A DNA stretch of 63,705 bases, counting the filler, from Aduncisulcus paluster (taxonomy: Eukaryota): NCBI GenBank assembly GCA_024181965.1. It is 5 parts of 5 records of this genome, joined end to end, with 100 filler letters (N's around TTAATTAATTAA, not from the genome) between each part and the next. Parts side by side here need not be neighbours in the genome. Positions count along the whole stretch, not along the records: positions 26,107 to 47,899 come from BQXS01010899.1; 4 more parts are not named here. One strand, written 5' to 3'. Shown here piece after piece: positions 1-63,705 of this stretch (the first letter of the stretch is position 1; each line of letters begins with the position of its first letter). The notes under the pieces are model-generated. The model had not been told where the DNA came from. It did not search any database and saw only the letters and a list, made by a program, of their open reading frames with translations. A program made the translations under genes and the position numbers.

Positions 1-2
1 AG

Positions 3-1917
3 GAATGGAGAGAATCCGAGGAAAAGAAGAGGAAAGAAGAGGAGGAGAAGAGGAAGGAAGAGCAGAGAAGAGCTGAAGCTTGGCAGAAGATTGAAGAGCA
101 AGAAGAAGAGAGGAAAAGAAAGGAAGAAGAGGGGAAAAGAAAGGAAGAAGAGAGAAGAAAGGAAGAAGAGGGGAAAAGAAAGGAAGAAGAGAGAAGAAAG
201 GAAGAAGAGAGAAGAAAGGAAGAAGAGAGAAGAAAGGAAGAAGAGAGAAGAAAGGAAGAAGAGAGAAGAAAGGAAGAAGAGAGAAGAAAGGAAGAAGAAC
301 AGAAGAAAGGAAGAAGAGAGAAGAAAGGAAGAAGAGAAAAGAAAGGAAGAAGAGAGAAGAAAGGAAGAAGAGAGAAGAAAGGAAGAAGAGAGAAGAAAGG
401 AAGAAGAGAGAAGAAAGGAAGAAGAGAGAAGAAAGGAAGAAGAGAGAAGAAAGGAAGAAGAACAGAAGAATGAAGAAGAGTCGGAATCAGATGCCACTTT
501 ATATTTATCCCGATCTGATGAAAGCATCCCCAAAGAAGAAAACCCTGCAGAAAAGCTAAATATAGTTGAGAAAGTACAACATGAGTTGTGTCAATATTTG
601 TCATTTGGTATGCAATATCCACTTCTGATTAAGAAGTCTGGATTATGTCCCATATATCTCATGGGTGCCTCTGAAACTCTTACTCCTGGAAAACGACCCT
701 ATGGATCTGTCCGTCAACTATTGTTGGAGAAGAGTGGTGTGAAGTTTCAGTCACTTTCAATACCATTCAAAGATCCATGTTATCTCCGAAGGATTGTGCT
801 TTGTTTGTATAAGGCCCGATGTGCTCCAAAACGATTAATAGTGATGTTCCATCGTGCGGATAATACCTGTATTGAAAAAGGGTTTGATTTTAAAACTTTA
901 GAAAATGAATATGAATGGTTCAAACTAAGGGTTCATGTTGACAATGTAACTCGAGTAGATATTCATCATGACAAATCCTCAACGAAATTGGAATCAAGTT
1001 ATATTTATAGGATTCAGTTTTTCTCAAAGAAACCCTCAAAAAGTTCCTCGATTTCAACTAGTGAAATTGATCAAACCAGAAGCAGAGGTCCAAAACCTTT
1101 AATTTTTCCTTCAGTGGTCAAGGAAAGTCAAAATGATCTTGTTGACAAATCGAACAACGAAAAGACTCTGTCTTCTAGTGACTCTAAATCTATATTTCCT
1201 GATCTATTTTTAGAATCGGAGTCTGATTCCAAAGATGATGATTCTATTGTGCCCTTGGTAAAAATTAGAGCAAGGAGGCCTCAAGCTGACGCTATTATTT
1301 TTACTGATGAGATGATTAATGGAATTGATATCGAAAAGGAGCTTAAAGCGGCAGAAGAGGAAGAAGAAGAGGAAGAAGAAGAGGAAGAGGAAGAGGAAGA
1401 GAAAGAGGAAGAGAGGGAGAAAGAGAAGAATGAGAAGAATGAGAAGAAAGAGAAGAATGAGAAGAAAGAGAAAAGAGTTAAAAAGGGAGAGAAAAGGGTA
1501 AAAAATGGAGGAAAGCCGATAAAGAAGACTCTTGTTGCACAATCTTCTTCCGGTCGTGTTGAAAAAGAAATCGAAAAAAGTTATTCCGGCAAAGTTATTA
1601 TTCCGGCAAAGAGTAACCAAGATGGCACAACTGAAGAAGTTAAACAGCTTCTCGAACAGACTAGGGAGCAATTTCGTAAGTTTGAAGAAACGATGGCTTC
1701 TCCTGCATTGAAAAGGAGATTCAGTTCTCACGAGCCTCTTCTTTCGACTCCTATTGAAATGCTTGAGGAAGAGAAGAAGAAGTTAGCGGAAGAAAATGAA
1801 AAGCTAAAGCAAGAAAATGTATTGTTACGAGATAAAAATGCAAAGATGATGTCCGTTTTGTGTCAGATGGTTCAGATTGGAACTTCTGGACTAAGTTCTC
1901 AAGTTATCCCAAAATAG
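3..1917 (+). CDS. 5'-partial protein: RRKEEE charged helical repeat, one copy of the beta-sandwich-like domain found in the 28.5-34.2 kb kinase, poly-Glu tract, C-terminal coiled coil; 1-nt frame break near 300
   Basis: Frame 3 reads EWRESEEKKRKEEE...RRKEEE from base 3 to ~300; the same RRKEEE repeat continues in frame 1 from 301 to the stop at 1917. SLSIPFKDPCYLRRIVLCL...EYEWFKLRVHVDNV resembles the kinase repeats (SHLSIPFPSPCPMKGAYIC...YQWFYLPIGLDNI). Confidence 0.75.
   Translation, partial: NGENPRKRRGKKRRRRGRKSREELKLGRRLKSKKKRGKERKKRGKERKKREERKKRGKERKKREERKKREERKKREERKKREERKKREERKKREERKKNRRKEEERRKEEEKRKEEERRKEEERRKEEERRKEEERRKEEERRKEEERRKEEEQKNEEESESDATLYLSRSDESIPKEENPAEKLNIVEKVQHELCQYLSFGMQYPLLIKKSGLCPIYLMGASETLTPGKRPYGSVRQLLLEKSGVKFQSLSIPFKDPCYLRRIVLCLYKARCAPKRLIVMFHRADNTCIEKGFDFKTLENEYEWFKLRVHVDNVTRVDIHHDKSSTKLESSYIYRIQFFSKKPSKSSSISTSEIDQTRSRGPKPLIFPSVVKESQNDLVDKSNNEKTLSSSDSKSIFPDLFLESESDSKDDDSIVPLVKIRARRPQADAIIFTDEMINGIDIEKELKAAEEEEEEEEEEEEEEEEKEEEREKEKNEKNEKKEKNEKKEKRVKKGEKRVKNGGKPIKKTLVAQSSSGRVEKEIEKSYSGKVIIPAKSNQDGTTEEVKQLLEQTREQFRKFEETMASPALKRRFSSHEPLLSTPIEMLEEEKKKLAEENEKLKQENVLLRDKNAKMMSVLCQMVQIGTSGLSSQVIPK
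106..465 (+). repeat. Purine-rich coding tandem repeat, mostly 18-bp unit GAAGAAGAGAGAAGAAAG (RRKEEE)n
   Basis: Directly visible tandem array. Confidence 0.9.
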
Positions 1918-2331
1918 ATACGATTTATTCAGTAATTATCAATAGCATTGTTTAAGAAAATTTATTTCATCAATTGAGGGCTCTATCTAAAAATAGAATA
2001 AGGGAAGCAGATCACATCCCTTGACGAATTACAAATAAGAAAGAGAGAGTCAACGGAATTGAAATTTGATGATTACTTGAATTGTATTTTGATTATTCTC
2101 ATCATTAAAATCACTTTCTCAGACTATTTTTGGACACTTTGGTGGAGAAATGTTTAACCTATGGATGGAATATACATAAATCATAGGTCCAACGCATTAA
2201 TAGTAATATTAATAAAAATATTATATTCGAATAACAAAATAAATAAGATTAAGTCATAATCAATCCAAGAACAAAGCTCAAAGAATCAATAAGATGGATT
2301 AGACTCTAATCATTAGAGGCAAGCAGCAAAT

Positions 2332-3315
2332 TCATTCGCCGGAATAAGGTTTAGCATTTGGATCAAAGGAATACTTTGGCGGAACTGGCTGTACAGGTCC
2401 CTGTGGCATTCGAGGGAGATGGTATGTCTGATGTGGAGGAGGAATGGAGTGAGGTGGTACGGAAGAGGATGGACCGTACGAAGTGTAGTAAGGGAATGTC
2501 TGGCCATGGGGATAGCCAGAAGCAGGGTAATATCCTCCGGGAACAGCGTGGTAAGGGCTATATTGAGGAGCTGGAGGAGGAATGTGGGAAGGGTGAGGCT
2601 CGGGGGGAACAACAACTTGATCGGATTCCTTGATATCCATTACTGCGGGAGGAGATGATTTCTTTGGAATAGAGGATGCGGAGACTTCTGAAAACCAGTT
2701 TTTAGGATGGAGGTGGTCAGATTCACCTACCTTAAAGAAATGAGTCTCATCATACAAAGTAAACAAATTATCGACTGGTTTAGGATCATAACCAAGCATT
2801 TCGAGAAGGAATTCGATATTTTCATCCATTTTATGGGGGGGAAATATATCTACTGGAGCTGGGAAGAGAGGAAGACCTTTAGTACGACGAAATTCAAGAA
2901 TATCTTCACATTTACACTTAACGAAATGAACAATAACGAGTTTAGCAATGGAATCTAATTGTACATTGCGAATTGAATGCATATCTTCAACGTCACGAGT
3001 GATTGAACGACAGGAATCGGCAAGGCGTCTAACGAAAGCTCTAGAACAGAATTGATGACAACATTTTGGGAATTTGTTTAGTGGATAAAGAGAAGAACCG
3101 TCAGACTTTCTATCCGAAATAGCTCGAGCAGCAATCTCTAAATTATCACACAATTTCTTCAGTACTTCATAAAATAAACCAATTAAACGTGGAGATGTAT
3201 CATCACTCTTTCCAAAACGTTTTCCGAAATCTATAGCACTTCTTCGGATCGTATCTTTGATGTTAGGATCAATTGCTGTAGAAGGAAGAGAAATGGGGGT
3301 TGTAGATTCGCTCAT
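2332..3315 (-). CDS. Hypothetical protein: helical N-terminal domain, Pro/Tyr-rich tail, possible C-terminal PAM2-like motif
   Basis: 327-aa ATG ORF with AT-rich flanks; ends KYSFDPNAKPYSGE. Confidence 0.75.
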   Translation of the reverse strand: MSESTTPISLPSTAIDPNIKDTIRRSAIDFGKRFGKSDDTSPRLIGLFYEVLKKLCDNLEIAARAISDRKSDGSSLYPLNKFPKCCHQFCSRAFVRRLADSCRSITRDVEDMHSIRNVQLDSIAKLVIVHFVKCKCEDILEFRRTKGLPLFPAPVDIFPPHKMDENIEFLLEMLGYDPKPVDNLFTLYDETHFFKVGESDHLHPKNWFSEVSASSIPKKSSPPAVMDIKESDQVVVPPEPHPSHIPPPAPQYSPYHAVPGGYYPASGYPHGQTFPYYTSYGPSSSVPPHSIPPPHQTYHLPRMPQGPVQPVPPKYSFDPNAKPYSGE

Positions 3316-4265
3316 AAAGAAAAAGACAAAGATAAAGCGGAGTTTTTAAAGGATAAAGTGAGAACAATCTCAAAATTGACTATCACGTCAAGAAAACTGA
3401 TCGTTTTGACCGGGGATTGGAATAATGAATATAGAATGCTACTTCTTATTAAATGATAAAATGTGAGAAATGGTACACATTATTTATGTTTTAAAATGCC
3501 TATAAATTCACAAATAAACGCATTTGTATTTACTAGCTAGCGAAGGAATAGTACGGAGATTTTATATGGGAATAAAAACTCAGATCGGTTCATTATGTTG
3601 CGAACAACAGAAAGTCCTCAAAATATAGATTAAGGTGCTATTTAGAAAAAAAAAAGAAACAAGAAAAATATTTACACGAAAATGGGGGGAAATGATGAAA
3701 GAATAGTTTAATATTCAAAAAAAAAAAAAAAAAAGAAAAACAATAAAGCAAAAAGATAAGAAATATATTCAATTGTCCATGAACTGCTTGATAGGATAAA
3801 GAAGTTATCAAACAGGATAAAGGATAAGACCATACACTCACAAAACCTTTTTTCTCAGTCCAAAAATAGACTGGTATGATAGGAAAAGTGAAACACCATA
3901 TAAAAATTATTAAAAAAACGGGAAACAACAAAGACATTTCTTGTTCACTCCTTCACTGAGATAGAATGTAAAGTAACAGCAATTCGGATTAAAATAATAC
4001 TAAACAATTCAAAAAGTATCATAAACTGAATAATATTATAAACAAATATAAGGGACTTAGACGTGAAAAACCATCAATGAACATCCTAGAAATAAAAGAA
4101 AAAAAAACTTTTTTCCGGCAATCTTGGATGTGAACAAGAAGATGAAAATAACACAAAAGAAACGCAAAAGCAAAGAAAAACAGATCAAGATAAAAATAAA
4201 TTAATCATAAAATTAAAATAAATTAATATTAATAATAATAAACAATGTCAACCTGAATGTCATAA

Positions 4266-6778
4266 TTATTCCTCGTTTGACTCTGTTGAATGAATTGCAC
4301 TACTTGATTGAAGAATATCCTCCGCCAAAAGGAGTGTTTTAAATACGGGAGAAGGTGATTTCATGTTCAAAAAGGTTAGAGGAGATGCACAAACAGTCCT
4401 GGAGACACAGGTTGAGGTGAGGGATGGAATTGCACCAGAATCGTCACAGAACTCGTGCCTACCTTCCTCACTCACCGTCACACAAGCGTAGCCTCCTTTG
4501 AGGTGCTCTTTCTTTCTATTGGACTCAGCGTATATTGGGGAATGTCCATGAGGTACACTCTTCTTCGTTTTCTTCTTTCGTTTTCTTCTATCTCTCTTCT
4601 TCCAGGAAGGATGGCCCTTGCCCATTATTATATGGGGGGGTGAACAACCACATGATCGGTCAACCGAACTTCCGGTAGAAATGTCGGCTGGTTGTTTGCC
4701 GGAAAGAGGTAAATGTGATATCGATAGTGATGGTTGTTTCTTCTCAGAGCCGTCTAAAAATGGAACATGAGAATGTTGGGTATGATGATCTTGTTTTTGG
4801 GGGTTTAGTAATGTGTGGGAAGAAAGTAGGAGATGTGATTCAGAGAATATGGACAACGTTGGCAAAGATGGAACATCAGAGGTTGAAAATGCACGGACTC
4901 GAGTTGCGGTATCGCATAATTCATGATCCCAATTGNNNNNNNNNNNNNNNNNNNNGTAGAAATGTCGGCTGGTTGTTTGCCGGAAAGAGGTAAATGTGAT
5001 ATCGATAGTGATGGTTGTTTCTTCTCAGAGCCGTCTAAAAATGGAACATGAGAATGTTGGGTATGATGATCTTGTTTTTGGGGGTTTAGTAATGTGTGGG
5101 AAGAAAGTAGGAGATGTGATTCAGAGAATATGGACAACGTTGGCAAAGATGGAACATCAGAGGTTGAAAATGCACGGACTCGAGTTGCGGTATCGCATAA
5201 TTCATGATCCCAATTGATTATTTTTGAATCAAATTGCTGATGATCATCCGATACTGAACGTGGATGAGTAAGGGTGATTTCTGGAACATCCGAGGAGAGC
5301 GATGTATGAATAGAGCCTTGTGTGTGCATTTGATACCCTATAAGAACCTTCTGAGGGGTACATGTTGTGATGGGATCAATCTCAATGGCTGAGGAAGTCC
5401 ATGAGGAGGAACAGGAAGGGGTAGGTTGTTGGATCGGATGATCTTGATGTGAAGGGTTTATCCGTATCTTCGATAAGGAAATGGGTTGAATTGTTTGATT
5501 TGAAGGAAGGGATGAAGCCACACCATGAATATATTGTTGTTGTTTTTGTGAATCATAGAAACGTTTACCATGGATGTCATCTTGACAGAGTGAGAGTGAT
5601 ACAGGGGGTGTGACTGCAGAGAAACAGCGACGTCTGAAGAAGGGAGGACGTTCTGAATGAGACCTAGAATGCATGTGTATGCAATGCGACGATAGATGGT
5701 CGTCAGAGTGAGAATAAACATCCGACGATCTGTCCATATCTGTCGCAGGCGGATGGAACTGTTTCGATGGCTGAGGGCATCGATACGGGGCAATGCGATC
5801 GAGAATATCGGCAACAGATGGCTTACCAAATATTAATGGGGAGGAAATAGAATCGAGTCTTTCTTGGCGATGAACACGACCGTCAGATAAACGCTCCCCA
5901 TGAATACGAAGACTTCCATGATCAGATGAATAAGGAGATGATCGTTTCCATGGATTGTCCGAATGATGGGTGTTCAATTGTTGAGTTAGACGGGAATCAT
6001 CATCATCCGAATCTTCCTCATCTTCAGTGGATACAGAATATGGACAGGAGGGCATGGAACGAGTCGAGGGGACATCTTCACACTGATTAATGAAGGAAGA
6101 CACCGAGGGAGAACGGGAAAAGGAGTAGGATGAGGAATTGGAAGACACCTCGGGGTTTCGACCTTCAATCGTTGGAGGGAGAATTGGTGTAAATTTCTGA
6201 GAACGAGATGGCCTTGTACGCTTCTGATTCGACCGATCACGTTGTTTATGCTTAGATTTGTATTCATATAGGTCATCTAGACTACCATGGGATTGGAGAG
6301 GAGTTGTGAGATGGGAAGAAGGAGCAGAGATCAGAACAACGTCAATCAATAACTCGTCTTTTTCAGTCTCACTAATGCTCATTTCCTCTTCTTCTTCTTC
6401 TTTTCGAAGTCTTCGCTCAATCTGATCCGCTAACTTTGTCACGCTCCAAGGTTGTAAAGAAGAGTGTGATAAGGGAGGAACTGATGACCTACGTTGTCTT
6501 ATAGTTCTGGGAGATTCAATTATATGAGTGATTTCACCAATATCTGAAGATGAACGCTGGATATCATCGGTTTCATTTCCAAAGCAAAATGGGCAAGAAG
6601 CAGTGGCAAAACTATGCTTAGGAGGCATTTTCTTCGAAGGATTATGTCTACAATATTCTGTATCAATAGATTCATGACTACTATCTGTTGAAATCTCAAA
6701 TGATGGTGAGAAGAGAGCTTCAGTATCGCTTTTGTTCGTTCGCCGCCTGGAAGATGATTTATCGGAATTAGCAGGCAT
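4266..6778 (-). CDS. Ser/His/Pro-rich low-complexity protein (~743 aa after collapsing the artefactual duplication)
   Basis: ORFs 4805..6778 and 4266..4865 join in frame when the 261-bp duplicate plus 20 N are removed (2232 nt). Confidence 0.75.
4675..5216. other. Assembly artefact: 261-bp direct duplication (4675-4935 / 4956-5216) around a 20-N gap
   Basis: Same sequence on both sides of the gap; collapsing restores a single ORF. Confidence 0.9.
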
Positions 6779-7025
6779 TAAAACTATACAAAAGGAATAA
6801 AAAATGATAAAAAAAGTCCTGCTATTTAGATATGATGAACTATTCTACAAAAAAATAACTTGTTGTGATTAAGGTTGTTGGGATGAATTCAGAAACGGAA
6901 ATATATATTAAATTTTGCTATCAAGTAATTTTATTCGAGAAATTTATTTTTCTTGAAATTCTGATAAAGGGATTTACCAGAAGATTCCATTTGTTCACTG
7001 AGCGTCGCTTTTCTTGTAAATAACG

Positions 7026-7634
7026 ATGGATTCCTTCCAGTGTCTTCACCCTCGTCGGCATAAGATATCAAACATTAAGGTGATTCTTTTTGATATAGGA
7101 GGTACCGCCTGCAAAAGTCATCAAAAAGATACAATGATTGATATGCAGCGTCTTGGGACATTGAATCGTGAGACAGCCCAAGAAATGGTCAATCCTGGGA
7201 TATTTGAGTTGTTAGATATCCTTAAGGAAGCTGGATTTTGTCTTGGGATTCTTTCAAACACATCCAAATTTAAAAAAGATCTTGACCCAGTCTACATATC
7301 TGCTCTCAAAATGCCCTTCTCATTTTCTGTTTTCTCTTCTGAATTGGAATTTCAACCTAAAAAAGAAGGTGATCCGATAAGAAAGAAACCACATCCAGAT
7401 ATTTTTCACGCTGCTTATTCGAGAGCTAAAGTATTTGTTCCAGATTTGAAATATGAAGAGGTTTTAATGGTTGGAAATAATTTTAAGAAGGATTTTTTGG
7501 GAGCTCAAGCTGTTGGAATGAAGGCAATTTGGTTTGAATGTTTTGAGCCTGCTAAAATGCCCAGCGAAGGCGATATTGTTACGTCAATTTCAACCATGAT
7601 GGATCTTTTAAGATATATTGACATGGAAGAATGA
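7026..7634 (+). CDS. HAD-superfamily hydrolase (subfamily IA-like)
   Basis: Motif I ILFDIGGT, motif II ILSNT, motif III KKPHPDIF, motif IV MVGNNFKKDFLGAQAVGM. Confidence 0.9.
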   Translation: MDSFQCLHPRRHKISNIKVILFDIGGTACKSHQKDTMIDMQRLGTLNRETAQEMVNPGIFELLDILKEAGFCLGILSNTSKFKKDLDPVYISALKMPFSFSVFSSELEFQPKKEGDPIRKKPHPDIFHAAYSRAKVFVPDLKYEEVLMVGNNFKKDFLGAQAVGMKAIWFECFEPAKMPSEGDIVTSISTMMDLLRYIDMEE

Positions 7635-8069
7635 GATATTGCTTCGTATCCGTGATCAGCCAATGTCTGGCTGGCGTCATTCAGACTTATTAGTTTCATC
7701 ATAATAATTACCTGCACAAAATACCTTATTTTGAGAGAAAAAAAACATGTTATGTCAATTTTGGTGGTGTGTTCTGTTTAGATCTATTAATAACTTACTT
7801 TGACTTTTTCCTCTTGCTAATGATCTATTTTTTCTCATTGAATTTAACAATTATTATCTTATTCAGTGGTACGAAGATTATTTGGAAATCAGATAAATAA
7901 ATTAGTACTTTTTTGTTCTGAAGAAGCTACCTATTCATGACACTCCTGATCTGAATCACCAAAAACCAATCAAAACTTACCCATAGAAAGAAGCTATTTG
8001 TTTGCTTCACAGCAAAAAATTGTTGTTTTTTTCTCGTTTAACTTTATATATTTTGATATATGAGTCATA

Positions 8070-11000
8070 ATGTTGCCACATCCTCCGCTATTTCGAATTA
8101 TCAGTTTTGGATCAATTGATCTTCCGCCCATCGCTATCCTTGAGAACTCGACTCATGGAAGCATTTTATTCAATTGTCCAGAACACACCCATCGTGTTTT
8201 TGAGATCATTCAAAGTAAGTTAGTGAATGTACGACAGTTTTTTGTTTCTCGAGTTTCACCTCAATCGACAATGGGATTTCCCGGTGTTTTAATGTCTCAG
8301 TTGACAGCAGCAGCTGCAGGTTGGGATGCTGATTACAAAGTGTCTGAAGGAATTCCTCTGGTCGAATCAACGATTTGGTCTGATTGTCCGCCTTCTTCTC
8401 CTCAATATGTCTATTTCACACGAATTTTGTCAACTATAGCTCATCATGGAAGTGTAGGAAACATTAAAATTGATGTGAATAGCATGAACCCTCAACAAAA
8501 ACTTGACATTACCAATCAGTTCCAAAAGGGTGAGTTTTCAGAGATATTCACCAGTTATATCCGTAAATCATCATTGAATGTAAGATGTTTTACTCATGTT
8601 CACGGTAATATCAAAATATCTCCCATCACTATCTGTCATCTACAATGTTGTAATCGTTCTGTTTATATTACCAATGATNNNNNNNNNNNNNNNNNNNNGT
8701 CTGATTGTCCGCCTTCTTCTCCTCAATATGTCTATTTCACACGAATTTTGTCAACTATAGCTCATCATGGAAGTGTAGGAAACATTAAAATTGATGTGAA
8801 TAGCATGAACCCTCAACAAAAACTTGACATTACCAATCAGTTCCAAAAGGGTGAGTTTTCAGAGATATTCACCAGTTATATCCGTAAATCATCATTGAAT
8901 GTAAGATGTTTTACTCATGTTCACGGTAATATCAAAATATCTCCCATCACTATCTGTCATCTACAATGTTGTAATCGTTCTGTTTATATTACCAATGATA
9001 TCGTTGGTTGGCGCCTTGATTTTCCTGCATTGCAGGGTAAATTTGATGGAAAGAAGGCCAAAGCATTAGGAATCAAAGGAAAAGACTGTGGTCGTTTGGT
9101 ATCTGGTGAATCTGTCACACTTTCGAATGGTACTGTCATTACACCAGAAGATGTCATGTCAAAACCAACAATGCTCAAATCCATTGTGCTTATCACAAAT
9201 ATGATTGCGAATATGGAGAAATTCCTCTGGCCTCTCAAAGTTGACGATACTGAAAAAACCATATCTCAACTTCAATCTCTATTTGTTCTCCAATGCCAAG
9301 CTATCGTTGGCCTTAATCCAGACTCTTGTGACACATCTCTTGAGGACATGAGTACTCTTCTTTCAAAGGTAGGGGAAGAGAAGTTGTTCCAAATCTCATG
9401 TTTATCCTCAGACTCTTTCTCTATGTCTCCAATTGTTGTCTCGATGTTACCTTGTGAAGATGCATCACATCTATTTCGATCTAAGGAATATGTTCAATGG
9501 AAAGAAGCTCTTGAGAGCAATGCTGTCAATGGAAAAGTTCATTTCATCGGAGATCTCCCGATCAGATCAAAAGATGATAAAACAAAGTCCTCAAAAGAAT
9601 CTATTTTTAGACACAAAGAAGGACCAATCTCTGTGATTGAGAAAGTATTAGATTTATGTGATATCTCTTCATCTTATTCCTCCCGACCCATGAAGGATAT
9701 GGAGTGCCAACCTGAGTCTGTTCGTTGTTGTTCATCATGTGATATGAATGATATTGTCTGCCCCTTTGATACTTTCTCATTCTATAATCTTCCTCCTCTC
9801 TTTCCATATTCACATTTCTTGCACACAGTTGGATATAAGTACTCTCAAAACGCTCATTTATTCCCATTGAGTGATGAGTTATCACTCAAACCTCAGTACT
9901 CAGCCCATTCTCTTGTTCATTGTTATGGTTCTACTCATTCTACTCTTCTTCAACACTGTGACCTATCCATTAGTCTTGCCCCAACACGGAAGCAGAGAGC
10001 AGCAGGTGGAAAAGGAAGAAAGGGTGGAAAAGATGAGGGAGAGAATGAAGGGATAACAATTGTTGTTCCAAAGAGTTGTGTATGGGTGGATTCAAAAGAA
10101 TTTTTTTCCCACAAACGGAAAGGAATTGAAGAGAGATTAGCAATGTCAAAAAAACAAAAACTATTGCAACAAGCCAAACGTGTCAAAGGAAAAGTCTTAA
10201 CTTCTATGGAGAAGGATGATCTAATTCAATCCTCTGTTTCTGCTTCTCCTTCTCCCTCTTCTTCCTCTGCTTCTTCCTCTTTCTCTTCCTCCCTTTCTTC
10301 CTCTTCTTGGACACTTCCCTCCAATGTCTATTGTGCGCTTGAGGATCTTGTGAAGAGAGAAGAGTATCCTTTAGATAGTGAGACAATGGATAAATCTGGA
10401 GAAATCTCTGATACATCAAAGCATCAAGAGTCACCATTCTATTGCATTCCTCTTGGAACTGGTGCAGCTGTTCCAAGTAAGTTTAAGTCTGTATCGGGAC
10501 ATCTTGTATGTTTCAAAACTAATCGAACAAGTATTGAGGAATCTTCTGTTCCTAAATATAGAATGGCTCTCCTTGATTGTGGAGAAGGAACCACAGCTCA
10601 AATGAGACATTTATGTGACAGTTCTCGTGAGTATATGCAATTATTGACATGTATTGATACTGTAATTATATCTCACCCACACGCTGATCATGTGGTTGGA
10701 TCTTGGACATTTGTCAGTGCAAGAAGGGCTGCATTCAGACATTTGCACCTTCCTTATCTCCCCCTTTTCTTCATTTCCAATATTCCTTCCCACAGAATGC
10801 TTAGACTTGGACTCAGAGTTGATGAAGAGTATGGAATTGGGAAACAAACTGATGTAGTATTCATTCACATTTCAACTCTGATTCCAAAAATAGATTCGCC
10901 TTCATCAAAAATCAGTCTCTCATCTGAAACAGAGACCTCGATGGAAAGTCCTGTCTGTGTTGAGGATGATAAGGAGGAGGATACGTTGACTTCTCCTTCC

Positions 11001-12068
11001 TCTTCCACATCTTCTGTTAGATCTAACCCAGGGATTATCCCTTCAGCGAAGTATGCCGGATTATACGCCCCCAAATATAACCCCTATTCTATTTCAGCTC
11101 TCCCTTATCCAGATCCTATGGTTTGTATTGCAATTGATATCTTACTTGGAAGACCCAGCAGAAAAGATCACACGAGATCATATCGAGATGTGATATGGGC
11201 TTCTTGTGGGTTGTCTGGACTTATGGAAATTGGAGATGAGGAGATTTCCGGCAAACTTTGGAGGTATTTGAAACATTTGATCATGAAACAGAACTCGACT
11301 GAAATATCCGATATTTATTCGAGGTATGGTGAAGATAATGTACAGCAAAGAATCCAACAGCTTTCACAGACATTCTCTTGTGTGCCTGTCAATCATTGTG
11401 CTGAAAGCTATGCTGTTGTGTGTTCTGGGGATGGAGTTGTTATTGGGTACAGTGGAGATTGTATGCCATGTGAGAGCTTTATTAGGGAGATGAGAAGGAA
11501 AGGGAAACGATTTGAATCATCTGATGGATCCCATGATGTTGTTCTTAAAGATGGAATGAAATCTTCTACTCAACCGATAGTTGTGTGCATCCACGAGGCC
11601 ACATTAAGCTCATCCATGCAAGTTCAAGCCTTCCATAAACGTCATTCAACCGTTGAACAAGCTCTCCAAGTGGCTAGTTTGTGTGAAGTAGATTATTTGA
11701 TTTTGACTCATTTTTCTCAGCGATTTAGTCGTGGATACCCGGATATATCGGAGGAAATGCGTAATTTGGCTGTTGAACAGGAGAAAATATCACATAAGAA
11801 TATGTATATGCTATTTTTAGCTCAAGAACGATTCAAACGAGGACAATCAAAATTCATGGCTCTCCCATTCGAAGGGAAATGGTATGATAACTTTCGACAG
11901 GTATATCTCGATGATGTGAAGTCTTTGTTCGACTTTATTGCTCCGCCAAGAAGTGTCACAAGGGTCTGTGCAATGGATTTGTGTGTTTATTGTCCTTCAA
12001 CCATGAATGATGCTCAGAAGTTACAGGAGTTCGGGGATATTATGAGAACTCTCGATAAATCCATATAA
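8070..12068 (+). CDS. ELAC2: Long-form tRNase Z (RNase Z-L, ELAC2/Trz1 family), ~1225 aa after collapsing the duplication
   Basis: N-terminal pseudo-motif LFNCPEHTHR; exosite arm GKFDGKKAKALGI...LVSGESVTLSNGTVITPEDV; C-terminal half PLGTGAAVPS, LLDCGEGT, ISHPHADH, PVNHC, YSGDC, IHEAT, HST, LTHFSQR. Confidence 0.93.
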   Translation: MLPHPPLFRIISFGSIDLPPIAILENSTHGSILFNCPEHTHRVFEIIQSKLVNVRQFFVSRVSPQSTMGFPGVLMSQLTAAAAGWDADYKVSEGIPLVESTIWSDCPPSSPQYVYFTRILSTIAHHGSVGNIKIDVNSMNPQQKLDITNQFQKGEFSEIFTSYIRKSSLNVRCFTHVHGNIKISPITICHLQCCNRSVYITNDXXXXXXXSDCPPSSPQYVYFTRILSTIAHHGSVGNIKIDVNSMNPQQKLDITNQFQKGEFSEIFTSYIRKSSLNVRCFTHVHGNIKISPITICHLQCCNRSVYITNDIVGWRLDFPALQGKFDGKKAKALGIKGKDCGRLVSGESVTLSNGTVITPEDVMSKPTMLKSIVLITNMIANMEKFLWPLKVDDTEKTISQLQSLFVLQCQAIVGLNPDSCDTSLEDMSTLLSKVGEEKLFQISCLSSDSFSMSPIVVSMLPCEDASHLFRSKEYVQWKEALESNAVNGKVHFIGDLPIRSKDDKTKSSKESIFRHKEGPISVIEKVLDLCDISSSYSSRPMKDMECQPESVRCCSSCDMNDIVCPFDTFSFYNLPPLFPYSHFLHTVGYKYSQNAHLFPLSDELSLKPQYSAHSLVHCYGSTHSTLLQHCDLSISLAPTRKQRAAGGKGRKGGKDEGENEGITIVVPKSCVWVDSKEFFSHKRKGIEERLAMSKKQKLLQQAKRVKGKVLTSMEKDDLIQSSVSASPSPSSSSASSSFSSSLSSSSWTLPSNVYCALEDLVKREEYPLDSETMDKSGEISDTSKHQESPFYCIPLGTGAAVPSKFKSVSGHLVCFKTNRTSIEESSVPKYRMALLDCGEGTTAQMRHLCDSSREYMQLLTCIDTVIISHPHADHVVGSWTFVSARRAAFRHLHLPYLPLFFISNIPSHRMLRLGLRVDEEYGIGKQTDVVFIHISTLIPKIDSPSSKISLSSETETSMESPVCVEDDKEEDTLTSPSSSTSSVRSNPGIIPSAKYAGLYAPKYNPYSISALPYPDPMVCIAIDILLGRPSRKDHTRSYRDVIWASCGLSGLMEIGDEEISGKLWRYLKHLIMKQNSTEISDIYSRYGEDNVQQRIQQLSQTFSCVPVNHCAESYAVVCSGDGVVIGYSGDCMPCESFIREMRRKGKRFESSDGSHDVVLKDGMKSSTQPIVVCIHEATLSSSMQVQAFHKRHSTVEQALQVASLCEVDYLILTHFSQRFSRGYPDISEEMRNLAVEQEKISHKNMYMLFLAQERFKRGQSKFMALPFEGKWYDNFRQVYLDDVKSLFDFIAPPRSVTRVCAMDLCVYCPSTMNDAQKLQEFGDIMRTLDKSI
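8378..8999. other. Assembly artefact: 301-bp duplication (8378-8678 / 8699-8999) around a 20-N gap
   Basis: Same sequence flanks the gap; the peptide SDCPPSSPQ...VYITND appears twice. Confidence 0.9.
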
Positions 12069-12769
12069 TTTAAACAATTATTTTCGGATTATTGAATAAA
12101 TCAAGATGATCAAAAACCCTATAAAACAATCTGACTTTGGAGATAATCAAATAAGTTTAATGGATTTGAGTTTGAGCAAATTATGTCAAAAATCGTGTGC
12201 TGCATTCATTTGCAAACTATTGACTCATGACGGTGGATGAAAAACACATTGGAAATCTATCATTATAACTGGGAAATAATTGCAATAAATATAATTTAAG
12301 GTAACTAAAAGGGTTGTTTCAGTTTAAATTATCCAAAATAGAAGTAAATTTTGGGAAAAAAAACAAAGATCTTTCAAACTTCTAATATTTTACAATCAAT
12401 CAAAATAATGATGCAAATATTATTAATATATGTTTGTTATTGCTAATAATATTAACTTTAAGTCGAAAGCACAACCACACTCGCGTCAAGAACAAAAAAA
12501 TACGATTGCGGGTGAAATGTTGTTAGTAAGTATTAGAAAACCATTAATTTAGATTAGTAGAGGTATAACCAATAAAATATTTTGATTTAAAATTTTCCTT
12601 GACTTTGTTAGTGCAAATTGGTATATCCTCAGCTTGAACTGATAGGGCATAAAAAGAGCTAAATAAAGTCATAAAATAAGGAGAATATTGGATTAATAAC
12701 ATAATTATGAATATTTTTTTGCAGAAAAACATGATCTGGCGAACTGAAAATTATGCGCTCGCTCGATTG

Positions 12770-12942
12770 TCTCATACTGGACGCTCCCATGATGCAGAGG
12801 ACCTCATTCCATGCGGAGATATCATCAATATTGCATATGTAATAGGTCTATATTGTGGATATATACATATGCATGGTCTAGAATATAAGGATCCGGAGGG
12901 TCGCGTATGAGTGTAGGATCCCCGGATACCATATATATGAGA
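12770..12942 (+). ncRNA. Candidate structured non-coding RNA, family unassigned
   Basis: GC-elevated island in an AT-rich intergenic region with nested complementary segments, G-U pairs favouring the + strand, and a T7 run at 12958-12964. Confidence 0.4.
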
Positions 12943-13711
12943 GGGGGGTATTAATGATTTTTTTCTTAATAGTAATATGAAAAAATGACTTAAAAAAAAT
13001 ATTGGCTATATTTTTCCCCCCTCTAAAAAAAACCTGGATGTTCACGATTTTGACTGAAATATAAATATAAAAACCGAAATCCTGGGTTAAAATGATTCTT
13101 TATCTTTATATATAAGTTAATTATTTTATTTAATTTATAATATGAGTCGATATCACTATTATTTTGAATATCAGTCAATGGGATTTTATTTCGCACCCAA
13201 AAGGCAGGAATAATTCGATTTCTCACAAAATATTATCTGTTTATTGCCAAGGAATACCATTAATTTTCTGTTTTGAGGCTTAAGGAGAGGAAATTATTTT
13301 TTTCAGTCATTATGGCTGTTTATGAATGATCATTTCCGTGTATTTTACACCATTCGTGGTTTAAGCATGTATATAGACTCAAATATGCAAACAATTTGAA
13401 TAAATTTCTCTTTATTGGTCACTTGTCACAAAGTCTTGGTATTTTGGTGGTAGTAATAAAAATATTTCTAAAAAACTAAAATTTTGTCTTAAAAATTTGT
13501 TTAACTAAGATTTAAAAACGTAAAATCCTGGAACTATCCCTCAATCACACTCTATAATTTGACAAATCGAAAAACAAATTATACAGGTGGGAACACATAA
13601 ATTTATTTCAAAGAAAATATTTAAACGTTTAAAATAGCTTATAATGAACGGAAAAAAACATATAAAAAAATTATATGATCTTATTTTAAAACAAGTGAAA
13701 ATCGATTTTTC

Positions 13712-14762
13712 TTATTTTCGATTTTCAACCAACTGGAGCAAAATAGATCCTTCGCCACACTTTTCTTGGACCTGATTCAATATATTATATCCAGAATTTT
13801 CAGGAAATAACTAAGGAAGATAATGGGAATATCAAAATATGTGATTGTGAAAAACAAAACAAAACAAATGAGAAAATATAGACATACTCTTATTCCATCA
13901 GCCATATGAATGAAATAGTCAATGAACTCAGATGCTGAGGCTTGGTTTGGGAAGATCAAAACAAGAGATTTTCCTATCTTAACAGAATTTCTTTTGAGGG
14001 TTGGAATCACTTTCTCTTTGGATAGAATAAACCACATTGATGGATTATCAATGCATTTGGCAAATATAATTCCAGAATGAAAGGTGCACACAAACTGATG
14101 GTGGAGGGTTATATATAATCAGTATCAGGGGTTAGAAATTGAAAGGTTATGAATGAGTACTGCAAATGAAATAATAACAAACGTACCTTATTTTCTGCAC
14201 ATTTAAATGAAAATTCAGGAGGAAAACAAGCTTGTTTAAATCTCCAAGCATCAATTGAAGAATGAAAAACAATCATTTCGTGATGATCAATCTTAACTGT
14301 TTTACCACGGTTAGAAAGAAGTGAACTGGGAGATATCTTCCATATTTCCATAATACTTCCCTTCTTTGGATGAATAAGAACGATTTTGTGTTGGGAAGGC
14401 TTAGGAATTATCGAAAAAGATTCACCACTAATCTTGCATGAAAACGTTTTCAAATTGAGTTTTTCAAGGGCATTAATCCAAGACGACGGGTTTGAGGTTT
14501 CGAATAGGCGTGCAGTGTGTGAGCAAAGCAATAGAAATCCCTTTGGGATCTTTATCCAACTCAAATCAGATGCAACAAATTGTTCAACTTGCGATTTAAA
14601 TATTAATGTGAGAATATCACTTTTTATGCTTTGGAATAAATGAAATTAGCTTGATTCGAACAGACAAAGTTGAGAAATGAATCTAGACAAAACACTCATA
14701 ACATACAAGGCAAAATATGATTTTCGGCGTTCTCCAATGACTTCAGTTAATAATCCTTCCAT
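13712..14762 (-). CDS. Spliced gene (~267 aa) with three PH-like domains; exons 14762-14707, 14628-14187, 14094-13888, 13810-13712
   Basis: Introns GTATGT..AAG (78 nt), GTACGT..CAG (92 nt) and GTATGT..TAG (77 nt) join the ORF fragments in frame. Domain 1 ends in the PH-type helix LFETSNPSSWINALEKL. Confidence 0.75.
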
Positions 14763-14905
14763 TCTAATGGGATATTATGATCAATATGGCTTCTGAAATT
14801 TGTCATTTCAAACACAAAAAAAATGAAAAACACAAACCAAAAAACATTACAAATTCGAAATCTCAGAAGATTTTACGTTTGTATCAACTATTACATAGAT
14901 TAAAC
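14763..14905. promoter_or_regulatory. Probable bidirectional promoter (143 bp) between two paralogous PH-repeat genes
   Basis: Short AT-rich gap between divergent ATGs. Confidence 0.55.
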
Positions 14906-16284
14906 ATGAAAAGGCAAGGAAAAGTGGATTGTTACATCGAAGAAAAATGGGTTTCTGGGGTGTTATTGTATGTAAACGGTTTTGTTCGAAAGTCACGCAT
15001 TCATTCATTCATATATTATGATTTATTGATATTTTGAATTTCTATTGAAGTGTTGAAAAAAATTTGCTTCATTTCACTCATTCCCATCAAGTTTTGAAGA
15101 TCAATTTGGCGACAAGCAAAGTCGTGGCTTCTGGGAAAAATACATTCATTGTGAATGGTAAAGATGAAAATACGTATAGTTTTAAAACGAAAAACTCGAA
15201 ACAATGCTCTGATTGGATTCATACCCTACAATGCCTCATTTGGTCTGGGTTTTCTGTATCTGACTATCGAATATCATGTAGCTATGAAGATACTCCCTGC
15301 AAGATAGAGATTGTTAACGATAAAAGGCTATGTTTATTTGATGAACATTCTGAAAAGCCTTTTGAAATTTGGGCTCTTCGACCTGGCTCTACGATTGTTC
15401 GAACACTCTCCACCAATCGGCTTGTGTTTGATCATGGAAGAACTCTTGAATTTTCCAGTCCTACGACAAGGGATATGGTTTATAGATGGTTAACATTGAA
15501 CTGTAAGAAAGCTGTCGTTGACTTTTCTGAATTTGTGTTTTTCAGGGGTAAAACTGCAATCATTGATCTAGGAGGAAGCTATTTATTCATCAAAACTACT
15601 TCTGGAGTGTCTGTTGCTCTCACATCTCTTATGGGTGTTTCAGTGAATCAAGAAGGCTGTAAACTCGTTATTGAGCGAATTGGTGATATTATATTTCCAT
15701 GTGAACGCTTGGCAAGTCTATGGGCCTTGCTGATTCAGAGCAGAGCTCAAGGTGTAGATTTGTATCTGCAACATTTCTACCCAATCACTGAATCCAAGGA
15801 GAAATCAGCGAAAAGATATAATATTTTGCTGCATCATATTGATGGAACGGATGAAAATATCTCTCTTTCTATTGCTACTTTGGAAAATCTCAGTGTTCGA
15901 TCGTTGAACGATTTCATCCATGTAAGAACTGGAATCAACCCTGAAAACCAATCTATCCAAAGAAAAGGTATTCTATTTGATTGTCAGAGTATTAAATCTG
16001 ATCCTCTTGAATTATTTATTGAGCATGACAATTCTTTTTTATTATTCGAGTCTGAAAGTGATACATCCGAGATTAGCCAGTGTATGAAACTCACTAATGC
16101 TCATCAACAAATGAAAACTGACTTTAGTTTCTTGAAAGAAGGTTTTCACAGGGCATGGAAACATATGAAAAAGGGTGAAATGATCGAAAAGAAAATGAAG
16201 GATTTGTCACAGCAGTTGAAGGAATTCCAAGGGAAATATGATGCTGGAGAAGTTGAATTTGATGAAGCTTTTGATTTTTTGTAG
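14906..16284 (+). CDS. Spliced gene (~431 aa): three PH-like domains, a ubiquitin-like domain and a coiled coil; exons 14906-14967, 15051-16284
   Basis: Intron GTATGT..AAG (14968-15050) puts MKRQGKVDCYIEEKW in frame with the 15064 ORF. PH signature TYSFKTKNSKQCSDWIHTLQ; Ubl-like LSVRSLNDFIHVRTGINPENQSIQRKGILFD. Confidence 0.8.
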
Positions 16285-17040
16285 GTGGAATTGTTGTATT
16301 TTCGATTTGAGTAAAATGAAACAAAAACATGACATTTATCATTAAAATAATCTTTATATAAGCTTCTTTAAATAAAATATTTATGGAAATTCGAATTGAA
16401 TTGTTATTTTGGCTTGAAATGAGAAAGAAAAAAATTGTGTTTTTCAGATCAGAGAAATGAAAAAAAAAGTTTTGAAATCAAGGGATTTAATCAAATATAA
16501 TAAGATACGTTCACTTTAGCGATATTATAACTTGATTTAAAATATGATCTCACTATATAAAAATTGAAAATGTCCTTGTTGGAGTCATACGAAACAAAAA
16601 TTATATTTNNNNNNNNNNNNNNNNNNNNAAGGATTTGTCACAGCAGTTTAAGGAATTCCAAGGAAAATATGATGCTGGAGAAGTTGAATTTGATGAAGCT
16701 TTTGATTTTTTGTAGGTGGAATTGTTGTATTTTCGATTTGAGTAAAATGAAACAAAAACATGACATTTATCATTAAAATAATCTTTATATAAGCTTCTTT
16801 AAATAAAATATTTATGGAAATTCGAATTGAATTGTTATTTTGGCTTGAAATGAGAAAGAAAAAAATTGTGTTTTTCAGATCAGAGAAATGAAAAAAAAAA
16901 GTTTTGAAATCAAGGGATTTAATCAAATATAATAAGATACGTTCACTTTAGCGATATTATAACTTGATTTAAAATATGATCTCACTATATAAAAATTGAA
17001 AATGTCCTTGTTGGAGTCATACGAAACAAAAATTATATTT
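16198..17040. other. Assembly overlap: ~411-bp duplication (16198-16608 / 16629-17040) around a 20-N gap, with three small differences
   Basis: Near-identical copies: two substitutions and A9 versus A10. Confidence 0.85.
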
Positions 17041-17135
17041 CAGTCAATTTAATGATTCAATTAACAAATGTTTATTATCTTATGTTCATTAAAGAAGATT
17101 AATATAAATACAATATTATTGTTGTGACAAGATGG

Positions 17136-17831
17136 TTACTTCTTCTGAAAGAATTGAGTTCTTTTTGTTTGAAGCCATTCAGACACTGCTTTCTGCGTCA
17201 TTCCGCAAGTCTCGGCCAATTGCCTCAATTTTGTGGAGTTTGGGAAAGGAAATATGATATTTTCTAAGAACCAAAGATCTAATATTGCCGTCTTTTCCAC
17301 GGAAGTGGTATCTATCACTCGCTTGACTTTTTCAACGAAATGTTGATTTATCAGTGATAAATTTTGTTTATATTTCTCTCGTAATGAGTCTTCTTCACGT
17401 TTTAACAAATCTTTGGTTATAGAACATAGATTTGGATGATCCATCTTTTTCAATGAGGATAGCATGGCTTCATGCTTTGAAGAAACGATTTCAAACATTC
17501 TTTCATATTCCCTCGAAATATTACAGATGAAAGCGTTTCTATCTGGGTGTTTTGAAAGGAATTGCGTAAAATCCAATTTCCTACCTTCACCAAGGCTTGA
17601 AGACTGAGGTTTTGTTGTTAGAATTTTTTCGCAATATAAATTCAATGATTTTAAATGTTTGAAAAGTGGATGAAGTTTCATTTTTTCAGCTAATTCTGCG
17701 GGCTTGTGTTGTGGTGCTTGTACCTTAAGCTTGTGTGGATAATAATCTTTCTTCCTTGGAAAAGTCATTATAATTTTTAATTGGGGCTTTGTTGCATCAA
17801 AATGAAATGCTTTTGAAGGTGAAATTTTCAT
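17136..17831 (-). CDS. TALE-class homeodomain protein with an atypical recognition helix
   Basis: C-terminal TAILDLWFLENIIFPFPNSTKLRQLAETCGMTQKAVSEWLQTKR follows the TALE pattern L..WF..N...PYP....K..LA...G+T..QVSNWF.N.R. Confidence 0.8.
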   Translation of the reverse strand: MKISPSKAFHFDATKPQLKIIMTFPRKKDYYPHKLKVQAPQHKPAELAEKMKLHPLFKHLKSLNLYCEKILTTKPQSSSLGEGRKLDFTQFLSKHPDRNAFICNISREYERMFEIVSSKHEAMLSSLKKMDHPNLCSITKDLLKREEDSLREKYKQNLSLINQHFVEKVKRVIDTTSVEKTAILDLWFLENIIFPFPNSTKLRQLAETCGMTQKAVSEWLQTKRTQFFQKK

Positions 17832-17924
17832 TGACTGGTATTTTTTGGTTTGGGTTTTTGGGTTTTTGTATCTGGAATTTCTTGGTTCTATCCGACTTCA
17901 AAAATATGGTTTTGATACATCAAC

Positions 17925-19798
17925 ATGCTAAAACATTCAACTACTATAATATTCTGTCTTGCACTTTTCGAATTTATGCTTATAATTTATGCTCATGATC
18001 CAAGATCCCTCCTTCTTGCTTCTGAAAGAATTTCTGCAAATGTGGAGATGCACCGCACTGATTTTGGACATAGAACATGGTGTGGTATCTTAGATTGTGA
18101 ATCAACAACTGCAAGTTTATTTTCAATCACCAAACTTTCTCGTAATTCATTCCCATTCAATTCCAAAGCTTCGATCATTAATTCATTCAATATTATTCCT
18201 TCTTGCACCGACATTGATGGTCCTTCCATTGTTGATTATGATATTTACACAGACACCTTCTACGTTCCTCTTCATGCAATAATCGAACAATGTTGGGATT
18301 CTGTCAATGTTATGGATTTTTCTGTTGAATTTGATCATGATTTAGAAGTGTCTTTTGCTTTTGACGGGGTTTATAACAATGATTCTATTAGAGTAGTCAC
18401 TGAGGATGAGAGGGATGAAGCGTCTCAAATCCTTCAAAGTGTTTTCGCTAGAGATATAAAATACTCTGTGTTGCTCGAACCCTTTACTTCTCTCGTTCAA
18501 CTAGCCAACTCTTCAGTCATCACGGATTACCTTGAAGCTTTTAAAGAGTATGTTGATGAGACGAAAGAAAGAATTGACCTCCTCGGAAACTTGAATGAAA
18601 TGTCAATTGTTGAAACTGTAAATTCCGATTGTACTCTGTTTTTAGATGGTTTGAGTTCTCTTTTAGATGATTATGAAGGGTTTTTCCCTGTGGATATTTC
18701 CAGTATTACTTCTGATGCACTTCAATGTTTTGTGGATATCAATTCTCTCTGGTTTGACCACAATATGGGTTATATTCCTTCTTTTTCGGACGCTATTGAA
18801 GACATGAATGCCCATACGATCATGTTCCTCCACTCGTGTCTTCTCCTCAAAGTTCTCAGTATCCTTGACATTGTTGAGGTTATTTCCGACGAGGGATGGG
18901 ATGAAAGTGCTGAATCTGGAAGTGACAATGGACGAATCTCCTTGATGAAAGGAATAGAAAGTGATATTCGCAGAAATGGTTTCATATACAACACTTATGT
19001 CATGTCTCCGGCAGCTGATTTTTTCGACCTCTTTTCATTTTGGAACAATACTGAGACTTTAAATCAGGATCATATGCATGGATATCTTCATACTATAATT
19101 AATATGATAAAAGATGACTTGGAATTATGTTTCAATGACCTTAACGAAGCTATATTTTTCAATGATATGTCAGCAACCTGGTGTTATTTGACTGCCAAAA
19201 ACCCCACATCTATCGATTTTCTGTTCATGCATCTCCTTATGATCTCACCTCCCGCCTCTATTCTCGAATATGTTGGAGTTGATGTTGATTGGACAACATT
19301 GGGTAAGGTCACGGATGATCATTTTCTCACAGCTCACGGTGAATGTCAATTTGGACTTTTGCGGAGTGGATTGTTTGCTCTCACCATTAATGAGGAAGTA
19401 GAGATTGTACAAGAGCCTTGTGAATTGCTCGGTGATGAAACAAAAACCAGCTGGGATGAAGCTGAGGAACATGAGCTCGATCTGAATCCGTTTTCTATTT
19501 TGAGTCATCCTCACTTCGTTGGAGTGGAATATGCGAATTTCTCATGTATGGGTTCTGCGGGTGTTCTTGCCACTCTTCCCGGTGGAGAAACGGCATATAG
19601 TTACCCTTCTATATACCAAGGTATATATGCTGCTCAAGGATTCCTCAGTCCACCAATTGATGATACTCAACACTCATACTCTTCTGCTGGACAATGTTCT
19701 GCCACTGATATGTTATATTTGGCTGCTGACAGGGAAGTTTCCTCAACCAAAAATAGTTTCGTTGTATCTTCACTTCTTGACCTTTCTGAAACACCAAA
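17925..19798 (+). CDS. Putative secreted or surface acidic protein, 3'-truncated at the scaffold end
   Basis: Hydrophobic N-terminus (TTIIFCLALFEFMLIIYA); long open frame running into the linker. Confidence 0.75.
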
Positions 19799-19898
19799 NN
19801 NNNNNNNNNNNNNNNNNNNNNNNNNNNNNNNNNNNNNNNNNNTTAATTAATTAANNNNNNNNNNNNNNNNNNNNNNNNNNNNNNNNNNNNNNNNNNNN
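19799..19898. other. Artificial scaffold linker N44-TTAATTAATTAA-N44
   Basis: Six-frame-stop spacer embedded in Ns; occurs four times in the window. Confidence 0.97.
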
Positions 19899-22800
19899 CT
19901 TCGAATCTCAGTCTTTCACCGACTATCCACTATTCTCTCCAAAATATTATCGATCGGTCTCTCCAAGAGATTTGGGTCCGATTTCGTTGAGGATGCTCTT
20001 GGAACTTGTCGATCTCTTGCTTGTTCAAAAGATGATTCCACCAAGGATTCCCTCTTAGAGATCCTTCTTCCTCATATTCTGCCTTGGTTGAGGAAATATC
20101 CAGGTGAGACTTTCTTCTTCCACTGGATAAACATCCTGAAGAACATCACACTTGATAATGTTAATACCAACCCTCATAAAGGTCGATGCTTACAACTTTG
20201 GTTTGTATTCCCTCCCATTGTTGGTGCAGTGAAGGATAGCATTTCGAGAGGTCTTGGATTCAATTCTGCCACAAAAATTCGATGCATCATGTTCTTCTCC
20301 AATCTGTGCTGTATTCCCGATTTTGCAGTAGAAATATTTAAAAACACAAAGTATATGATCGATAATTGGTTTATAATGGTCAAAGAGCAAGAAGAGGACA
20401 AACATAATTGGGGAATCAAATATTGGTCTGAATTTGTTTCCATGCTATCCACGGTCCCATCTCTTGTTCCTCACATCTCTCCTAAATATGATGCCGCTAT
20501 GGCATGGTGTAAGGTTAATGGGGGTTGGGGTTCAGATTATTCTCGATATTTTAGTTATTGTTATCCTCACCTCAAGAACTGGTGTGAATTGATTGATTCC
20601 ATCAAGGAATGCCAAGACTCAAAGTCAACATCAAAACTCTATCAAAAACAAAGAGGATCTATTCTCTCTATCTTCCGTGCATCAATGTCCAGAAGTGAAA
20701 TTGAAGAACATAAAAAGGAGATTGTTCTGTGTTGTCAATGTTTAAGATGGTTTTTTAGGCACCTCATTTCTGGTACTGAGATCTACCTCCCTATCACTGA
20801 TCTGAATGATCTTATTGACACTTTCATTGGTCATCTATCAAGAGTTGAGAAAGTTCTAGAATCATCTGTTGATGAAGAATATTGTTGGATTTGTGTAAAT
20901 TATTCTCTTAAAGTTCAGGATAGGAAGGATTCTTTCTTACTTTCAATCCTTCCCACTTTCCAACACATTCTTGAAAGAGGAAGTAAGGAAAAATTGGGAG
21001 GAGATGTTTCTTTGTGGCTCTTATGTACCCTCAGAAATATCTCCAATTCCAAATTTTCTTCTACTCGATCCTCCATCTTCACCCTCATCAAACCATATGT
21101 GAAAGATTGGATGAGGATATATGGAGATAGTTGGATTTTTGAAGAGTGGTTTATCATGTTGAAATTTCTTTCTTGGTCACCAGAAGATGATTCTCCAAAC
21201 AAATGCATTTGTTCTGAATTATGGTCATTTTTCCACCCTATTCTTGATTTTGTGAAGAGAGAGTGTTCTCAAGATAAAATTGTTGAGGGGAACTACTCCT
21301 ATGTTTTGGATTTCTTCTCAAACCTATGTTGTGATCCCTCCCATGTTCATGAAATATTTGATAATATTAAGGATCTTCTCGATGGTTGGTTTGAAGCGAT
21401 TAAGAAGAAGAAACATGAACTGGGGATCAAATATTGGTCACAACTCATTTCCATGCTATCCAGTGATATATCTCTTGTGCCTTGTTTGTCTCTTAAATAT
21501 GATGAAATGGAGTGGTGTAAAGATAATTCAGCAGGTCAATCAGATTGTTCAATGTATTTTCAAATGTGCAACTCTTATTTGGAACAAAAGAAATTGAACA
21601 AGTTTGAGATTTTGATCAATACCATCAAGAAATGCCAAGATTCATCCTCAACTTCAAATTTGTATCACAAACATCGTCAATCTATTCTCTCTGTCTTCCG
21701 TGCTCATCGATCCAAAAGTGAAATTGAAGCTCATAAAACAGACCTTGTCTTGTGTTGCCTATGCTTAAGATGGTTTGTTAAACATGAAGTATCAAGGTTC
21801 AAGATTTTTCTCCCTATCTCTGATCTTATTAATCTCATTCATACTTTCCTTGAATATCTTTCAAGAGTGGAGGAAGTGTTAGAAGGAGTTATTGACGAAT
21901 CTTATTGTAGTATTTGTGTTAATTATGCTTTCAAAGTTCTGGATGGATATGATTCCTTCCTTGGTAAGATTTCTCCAACATATAGTCGAATTTTTGAGAG
22001 AAACAGTTCGAAAAAGTTGGAGACTATAACCAAAAGTATTCCTGAAGGAAACAGTATTGTTCCGAAGAATGTACTATTAACTCTCAACAATATCTCTAAT
22101 TCCAAATCGTCTTCCACGCGATCATCCATTTTTACCCTCATCAAACCCTATATCATAGATTGGATGGGTATATATCGAGATGTTGGCTATTATAATATCT
22201 GGATTATTATTTTGTCAAAAATTACCTGGTCACTGGAAGATAATGCCCCTAATATGTCAATATGCTCTGAAACATGGTCAATTTTCCACTTTATTCTCGA
22301 TTTCATGAAGAAGGAACTCATTGGGGATAATATTGTAAAGAGGGAATATTGTTTTATTTTGAAATTTTTCTCAAACTTATGTTCTGATCGCTCACATGCG
22401 ATTGAAGTGTATGAAAATATTGAACATCTTCTTGCCGATTGGTTTGAAGCTATCAAGAAGAAGAAACACAAAAATGGAATTAAATATTGGTCAGAATTGG
22501 TTTCTGTGCTCTCCTCTATTCCCTCTCTTGTGCCTGAAATATCTCCTAAATATGACAGTGCCATGGAATGGTGTAAGGAAAATGGATCAAAGATTGATAT
22601 TTTTTCAAGATATCTTGAGGCTTGTAATCCTCATCCAAGGAAATTGGATGATTTGATAAGTATTGTATTAATTGACACAATCAAGAAATCTCAAGATCCG
22701 GATTCAACTTCTAAACTTTACCTCAAACATCGAGAGACCATTCTCTCTTTCTTCCTTGCATATCAATCCAGGAGTGAAATCGAAGAACACAAAACTGAAC

Positions 22801-25800
22801 TTATATTGTGTTTTCAATGTTTGAAGTTGTTAGTTAAACATATTGTTTATAAAACTTCTCGAAATACTATATTTCTCCCAAATCCTGAACTAAATAATCT
22901 TATTGACACTTTTTTTGATCATCTTGTAATAGTTGAACAAGTGTTAGAATCAGCTGTTGCTGAAGAATTTTGCATGATTTGTGATGTTTATATCACCAAA
23001 GTTCAAGATAAAATGGATTCATTCACTTGCAAGATTATTCCAACATTTCAACGTATTTTGGAGAGAGAAACCAAGGCGAAATTGGAAAGCGTCAACCAAA
23101 ATTTATTTAACTCTCTCAAAACTATCTCCAAATCACAATCATCTTCCACTCGATCAGCCATTTTCACTCTCATCAAACCTTTTCTCAAGAATTGGTTGAG
23201 AAAATATCCAAATATAGAGTATTATCAAAATTGGATAACATTATTGGCAAAACTTACCTGGGAACCAAAACGAAAATCGCCAAACAAAATAATTTGCTCC
23301 GAATTACAGCCATTCATTCACCAAATTATAAAATTTGTTAAAGGGAGTTGCGCTGGTGATGAGATTACTAAAAATGAAAATTTCAATGTATTGTATCTCT
23401 TCTCTAACCTGTGTTGTGATTCATCTTATGCTGTCGAGATATATGAAAACGTGAATGATCTCTTTGATGGTTGGATTACGGCTATTAAGAAAATGATAAA
23501 ATATTATGTGCTGATAAAACAAAATTTAGTAATCCAATACTGGTCGAGGCTTATTTCAACACTTTCTTCTGTTCCATCTCTCATCCCTCATTTATCCCCT
23601 GTTTATGATTCTGCTATGGAGTGGTGTGATGATAATGGAGGGTGGAAGAAATATTATTCTAAGTATATCAATAATTGTTTTTCTTATTTTAAGAAATGGA
23701 TAAATTTAATCAATTCTATCAAGAAAAGTCCAGATTCATCTTCAACTTCAATCCTATATCATAAACATCGAAGATCTATTCTCTCTGTATTTTTAAAATC
23801 ACAATCCAAACGCGGAATTGAAAAACACAAAAGGGAGATCCATCAATGCTATAAGTGTTTAAGATGGTTTGTTTGCCACGAACTTTTTGGAACAACAATC
23901 TATCTTCCTATCATTGATCTGAATGATCTCATTGATACTTTCATTGATCATATGTCAAGAGTTGAAGAAGTTTTGAAAGAAACTGTTGATGAAGAGTATT
24001 GTAGATTTTGTGATATCTTTATTTTCAAAGTTCAAGATAAACTTGATTCCCTTCTCTCCAAGATCGGTCCAACTTTCCAAAGTATTCTAGAAAGAGGGAG
24101 GGAGAAGAAGTTGGATAGTGGCATTTCATGGTACCTGTTGTTATCTCTAAAAAATATCTCCAAATCCAAATCTTCCTCCACTCGATCATCCGTTTTTACC
24201 CTTATTAAACCATATCTCAAAGATTGGTTGAGAATATATGGAGATAGTTGGTATTATGAAGAGTGGATTATCATATTGAGAAACGTTACTTGGTTACCAG
24301 AAGATAAATCTCCAAACAAACGTATCTGTTCTGAATCTTGGCCATTCTTTTGTGATGAGATTCTCGATTTTGTGAAAAGAGAACTTGTGGGAGAGGAAAT
24401 TGTAAAAAGAGAATATTTAGATATTTTAGATCTCTCCTCCAATTTTTGTTTTAATCCAGCACATGCTATTGAGATACATGAAAACATAAAAGACCTCCTC
24501 GAAGGTTGGTTGAAAGTTACCAAGAAAAAGGAATTGAATCTTGGGTAGAATTAGTATCTGCATTTTCATCCGTCCCATCTCTTATCCCTCAGTTATCTCC
24601 CAAATATGACGAGATCATGGCATGGTGTTATTATCATAACAAGGATAATATCAAATGGAATTCTTTGTATTCAAGATATTTAAATAATTGTTACCCATAT
24701 CTTAAGAAATGGAATGATTTGATTAATTCCATCAAGAAGTCCCCAAATTCTGGATCTACTTCTTTGCTCTACCTCAACAATCGAGAATCAATTCTCTCTG
24801 TCTTTCTTTCGTCTCAATCCCCAAATGAAATTGAAGAACACAAAAAGGAGCTTCTTCTTTGTTACCAATGTTTAAGATTGTTTGTTAGACATAATATATC
24901 TCAGAATGATGTCTATCTACCTATTCCGGAATTAAATAATCTTATTAGTATTTTCTTTGATCATTTATCAAGAGTTAAACAAGTGTTACAAGAGGCTGTT
25001 GAAGAAGAGTATTGTGTAATTTGTGCTGATTACTTCTATTGTGACAAATCCATCCAATCTCTTCCTCACTAAAATATCTTCCACTTTGCCATGTATCCTT
25101 GAAAGAGGAAGTAAGAAGAAGTTGGAGGGTAGTATTCCAACATATTTAATATTGACCCTCAAAAATATCTCTATTTCCAAATCTACTACCATCCGATCAT
25201 CAATCTTCACGATCATTAAACCTTTTATCAAAGATTGGTTGAGAATATATCGAGATATTGGATATCACAAGAAATGGAAATTTGTATATTTTCATGGAGA
25301 ATGGATAAAAATATTATCAAACCTCACATGGTCACCAGAGGATAATGCTTCGAATCCGTCAATATGTTCTGAAGCTTGGTCATTTTCCCCCCAAATTCTT
25401 GATTTTGTTAAAAAAGAATGTGTTAAAATTGATAATGAATACTTTTCTGTTATGCATCTCTTCTCCAACTTTTGTTGTGATCCCTCCCATGCCATTGAAC
25501 TGTTTGAAAACATTAAGGATCTCCTTGATGGTTGGTTTAAGAAACATGAAACGGGAATCAAATATGATGATCACATGAGAATCAAATGCTGGACCAAACT
25601 CCTTTCAATGCTCACCACTGTTCCATCTCTTGTTCCTCATATATCTCCAAAATATGATGATTCTATCAGGTGGTGTTGGAAATATGACCATGCCAATTCT
25701 GGATCTTCCTCTTCCCAATACCTTTCAAATGTGTTTTCAGTCATATCGTCCTCCCATTTACCCTTCCTTCTCAAATCCATTCCATCAATATCCATCATTC

Positions 25801-26006
25801 CTCCCATTGTGACACTAAAATCTCCCTCTTCCGATGGATATATATTCGCCACACATGTTTGTTCTGGGATGGGAAGGGTAAAGGCTTCACATGAGAAATG
25901 TAAGATTCCATCATATTACAATGTTTTGACTGGAAGTGAGATCAAATGCAGATGTCTTGACTTCGGTCGTGTGTGTTATACAATTGATGAATTCAAAGTG
26001 AAAGAT
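19899..26006 (+). CDS. Large helical (ARM/HEAT-like) protein of ~345-aa tandem units; partial at both ends, with two frame breaks (~24530, ~25045); may be a pseudogene
   Basis: Frame is open from 19899. Units start IKxxxDSxSTSxLYxKxRxSILSxF near 20602, 21624, 22680, 23718 and 24731, and the three consecutive ORFs continue the same repeat register. Confidence 0.8.
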
Positions 26007-26106
26007 NNNNNNNNNNNNNNNNNNNNNNNNNNNNNNNNNNNNNNNNNNNNTTAATTAATTAANNNNNNNNNNNNNNNNNNNNNNNNNNNNNNNNNNNNNN
26101 NNNNNN
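26007..26106. other. Artificial scaffold linker
   Basis: N44-TTAATTAATTAA-N44. Confidence 0.97.
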
Positions 26107-26107
26107 C

Positions 26108-27592
26108 TTCAAGAAACAGAAAGAGGAGCTTGATGAGCTTGAAAGACATGCTAGTATCGCGGAAAGAATCGAGGAAGACGGGGAAGAAGAGGAAGAATAT
26201 GAAGCTGGGGAGAATGAGAAAGATGTGTATGAACATGAAGCCAGTTTCAGTGGAAAGCATGAGGAAGAAGAGGAAGAGGAAGAAGAGGAGGAGGAGGAGG
26301 AAGAAGAAGAGGAAGAATATGAAGAGTCTGAAGGATTCGAAAATGCCGGTCACACTTCTTCACAAACTTCCCATCAAGTATCTGAAGGGTTCACTCCTCC
26401 TTCAAAGGGTTCCTTGGTGAGTGTTGAAGATTCCAGAAATCAAACGCCTTCCCCTCATCGCCCTCGTATCCCACCTCTCCATATTGTTGGTGAAGGTGAT
26501 TCTCATCGTAAGGGAGGAGCTGATCGTGGTCCTTCTTCCCTTGCTCATGAGATTGGGTCTTCCAGTCTGAAACCAAGTACAGGTAAAGATGCACCTGCTC
26601 TTATTCAATCCCATTTGCACACAATGCAAACTCTCCAACACAAGGAAGGTGCCAGATGGGCTGGCTTCCCTTCATCGGTAAGTCGAACTTCACAGCCTTT
26701 CTCTCCCCTTGAGGGGGAAAGAGAAGTGAGTGAGCCAGATAGTGCTGCCACAATCAATCTCGTGCCTCAGAAACCTCTCATGCCACAGAAAAGTCCTCGG
26801 GAAATTTCTGCCATATTCATGTCAAAGGAACAGGCCAGGGAACAAGAAATAGTTGAGCGTGGTCGCATTCAGAGGCAACGCAATCAACAATTACTTCAAC
26901 AAAAGCGCCAATATCAACGCCATCAAGGACAGCGTCGTGGTTTTGTTGGGTCTTCTTCATTCTTGAAACGTGGAGGAGATGAACCTACTTCTTTCAATCC
27001 TTTTGCTCCATCTCCCTCCACATCTACTCCAAATCCTTCGATATCCAGCACTCCAAGTGGCAGACCTTCATCCTATAGTCGTCTTCACCGTCGTTCATCA
27101 TCAAGAACTCGTGTTGCTGGTTCATCTTTCTCTTCAACATCAATATCTCCCAGTCACTCGGCTATTGGTGGATCCAGAGTCTTGAAATTGTCGACCCTAC
27201 TCACTGATAGTACATTCCATCCCCATCTTGAATCATTTATCAAGGCACAAGGAGGGACTCAGACTTCAATTTGGTATAACGCTCTTCGTTTCTACATTGA
27301 TTCCAGGAAATTTTATAATGAAAAATCTGGATCTCGTGCCAAGACTCTCGCCGAAACCATTGTTACATGCTATATCCATGAAGATGGTGAGAGAAGTGTG
27401 AAGCACTGTGTTTCTCCAATCAGTAAGCGTGAGATCATGCGTGAAATTTCAAAGCCTATTCCTTCACGTGATATGTTCGTTACGGCAGAAAATGAAACAT
27501 ATAGCTTCTTGTCTCGAGTTGTTTGGCCAAGATTCCTTAGATCCGACGAATATCGTGCCTTGATGCTTCAAATGAATGAAATGCAAAGTTAA
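26108..27592 (+). CDS. 5'-partial protein with a C-terminal RGS (regulator of G-protein signalling) domain
   Basis: LSTLLTD...LESFIK...NALRFYIDSRKF...AETIVTCYI...MFVTAENETYSFLSRVVWPRFLRSDEY; frame open from the scaffold start. Confidence 0.85.
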   Translation, partial: FKKQKEELDELERHASIAERIEEDGEEEEEYEAGENEKDVYEHEASFSGKHEEEEEEEEEEEEEEEEEEEYEESEGFENAGHTSSQTSHQVSEGFTPPSKGSLVSVEDSRNQTPSPHRPRIPPLHIVGEGDSHRKGGADRGPSSLAHEIGSSSLKPSTGKDAPALIQSHLHTMQTLQHKEGARWAGFPSSVSRTSQPFSPLEGEREVSEPDSAATINLVPQKPLMPQKSPREISAIFMSKEQAREQEIVERGRIQRQRNQQLLQQKRQYQRHQGQRRGFVGSSSFLKRGGDEPTSFNPFAPSPSTSTPNPSISSTPSGRPSSYSRLHRRSSSRTRVAGSSFSSTSISPSHSAIGGSRVLKLSTLLTDSTFHPHLESFIKAQGGTQTSIWYNALRFYIDSRKFYNEKSGSRAKTLAETIVTCYIHEDGERSVKHCVSPISKREIMREISKPIPSRDMFVTAENETYSFLSRVVWPRFLRSDEYRALMLQMNEMQS

Positions 27593-27856
27593 GTCAATCC
27601 ATGAAAAATAAATATGATTACATAGTTGAAATTTCTTGAGGATGGCTAACAACTCAACACTTCTTCTTGACCTTCTCAAATGTGAAAAATTATAGGACTT
27701 ATCATCACCAGATGAGTTGACAGACTTATTTATTGAATGTATCGTGACAATTAGTTCTATTATCGTTGAATATCGGTGGAGAGATGAAAAAATAAGAAGA
27801 CAAGAATCTTTCATGCTTCAATCGATTATCACTCAAAAACTCGAGGATATTATCCT

Positions 27857-28460
27857 TTAATCGTTGAAATAAAGTAGATATACAAGTAAATTATTTTGTA
27901 TCATGCTATTTTCCTCATTCATCTCCTCACATCTCCGAGGTAGATTCTTCTCACTGGCTCTGATCCCAACCCTATTCATGTTCAACAACATCGACTCGAT
28001 GGTCTCACTAATAACTCCAGCAGAACCACCATGTTTCATACGTTGCTCACGGATAATGTCTTTAATACTTGGACATTTGAAGTCTTTTCCAATTCTGGGA
28101 AGGAAACGCTTGATTGATTGGATTTTGACATGAGCTTGATGAACTCTCATCATTCCACATTCATTTCTACTTCCAAATATAGTCGATTATTTCCCCTCTT
28201 CCTTTTTCTTTGGCATTATTATCCGATGTCCACTGCTATCGCTCTCAATAAAGACATAGTATCTTGATGAGCACCACATCACTGTCTGAGACATTGACAT
28301 AGAAATTTGTGTGGTTGATAAAGAAGTTTGTAAACCTTTGTTTCTTTACCATTTTTATCAGTGAACGTATCTCCAACTTCCTTAGTTCTTTCTTTTTCAT
28401 AGGAAGAAGCATGACGAAATTCCTTTTCATATCTTTGTTGTTCTGGATCTTGAGCAACTT
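27857..28460 (-). pseudogene. Degenerate fragments of a paralogue of the adjacent kinase C-terminus
   Basis: MRVHQAHVKIQSIKRFLPRIGKDFKCPSIKDII aligns with kinase MSVHEACTKVQIIKHLLPNIGEGFEYPSIEDIV; 28381-28430 (SSYEKERTKE) resembles 28711-28760 (PSYAKERTKE). Confidence 0.7.
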
Positions 28461-28503
28461 GAGTTATCATGCTCATCACACTCCTTATCATGCTAAATGA
28501 CAA

Positions 28504-31500
28504 TTATTCCGCTTCTTTTTCTTTGGGTATGATAATCCTTCGACCACGGCTATCAATCTCATCAGTAAACGACATTATATCTCGGTGATCATCCACAGAA
28601 CTCTGTATTGTTGATGATTCCATTGATTTCATTCTAGAATTCCTATATTCTTCAGACTCAAGACCATAAGAACTTTCCTCAATGCGACCATAATCTTCGT
28701 GAGCTTCTTCTTTAGTTCTTTCTTTAGCATACGAAGGAACATCACGAGAGTCTTCCTCCTTACTTTGGATTGTTGATACACGTGAAACTTGACCATCCTT
28801 TTCTTTTTCCCTCTCATCTTGCATTTCCTCTTCGATGCATCCAGAGTTCCCTTCATACTTTGCAAGCTGACGTTTAACAATATCCTCGATGGATGGATAT
28901 TCAAACCCTTCTCCAATATTTGGAAGTAAATGCTTGATTATTTGTACCTTCGTACAAGCTTCATGAACACTCATACGTTTATCTTCATCGAGTTGTGTGA
29001 GACCTGTGAATACTTCATTCAAACATGCATGAACAGGTTGGAATTTCCCATCTTCAATTGTTCGTAATGTTTTGAAGAGATCAGAAGAACATAATTTGGG
29101 AACTCTATTCTTTTCCATCAACTTCAGCATAATATCCATAATATCACAATTATTAACAACACCTCGAAATACAGGCAAGGAGATGAAGGGATGAGTGCAT
29201 TGGAATAATGAAAAAATGGACATTCCAAGAGAATATCCATCACTCTTTTGAGTCTGTTTTCCTTCACAGAGAGTCTCATAAGAATTATACACGATAGTTC
29301 CACACGCAGAAGGTTTAGGTTGTAAAATTCGTTTTTCTTGTTTGGTGGGAGAAGAGGAAGGAATATTATTCTTGGAAGTTACAGATAATGTTATAGAATC
29401 TAATACTTGGACCATTCCAAGATCAGAAAGAACAATGGTACATTTCTTTGAATCAGGATCAACACGAACGAGGAAGTTATCAGGTTTGACATCTCGATGC
29501 ACAAGCTTTGGTTTAGCCGTGAACACATCATCAAGACATTCAATCATTCCAACACAGAGAGAACACATTTTTACAGGATTTAGGGTCATGGGATCAATAG
29601 ATTTGTAAAAACCACTATCTTCTTCTGAAGAGCATTCTTCTTCATCCTCTTGAATGCACCAACTTCTAGCAAAATCTTTAACACTACCTCCAGCACAATA
29701 TTCCATGATAAATCCATATTCCCCTTTCATATCTGCATCAAGCAGGTCAAGAATGTACAAAGGACGTGGGATACGATTGAAACATTTGCCATTCATAAAC
29801 AATTTCTGTTGCATCTTGAACTCCTTTCGACACCCTTCCACAACAATTTTATCCGCAATTCGAAGCATCTTCTTCAGAACACATGGGAAAGAAATTCCAT
29901 CAACTTTCACAAGAAGAACTTCTCCAAATCCACCATGACCAATGACGCACTGAGGAGTGATAGATGACGATGAAGTTAGGGTTAAGGAATCATGCTTGGC
30001 TATCCCCTTAAAATTTTCCTTATGTTTCTCTGGAAATACATCTTTGGGTGGTTGTTTCTCATGGAAATCCTCAATATTGCTGGCTTTCTTTTGTAGCTTG
30101 TCGGATAAAGTGTAGGAAATAGGAGTAAGATCAGAAGAAGTTTGAAAATCTTCATTTCTTATAAAAACCAAGGAGTAAAGGAAAAAGTATCGGCTATTCA
30201 TCAATCGAAACCTTCCTTTCCCTTCAATCTCACATAAAACAATGTTTGATAACTCAATAGGAAGGTAGAGCCATTGATATAAGAATGGAGGTTTTGTGAA
30301 TTCATACTTCTTGGATGTCTTATTATCATCAGAATCAGTGAAAGTGAAGAGAAGAGAGGGTGAACTATCTTTCCAATGAATGCAGATACAAGCACCTTTC
30401 ATTGAACAAGGTGATGAAAAAGGAATATAAAGGTGAGATAAGGATACACCACATTCTCCCATGATCATTTTTTTTGCATTTATACTCGTATCATAGTCCG
30501 TAGATTCCTTGGTTACTGATACATCCTTCCCCTTAACCAGTGAGAATGAAGGGTTTATAATAAATGGATCATCACGTGGAATGGGAATAGAATCTATTGC
30601 TTCACTCTCATTATCTCCTTCCTTCATGAATAGAGGTTTCACAATTGAAGCTTCAGACCATTGTATCTCTCTAGATTCACGAAATATAGTTTCTTCATGG
30701 GTTTCTTTTCTTATGAAAATAAGAGATTCTATTCTATAATATCTAGTTGAATCATATCTAGCTGAATGTCCAGCTATATCTATAGCTTCCTCGTCTTCCT
30801 TTCTTCCTTCCCCAGTAATCTCACAGAAAGCAACATCAGGGAGATCGATAGGAAGGAAATACCAACAACAATCACAAGAATATCCCTCAAATATGCATTT
30901 CTTGGATATTTTGTGCCCTAATGAAGATATAAAGGTAAAGAGAAGATCAGTAGGAGGATTCCAATAGTAATTTAGACATATATATATGCCTTCCATCGGA
31001 GTTGACGGAGAAAAAGGAACAGAAATATGAGTGATATTTCCAGAATCACACTCTAATTTCATCATAGCTTGTACCTTTGAACTCTGATCAATCTCTAACT
31101 CGGTTGTATTGATTGCTTTAATTGTCGAAAAGTGTGGAGAAACAATATTAGGAGCATCACCACAAATTGGAACACAACTTCTGTATCCATTAGAAATAAA
31201 CTCTGGCTCAATTGGATTTGGATCCCTTTCTCTTTCTTTATCTTGAATAAAAATATCTTTGAGAGCTGGAATACCTTCACTTCGAATAAGAACACTTCTC
31301 TCTGGCTTAATGTTTTGAATATCTGCATTTCCAATGAAAATAAGGGAGCATATTGAGAAGCTTCGACTGTTTCTTTGACACCATTTCCCTTTTCCTTCAA
31401 TCTCACACAGAATAATATGATCTAAATCAATAGAAAGGAGGAGCCATTCACAATCATGTTTAGGACGAGTAAATTTATACTTTTTTGATACCTTTTTGCC

Positions 31501-34155
31501 ATCACTATTAGTAAAAGTGAAAAGAAGAAAGGGTGAACTATATAATTTATGCACACAGATATAAGCACCTTCCATATGACAAGAGGGGAAAGGGATGGAA
31601 AGATGGGTTAATGTAACATCACTTTCCCCTTTCAATATCTCTTGTGCATCTAAACTTGGATCATAAAACTTAGATTCCAAGCAATAGGAATCATTTTTCC
31701 CCCTAACCAAAAAAAATGAAGGTTTTATAATTTTTGGATCATCAAGTCGAATGGGAACGAAACCTTTACCTCCTTTTCTTATGAACTCTGGTATGATGAC
31801 TGTGGCTTCATCCCATAAATCCTCTTTAAATTCAATAATTCTAGTTTCCTCAAGGGTTTTGTTTCGAATGAACACAATCGGTGAAATATTAAAATCTTTT
31901 CCAACTCTTCCTTTCCCTGAAATCTCACACAGAACAACATTATAAAGATCAATGGGAAGGAAAAACCAATGACATCCATTCCCAACAAAATCACCCATGT
32001 CCTTCAAAGGGTTAAATTTATCAATAAATTCTGAAAAATCGTATTTCTTTGTTATTTTCTCACCTTTTGAAGTTGTGAAAGTGAAAATAAGATAAGATGG
32101 ATCACCCCAGTATTTATCGAGGCAAATATAAGCACCTTTCATTGGAGATAATGCAAAGGGCAGGGAGATATGGGTAATTTTCCTCGAACGATTCTCTCCT
32201 TTCACCATCTTTTGCCCATAAGCACTCTGATCGTACTCTTCATCTTTTTTGGTTATGTTGATTGCTTTAATATTCGAATATTCTGGATTTATGATATTGG
32301 GAGAATCATTAGGAATTGGAATGCAACTCCTATTTCCTTCATAAACATATTCTGGTTTGATAATTCGAATAAATTTCTTCTCTCTTTCTAGATCGCCAGG
32401 TGCAATCATTGACATAAACTGAGGATAAGTTGCAATATCATCATCTCGAATAAAAACAAGAGAATATATGTCGAAACCTCGACTATCTCTCTTATTCCAC
32501 TTTCCTCTCCCATTAATTTCACACGAAATGATATTTGGCAAATCAATAGGAAGAAAGTGGCATTCATATCGATATTTTGGCTTTGTGAATTTATATTTCT
32601 TGGATATACTCTTGCCATCACAATCAGTGAAAGTGAAGAGAAGAAAAGGTGAATAATAATTCATATGTAAGCATATATAAGCACCTTTCATGGGACAAGG
32701 TGATGAAAAAGGGATGAAAAGATGGGATAAGGATACAGAAGCTTCTCCCATTAACATTCTTTGTGCATTTGAACTCTGATCATACCTCTTAGAATCCTTA
32801 CTAAATCTAGCATCCTTTCCATCAACCATTGAGAATAAAGGTTTCACAAACTTTGGATCATCACGAGGAATAGGAAAAAAATCTCTACCTTTTAATTTTA
32901 TATCTCCTTTCTGTACAAACTCTGGTTTTACAACTGGAGCAAAATACCAAATCCTTTCTCTGGCTATACGAGCTGTAATTTCTTCTTCGCTTTCTTCTCG
33001 AATGAAAATCAGGGAATAAATTTCAAAACTTTTACACTCTTCCATTTCAAACCTTCCTTTTCCTTCAATATCGCACAAAACAATATTATCCAAACCAATA
33101 GGAAGGTAAAACCATTGATATGAAGGATGGCTACTTTCAAATTCTTTCTTGAATTCATACCTCTTTGGAAGGAAGTGCTGCTTCCATTCATCTTTGGGTT
33201 TTGTGAATTCATACTTCTTGGATGTCTTTTTACCATCACAATCAGTGAAAGTGAAGAGAAAAGAGGGTGAACTCCAATTCTGATGAACACAGATATAAGC
33301 ACCTTTCATTGGACAAGGGGACGGAAAAGGAATGGAAAGATGGGATAAAGATACGTAATCTTCCCCCTTTAACATTGCTTGAGCTTCCAAACTCTTATTA
33401 TAGAAACTTGAATCCTTCTCATAGGTATCATTTGTCCCCTTAACCATTGAGAATGAAGGGTTAATGAGGATTGGATCATCATGATCGATAGGAATAGAAT
33501 CTCTACCTTGAGATTCTTCATCTCCTTTCTTAATAAACTCTGGTTTCATAACTGGAGTTTCAGACCATAGTTTCTCTCTTGATTCGCGAGCGATAGAAGC
33601 AACAATTTCATCTGGGCTAAAGAAGATAAGGGATTGAATTAGAAAAGGTTCCTCTTTTCTCTCTTTTCTGATAATCTCTGTTCCTGTAATCTCACACAGA
33701 ACAACATCAAAGAGATCAACAGGAAGTAAAAACCAATTATTAAATTCAAATTTCGGAAATACATATTTTTTGGACATTTTCTCACCTTTTGAAGATGTAA
33801 AGGTGAAAATAAGATGAGATGGAGGAGAATAGTTTTTATCAAGGCAGATATAAGCACCATTAATTGGAGAAGATGATACAAAAGGAAGGGAGATATGGGT
33901 AACCTGCCCTGAATTCATATTCTTTCCTTTCATCATTCCTTGCACTTCATAACTGTGATCATAGCCTTCCTCGTCCTCTTTCTTGGTTATATTGATTGCT
34001 TTGATATTAGAAAACTCTGGACTCTTAATATCGGGAGAATCTCTAGGAATTGGAATGCAACTCCTATCTCCTTGATGAACATACTTAGCTTTAATGATGT
34101 GGAAGGTAGAGGAGGGTAATTGATAATAGGAAGGTGAGTGAATGTCTCGGCTCAT
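28504..34155 (-). CDS. Ser/Thr protein kinase (~1883 aa) with seven N-terminal ~170-200-aa beta-rich tandem domains
   Basis: IGHGGFGEV, VLKK, HRDVKPDNFL, SDLG, CGTIVYNSYE, KSDGYSLG. Repeats carry IPxxxDxP, SIPF, GAYIC and LPIDL motifs. First ATG is at 34155. Confidence 0.92.
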   Translation of the reverse strand: MSRDIHSPSYYQLPSSTFHIIKAKYVHQGDRSCIPIPRDSPDIKSPEFSNIKAINITKKEDEEGYDHSYEVQGMMKGKNMNSGQVTHISLPFVSSSPINGAYICLDKNYSPPSHLIFTFTSSKGEKMSKKYVFPKFEFNNWFLLPVDLFDVVLCEITGTEIIRKERKEEPFLIQSLIFFSPDEIVASIARESREKLWSETPVMKPEFIKKGDEESQGRDSIPIDHDDPILINPSFSMVKGTNDTYEKDSSFYNKSLEAQAMLKGEDYVSLSHLSIPFPSPCPMKGAYICVHQNWSSPSFLFTFTDCDGKKTSKKYEFTKPKDEWKQHFLPKRYEFKKEFESSHPSYQWFYLPIGLDNIVLCDIEGKGRFEMEECKSFEIYSLIFIREESEEEITARIARERIWYFAPVVKPEFVQKGDIKLKGRDFFPIPRDDPKFVKPLFSMVDGKDARFSKDSKRYDQSSNAQRMLMGEASVSLSHLFIPFSSPCPMKGAYICLHMNYYSPFLLFTFTDCDGKSISKKYKFTKPKYRYECHFLPIDLPNIISCEINGRGKWNKRDSRGFDIYSLVFIRDDDIATYPQFMSMIAPGDLEREKKFIRIIKPEYVYEGNRSCIPIPNDSPNIINPEYSNIKAINITKKDEEYDQSAYGQKMVKGENRSRKITHISLPFALSPMKGAYICLDKYWGDPSYLIFTFTTSKGEKITKKYDFSEFIDKFNPLKDMGDFVGNGCHWFFLPIDLYNVVLCEISGKGRVGKDFNISPIVFIRNKTLEETRIIEFKEDLWDEATVIIPEFIRKGGKGFVPIRLDDPKIIKPSFFLVRGKNDSYCLESKFYDPSLDAQEILKGESDVTLTHLSIPFPSCHMEGAYICVHKLYSSPFLLFTFTNSDGKKVSKKYKFTRPKHDCEWLLLSIDLDHIILCEIEGKGKWCQRNSRSFSICSLIFIGNADIQNIKPERSVLIRSEGIPALKDIFIQDKERERDPNPIEPEFISNGYRSCVPICGDAPNIVSPHFSTIKAINTTELEIDQSSKVQAMMKLECDSGNITHISVPFSPSTPMEGIYICLNYYWNPPTDLLFTFISSLGHKISKKCIFEGYSCDCCWYFLPIDLPDVAFCEITGEGRKEDEEAIDIAGHSARYDSTRYYRIESLIFIRKETHEETIFRESREIQWSEASIVKPLFMKEGDNESEAIDSIPIPRDDPFIINPSFSLVKGKDVSVTKESTDYDTSINAKKMIMGECGVSLSHLYIPFSSPCSMKGACICIHWKDSSPSLLFTFTDSDDNKTSKKYEFTKPPFLYQWLYLPIELSNIVLCEIEGKGRFRLMNSRYFFLYSLVFIRNEDFQTSSDLTPISYTLSDKLQKKASNIEDFHEKQPPKDVFPEKHKENFKGIAKHDSLTLTSSSSITPQCVIGHGGFGEVLLVKVDGISFPCVLKKMLRIADKIVVEGCRKEFKMQQKLFMNGKCFNRIPRPLYILDLLDADMKGEYGFIMEYCAGGSVKDFARSWCIQEDEEECSSEEDSGFYKSIDPMTLNPVKMCSLCVGMIECLDDVFTAKPKLVHRDVKPDNFLVRVDPDSKKCTIVLSDLGMVQVLDSITLSVTSKNNIPSSSPTKQEKRILQPKPSACGTIVYNSYETLCEGKQTQKSDGYSLGMSIFSLFQCTHPFISLPVFRGVVNNCDIMDIMLKLMEKNRVPKLCSSDLFKTLRTIEDGKFQPVHACLNEVFTGLTQLDEDKRMSVHEACTKVQIIKHLLPNIGEGFEYPSIEDIVKRQLAKYEGNSGCIEEEMQDEREKEKDGQVSRVSTIQSKEEDSRDVPSYAKERTKEEAHEDYGRIEESSYGLESEEYRNSRMKSMESSTIQSSVDDHRDIMSFTDEIDSRGRRIIIPKEKEAE

Positions 34156-34175
34156 AGGATTCACAATATCGATTT

Positions 34176-34292
34176 CTGTAAATTGTAAATGATGACACAA
34201 GAATATATGTAAGATTTTGATCGATTTTATAGATAAATATCCAAATGAGTAAGCTTTTGTAGAGCATTAGAAACAAATTGGATTGTACATAC
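34176..34292 (-). other. Possible 117-nt intron just upstream of the kinase ATG (5' UTR or small upstream exon)
   Basis: GTATGT donor at 34292 and TTTACAG acceptor at 34176 on the - strand, the same donor as the other introns. Confidence 0.35.
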
Positions 34293-34894
34293 AATATGGA
34301 TTATAACAGAAAAAAACTATTAGTAAATATTAGATCTCAAACAAAAAGTTTTGGCAGAATATAGTTTTGTTTGAGTAGGGCGATGTCTGTTTGTGACAAA
34401 ATCGACCAAATCCATTCTGGGATACATAGACGATCCTATATTGATCAACTCAAGCATTAAAAACACTTATTTATTATTTCTAAACAATAAATTATAAAAT
34501 TGTCGTTTTCAACGCTATCCTTCTGCATCCATTGGATTGGATGGGAAATCTCATGATTTTGGCAAGGTCAGTTTATTTCAATTTATGGGAAGTGTTCTTG
34601 AAATGCTCTTGGTTTTGATATGATTCTCGGATTGCATGAAATTTGTTGTTATCATCTATATCAAGAAAAGATCTCAGATTCGCCTCAATTCTATCTCATA
34701 TTAAATATCATGTAGTCTCTTTGGCTATTATGTTCAACTAATCTATTTTATTAACTAATATTCTTTCCACAAAACAATTATTCTTGTTCTGTGCTACTCA
34801 TCACAAGTATGAGCTCATTCTGAGATCAATTCATCCTAATTTGGATATCATTTATTAGGGATTTACTTATGTTCAAATCCTCCTCCATATTAGC

Positions 34895-37800
34895 TCAACT
34901 ATTATTCACCTTTCTGACCAACATCATGAGGCTTTGTTGAGGAATGAATGATGTTCCTCGACACTCCCGCATTACTTTCACTGTATTAAATATCCCAACG
35001 CATTTAATCATAACGTCAAAGAGATGATTAAACAATAAAACATGCTGTGCTTCCTTAGATTTATCATATTCGATTCGACAGACACATCGCATCACATCTT
35101 TCCAGACAAGAATATCACTCAGATTATGAGAATCAGCGTTTGTATCAAGGAATTTAAGGCAGTCAAGAGCTCCAATAACTGAAAAACAGGCCTGAATGAA
35201 AGCAGAAAGCTCTGACAGTTTGACTGAATGAGCGAGAGCAATCCCAAAGATTTTGTAACAGAGTTTAACGATCATTTCTTGCCGCATTGAAGACAAATGC
35301 TTCACATGAGTGAAACCAGGAAATCTGTGAAATTGAAGGACATCAACAAACCCTTGAAGAAGGAAAGAAATAGGACAAAACTGCAAAATAAATGGGAAAA
35401 GTTGCTCAGAAATAAATAAATGAACATCTTCCATCGATTTTTTGTCTTGTCCAAAACCATCTTCCACGGTCAATTCCTTTGAATTGGAAGATACATTCTC
35501 ATCTCCTCCAAGTATCCATAAATATAGAACTCTAGCCACACATAATGACTCAGAAATGGAATCTTTACACGCTTTGACAAGTGAAACTACATGTTTGATT
35601 GATGGATTCTTCAAAAAAGAATAAAGACAATCATTAATCGAAATCTCTTTGTCTTCAAGAATGATGCTTTGAGATCCATCTCTAGATTGCCCAATCGCTG
35701 GAAACAGTGTTGATACCAATGAACTCACATCAGAGAGACACACACTTTCTGAATCAAGGCCAGTGAGGTTACGCAACAATATTTTGGTTTTGGTGAATAT
35801 TGTCTCTTTCTTCGAAGATACAAACGACTGTGCTCCATCTTTGGAGAAGAATAAATCTATTTTATCCTTGAAATCAGCAAGAATATGTTCATGGGAGTCA
35901 CATTTTTGTGTCAAAAGCGTGTTAATTTTGTTGAGGAGAGTCGTATGAACTCCAAACTGAGGAATATGGCTATATTTAGAACTCCAGACATCTATATTCT
36001 CCTTCAGTGTGGTCTTAAAGTGTGAGATATGTTTAGAAATACCTGAAACTCGAAGATCAATCTCAGATCTAGGCACTGAATCTGAAGATACTCCAAGACA
36101 TTTGAGGTTATGAGAAAGAGTTCCAATAGAATATGAGATAGTTCTTTCTGTTTCTAACAATTCCAAAAATATCCCATTAAGTTTCTCAAGCTCATCAAAA
36201 CAGGATATTTCCTCCTTTTCAATATCACTGAGAAACTCACAACTGGCCTTTCCCCCGAGTGAAAACAAGGATGAATGTGCTGAATATTGAGTAATTATCT
36301 GTCGTTGTCTCTCTGATTCTCTCTCAAGAGATTTCTTTTCCTTCGATTGCAGAGCTTGAAGTTCGATACCATTCCGTTCCTCTTCTTCCTCTTCCTCCTC
36401 TCTCTCTTCCTCTTCTTTTGTTATTAAATATTCATAATTTGTATGAGATTCACTTTCTTTCGATCTATTATGGACCTTAATCTTCCTCTTGATAGAAAGC
36501 AACACCTTTGCAAGGGAATCAGCGATTGCAGAGGAACGATTCAACAAAGACGTGTAACTGCTTGGGAAAGGAATTGAACAAGGGAGTAATTTCCAATGTT
36601 TCCGATGCTCAATTCGTTGTGTTGCTTCCTGAAGCCCTACCGAGCTATCAAATTGATCCCCGTACATCAAATGTAACCGTCTTCTGCGTTCCCATCTCTC
36701 CTCTTCTTTCACCTTTATCTTATCTTTGGACTTGATAGCTATTTTAATCGTCCCTTCGCTCAAAATAGAATAAGGAAGTGTGAGAGATATTGGGATATTC
36801 TCCTCTTTTTCTGATAAATCTCCTCTAAGTTCAAGCTTTTTCTTTCGATCTTGTTTGATCCGTTCGATTTCAACCCCCACAGGAAAAGAGAGAGGAAGAG
36901 TACTTGTTGAGAGAGAGGGAGAGAGAGAAGAGAAGACATCAGGAGGTGGGGAAAATAATAATGTAAGGTTTTTAGTCACAGGAGAATCAAGAGGAAGAGA
37001 TGGTTTCCCATGTTCTCCTTTATCTTCCTCATCGCCCTCCTCTCCTTCTTTGCCTCGTCCTTCTTCTTGAGGTATGTTGCTATTTTTAGTTATTTGTTTC
37101 TCAATAGACCCACTATCAGTATCAGCCAGATCAGAAGACTTACTTTCGTCTTGAGTTACTTGATGGTCTGTTATCATTTCTCCCTCTTTGCCAAGAATAG
37201 AATGAGATGCCTTGTCATAACACCAATCTTTAACAGAGGTATGGACAGGGTGGAAGACATCTCCGTCTCTGACTAAGACACTCGGTTGCACAGAGAATGG
37301 GATGATTGGCTGTGTAAATGAAGGTATATAAGGATGTTCCTTCGATAATGGAGGCAAAGACACTTCAGGAGCCATGTCAATAACACTATGCAAGGCTCCA
37401 ACAACGGAGTCATCACATATGGTCACATCTTTGGGCTCAATCTCATTCCCTTCACTCCCTTCACTGTCCCACAATGAAGTATCCTCCTTGCTCTGGCCTT
37501 GTCGAACCATATGAGGAAAGGCCCACCATTTCCATGCACCAACAAGGAGTTTCTGGGGAACGTTTGTCCGTTGAATCTCTTGCAAGGCTCGAGTTGATAG
37601 TGACGTTTCATCGATAGTGGTATCTGACAACAGTTCGCTTGAAGCCCCATGGGAGGGAGTCGATGCCGAATGGTCTCCACGAGATGCAGGAGAGAGCACA
37701 GAGGAGGTTGAAAGGTTGGACGTCGAAGAAGAGGAGATAGGAAATTGACTGCCAGGTTCTGGGGAATCAGTAGAAACCCCGGCTAGTTCATCCGTTTTCT

Positions 37801-40540
37801 TTTTCCAGGCGGCATCTTCTTTTTCACGTTGAATTCTTGCCTCTTCACGCTGAATATCTAACAAAGCTTGTTCTTCAGCAAGACGCTTGTCTTCAATTTC
37901 CTGTTTTTCTCGTTCCTCAAGTTGAGTTCTTCTCATTTTACCACTCACAACTTGTTGCATCATTGCCGAGAGGGACGTGACAGAAGAGGAATAAGAAGCA
38001 GCATATTCAGTGTGAGAAGAAACCGAATATAATCTATTTTTNNNNNNNNNNNNNNNNNNNNGCACAGAGGAGGTTGAAAGGTTGGACGTCGAAGAAGAGG
38101 AGATAGGAAATTGACTGCCAGGTTCTGGGGAATCAGTAGAAACCCCGGCTAGTTCATCCGTTTTCTTTTTCCAGGCGGCATCTTCTTTTTCACGTTGAAT
38201 TCTTGCCTCTTCACGCTGAATATCTAACAAAGCTTGTTCTTCAGCAAGACGCTTGTCTTCAATTTCCTGTTTTTCTCGTTCCTCAAGTTGAGTTCTTCTC
38301 ATTTTACCACTCACAACTTGTTGCATCATTGCCGAGAGGGACGTGACAGAAGAGGAATAAGAAGCAGCATATTCAGTGTGAGAAGAAACCGAATATAATC
38401 TATTTTTGGAACACAAATATAATGTATCTTGTTTGAATGTATCTTGTGATGTTGTTTTTGCAGATGCTCCAAGTCCCATTCCCAAGCCACTTCCAATCAT
38501 TCCAGGTTCAACAGATGATCCAGTACATATTCCAACAAAATCTTCCACTGCTGGGACTCGAACCCACGTGCAATCCTTCACATTCTCGGGAGAGAAAGAT
38601 ATCATTGATCCAGTTGACGATAGAGAAACGATTGAATGAGGTGGGTGAGACAAGAATGAGAGGGTGCTAATAATTGTTGAAAGTAAACCTGAGGATTTAA
38701 GAGTAAATTCATAACCTTGCTTTTGGTCCGTTTCACCCTCTTCTTCCTCTTTTTCTCCTTCATCCTCCTTCACAACTAATTCATCCTCTTCCACTCCTTG
38801 TGACTCTTTGTCTGATGTCTTTTCAGCATTATCTACACCTTCTGATAGTTCTTTACCTTGCTGAATGTCAGATTTATCCTCTATAACATCAATCAGCGGA
38901 CAATACTCACTTGTAAAGCCAAAATCAATATCTCCACACTCTTTCTCACTCTCTATAGCATCAATATGCATCATTTGAGACTGTTTCTTCTTTATAATCC
39001 ACCTTTTCCTGATCCATAAACGCTCATCCTTCTCCTCTTGCCTCAAGATCTGAGCACAAACATCGAGATCGATAGCAGCTCCGTTATTCTCACAAAGAAC
39101 AGAGAGAAGACCGAGACCAGGTTGAGGTTGGGCTGTAGCTCGAGTTGTTACTAAATTTAGATCGGTCTGATGCCAATCTCCACATCCACACTCGAACTGA
39201 GCATTTTGAGGAGATGTCAAGTTCTGTTTCATTTTCAATGTGGCCAATACTTTCTGGAATGACGATGAAAAAAGAAACGATTTACATCCAGGACGCGACG
39301 AAAAAATAAATGTTGGATCATGAGTTGAACCCTCTGCGGATGAGGAAGAAGAGGTTGACTTCTTAACAAATTCTTTTTTCCCATCATCTTTCGATGCTTC
39401 AACGTCTTGAGTTACCTTATCCTCACTCGCTTTTGCCAGTTCTAATGCCTTCTTTTCAGCAGCTAATTCCATTGCAGCCAATGACTTCTCAAGGGCTTCA
39501 CCACTGTGTAACCCTTCACAAAAAACAGCATTAAACATTCCCGTTCTCTCTTTTTTCCCAATTCGTTGAGCCCCACATGCTTTGATTGCCCGTCCATCAA
39601 GAGCTGCAGTCAAAACAGACCGCAGATCAGGGAAGAGGACGAGGGTGCTCCATGATGTTGATGAAGAACAACATAATAATGGCATATCCATGGAAGAAGA
39701 AAGGGAGAAACAGGATTCTGATGGAGCCGTCAACAAAGGATATGAAAGTGATGTCATCTTGGAAGGAGGTGAAAGGGATGGAATATCATCACAAGGCATA
39801 TGAGAACGTGAGAAAAATGAGAATAACAACAAACTATGCAACTTTGTCTGCGAAGAAAAGACTTTTTGCGGCGATCCAACTTCTATTGTGGAAAAACCTA
39901 GTTGACGAATAATACTAACAAATACGACACCATCATCTGTCGAAAACATAACATACCATATTAAAGGCTTCGAAAATGTATATTTTGGCATAGAATCAGG
40001 AATAACAACAAGATTAAGCAATCGTTGATATGGACTCAATAACGGCACCAAATGCTTCATATCTTTCTGTTTTGAGGTTCCAGAAGTTATTTCCGATGTG
40101 AAAGATTCAATTTTTTGTTCCTTGAGCTCCTGGGAATATGCTTTAGAGAAAAATAATTCAGTAGTTTTGATATCTGATCCTAATAGACATACCGCCAGAG
40201 CAGATATCGCCGGATAATCTACCAGAGATATAACAGAACCCACTTCAACAGGAGTCAAAATATCTCCAAGATGCGGAATAACAAAAACCACAGCATCTTC
40301 AGAAATAACAACTAAAAACGACCCATCATAGGAAGACTTTATATGTAGAATAGGCGTATGTAGTTCTGGAACTGAAATAAGCTTATGTAATTGACCAGAA
40401 CTCCCGATAAAACTGTACAGAGAACCTGTATTTGTACCTAACAAAATAAAACCAGCAACATGATGAAATGCTGTATATCTTAGTCTAACTGTTTGTTTGG
40501 AAAATATTTTATCTAAATAAGCTTTGAATTCAAGCTTCAT
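34895..40540 (-). CDS. HPS5: HPS5/TECPR2-family beta-propeller protein (BLOC-2 subunit-like), ~1759 aa after collapsing the duplication
   Basis: LRYTAF...FILLGTNTGSLY, RIGKKERTGMFNAVF and IFSSRPG match recalled HPS5/TECPR2 motifs (KIGNKERDGEYGACF, IYCARPG); helical C-terminus. Confidence 0.62.
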   Translation of the reverse strand: MKLEFKAYLDKIFSKQTVRLRYTAFHHVAGFILLGTNTGSLYSFIGSSGQLHKLISVPELHTPILHIKSSYDGSFLVVISEDAVVFVIPHLGDILTPVEVGSVISLVDYPAISALAVCLLGSDIKTTELFFSKAYSQELKEQKIESFTSEITSGTSKQKDMKHLVPLLSPYQRLLNLVVIPDSMPKYTFSKPLIWYVMFSTDDGVVFVSIIRQLGFSTIEVGSPQKVFSSQTKLHSLLLFSFFSRSHMPCDDIPSLSPPSKMTSLSYPLLTAPSESCFSLSSSMDMPLLCCSSSTSWSTLVLFPDLRSVLTAALDGRAIKACGAQRIGKKERTGMFNAVFCEGLHSGEALEKSLAAMELAAEKKALELAKASEDKVTQDVEASKDDGKKEFVKKSTSSSSSAEGSTHDPTFIFSSRPGCKSFLFSSSFQKVLATLKMKQNLTSPQNAQFECGCGDWHQTDLNLVTTRATAQPQPGLGLLSVLCENNGAAIDLDVCAQILRQEEKDERLWIRKRWIIKKKQSQMMHIDAIESEKECGDIDFGFTSEYCPLIDVIEDKSDIQQGKELSEGVDNAEKTSDKESQGVEEDELVVKEDEGEKEEEEGETDQKQGYEFTLKSSGLLSTIISTLSFLSHPPHSIVSLSSTGSMISFSPENVKDCTWVRVPAVEDFVGICTGSSVEPGMIGSGLGMGLGASAKTTSQDTFKQDTLYLCSKNRLYSVSSHTEYAASYSSSVTSLSAMMQQVVSGKMRRTQLEEREKQEIEDKRLAEEQALLDIQREEARIQREKEDAAWKKKTDELAGVSTDSPEPGSQFPISSSSTSNLSTSSVXXXXXXXKNRLYSVSSHTEYAASYSSSVTSLSAMMQQVVSGKMRRTQLEEREKQEIEDKRLAEEQALLDIQREEARIQREKEDAAWKKKTDELAGVSTDSPEPGSQFPISSSSTSNLSTSSVLSPASRGDHSASTPSHGASSELLSDTTIDETSLSTRALQEIQRTNVPQKLLVGAWKWWAFPHMVRQGQSKEDTSLWDSEGSEGNEIEPKDVTICDDSVVGALHSVIDMAPEVSLPPLSKEHPYIPSFTQPIIPFSVQPSVLVRDGDVFHPVHTSVKDWCYDKASHSILGKEGEMITDHQVTQDESKSSDLADTDSGSIEKQITKNSNIPQEEGRGKEGEEGDEEDKGEHGKPSLPLDSPVTKNLTLLFSPPPDVFSSLSPSLSTSTLPLSFPVGVEIERIKQDRKKKLELRGDLSEKEENIPISLTLPYSILSEGTIKIAIKSKDKIKVKEEERWERRRRLHLMYGDQFDSSVGLQEATQRIEHRKHWKLLPCSIPFPSSYTSLLNRSSAIADSLAKVLLSIKRKIKVHNRSKESESHTNYEYLITKEEEEREEEEEEEERNGIELQALQSKEKKSLERESERQRQIITQYSAHSSLFSLGGKASCEFLSDIEKEEISCFDELEKLNGIFLELLETERTISYSIGTLSHNLKCLGVSSDSVPRSEIDLRVSGISKHISHFKTTLKENIDVWSSKYSHIPQFGVHTTLLNKINTLLTQKCDSHEHILADFKDKIDLFFSKDGAQSFVSSKKETIFTKTKILLRNLTGLDSESVCLSDVSSLVSTLFPAIGQSRDGSQSIILEDKEISINDCLYSFLKNPSIKHVVSLVKACKDSISESLCVARVLYLWILGGDENVSSNSKELTVEDGFGQDKKSMEDVHLFISEQLFPFILQFCPISFLLQGFVDVLQFHRFPGFTHVKHLSSMRQEMIVKLCYKIFGIALAHSVKLSELSAFIQACFSVIGALDCLKFLDTNADSHNLSDILVWKDVMRCVCRIEYDKSKEAQHVLLFNHLFDVMIKCVGIFNTVKVMRECRGTSFIPQQSLMMLVRKVNNS
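37696..38407. other. Assembly artefact: 346-bp duplication (37696-38041 / 38062-38407) around a 20-N gap
   Basis: Same sequence flanks the gap. Confidence 0.9.
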
Positions 40541-40721
40541 GATGTGTGGGAACAAAAAATGTATTTGTTTTCAAGGTGAAATTAAAAATAATGAATTTCG
40601 ACTAAAATTAACCTTATATGGGTATACACGAATATTTTATTTGTTTTTGGCTCTGGAAAATAAATGGATTCCCTCGACACGACTTCTTTCCCAAATCACT
40701 CTGTTTGACCCAATTAACCAT

Positions 40722-41531
40722 ATGGATTTGACCAAACCCAACGAAACAGAATCAAAAAAGAAAGAAGAACCCAAGGATTTAATAACAGAACTGCACAATA
40801 GAATAGAACAACTCGAAGAGGAATTGGCTCGAGTGAAAAAAGAGAGAGATGAGTTGAAGGCATCAAAGGATCCACAAAAGCGGAGGTATTCTGAAGAGAA
40901 AGAGAAATTTGAAGAACATGTATCTGAAAAAAAGGTACAATTTTCTTCTCAAAAAGAATCGAAAGATGATAAGATGAAGAGGATATCTTTCAAATATGAA
41001 AATATTCCATGGACAGAGGAATCATATTCAGTTGTTGCGGCTCGAACAGCCGGATTTGAGGTATTCGACGCTATTCCTATCCCACTTTCAGACGACCCTA
41101 TTGCTCATTTTGCCTTCGAATCCTTTGCTCCCAAGCTTCTTGCTGGACATTGCCTTCAAAGACAAGTATACATTGGGAAAAAGTCAAGAACTTTAGCCGA
41201 TATTCTTCATAAAGTAATGTTCAATTGCCCATTACCTCGAGGACTTTCGAGGTGCGAAGGCTGTTCTGTAAAAGGTTGTGGAAATGTGTTACATCGAAGA
41301 TATAGAACTTCAGACTTTGTAATGAAACCCGGTGAGGTTATTTCCCGACTTGAGGTAGCCTTTGGAGAAGAAGCGGTTCAAAGAGCGAAAGACCAGGCCG
41401 AATATATTATGCTTGTCGATGGACCTGGAGTTAACCCGGTTATCAAAGTAATTGAAGAGGCTATTCCTCCTGAAGAACTGAAATCTCAGAATGGCAGTTC
41501 CAGCAAAAAAGAAGAGGAAGAAACAGAATGA
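40722..41531 (+). CDS. Hypothetical protein (~269 aa): N-terminal coiled coil and a Cys-containing globular domain
   Basis: Likely start MDLTKPNE at 40722, because the upstream ORF extension overlaps the divergent gene start and is AT-rich; contains SRCEGCSVKGC. Confidence 0.7.
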   Translation: MDLTKPNETESKKKEEPKDLITELHNRIEQLEEELARVKKERDELKASKDPQKRRYSEEKEKFEEHVSEKKVQFSSQKESKDDKMKRISFKYENIPWTEESYSVVAARTAGFEVFDAIPIPLSDDPIAHFAFESFAPKLLAGHCLQRQVYIGKKSRTLADILHKVMFNCPLPRGLSRCEGCSVKGCGNVLHRRYRTSDFVMKPGEVISRLEVAFGEEAVQRAKDQAEYIMLVDGPGVNPVIKVIEEAIPPEELKSQNGSSSKKEEEETE

Positions 41532-41648
41532 AACAAATATATTTGATAGTTTATTCTGTTTTTTAACAATCATATTCACTAATAATATGATTTGGTTGAT
41601 TTTCTCTAAATCTCATTATCCAGTCATATTTTTGAACCTTTAGTCAAC

Positions 41649-42060
41649 AAATAAATCCGATCATATCATTTAAATCTTTTTTTAGGTAATTTATTTTGAT
41701 TTATTGATGGATAAAAACAAAAAATTATTTCAAGAAAATTTGTTCTATCTTCTGATATCCATTGAGAGCAAGGTACATATATTGAAAAGATATTTTCATA
41801 AAAATGACAGATATAGCAAAAGATTATGCTGCTGCCATTCAGTANNNNNNNNNNNNNNNNNNNNAAATAAATCCGATCATATCATTTAAATCTTTTTTTA
41901 GGTAATTTATTTTGATTTATTGATGGATAAAAACAAAAAATTATTTCAAGAAAATTTGTTCTATCTTCTGATATCCATTGAGAGCAAGGTACATATATTG
42001 AAAAGATATTTTCATAAAAATGACAGATATAGCAAAAGATTATGCTGCTGCCATTCAGTA
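41649..42060. other. Assembly artefact: 196-bp duplication (41649-41844 / 41865-42060) around a 20-N gap
   Basis: Same sequence flanks the gap. Confidence 0.9.
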
Positions 42061-45000
42061 CCTCAGCAAACCCAAAATGATTCTCGATACCAAAAAAGGA
42101 CTGTCTCTCCTAGAAAAACATCTCGATTCGGGGCATCCTCCCCCAAAAACTTTATCTAATGAGCAACAACTTCTACTTTTCTCACATCTATCAGCTATTA
42201 TCAAGTATATCAGCACAGGCAAGGCTCAAGACCTTGCTTTGAGAGTATTTCCCATAATGTCGAAGCTTTTGACCCGTTCTGAAGCTATTGAAAGTGAACT
42301 AAGGAGACAAGGCCCGGCCTTTTTTAAGGATTGTGGTTTGATGGATTGGAAATTAGTTGTATCCCCCGATATCCTTCTTTCTGCCGCTCATTTTATTTGT
42401 ACAGTTTCCCATATGATCCCAACAATTAATCCATTGATGATGACAACAAATTCTCGCATCCTCGTTGCTGCAAATTTTATTGATTCCCAAGAGTTGTGGA
42501 AACGAGCTGGAAACAAGGCCCAATATAGTTCAGCCCATTCTTCCCATGCTGCAATTGCTGATCCCGTCTATCGTGTGGCCTGTCTTGAGTCCCAAGCCGT
42601 TGGAAGACTTGGCAAAATTGAAGATCTTGCTACTCGTGTTAATGATCTCGAAGATGAGCGTAAAACTCTCATTAAACGCATAAAAGATCTTGAAGCCAAA
42701 GCTGTTAAAATGGAGAAGGTTACCTCTGATGCCGAAGGTGGTGGTGGTGGATATGCTTTCCTATCTGCACGCATTGACGATGCTTTCCGAGCCATTGCTT
42801 CCCAAGGTGATGATTTACTCCGTTTTAAGAAGACTTCTGATAGCAGGAGTGTCAAGGGCAGTGTTATGGTTGATGGATCTGAGAGGGAATATGAGGTCGA
42901 TGGATCTACTCTCCTTGCTGTCCGTGACCAAGTTAACAAGTTCACTTCTGAAGTCAGGAATAAGCTTAGTGTTGCCTTGAGACGTGTTACTCAGCTTGCT
43001 GAAGAGGTCTCTGTTGTCAAAGATCACATGGATACCTCCAGCACAATCCTTCCCAAGAGTCCCGTTCGTTCTTCTTCCACTCTCTCCCGTACTGGATCTA
43101 CATCATCTATGTCACCATCTAGTGTGTTCTCTTCAGTGATTTCTGAACGGATCAACAAGCTTGAGAACGCTATCATCCGCATGGGTGGAGAGATCGGTGG
43201 GTCTTCTTCCTCCTTCACTCCTTCAGCTCCCTCAACTCCTCGTGTTTCCCATACTTTCAGACACGACGGGAGACTCATTGATGGTAACTCAGGTTCTTCC
43301 TCTTCTTCCTCCTCTTCCTCCTCTTCCTCCTCTTCCTCCTCTTCCTCCTCTTCCTCCTCTTCGATGTCCTCTCTTGCTGTGATGAACAGTACAATCACCA
43401 GGCTTGAAGACCATGCTGCTCAGCTTGGAAGCAGACTCCGTGAGGTCGAAGGAAGATGTGAAACAGTTGAGGACGATGTGAAGGATGTTAAGAGGACAAT
43501 CGGCACTTCCAAATCCCACGATGCTGGCGTTGGTATCTCTCAACCTCTCTCCCTTTCTTCTCTGGCATCTCGCATGGAGGAAGTCGTGCACAATCAGAAA
43601 CAAACTGAAGAACGTCTATGTGATGTCGAGGTCGACTTTACCAGCCGTATTGACAGTGTTCTCTCTGCTGTGAAAAAGAATAACGATAATCTTATGAAAA
43701 TATCCCTTTATTCTGATAGCAGAACCCGTGGAATAGGATCTGAAAGTTCCCGTCACGATGGAAGTGTCTCTGAGTCTACCATACCACACTCTCCTCTCTC
43801 CCGTTCTGAAGGAGCTATATCTCGCTCCTCTGTTGGACATGACACTTCTCAATTGATGGATGATGTTACTCTTGTGAAGGAACAGCTCTCCTCTCTCTCC
43901 CACACCGTTCAGAGCAATGGAGAGTCCATCGAGTCTCTGGGGAGTCGTATCAGGAGTGTTAACGACCGTCTCAGTGTTCAAGTCAAGAACATTGGAGAAG
44001 TACGCACCAAGATGGAGCTTGAGATGAATTCTGCCACTGCTGCAAGGACTGAATTACTCGAAATGTTGAAACGTGTGGGTGAACGTGAAAGCGGTTTCTC
44101 TGGAGAATCTGACACTTTCCATGGACGTCCATCATACTCAACCCCTACCACTGGTGGTGACTCCTTATCTTCCTCTACTGCTCCTCGCTCTATCCGTCTC
44201 CAAAGCAAACGTGTGGACGTAGCTATATCAGAGGCCCGCGAAGCCTTGAACATTTGTCGTAAGGCTGCTGGTAAAGTTGAGGCTCTCGAGGAACGATTCT
44301 CAATTCTCATGGACAAGAGTAACGAGCTTCAGTCCTCTGTACGCCGTAACACTGGAACAATGGGCGGTCTGAAGATCGATGTGACCTCTCGTTTGTCTGG
44401 TTACAGTAAGGAAATTGACACCATCAAGGGTGAGCTGAAACAGATTATGTCCAGTGTTTTGAAGGTGTCTGATGCCTCTGTTGACGATAAAGAAGAAAGA
44501 GAAGAGCTCAGAACGATGATGTCTGACCTTGAACGTAATGTCAATGACATCAGAAGCAGCATCGATGTTGCTCTTGGAACGCTTGCTCTTAGCAACAAGG
44601 AGAGCCGTGCCCAATTGACTGAGCATAACACTGCTCTTGGATCCCTTGAGACTCGTCTTGCAAAGACTGACGCCGAGAGAGAGGTTTTCGAGCGTGATCT
44701 CAAAAAACTCAATGATAATATTGGTGCCATTGTCGAACGTATCAAGGAACTTGAGAGTTATCTTGTTGAAGGAGAAGACAGCGAAACTGATCCTGCAAAG
44801 AGTGCAAGCCGTAGTAACAGTCGGTCTGGACCTCCAGGAGTTGCCGATGAGACAATTGCTGCGAGCAGTTCCCCCACTCCGGCCCGCGTTTCGCTCCAAT
44901 CCTCTGTTTTGGCCCTCCAAGAAAGTGTTGCCGTCATTAGTGGTGAGCTTCAAACCCTTAAACGTGTCCAACGTACCCAGAGTAGCTTGAGCACCACTCC

Positions 45001-46888
45001 ATATCGTCGTGGCTCTTCCTCTTCTCGACTTAGTACACACGCTGAGACTGCTGAGAGTGAGATTGCTGAAGGTCTCTTCTCCTCCCAAATGCCATCTGTC
45101 CTCTCTTCACAGCTTGCTTCTCTATCACAGTCTTTCTCCCAATCTCAGGAAACTCAGGCCGGTCTTGTTGTTCGAGTTGAGGAGCTTGTCGAAGGTGTTG
45201 CCAAGCTCACTGTCGTATTTGACAAGTGGAAGAGGAAAGAACGTGAAGTCATGGGTCCCGAGGTTTCTTCCGAACACGTTGAACGTCTCCATGATGACTC
45301 TGATGGTCACAAGCTGAGGACCAAAATCCAATCCATTGTCAGATCTGTCGAAGAACTGTGTAACATTGTCCTTGTTCACGAACCATTACTCCAACGCATG
45401 GCTGCCAGTAGCAAGGCTCAGGGACTCTTGCTGACAGAGACAAGGGCTCGTGTCAACCAAATTCATCGGGATTCCTCGGGAGGAAGGCCCCACGGAGCTG
45501 CTCTCTCTGTTGCTTCCGATCGTTCATCCTCCCCACATATTGTTCAGTCTTCTTCCTCAAGGCGTGCTAAGAGTGCCATCACATCTCTCCCACCACACAC
45601 TCCCAAGCAGACCCAGACAAGGCCTGTGTGGAGCAAAGGACGTCCAGGATCTGCTCTGATCACCGCCATGGCCAAGAGAGCTGCTGAAAGTGGAAATAAT
45701 AGCCCTTCTCTCTGTGTCCGTGAGAACATTGGATCTGATGCCTCTCTTGGTATAATTGATGCTGATGGAGACGACATTTACTCCCAAATCCAAGAACAAG
45801 CTTTGAATACCATATCTTGTCTCACTTCATCAGGGTCTTCCATTGACGATAAAGTTCACCAGGTCGTCCAGATTGTTCCACATTCCCTTGAGATTGACAT
45901 TGAATACATTTTAGATATCCTGACACTCATGAGTGAGTCTGTGAGCGCTGAGAAGACCTTATTCAGCAATAACTACACCTTGTCTGGCCCTCTGTGTGAG
46001 GCTGTGTTGAAACTCCTTGATTATGACCATGTGAGTGTCCTAGGAATTGTTGGTGTTGCGGCATGCCTCCGTATTGTCAAAACATGTCTTATTAACAAGC
46101 GTTGCTTGGAACAAGCCGTTATCCACTCTCACAAGCATGTCCACCTTCACAATATCACTTCTGTCCTCTCAAGACAAATTGCTGAACCCGATATTCGTCT
46201 CTTGTCACAGACTTCCAGGCCTTGCGGATCTCTTGCACTGAGATTACGCGGGAATGCTGGGAAAGTATGTGTCGAAGTTCTTTCTCTTCAAGCCCTGGCG
46301 TCTTTGTGTCATTCTCCAACTGAGGCCGCAGCTGCCATTACTGCTAAAGTGATGAGTGTCATTTGTAAGCCTATTTGTGATCATTCCAAGAGAATTCGCG
46401 GTGTGACGACTGCTCTCGAGACCGATAGACTTCTTAGTTGTATCGCAGTTCTTCGTGTTCTCATGGACACTCCTGGAGCCATTACAGTGTGTATTGATCT
46501 TGAAATTCACAAACACCTCATTAAGCTTTGCTCTTCTTCTGATATGGGTCTTGTGGAGTGTACCCTCAAGGTTGTCACTGCCTTTGTCAAGACTCGTGAA
46601 GGCAGAGATGCCACAATTCCCTTGATTCTTGAAGAACTTGTTCTTGAGCGTTGTCGTGACTATTCCAAGGGAGTTGGATCAAGGCCTTCCCTTCAACAAA
46701 CTGCCCAGGACACCCTGAGGATATTTGCTCGTTCTAGTGGAGAGTTGAGAGAGAATATGCGTCGTCTAGGGATGACAGAGTATGTTAGCTCAAGTTCTGC
46801 TGGTAAGACAAGCTCAAGTTCACTTCGGGGGCTTGGAATGTTTCTCAGGAAAACTCCTTTGATTGGAAGGAGATCTGATACTAAATAA
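42020..46888 (+). CDS. Large coiled-coil protein with Ser-rich linkers and a C-terminal ARM-like helical region
   Basis: 1622-aa ORF with heptad-rich segments; last ~350 aa are Leu/Val/Cys-rich helices. Confidence 0.85.
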   Translation: MTDIAKDYAAAIQYLSKPKMILDTKKGLSLLEKHLDSGHPPPKTLSNEQQLLLFSHLSAIIKYISTGKAQDLALRVFPIMSKLLTRSEAIESELRRQGPAFFKDCGLMDWKLVVSPDILLSAAHFICTVSHMIPTINPLMMTTNSRILVAANFIDSQELWKRAGNKAQYSSAHSSHAAIADPVYRVACLESQAVGRLGKIEDLATRVNDLEDERKTLIKRIKDLEAKAVKMEKVTSDAEGGGGGYAFLSARIDDAFRAIASQGDDLLRFKKTSDSRSVKGSVMVDGSEREYEVDGSTLLAVRDQVNKFTSEVRNKLSVALRRVTQLAEEVSVVKDHMDTSSTILPKSPVRSSSTLSRTGSTSSMSPSSVFSSVISERINKLENAIIRMGGEIGGSSSSFTPSAPSTPRVSHTFRHDGRLIDGNSGSSSSSSSSSSSSSSSSSSSSSSSMSSLAVMNSTITRLEDHAAQLGSRLREVEGRCETVEDDVKDVKRTIGTSKSHDAGVGISQPLSLSSLASRMEEVVHNQKQTEERLCDVEVDFTSRIDSVLSAVKKNNDNLMKISLYSDSRTRGIGSESSRHDGSVSESTIPHSPLSRSEGAISRSSVGHDTSQLMDDVTLVKEQLSSLSHTVQSNGESIESLGSRIRSVNDRLSVQVKNIGEVRTKMELEMNSATAARTELLEMLKRVGERESGFSGESDTFHGRPSYSTPTTGGDSLSSSTAPRSIRLQSKRVDVAISEAREALNICRKAAGKVEALEERFSILMDKSNELQSSVRRNTGTMGGLKIDVTSRLSGYSKEIDTIKGELKQIMSSVLKVSDASVDDKEEREELRTMMSDLERNVNDIRSSIDVALGTLALSNKESRAQLTEHNTALGSLETRLAKTDAEREVFERDLKKLNDNIGAIVERIKELESYLVEGEDSETDPAKSASRSNSRSGPPGVADETIAASSSPTPARVSLQSSVLALQESVAVISGELQTLKRVQRTQSSLSTTPYRRGSSSSRLSTHAETAESEIAEGLFSSQMPSVLSSQLASLSQSFSQSQETQAGLVVRVEELVEGVAKLTVVFDKWKRKEREVMGPEVSSEHVERLHDDSDGHKLRTKIQSIVRSVEELCNIVLVHEPLLQRMAASSKAQGLLLTETRARVNQIHRDSSGGRPHGAALSVASDRSSSPHIVQSSSSRRAKSAITSLPPHTPKQTQTRPVWSKGRPGSALITAMAKRAAESGNNSPSLCVRENIGSDASLGIIDADGDDIYSQIQEQALNTISCLTSSGSSIDDKVHQVVQIVPHSLEIDIEYILDILTLMSESVSAEKTLFSNNYTLSGPLCEAVLKLLDYDHVSVLGIVGVAACLRIVKTCLINKRCLEQAVIHSHKHVHLHNITSVLSRQIAEPDIRLLSQTSRPCGSLALRLRGNAGKVCVEVLSLQALASLCHSPTEAAAAITAKVMSVICKPICDHSKRIRGVTTALETDRLLSCIAVLRVLMDTPGAITVCIDLEIHKHLIKLCSSSDMGLVECTLKVVTAFVKTREGRDATIPLILEELVLERCRDYSKGVGSRPSLQQTAQDTLRIFARSSGELRENMRRLGMTEYVSSSSAGKTSSSSLRGLGMFLRKTPLIGRRSDTK
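43294..43343 (+). repeat. (TCTTCCTCC)n coding microsatellite encoding poly-Ser
   Basis: Directly visible. Confidence 0.85.
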
Positions 46889-47534
46889 TTATATTCGGTA
46901 ATGGATTGTTTCGATGAATGAATTTCTTTAATTTCTCTGTTTTTTTTTTATTTTATATTTTTCTTATTTTTGATCGATTTTGACCACCCCATAGAGAAAT
47001 TGATATTGTGCTTTTGTGAAATGAATGTTTCACAAATCTCCATACTTGAGCAATGAAGAAATTGGATATCTTCTTTCCCCCTTATTTTGATGGAAGATAT
47101 CTATCAATCCTTATTTTTATTTTTAAAATGTATTAAATGCATTGTATTTTCAACTATTTTGTAAAGAATGTAAACCTTTGAATATATTATTATTATTATT
47201 ATTCTCAAAATTAGACCTGTTCGTTCAGATAGAAGCCATCGACATTGTCATCACGGAAACTCATTTTCCCCCTTGTAATACTGTACTATTCAGCGGATCA
47301 CATGAAGTAGCTTTCGACGATTGGACTGAACGAAATGGAATAAATAAATAAAACCTGGGGTTCGGGTAAATTTTTGTCATGTTTAAAACAAAAATAAAAT
47401 ATTATATTTTTATTGAATTAGTAATAAAGAATCATAAAATGCACTTTATTTCATAATTCATTCAAAAATGAGTGGAGTGAAGATGAATCTTTTTTGACAA
47501 ATTTTGTCAAATCATCTTTTGTTCATAACCCAGG

Positions 47535-47899
47535 ATGTTCAAATATATTTCTTCAAAAACGAATTCCAAACACGATGATAATATTGTTTGGATGCGATAT
47601 AAGCAGTTGAAGAAATTTGATAAAAGAATGAAAAAGGCAGTTGTCATAAATCACCTCTCAAAAGATGTACGACAGAATTTCATCCAAGAACCACCATCTT
47701 CTGAGAACTGTGGTAGATGTATATTATGTGGAGTGCCGTTAAAAACGAATTGTTCAGCATTGTCTCATTTGCTAACAGTGAAACATTGCAATGGAGAATT
47801 GTTATCAAAACCAACGCATCAAGAAGAATCTATTCAAGGGAAAAGAAGACATTTAAGAGAACAGGTGGTGGATAGTGCATTATCATGTGGAATATCAGC
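47535..47899 (+). mobile_element. Possible 5' part of a hAT/CGGBP1-like transposase (C2H2/BED-like finger), truncated at the scaffold end
   Basis: C-x2-C-x12-H-x5-H (CILCGVPLKTNCSALSHLLTVKH) followed by LREQVVDSALSCGIS; the assembly breaks inside it. Confidence 0.35.
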
Positions 47900-47999
47900 N
47901 NNNNNNNNNNNNNNNNNNNNNNNNNNNNNNNNNNNNNNNNNNNTTAATTAATTAANNNNNNNNNNNNNNNNNNNNNNNNNNNNNNNNNNNNNNNNNNNN
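47900..47999. other. Artificial scaffold linker
   Basis: N44-TTAATTAATTAA-N44. Confidence 0.97.
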
Positions 48000-49914
48000 G
48001 AGATGAGGAGTGTCGGGAATGCGATTGTTTGGTGGAAGAAGGGAGGAATGAGCCAAGTTGCTTCTTTGAAGATGGAACAGAATTGAATGAAAATGCCCGA
48101 CGATGAGCACCTGACTGACTCTTAGTGCTAGAGGACCTTTGATGGATCGACGAGGACGATTGGGAGGGTTGGAGAGTCTCCTTACTAGTACTGCTATACC
48201 GACCGCTACCTTGTGTAACCTTCTGAACTTGGGACCTGGAAGAAGAGGAGGGAGAGCGAGTTGTTCTGCTTGTACTGCCATGGGTGCCATGTTCATATCT
48301 ATGCCCTTTGTGCCTGTGTTTCTTGCTTTTCCTGGTTTTTTCCAATGTTGCAGCAGCGAGAGATGCAATGGAAGCATTATGCGTCACTGGAGCTGCACCC
48401 ACACACTGTACAATGGTTGCAGCAGCTATCGTGGTTGCGGTCTGTTGTTGTTGGTCGAAGGAAAGCCCAGATTTGTCCGAGCTATCCGTCATACTCCCTT
48501 CTGAGTGTCTTCGCTGGAATAGAATGGGATTTCCTGTGGGTAAGTATAATGGTGCGTTAGATGGTTTGGTCTGAGGTGACTGCGATATCGATGAAGGAAG
48601 TGTTGAGTTGGGTCCACAGGCTTGTATGCTGTATTGGTATAGCTGTTCTAGGAATGATTTCTGCCCGCTTCGGCTCGATGGAGCCACGGAAGACTCCACA
48701 GCATCCTTATCATCAGCACCGCTCTGGATAGGGAATAAGCCATCAGAATGAACTGTCGAAGGGCTCGACTTCTCAGAATCGGTGTTGGATGAGAGGGCAT
48801 TCTTTTTTGCGAAAGAGATAGTAATGTCTTCGAACCAGAAAATATGGAAAAGATGAACCCAAGCTATTAGGTGTAACAATCCAAAAAGAAGAATAAATAT
48901 TGGATAAAAATAGTTTGAAAACGTTGTAACATTAAAATCATGTTCTGAAAATAATCCAATCGCACTCTTTTGGTGCACCAAATAAGATAGGCTCCTGAAG
49001 AATGAACATTCAGGAAGGTACTTTGGGTCCACATTATATGAAGTATTCATGGATATTATGCTCATAGTTGATACGAGCCCATTTGTAACGGCATCAGAAA
49101 CAGAGGAAACCTCAGAAGAGATGATATTGGTATTTAAAATATAACAATCCAGTGGGGAACTTACTGGACCGTCAATCCAGATGATGAGATCAATAAAAAC
49201 ATTAATAAATCCAATAAATATATGAACAATACAAAAACATAATACAGAAGGAAGGGCGACGCCAACAATCACACGAGATAACGCGGCAATAAATGGATAA
49301 ACTGGAGAAAAAGTGGACTCCATTTGATTATTTGATTCATAATACTTACTATCTGCATTTTGATGCGAATAACTCACTTTTTTGGGATAGGATGACATCG
49401 AAGAATGAGACTGTCCAGAATAAGTATTTGAATGTTTAAAAGTACTAAAGAGTGGTTCTTTTCCAAATACAGAACCAGACGATTGCATATTTAATGTATT
49501 CAAACTCGAATGAAGTTGAGAAAAATCAGTATGGTCATTTTCAGAATTACTTGAAGAATACAATGAATATTTGGTATTAGAGTTTGATTTTTTCGGATGG
49601 AGAACCTTTTCATGATGCGAACCAATAATATATGGAAAATAATGTAAAACATAAAGAGATACAGTCACAATAGCAATAGAAATGGCAATGGATACCCAAT
49701 ACCAATATGAATAGGAATCAATTTCAACATATAAACTTGGAGTTGGATCTAATAATAAAAATGAGACAAATCTTTGCATTTCTTCTTCTTCATTAAACAC
49801 TAATCGAAAAAGGGATAATCCAATGATTACGATAATAGTTTTTGATAAAATATCTTGAAGTCTTGGTATTTGAAATGATAGGCTTCTCGAAAATGCATTT
49901 GTTGTTCTCCCCAT
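48000..49914 (-). CDS. Multi-pass membrane protein with a Ser-rich tail, 3'-truncated
   Basis: About 4-5 hydrophobic segments (e.g. YWVSIAISIAIVTVSLYVL, YPIFILLFGLLHLIAWV). Confidence 0.75.
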
Positions 49915-50266
49915 TTTTTGAGATCTCTACAAGAAGGCGAATTTGTGTTTGTGTGTAATAGAGAGTTTTCATAAAACAAAAACGCAAAATATTAAAGTTA
50001 ATCTAGCAAGATTAAATAAATAAAGCATTTAATTTCACAGATAATTTATTTATTAGGCTCTGGAAAAAAAGCCTGATGTTCCAACTTTCCAATTAGGTCC
50101 CCTCTCACTCATAATGAGTATCTAGGTTATCCCTCAAAGGTAGATCCCACACGATCTGCAAAATAAAAAAAAAATAACATGAAAATAAACAAATAGAAAA
50201 TAAAAAGGATGAAATTAAATCATCACACTGAGGTGTATTATTATTATTCAAAATTATTATAGGAGC

Positions 50267-51871
50267 TTATTCAGCGGGTTCAATTAAGACCATGTACCCA
50301 TCGAATTGACGAGGGGTGATAGTGATGGTGTTGTTATCGGTCACTTCATAAGAGCAAGCATTGGCAGGGTCAAAGGTGACAGTGAATCCCTCGGGATATA
50401 TAATATCGCCACCGGTGTAGATAACGGAAGAAGTAAGGTTCTTAAGATCAGGGAGAATGTGGACATCAAGAGTCCTGGTCTTTGAGACATAGTTGAAGGT
50501 AATAAGATCACCAGAAATCTCCATGGGGTAGGGACGAGCCAAAGCAACAACCTTGTCGGTGAACTCACTGCCGTCAGAGGCAAATAATCCCTCATTTCCA
50601 TCAGAAGCAATGGTTGTTGGATCATTGAAGCTCTTGTAGGCCCAGTAGAGAACAGGAACGAGTTCATCATCATACACATTCATGGTATCCTTCATTCCAG
50701 CAAGACACTGCTCATCGTCATCGATACAGGCTCCAAACTCGGTCATCAAGAGACCACCAAAGCCCTTGTCTTCGGCATCAGCTACACGAACGGACACAAC
50801 CTCGAAATCGACTCCTTCACAGAGAGCAAGCCAACCTTTGGCCTTGGGGGATCCCTGATGTAGGGCATGGCAATAGTCGTGGAAGGAAATACCAATCTGT
50901 GAGTAAGGGAAAGGACCGAGAAGCTCAGACTCAGAGGAATCGGGGAATCCAGTCTTTGCAAAGTTACGAAGCTCAGGCTCAATGAAGACAAGATGGTAAG
51001 GATCAATGTCATAGATGGCAGTAAGAATCTCCTTATAAAATGGAACCAAGACTTCCTCTTCACACTTTGCAGCTTCAGCCTTCCAGAGAGGGTGATCATA
51101 AAAGTTGCAAACAGGCTCGTTCAAAATCTCGTACCCAATGACGTTCTCAGCAGTCCTAAAGGTCTCAGCAACTGCAATCCAGTGTTGTTTAAAGAGATCA
51201 ATAAGATTTTGACCAAGAGTAACAGACTCAAGACCACCAAGGGCAGCCTGTTGCCAAGGGTTGCATCCATCGACATCGAAGAAACAATCGGACATAACAC
51301 CAACCTGGGCAGTGTTGTACCAATCGACAAAGGTTCTTTGTTGGCAACTCTCAGCTGAGGGAATTCCTTCATCATCAATATCCATATCATCAGTGTAAGG
51401 GAAAGGGAAGGAATTCTTAGCAGTATCAGGTCCAGGGGGTAAGACACATTCACTAAGACCATTTCCACAGAATGCTGGGGTAAATACATCTTGATGAGTG
51501 TCTAAAATTACATAAATACCATAGGTGATCAATAAGTCAACCATATCTCTTAAATTTGCGAGATAATCGGAATCAGAATCCCCACAATCGGGGATAACAC
51601 CTTGGAGAGGAACACCGAGCCTGATAAGATTGATTCCATGATCTTGTAACCATTGCATATCTGTTTCATTCAAAGAGGTGATCGGATCCCAATCGCCGGA
51701 AGAAGGCATGAAAGGAGCCTCTTTCATAACAGTATTCACACCCCTGAAATAGACATTCTTACGAATTCTATCGTCATAGAAGATACCAAAGTCACTGAAA
51801 GAGACGAGGGCTTCAGACAGAGGAATAACAAAAAATATGATACAACAAAGAAAGAGTATTAATTTTGACAT
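50267..51871 (-). CDS. Secreted or lysosomal GH5 glycoside hydrolase, endoglycoceramidase-like
   Basis: Signal peptide; FRGVN, NLIRLG, YVILDTHQD, GYEILNEP (acid/base), FHDY, MTEFG (nucleophile), ARPYP and a C-terminal beta domain. Confidence 0.9.
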   Translation of the reverse strand: MSKLILFLCCIIFFVIPLSEALVSFSDFGIFYDDRIRKNVYFRGVNTVMKEAPFMPSSGDWDPITSLNETDMQWLQDHGINLIRLGVPLQGVIPDCGDSDSDYLANLRDMVDLLITYGIYVILDTHQDVFTPAFCGNGLSECVLPPGPDTAKNSFPFPYTDDMDIDDEGIPSAESCQQRTFVDWYNTAQVGVMSDCFFDVDGCNPWQQAALGGLESVTLGQNLIDLFKQHWIAVAETFRTAENVIGYEILNEPVCNFYDHPLWKAEAAKCEEEVLVPFYKEILTAIYDIDPYHLVFIEPELRNFAKTGFPDSSESELLGPFPYSQIGISFHDYCHALHQGSPKAKGWLALCEGVDFEVVSVRVADAEDKGFGGLLMTEFGACIDDDEQCLAGMKDTMNVYDDELVPVLYWAYKSFNDPTTIASDGNEGLFASDGSEFTDKVVALARPYPMEISGDLITFNYVSKTRTLDVHILPDLKNLTSSVIYTGGDIIYPEGFTVTFDPANACSYEVTDNNTITITPRQFDGYMVLIEPAE

Positions 51872-52199
51872 GTGGGATTCTGTTTAATTTTGTTTCTTCG
51901 AAGAAATGGAAGTCATTTTTTTTGTTCTGGGGTTGTACAGATTTACAACAGTTTTACTTTATTAAAATAATTATTTATTCCATTTTAAATCATTTTATTT
52001 TTATGAATCCGTATTTTCAATCAGAGGATGCTGGAAAAATAGATAGATATTACAAAAAAAAGAAGGTAACTAAAAAACTTCCATGAGATTTTTATGAATA
52101 TTGAGAAATTTAATTCTGGAATTTTATACTTTCCACTGGAAGCTGGCAGGTTGGATATGATCATCGTCTCATACATTTGTATCCACAATCAATTTCAAG

Positions 52200-52895
52200 A
52201 TGATTCGGAAAACTTATATTTGTTTATCTATTGTTTTCCTTTTTATCTCTCTTGTTTTTTCTCAACAATTGAATATTCATTTTGACCTCACTCCAAGTAT
52301 CGCCAATACTGCCAAAGGTATTGATGAAAAATGTCATCAATATGATCCTAGTGATGACATTTGGTTAAATGATTATATGAAACCACATGTTACATTGTAT
52401 TTAGCCGAATTTCTTGATGAATACATTGCCGATGTTGTAGCAGCAATTAGGATTGCTTTGCTTGGATGTTCATCATCTTTTACATATGCCACAGAAACTC
52501 ATTATGCTTCTGGCTCTTATCTTATGTGGTCAACAGAAAAACCCGAGGCTATGCAAGTTTTGTCGAATTGTATCGTACTTGCCACCAGTCAATTCCGGGA
52601 TCCAAATGCTGAAATGCCGCAATGGATTTTGGATTTGCCCGATGGGGATGAAAAAGACCGTAAAGAATCTTATTTTAATCAATACGGATCTCCAAACGTT
52701 TTTGATGAATTTTATCCTCACATTACTCTTGCTTATGACGATAATGCTAATAATATTTCATTTTTGGAAGAACAAATACCTCAACCCGATATTTTGACGG
52801 GAACAGGCTGTGATGTTGTGGTCGGACAAGTTGGACCCCATGGTTCTGTTATTAAGGGACAATCGCTGGCTCAAATTCATTTAGATTGTTACTAA
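52200..52895 (+). CDS. 2H-phosphoesterase superfamily protein with a signal peptide
   Basis: Two HxT motifs (KPHVTLY, YPHITLAY); N-terminal ICLSIVFLFISLVFS. Confidence 0.8.
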   Translation: MIRKTYICLSIVFLFISLVFSQQLNIHFDLTPSIANTAKGIDEKCHQYDPSDDIWLNDYMKPHVTLYLAEFLDEYIADVVAAIRIALLGCSSSFTYATETHYASGSYLMWSTEKPEAMQVLSNCIVLATSQFRDPNAEMPQWILDLPDGDEKDRKESYFNQYGSPNVFDEFYPHITLAYDDNANNISFLEEQIPQPDILTGTGCDVVVGQVGPHGSVIKGQSLAQIHLDCY

Positions 52896-53106
52896 TAACA
52901 TTAATCAAATGAATTAAAACCTTTTCATCATTTTTCATTTTGGATTTTTTATTTTTTCATTAAATCATTTTTGGAGCATTCATTTTTTTGTCGGCTAGTT
53001 TATCTTTCATTTTTTATTAAATTTGAAATTGTTTTGGGAATTGCAATAAAACTTTATCCTCATCAACAAGATTTATTATCTTTTTCGTTTTTTTGGGCTT
53101 GAATAG

Positions 53107-56100
53107 ATGAATCAGCTGCATAATCTTGAAGAAATTAATTCTCCAAATAATGGAGAAATGAAAGCATGCGAATTATCAGTGCGTAATCTGTCTCGTCTCA
53201 TATTTTTATCTATGACCACCAAATCATCTACGTCGGATGAGAATGACATTATATATTCAATACCTATTGCAGCAAAAAGAAATTTAGCAATTGTTATTCC
53301 CAATACAAGTCGTATTGGTGGACGAATTAGGTATTTAAATTGGCCTGGTATATTTCTTGGGTTAGCAGAGATGTTACAATATAAATACTCTGATACCCCC
53401 CTTAAACATTCCATAATGCATCTTAATACAATGTTAAAACATAGATTGAATTATAATCAGAATATCTCTTGTATTAACCTTGTTAAAGAAGATTTTCTTG
53501 GAAAGATTAAGAATCCACATTTTTCAAATTCACCATTTATCAGATCCTCCTATATTTTCCCAAACACTAAACAAATTCCTTCGATTCTATCTGTCACCCC
53601 ATCTCTTATTTCCTCGTTTAAAAATGCTGCTCTTGAAGCATCCTCCTCCAATTTTGCATCTCGCCCTGCGATTTCGTCGATTTATTCGCCATTTCCGGTT
53701 CCCTCGCAAGTCTCTGGTGTACTTCTTGGATCTGCATCCACGGATTGCCTCGTCGGCATTGGTATTGGTCGTGTTGAGGAGATAGTGAGCTGTAAGGATG
53801 AAGAAGTGGAAGAAGCTCGGGGAGAACTTGAAGAAGAGCGGATGAGTGGAAATGGAAGAGGAAATGGCGAAGCTGCTGCCATTTGTGGATTATTAAGTGT
53901 TGGTGTACAGATTTCAAGAATTATTCATCATAATGCTCTCAAACATACCAAAGATATTCAATTCAATAGCAAAAACAAGAAATCTCTTTCTAGTCCTGTT
54001 CTGGATAGATACTCTAAGTCTTCTTTATTCGCATTTCTGACATCTGGGATTGCCTTTATTCATTCCCATACACCTGCTTTGTGTTATCCTTTCCCCATCA
54101 CATCATTTTCTCCATCATTTTCAGATTCTTCCATATCGTTGAGTTCTTTTTCATCCCCAGGAATGCATTTACCTTCACTGACTCTATCCCCTTCGCTATT
54201 TGCATCTTCTTTCCTCTCTTCCTCTTTATTTGGAATTAGTCAACACCCGTTGTCACCTTTATCGTCCTGTGCAGCCACAATTAGCTCTGGACTCATAGGT
54301 TGTCTCTGGCAGCTCTGTATGTGGGATAAACAGGCAAATCCTCAGGCTTTTAAACCCGTTATAGAGCAGCAAATAGCTGTAGATTCTGTTCCATCACATT
54401 CCTCACCATTGTTTTTCTCTCGTCTTCGGTCTTTTCTTGCTGCTCAAAGCCTTGATTCAATTCCTCCCCTTCTCAAGTATCTTGTAGAATGGCCTTCTGA
54501 GACCATTGAAGATGGAAGAGATGGAGAGAAAAATCAAGATAAAAAGAAGAATATGGATGGATTTCGCAGAACTCGTGGTTCTCTTCGTCTTACAAAGAAT
54601 GCTCTTTCTGGTAGCTCTGACAACGAGAAGACAGACCATTCCATTTCAGACTTGACTCCTCCTTCAGTTTCGACCCCGGCTGATACGATACTTCTTCCCT
54701 TCAGACGTCGGAGCAGTGCCATTGCTCTCTCCCTTTGTCTAAGTCGATGTGCACGTGTTTCATGTGAAACTTTAGATGATAACAATACTTTTTCTTACGT
54801 CGAACACCCTCATGCACAACGCTTAATCAACCAAATTATGCCTGTATTGTCCACCATGCACTCTGGTTGTTCAGTAGACTCAAAGGAGGCCGAAGAAAAG
54901 CGAAGACAACGGGTGTGGAATCAACTTGAAGATGAAAGGAAACAACACCTTATTATTCGCTGTAAACACCATCAATTTAACTTGTCTCCAAAATCTAATC
55001 ATATCCACTCAAGTCTTGCCATGAAACAAAAAGAGGATACAATATGTCACAAGAAGATAAAGCATGGAACAAAAAAGAAAGGAGATAGACATAGAAAGCA
55101 TGGGAAAATGGTTCATGGTCAATCATATGCTTCCCAAGTGAGTAATTTTGTTCCTCCAACATCATCATCCCTCTGGAATCCACCATTGTCCTCGATGTCA
55201 ACAACATTTACTTCCTCTATTCTTCCTCCTCATACGCCCTTGGACCTTGGATCCAATTGGGGGAAACATCCAAAACTTGTCCGAAAAGAACGAGATATTG
55301 TCAATGGAACAAAGTTAAGGTCAAAGAGAAGACAAAGGCATTCACAATATGACTCGGATATAACTCCAGCGGCATCATCCAATGTATTCTTGACGAAGGA
55401 CCAAGATCCTCTTGTGTTCCATCACTCTGGGAGTTCTTCATATAAGGGGGTTATCAATGAGCCTGATAATATGTTTTCTCTATCTTCTCCATCTCCTATG
55501 TCTGTTCTATCATCCCATGTAAGTCCAATTAACAAAGTGATAATACCTTTCAGGCGTAGAATGAAAGGGAAGAAAGAGAAAGACCAATGCCAGAGCAGTG
55601 GTTGTGCTAAGAAGGTAACTTTTAAACCTTCTATGTGCTCTTCATCTATCAAAATGCCTTCCTCCCACCTTCAAAGTTCTCGGGAATCCAATGCCGTGCC
55701 TGCCTTTTCTCTCTCCATCAACGTGCATGCACACACCCCTGCCTCACAGAGCCAATCGTTGTCCCAATGGTCGAGGTCAATTATCCAGGATTCCTACGAT
55801 GCTGAAGAGTCGAAGAAAAGTTCACACCATCACTCAAAACATTCCAAAAAACAACAGAAATGGATGCCTACTTCACATTCTTGCCTGTGTCCAATGGGTG
55901 TATGTGGAGGAAGGGTACATCTTGGTCAGAAAGATATTCAACGCCTTCCATTTTATCCCAAGTCTTCAACTTACTATCGTTCTTCATCGAGAGATTCTGC
56001 TGATCTATTCTCAGAGTCTCCATTGTTCCCGGATTCTGGTTTTGATTCTCTGAATTCTCCTTCTTCCAATTATTCTTCCTCCTCAATGTCTACTGGAGGC

Positions 56101-57897
56101 AATTTTATGTCGTTTATGTTTCCTCATCCCCAACCTTTGGCTCCCCACCATTCAATTGCTTTTTCTTCCAAACATATGCTCTCTCCCCATTCTTCTCATT
56201 CACATGTCTCTCCACATTCCTCTGCTCCTGCAGCTGCCTTGGTGGGACTGTGCATATGTATATGGAGATTCCAAGTTAACACTCAAATGCAAGATATTAT
56301 TATGCATCATTTTGTACGAGATTCTATTCGTTATGTGAGATTTATTGTTGGAGATGAACTTTTTCATCAGGATATTATTAAATCCAATGTTATTTTGAGA
56401 TGTGAAGATAATATTGTGGTTCAAGAGATCGATGAAGAATTCAGTCCATCATATAATGGTGGAATTAGAATGGTTATTCCCATTGAGATGCTAAATGATG
56501 ATTATTCATTGGAATTACCCAGCTTATTAGTCGATTCTGAGGATTCAAAAGGATCAAGTAATATTATTGGTTGTAAAAAACCATCAAAATTATCCCATTT
56601 GGATTCGAGGTTTTCTCTGTCAATATGTTCCAAATTTAGCTTTGAGAATGTTCATTTCCCATCTTTCCTGTTTAGCGGTGCAGCGGCCGGAAGTACTTGG
56701 ATTCTATCTCAACAATATGTAACATTACGTCAGTCTATTTCTTTTCTCTCATGTCCCGAGATTGTGTTTGGAGGATTGATCTGCTCTTGTATTTCCATTC
56801 CTTCTCTCTCTCATCTTGTCACACTCCTGTTGGCTCGAAGGGAAGAAGCAGCTACTGGAAAGAAGGTGTATTCGTTCAGCCATACACTCTCGCTCGCTGT
56901 GGCATCAGTGACATATGTATGTGTTGGGATAGCGTTGGGTTTAAGCGCTTCTCTCTCTCAGATCCATCAAGACCAGCGTTCGGCTGATGTTTTTGTTCAT
57001 GTGAGTAGCGTAGTGCATAGTATTTGTGAGCTTATGTATCGTTCTGCTGAGGAATGGATGCTTGGAGTAGTCTCTGTTCTGGATATGATGTGGAGTGTGA
57101 ACATTGAGCCACTATTGTCATGTGTATATGAGTACATTAGGGTCGTTATTAACAAACTTTACACTGCAGGCCAGAAGATTGATGATGAAAAGAGGCTCTG
57201 TGTCTTGCTTTTTGAGTTATTGGGGCGGAGAAGAAAGGCAGTGAATGTCCATTCTCTTGAAGAAAGAAAGAAAGGCGAAGAGGAAGAAGAAAAAGATGAA
57301 GCAAAGAGGAAACCGGATAAAGTTCATTATGAAAGGGAGAATGATAATGGACCCTGGAAAAGACGTAGGAGTGGTGCTTCAACTATTCTACCAAAATGTT
57401 TTACTAGAGATATTGGGGAAGAACTTTCTTCAGCATCACCATTCCACCCATCTTCACCTTCGATCGATGTGTATATCCCGAGAGATATCGTGTCATTTAC
57501 TCTTGCAACATCCATTTCAGCTTTGTCACTGCTTTCTCCAGGATCCGAGGATCCAAAACTACTTTCGAGGATAAATTTAATATCTTTCTTCCTCCATACT
57601 GGTCTTCTACATCTTCCTGCTGGAAGGTCTTCAGAGAGCTCATTGGACCAACAAAACGATGAGTTTGAGTCATCTTTTGTTCCTGGAGCACTGGGATTTG
57701 GATATCACTCGTCATTACAACTTGCAAAGGGAATTCTCTGCTCAAAACGGAAATGGAGAATGTGGGGAAGAAATGGCCTTGTCTTGTTAATGTGCTCACT
57801 TTGTTGGCACTCGTTGGAATGTTCAAATTTTGATATGAATAATAATAGTTCAATCATTAAAACCTTATTCGCCCTGATTTTGTTTGGAGATGAATAA
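53107..57897 (+). CDS. Large protein, probably a highly divergent APC/C subunit 1 (PC-repeat region) with long low-complexity inserts
   Basis: 1596-aa ORF (coding status secure). Ordered resemblance to recalled APC1 PC-repeat motifs, e.g. LATSISALSLLSPGSEDPKLL and GFGYHSSLQLAKGIL; the identity is tentative. Confidence 0.45.
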   Translation: MNQLHNLEEINSPNNGEMKACELSVRNLSRLIFLSMTTKSSTSDENDIIYSIPIAAKRNLAIVIPNTSRIGGRIRYLNWPGIFLGLAEMLQYKYSDTPLKHSIMHLNTMLKHRLNYNQNISCINLVKEDFLGKIKNPHFSNSPFIRSSYIFPNTKQIPSILSVTPSLISSFKNAALEASSSNFASRPAISSIYSPFPVPSQVSGVLLGSASTDCLVGIGIGRVEEIVSCKDEEVEEARGELEEERMSGNGRGNGEAAAICGLLSVGVQISRIIHHNALKHTKDIQFNSKNKKSLSSPVLDRYSKSSLFAFLTSGIAFIHSHTPALCYPFPITSFSPSFSDSSISLSSFSSPGMHLPSLTLSPSLFASSFLSSSLFGISQHPLSPLSSCAATISSGLIGCLWQLCMWDKQANPQAFKPVIEQQIAVDSVPSHSSPLFFSRLRSFLAAQSLDSIPPLLKYLVEWPSETIEDGRDGEKNQDKKKNMDGFRRTRGSLRLTKNALSGSSDNEKTDHSISDLTPPSVSTPADTILLPFRRRSSAIALSLCLSRCARVSCETLDDNNTFSYVEHPHAQRLINQIMPVLSTMHSGCSVDSKEAEEKRRQRVWNQLEDERKQHLIIRCKHHQFNLSPKSNHIHSSLAMKQKEDTICHKKIKHGTKKKGDRHRKHGKMVHGQSYASQVSNFVPPTSSSLWNPPLSSMSTTFTSSILPPHTPLDLGSNWGKHPKLVRKERDIVNGTKLRSKRRQRHSQYDSDITPAASSNVFLTKDQDPLVFHHSGSSSYKGVINEPDNMFSLSSPSPMSVLSSHVSPINKVIIPFRRRMKGKKEKDQCQSSGCAKKVTFKPSMCSSSIKMPSSHLQSSRESNAVPAFSLSINVHAHTPASQSQSLSQWSRSIIQDSYDAEESKKSSHHHSKHSKKQQKWMPTSHSCLCPMGVCGGRVHLGQKDIQRLPFYPKSSTYYRSSSRDSADLFSESPLFPDSGFDSLNSPSSNYSSSSMSTGGNFMSFMFPHPQPLAPHHSIAFSSKHMLSPHSSHSHVSPHSSAPAAALVGLCICIWRFQVNTQMQDIIMHHFVRDSIRYVRFIVGDELFHQDIIKSNVILRCEDNIVVQEIDEEFSPSYNGGIRMVIPIEMLNDDYSLELPSLLVDSEDSKGSSNIIGCKKPSKLSHLDSRFSLSICSKFSFENVHFPSFLFSGAAAGSTWILSQQYVTLRQSISFLSCPEIVFGGLICSCISIPSLSHLVTLLLARREEAATGKKVYSFSHTLSLAVASVTYVCVGIALGLSASLSQIHQDQRSADVFVHVSSVVHSICELMYRSAEEWMLGVVSVLDMMWSVNIEPLLSCVYEYIRVVINKLYTAGQKIDDEKRLCVLLFELLGRRRKAVNVHSLEERKKGEEEEEKDEAKRKPDKVHYERENDNGPWKRRRSGASTILPKCFTRDIGEELSSASPFHPSSPSIDVYIPRDIVSFTLATSISALSLLSPGSEDPKLLSRINLISFFLHTGLLHLPAGRSSESSLDQQNDEFESSFVPGALGFGYHSSLQLAKGILCSKRKWRMWGRNGLVLLMCSLCWHSLECSNFDMNNNSSIIKTLFALILFGDE

Positions 57898-58139
57898 ATT
57901 CTCATTCTACTCATCGGATAATAATATTCTGAGGATCACAACAAACTAGAATGATCTCAAAATCCAAAGTATTTAAATAACTGTTTATACCAATAAAATA
58001 AGCCTGATCCTGGTGGAGTTCCAATTGTGCTCAGAGTAATAGAGTCGATGACCATGGATTTTCAGATATTCAGCCAAAACTCCCATCGATTCTCCATCCT
58101 TGTCCAGATCATTGCTAACTCTTGAATATTTTCCAAACC

Positions 58140-59073
58140 ATTATTATATTCGTAATGTTCCTAACTGGGTCTGTCATCCATTATCAATGGGCCATTCAAT
58201 GGCCGCCATTGGCCCAATGCCACTGGTCGTGGTCGTGGTGTCTAACAACAACAGGTCTTTATTTGGTCTCAGACAGAGATTGAGAGGCAGTTTGGTCACA
58301 AATGAGGTGATTGGGAGCTATTAAGGCAGAAGCTACGAAGGGCCAAGAAGGAGAGACAGTTAATATCTAGCCACATAAGATAAAATGTAGTAAATGGTTG
58401 CCGTGCGAATTAAAAAGCCCGACCGTTCACCAATTCATGACCTTACCACCCTCTCCGCGCCCTGCCAGCAGAAGCTCTGGTGAAAGGGAATAGGAATCGA
58501 CGATCAAATATCCCATGACTCGAGGAAGCTCCACTGCATCTCAGCTCATATGAGTGCCGGTTAAGAGCATTCCCATATGCAAGGGAGCGAGCAAGAACAG
58601 TTTTAAGTTCTCTGACACCCTTTTCTGAGACACATTGGAGGGAGTTTGAAAGAAACTCCTGGAATCTCGGGCCAATCACACCGTGAGATGAGAGAATAAG
58701 AGGGAAAAATACAAATTGTAAAGATGGATCATCTGAGGGGGTTTCAGGTTTATAAAGTTCATTTTTGTCATTTTCAAGCTTGATAAGTTTTTGTTGTATC
58801 CACGCAGATCCTGTTTCAACAATGGACCCAGCATCACGATTACCGTCAGCAATGTCCTTTGCAAACTTCTGGAGATAGTTATCCCATTTAGTAAGCTCAG
58901 TAACACGGATATCAAATACATGAGTTTGCTGCCAAGCACCTGTACCGAAGGAGTGAGCAACAATGTCAGCCCTGGTTGTACGGGTACGAAGAGAACGAAG
59001 AAAGTTCGTGTCTTCTTGAGCAGTAGGAATATTCATAGTAAGAGAAATCCAGCTGGCGATAAGGGTACGAAGG
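58140..59073 (-). mobile_element. 3' end of an RLE-type (CRE-like) non-LTR retrotransposon: endonuclease ORF end 59072-58443 plus 3' UTR; lower boundary approximate
   Basis: RADIV...VFDIRVT...ENDKNELY...FFPLILSSHGVIGP...LARSLAYGNA is the PD-(D/E)xK RLE pattern with a CRE-like GNA ending; frame open to the scaffold break. Confidence 0.8.
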
Positions 59074-59173
59074 NNNNNNNNNNNNNNNNNNNNNNNNNNN
59101 NNNNNNNNNNNNNNNNNTTAATTAATTAANNNNNNNNNNNNNNNNNNNNNNNNNNNNNNNNNNNNNNNNNNNN
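59074..59173. other. Artificial scaffold linker
   Basis: N44-TTAATTAATTAA-N44. Confidence 0.97.
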
Positions 59174-59386
59174 GAAGGCACCCTTGTCATCGATCCATGG
59201 GACACGGAACATGATGACACGCTCGGGCTCCATCAAACGCTCGAAGACACCAATGTACTTGGGCTCCTTGTCGAAGATGGGCTTGAGGGACTCGATAACC
59301 TCCTCGACAGCTTGGATGAACTCCTTCTGGTGTCCATCTCTTCTCTTAAGAATCTCGTAAAGATCAGCAACGGTAGTAGCGGGCAT
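59174..59386 (-). CDS. gdhA: NADP-specific glutamate dehydrogenase, N-terminal part (3'-truncated)
   Basis: RDGHQKEFIQAVEEVIESL...FERLMEPERVIMFRVPWIDDKG. Confidence 0.93.
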
Positions 59387-59761
59387 TAGATGTTATGATA
59401 AAAAAGTAAGACTTTCTTGCAAAGAAAAAATAACATCGTGAAACAGTGAAACAAGTTCTAGCGAAATCAACACGAAAAGAATTGACGAGACCATTCCACG
59501 AGAGATAGTATGAATGAGCACATAAAAACACACGAAGATGAATAAAAAATAAAATGTATTAAATATTGGTGGACATAAAAATGCACAACTCGAAAGAATA
59601 GCGGTGGAAAGACAGAATCGAAATTACACACTTTTGACGTGCGAAATACGATAGGGAATGGGAAGGATGATATTCATAATGGAATAGGAAGACGCAAATT
59701 GAAAGGGATAATTTATTCTGAAAAGGGATAATTGAGTAAATTTGTTAGAACGTGTCATACA

Positions 59762-59896
59762 TCACAGATCACCAACAATGTCCCACTCGTCTGAAAGATC
59801 ATGTATTCGCTGATGCTCAGAGACGTCTCTTGGAACTTCAATCGTCTCCCAGCCTTCGGACACGGATCCGTGGTGCACATCAGACGGACACGACAT
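59762..59896 (-). CDS. Candidate 44-aa micro-ORF (or terminal exon of the upstream gene) with two LIR/AIM-like motifs
   Basis: GC-elevated segment; ATG in an AAA context; EGWETI and DEWDIV. Confidence 0.35.
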   Translation of the reverse strand: MSCPSDVHHGSVSEGWETIEVPRDVSEHQRIHDLSDEWDIVGDL

Positions 59897-59981
59897 TTTA
59901 TGGGGGGTTGCAGAGGAAGGGGGATGAATACGAATCCCATAACTGAGTGATATGGATGTTTTTTTAAAGGAATAATAAATT

Positions 59982-60815
59982 TCAATCGCCTTTTTCAATT
60001 TCAGTCCTCTTTCTTATTTCTTCAAGTAACTCTAAACTTTTTCTAGATCTCCCAACAGTTATTGTTTTCCGAGAGGTTTTGCCTTCAAATTGAGAAGGAA
60101 ATAAAGTTGAAAGACCATGGGCCATTTGGTCGGGATCCTCTTGAATCTGCCGAGAAGGAAGTTCATCTGCCAATTTTGATGCATATTGAAATTGAAGTGC
60201 CGGATGGGATATTTGGCTATGCCTTGAAAGGAATAATGGTTGGTCTGCTTGTTTTCTTGCGGAAATTTCAAGTTGTTGATTGGGAAAGGTTGAGCGAGAC
60301 AGAGGAGATTCTGGAGGGAATGAAGGTCTAAGTTCGGGAGAATGACTTGGAGGGAGTTCAATATTTGAAGATATATCGACATGGGGGGATTTGAAAGGAG
60401 ATTCAACTCGAATTTCTGGGGTCATTTGAGATATTGTTTTGGCAAGCGGAGAAGGAGGGATTGATCCAGAATGAATATGAGTGATTGATGATTTTATACT
60501 ATCAATTTTTCGATCAGAAATTATTGAACTGGATGGTATATCGGGGATACCAACCCAAGAATTGGACAAAGGAAAAGAAATTGAAGGTTCTATCATATCT
60601 TTTCTATCTTCCTTTGTCCGAAACATAGCAATTTCTCTATTTGCCTTATTTAGTTTATATTTCAATTGTTGTATCGTTTCCTCCAAATATAATATCTTAT
60701 CTTCATATCCTTGTTTTTGAGAACGCATTTTCTTTTTCATCCTTAAAACAAGTTCTCTATCCTTTTCTAATAAACTCATTACATATCTCTTGATATTTTC
60801 ATCGAGAGACTGCAT
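59982..60815 (-). CDS. Hypothetical protein: N-terminal coiled coil and Pro/Ser-rich tail
   Basis: 277-aa ATG ORF, divergent from the MORN gene. Confidence 0.75.
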   Translation of the reverse strand: MQSLDENIKRYVMSLLEKDRELVLRMKKKMRSQKQGYEDKILYLEETIQQLKYKLNKANREIAMFRTKEDRKDMIEPSISFPLSNSWVGIPDIPSSSIISDRKIDSIKSSITHIHSGSIPPSPLAKTISQMTPEIRVESPFKSPHVDISSNIELPPSHSPELRPSFPPESPLSRSTFPNQQLEISARKQADQPLFLSRHSQISHPALQFQYASKLADELPSRQIQEDPDQMAHGLSTLFPSQFEGKTSRKTITVGRSRKSLELLEEIRKRTEIEKGD

Positions 60816-61017
60816 TTTATAATTCTTGCTATATTAGAGACGTGCGAGAAATTGGAAGTTTGTAAAATCTTGTTACTCTGTCAAATGGATGAAATCTATA
60901 ATTCAAGAATTTTGACATTTCATCATTTTAATTCATTTTATGCTAATATTATCGAATAATATCCATTGAATAATAATATGGAGGAAGAGCCGTTTTTGAA
61001 CACAAAAGGCTCCAAAA

Positions 61018-63705
61018 ATGGAGGAGAAAACGACAGGAGATATGCGCTATGCTAATGGCGATTTCTATTCTGTATGTTATTTTTTAAAAATTTAGTTATT
61101 TCTATTCTAAAATGTTTCACTCATTTTCATCCTCTTATTCACATTTATATCCCTATATATTTTATTGTTTTTAGGGTCAATGGCATTCTGGACGCAGATG
61201 GGGCAAAGGTACTTGCCAATATCACAATGGAGAAGTATATGAAGGAGAATGGTGTCGAGATCAACGAAATTATCATGGAAAGCAGACGTATGAGAACGGT
61301 GATGTCTATGAAGGAGATTGGCTTGATGATGAGCCGCATGGTAAAGGATCTTTGACCTTCGTTTTGGGTGATGTTTATCAAGGAACTTTTGTCCATGGTG
61401 TCGTTGAAGGTGAGGGAACTCTCCAGTATTCTACAGGTGATAAATATAGAGGCCAGTTTGTTGACGGTGTTAAAACCGGCAAAGGTACACTTCAATTACA
61501 TAATGGTGACGTTTTCACAGGAAAGTGGGCCAATGATCGTAGGAATGGATTTGGAGAATGTAAATACCATTCTGGAGAAATATATGAAGGAGAATGGAAG
61601 GATGATTTTCGTAATGGGATCGGTAAATGTGTATATCCAGATGGATTGATATATGAAGGTGAATGGTTGGATGATATCCCCACAGGAAAGTGTATTATGT
61701 ATCACAAAGAAGACACTGATAAAAGACCAAGCCTGTCTGATTATTCTTCCCTTTTACATCCTTGGTATGAGGGTACTGCTGTCAACAGAGTTCGTCATGG
61801 TGAAGGAATTCTTTTTATCCACTCGGAATCGCTTTCTTTCGTGTATAATGGACACTTTGAAGAAGGAGAAATGGAAGGAGAAGGCCAGACCATTCATCTC
61901 GGTGGAGAGCGTTATAAAGGATCTTTTGTTGAAGGAATGCGGGAAGGAAGAGGAAAATGTGCCTACTCTGACGGAAGTACCTATGAAGGTCAGTGGAAAG
62001 CTGGGTTCCGTGAAGGAGAAGGTGACTTTAAAGGATCTGATGGCTGTACATACAGTGGTTCCTGGATTCGTGGAAAACAAGACGGGAATGGAGTTATGGT
62101 TTATTCAAACGGAGACACGTACCGTGGACACTTTAAAGATGGAATGCGTGATGTTACAGGGCTGTGTATCTTCAATGATGGCAGTACTTACAAGGGGGGA
62201 TGGAAGAACGATCTCATGGAGGGGCAGGGTGAATTTGTTGGGGCTAATCAGGATAAGTATACTGGTTATTTCTCCAACGGTGCTCGTGTCGGAGAAGGAA
62301 AGGTGACAAAGAGCAATGGAATCGAATTTATTGTCAAATGGCTCGAAGAAGACGAAGAGCTCGATGCCTTCACCTTTGTTTCAGACATTGTAAGAAGGAA
62401 GGAATCAAGAAGAAAACAACGGGACCGTGCTGATGGCAAGATGGTACCTCCGTCCGATAAATCCAAGACCATGGATGAGCCCTCTGAGGATGATATTATT
62501 CCCCCAACTCCGACTCTTCCCAACCATAAACTCTCTTCCTCAGAGCCTGTATTGGATGATGTCTCTGGAGCTGTCCCACACGGAGCTGAAGTGACGGATG
62601 ACGAACAACGCATTCAGACCCTTTCCTCTGAGCTCTTGCATATGTTTCCCCTGTGCACAATTACCTATAGCACCGGGGATGTCTATATTGGTGGGTTTAA
62701 CTGGACTATGCGAGAAGGAGTCGGTCGCATGGAGTATGTTAATGGAAATGTCTATCAAGGAGAGTGGAAAGAGGACAGGATTGAGGGAGAAGGTGGCATG
62801 GAGTATGAACCTGGCACTAAGAAATACATTCCCATCCGCAAAGGAATGATATCTGGACCCGATGTTGTTGAATATCAGGGAGAGTGGCGTGATGGTGTAT
62901 ACCATGGTGACGGTGTCTTATTCGTCATGGACGGAAGCATTGAATGTGCCTTTGAGGATGGTATCGCCATTGGAAATGGTCGTCGTTCCTGGAATGATGG
63001 ACGTATCTTCGAAGGGGAGATTCGTGGACATCCCTATGGGTATGGAAAGTTACACTTTGATTCTGGGACATTCATCCAGTGTAACACATTCGACAATGAT
63101 GTTGCCACTGGCGTTGGAGTTATTTTCTATGATGATGGTGGACAGTACAAGGGCATGATGACAAATGGCGCACGCGACGGGGAAGGAGAGATGAAATGGC
63201 AGGACGGGACTGTGTATGAGGGGGAATGGCACCATAACCTGATGTGTGGGAGTGGGAAATGTGTTTATTCCAGTGGAGATATGTATGAGGGTCAGTTCTT
63301 AAACAACAAGCGTCATGGTACAGGTTATCAGAAGTATTCAAATGGTGATCAATATGAAGGAGAGTGGAATGAAGGCAATAGGGAGGGTAAGGGAAGTGTC
63401 ATCCTTGTCTGTGGAATGAAATATGATGGAGATTGGAAACACGATGAGATGGAGGGGCGTGGAAAGGCTAGTTACAATGACGGGTGTGAATATGAGGGTG
63501 AATGGCAGGCTGGAAGGAGACACGGAGGAGGAACTATGATCTATCCAAGTGGCAACACTTACTGTGGAGAGTGGAAACAAGGAAACAGACACGGGAAAGG
63601 AAACTACCTGTTCCATGATGCTCCTTCAACCGACAAACAATTCTATGATGCAGACAACAAACCACTCGATATAGCTCCATTCAAACCTCAAAATGTCTTC
63701 GACGG
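61018..63705 (+). CDS. MORN-repeat protein, 3'-partial; exon 1 61018-61071, intron 61072-61174, exon 2 61175 to window end
   Basis: MEEKTTGDMRYANGDFYS|GQWHSGRRWGKG across GTATGT..TAG, then many YEGEWxxxxRxGxG repeats. It is absent from the ORF track, consistent with having no stop in the window. Confidence 0.92.

Follow-up and report, generated by a model that had tools for sequence, protein, structure and literature searches.

Among described domains, those that bear comparison with the repeats analyzed here are the DOC domain of APC10/Doc1, HECTD3, HERC2 and CUL7 (PF03256), a cytosolic jelly roll, and the CBM32/F5-8 type C domains (discoidin; the tandem CBM32 of ZmpB, BF3416), which have the same fold and likewise occur in tandem. 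CBM32/F5-8 domains have a calcium site and conserved sugar-binding residues; lectin families keep a fixed sugar-binding core, and aromatic and polar residues suit sugar binding. DOC domains bind peptide degrons or protein substrates. They hand substrates to ubiquitin ligases. Their substrate specificity is set by exposed loop residues (PMC13018541). At the level of whole gene families, the fungal HNWD/NLR genes (het-d, het-e) are intracellular, exchange repeats both within genes and among them, and diversify few positions (available portion of PMC1805685), and plant hvNLRs have aromatic-rich variable sites (PMC8226289, in part). A further parallel comes from Giardia, a fornicate, in which a lineage-specific kinase expansion of 198 Neks, 133 of them with variable ankyrin arrays (Nek/TALM-ankyrin), is accompanied by kinase-less Protein 21.1 siblings and pseudogenes; the Neks include the fast-turnover GL4 subfamily, have distinct localisations, and are inactive in 71% of cases, as far as the accessible text of PMC3218828 goes.

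In the present study, we analyzed a gene of the free-living anaerobic flagellate Aduncisulcus paluster (P0001) that lies in a window of 63,705 nucleotides, the whole stretch of DNA considered here, on the contig occupying window positions 26107-47899 (C10899). It is a stop-free open reading frame (ORF) of single-exon length on the minus strand (window 34155-28504), encoding 1883 aa, and the coordinates, frame and repeat order A-B-B-A-B-A-B given in the initial annotation were correct. Seven repeats of ~165 aa each and of two types, all on the minus strand, form the N-terminal array, namely A1 (aa 14-182, positions 33610-34116), B1 (aa 196-388, 32992-33570), B2 (aa 402-572, 32440-32952), A2 (aa 592-766, 31858-32382), B3 (aa 780-944, 31324-31818), A3 (aa 976-1151, 30703-31230) and the kinase-proximal B4 (aa 1165-1335, 30151-30663). 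They are followed, on the same strand, by a polar linker of ~60 aa (29971-30150) whose length and sequence vary among paralogues, a Ser/Thr protein kinase recognized by its Pfam match and motifs (aa 1396-1774, 28834-29970), and an acidic, low-complexity C-terminal tail of 109 aa (28507-28833). Within the protein, identities are 46-58% between A repeats, 53-62% between B repeats and 35-44% between the two types, and each repeat scores 190-250 bits against the family profiles, far above chance. Loop inserts are present in A2 and A3, and a 22-aa low-confidence insert within a variable loop of B1 splits its profile match in two (197 + 58 bits). None of the repeats matched any family in a Pfam scan of the protein. 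The sequence motifs by which the two types had been distinguished are present in the repeats. The "RSC" of type A is specific to this gene; the family consensus at that place is xxxCCPIP, in which the three leading residues are hypervariable. The B1-B2, B2-A2, B3-A3, A3-B4 and B4-kinase junctions are spanned by contigs of one sequencing run; since this run could consist of DNA reads or be the data from which the assembly was made, it counts neither for nor against expression.

P0001 is a soluble protein without a hydrophobic segment. In a hydropathy scan (not SignalP), the highest 19-residue value was 1.52 and the N-terminus was polar, so that neither a signal peptide nor a transmembrane helix was found by this measure, as had been proposed, and the protein is not of the transmembrane receptor-like kinase type. 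The kinase matched PF00069 at 1404-1735 (E 6e-14, 52.5 bits against a cut-off of 31.7), and its motifs comprise GxGxxG at 1406, K1428, E1445, HRDVKPDN at 1553-1560 (D1555, N1560), DLG at 1578, G-T at 1619-1620, SYE at 1625-1627, D1639 and R1727. HRDxKxxN and G-T are marks of Ser/Thr kinases, and by its residues P0001 is a Ser/Thr kinase with all catalytic residues intact. The DLG in place of DFG, the SYE in place of APE and the intact HRD (at 1553) noted previously were thus all located. Across 52 full-length paralogues, a set biased towards intact copies because they were chosen as best hits, the K, E, D, N and D catalytic residues are kept in every one; DLG is present in 51, and the S and E of SYE in 50 and 49, respectively, which identifies DLG and SYE, at the sequence level, as family traits and not as decay, while one divergent member retains APE. 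Matches of the kinase in PDB profile searches were weak and mixed (NDR, CDPK, Aurora, PAK and RIPK1; best E 2e-12), and the 60 listed out of 703 include no Nek.

AlphaFold2 models of an AB pair (pLDDT 87.7, pTM 0.81) and of the B4 domain (pLDDT 96.7) are galactose-binding-like jelly rolls, and the initial suggestion of a galactose-binding or DOC-type fold is upheld by these predicted structures, by Foldseek and by profile comparison. With B4 as query, Foldseek returned APC10 first, and 11 of 14 matches at E ≤ 0.001 were APC10/Doc1 chains, largely redundant. Structural alignment of the B4 model gave a CBM32 domain as the best match (Z 12.4, rmsd 3.3, 139 aligned) and then yeast APC10 (Z 12.2, rmsd 3.4, 152 aligned), followed by human APC10, more CBM32/F5-8 domains, the HECTD3 DOC domain, muskelin and IFT25. 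Overall, DOC domains (Z 10.6-12.2, rmsd 2.7-3.4) and CBM32/F5-8 domains (Z 11.0-12.4) tie when compared with the predicted module. For the AB pair, the tandem CBM32 of ZmpB was the top structural match (Z 13.3), but at an rmsd of 11.7, and the arrangement of A and B differs from that of the ZmpB pair.

Profile comparisons point to the DOC side. The family profile matched the DOC domains of the A. paluster genome itself with a probability of 93.4% (E 2.6e-7, 119 columns), and an iterative family profile built without those domains ranked them first (18-19 bits) among the non-family ORFs of 1762. The genome has 11 ANAPC10 matches, and three of the eight scanned also match BTB. Results with single sequences were uneven: the PITH, CEP104-N and F5/8 controls mostly scored lower, but four of eight DOC sequences also stayed below 5% and the partial APC10-like ORF of the genome scored about as a reversed control; in single-sequence hmmsearch, the DOC domains reached 6.5-23.5 bits against 5.1 bits for the F5/8 protein of the genome. 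By the tests that define them, the module lies outside both families, since none of 53 members matched the Pfam ANAPC10 model (PF03256) at E ≤ 5, nor did P0001, whereas the DOC domains of the genome do match, and the YWQS segment and NHxGG loop found in the consensus of those domains are missing. PF00754 and related F5/8-CBM32 models (including PF22633) likewise matched none of the 53 at E ≤ 5. In the Atlas, the neighbors of one divergent member were F5/8 and CBM32 clusters at 0.85-0.87, all below 0.9 and therefore leads only; from 0.9 upward B2 had no hit and the divergent member had a single one, to an unnamed cluster at 0.91 that shared just 141 features with it. The viral structure library gave weak jelly-roll matches only. 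Unlike DOC domains, the module occurs in tandem arrays and on a kinase instead of in ubiquitin ligases, and it is hypervariable and present in hundreds of copies; no ubiquitin-ligase partner (cullin, HECT, BTB or APC/C) was found in P0001 or in 76 relatives, among the best 5-25 families listed for each. Unlike CBM32/F5-8 domains, it has no signal peptide or glycoside-hydrolase context. Taken together, we consider it fairly likely that the module derives from an APC10-type DOC domain.

The initial proposal of a large expansion was borne out. The set assembled here comprises 297 distinct proteins, of which 93 have the family kinase and 102 are plain AB pairs; module hits in them number ~818, slightly too many because some hits are split. 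These proteins correspond to ~2% of the 15,316 predicted proteins of A. paluster (PMC9933649), and their records mostly read "hypothetical protein". Searches of the species' own genome returned 1374 (B) and 1388 (A) first-look candidates, of which 150 each were scored, and 479 kinase candidates, of which 108 were scored, none of these being copy numbers. A profile of 53 diverse modules had 204 matches at E ≤ 0.001 among 1.84 billion representatives; the 30 picked as most divergent among the 150 listed of these were all from A. paluster, as were all 201 relatives whose source was examined. Profile searches of the PDB with the module gave a single chance match (E 1.7) in one case and no match in the other, and pattern scans of metagenome, viral and prokaryote contigs, with a pattern that reaches close relatives only, gave 219, 66 and 74 hits, none of them confirmed. 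All of these data come from one species and one draft, fragmented assembly. No published description of the family was found by title or abstract start, while supplements, subscription journals and structure-classification databases could hold an annotation.

Among the first 172 proteins, 71 end in a conserved LLPW(K/E)-type C-terminal motif, after which the stop is real according to genomic reads. Divergent modules with 12-35% identity make up an older layer and occur alone, in arrays or on the same kinase; for one divergent member there is a EukProt record with a transcript-style identifier, a hint only. Closed ORFs contain only whole modules in 149 of 180 cases and a partial module in the other 31, some family genes are frameshifted, and AB genes share 3' flanks. 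Extra domains in named gene models (thioredoxin, ABC transporter, AAA, IRE1, PARP and LRR) were not counted, since the two models checked (P0132 and P0034) span separate ORFs.

Local evidence for such an expansion is weaker than first claimed, and the genome-wide evidence takes its place. Of the adjacent relics described originally, the one that holds is a broken kinase C-terminus and tail of another family member on the minus strand, directly downstream of the P0001 gene (27995-28442), with 46% identity over 52 aa in the segment 27995-28150 (E 3e-9) and 75% over 68 bp in the segment 28377-28442; a search for a jelly-roll relic beside the gene found none. Likewise, the copy at 613-1026, which had been taken as stand-alone, is a divergent family member (574-1032, plus strand), with 18-27% identity to the P0001 repeats and 125 bits on a broad family profile that itself includes this copy. 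It lies in a charged protein of 638 aa with an open 5' end (1-1917, plus strand). The copy does not stand by itself, nor is there a demonstrated link to the P0001 gene, because it is on another contig (C10897) and a contig overlapping that one has a second divergent module upstream of it.

Arrays of the family follow a simple grammar. Type A precedes a B in 213 of 248 cases and a partial or divergent module in 23 more; immediately N-terminal to the kinase, the module is of type B 75 times and of type A twice. Kinase-bearing proteins have 43 different module strings, a number inflated by partial calls. For six of the seven P0001 repeats there are 33-164 closer relatives in other genes than within P0001 itself, and the nearest neighbor of a module lies in the same protein for just 28 of 271 modules; recent internal duplication is therefore rejected as the source of the array for these six. 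The census of strings and these cross-gene relationships confirm the shuffled architecture that had been proposed, and modules have evidently been exchanged between genes, judging from where their nearest relatives lie. Linkage among 108 young AB pairs does not exceed the background level beyond ~10-30 bp, and there is almost no tree signal; this could reflect heavy exchange, but also a star-like burst in which changes recurred.

Diversity is concentrated at a small number of sites. Among the modules compared, 13 positions of type A (n = 176) and 15 of type B (n = 225) exceed 2.8 bits, and the frame is nearly fixed. Most of these positions fall in four segments that correspond to the ligand end by strand order, and several alternate on strand ends; with this placement, taken from secondary structure and the general topology of the fold rather than from coordinates, the variable sites would share one ligand face. 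The loops at this end have no invariant residue, and the variable sites are enriched 1.8-3.7 fold in W, Y, N and D, with H and R also enriched, while the turns at the far end are conserved (pN 0.04-0.05). Diversity-generating retroelement (DGR) targets show adenine-specific variation from one template codon; DGR-type mutagenesis was rejected here, as the changes at the variable sites involve every base and each of the three codon positions.

For tests of selection, we excluded modules below 120 bits (1 A and 11 B), pairs at more than 0.2 distance, and sequences with N or many gaps. Disjoint close pairs gave a whole-module dN/dS of ~0.7, whereas at the top sites, chosen by cross-validation, pairwise pN was 0.35 against a pS of 0.13 globally and 0.24 locally. 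A codon mixture model (a self-written grid model with kappa fixed) gave 2ΔlnL of 117 (A) and 174 (B) with 80 sequences each; at n = 52, the values were 51-65 for A, 113-125 for B and 0.0-0.4 for the family kinase (beta/alpha 0.2-0.3), compared with at most 18.7 in 12 null simulations. Single-base differences at variable codons are non-synonymous rather than synonymous at 229:9 (A) and 306:19 (B), counts that are partly circular because the sites were picked by entropy. With the four loops taken as whole segments, pN was 0.245 against a local pS of 0.182 in A, and 0.233 against 0.228 in B; the near equality in B indicates that the signal is site-specific. Codon pairs differing at two or three bases make up 34% of those at variable and ~1% of those at conserved positions; codon models can be inflated both by such differences and by recombination. 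In the framework, pN lies far below pS, and pS in conserved codons adjoining variable ones is raised slightly (0.14-0.16 vs. 0.10-0.11). The kinase also has low linkage (r2 0.04-0.05) and yet no positive selection, so recombination alone does not make the module signal. In these comparisons, module positions are thus shown to be under site-specific positive selection and the family kinase is not, and the initial claim of loop diversification stands, with the kinase as its negative control. With hundreds of genes, varied architectures and diversified loops, the family is neither a known one of fixed architecture nor a low-copy one.

Based on these results, P0001 probably belongs to a cytosolic recognition repertoire that is restricted to this lineage, is diversifying and is coupled to a kinase. 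Several other explanations were weighed against this one. The modules might instead be CBM32/F5-8-like lectins using the same sensor-kinase logic to read varied foreign glycans that reach the cytosol, from the cell walls of prey or symbionts or from viruses, and A. paluster is indeed cultured on food bacteria (PMC9933649). CBM32 equals or leads APC10 in VIA-align, the ZmpB tandem tops the AB matches, the Atlas leads are of the F5/8 and CBM32 type, and the variable sites are aromatic and polar; but the absence of any match to the corresponding Pfam models in 53 members, the preference for DOC over the F5/8 protein of the genome (with single-sequence controls only), the ligand-end loops without an invariant residue, unlike those of CBM32/F5-8, and a diversity over nearly all residue types, which suits protein targets, make us regard the lectin explanation as unlikely. 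By analogy with the Giardia Nek, ankyrin and Protein 21.1 families, the modules could also direct kinases and scaffolds to many partners in the cell's own cytoskeleton or signaling pathways, a housekeeping diversification with a comparable expansion in a fornicate relative (PMC3218828, in part), the same split into kinase-bearing and kinase-less proteins, and an older, divergent module layer in its favor. We give this analogy little weight, since the clade is young and homogenised (median nucleotide distance 0.21-0.23) with positive selection still ongoing at fixed sites, which is easier to reconcile with an external target that moves than with stable self partners, the kinases are intact in 52 of 52 paralogues compared with 71% inactive Neks in the available part of that source, and Neks are missing from the listed PDB matches. 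The architecture differs as well, in that the P0001 kinase is C-terminal where that of Neks is N-terminal and is not shown to be a Nek, and the repeats are jelly rolls rather than ankyrins.

Selfish or neutral amplification by segmental duplication and gene conversion, with recombination, mutational hot spots or the assembly giving a false appearance of selection, would account for the shared 3' flanks and frameshifted copies, the partial modules, the near absence of tree signal, the local pS raised by path counting and the fragmented assembly. This is nevertheless improbable, given a kinase that is also low in linkage yet free of positive selection, a framework with pN far under pS, a pS barely raised beside variable codons, the W/Y/N/D bias at the variable sites and the predominance of whole modules in closed ORFs. 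More improbable again is self/non-self recognition between A. paluster cells at fusion or cannibalism, analogous to fungal het-d/het-e. We know of no cell fusion in A. paluster, and a Pfam scan of P0001 found no STAND (NACHT or NB-ARC) NTPase or death effector. The HNWD genes do share the recipe of repeat exchange and few selected surface positions, but they number ten (accessible part of PMC1805685), compared with hundreds of genes here. P0001 differs from both HNWD proteins and hvNLRs in having no STAND NTPase and no LRR, WD40 or TPR repeats; its sensor is a globular jelly roll of 165 aa that comes as two subtypes, its effector is a directly fused Ser/Thr kinase, and its host is a unicellular metamonad.

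We therefore favor the recognition repertoire, in which each module would combine a conserved framework with ~13-15 exposed positions, mostly in four loops and the adjoining strand ends, that are diversified by positive selection and shuffled between hundreds of paralogous genes. The frame is conserved, the aromatic-rich end and the polar tether vary, and the kinase is intact and conserved, a combination that suggests a binding protein coupled to a kinase. A and B would act mostly as an AB pair with B adjoining the kinase. As DOC domains recruit substrates via exposed loops, binding of changing, probably foreign proteins is favored, and a protein is the more plausible ligand than a glycan. Candidate targets would come from an intracellular bacterium or virus, as an effector or a particle, or would be leakage from prey. 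If the proteins are expressed, multivalent binding by the array on its flexible tether could bring kinases together; alternatively, the bound protein might be handed to the kinase, as DOC domains hand substrates to ubiquitin ligases. The kinase-less AB proteins might sequester, mark or compete for the same targets, acting as decoys or tags.

More tentatively, and with some doubt, the family might be a germline-encoded, antibody-like cytosolic immune repertoire on a DOC-derived jelly roll, in which paratope-like codons are recombined across hundreds of genes by very short conversion tracts, with an intact kinase as read-out and kinase-less AB proteins as decoys. Very short tracts are proposed because multi-base differences are frequent at variable codons and rare at conserved ones, while neighboring codons are barely affected. 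If this antibody-like reading is true, the scaffold would be one never used in this way before.

How free-living protists recognize intracellular invaders is largely open, and the module family is a concrete candidate for such recognition: the module is small and soluble and folds well, specificity is predicted to lie in about a dozen positions, and the kinase would offer a simple read-out. If the favored explanation is true, it would provide a natural library of compact binding scaffolds, and the logic of NLR and HNWD proteins, i.e., a conserved frame, few selected sites and repeat exchange, would have evolved independently on a DOC/CBM32-type fold in metamonads.

The contigs joined in the window meet at paired 44-N runs (19799-19898, 26007-26106, 47900-47999, and 59074-59173) and are unrelated; the genes flanking these runs are not neighbours. 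The array-kinase gene (28504-34155, minus strand) lies on a single contig spanning 26107-47899, where its true neighbours encode an RGS-domain protein (26108-27592, plus strand; E 7e-10) and an HPS5-type beta-propeller protein (34895-40570, minus strand; E 3e-9). A glycoside hydrolase family 5 gene with a C-terminal domain (50267-51883, minus strand; PF00150, E 8e-24, and PF18564) is on a different contig. Elsewhere, the window encodes a HAD hydrolase (7020-7634, plus strand), a metallo-beta-lactamase-fold protein (8064-12068, plus strand), a TALE-type homeobox protein (17136-17897, minus strand), and a 2H-phosphoesterase-like protein (52161-52895, plus strand). The last of these weakly resembles 2'-5' RNA ligase and anti-CBASS Acb1, with every such match scoring below the cut-off.

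Gaps of 20 N in the window (4936-4955 and 38042-38061) and in loci L071 and L099 have duplicated sequence on both sides, which doubles protein blocks. These are assembly artefacts that can inflate repeat counts elsewhere too; the array-kinase gene itself is free of such gaps.

Among the kinase-less family members with one A and one B module, a few families of near-identical flanks are shared 3' of the stop codon (loci L002, L010, L014, L016, L020, L021, L024, L026, L031, L036-L038, L053, and L065), pointing to recent duplication of these genes together with their flanks. At L009:351-755 and L018:342-665, thioredoxin ORFs lie directly 3' of two AB genes, and the named gene models join AB gene and thioredoxin at both loci; at L009 they are two distinct ORFs.

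By sequence, the closest relatives of the module are the canonical proteins with a DOC domain (APC10/Doc1-type jelly roll) at L092-L101 (G000). BTB was also matched in three of those scanned, and these proteins look like cullin-3 substrate adaptors. They number about nine, are 420-640 amino acids long, and constitute a small expansion separate from the module family.

In an alignment of 52 paralogues, the kinase C-lobe near helix G is far more variable than the remainder of the kinase. Positive selection was not found in this variable region, whose differences could change substrate docking of the family kinase.
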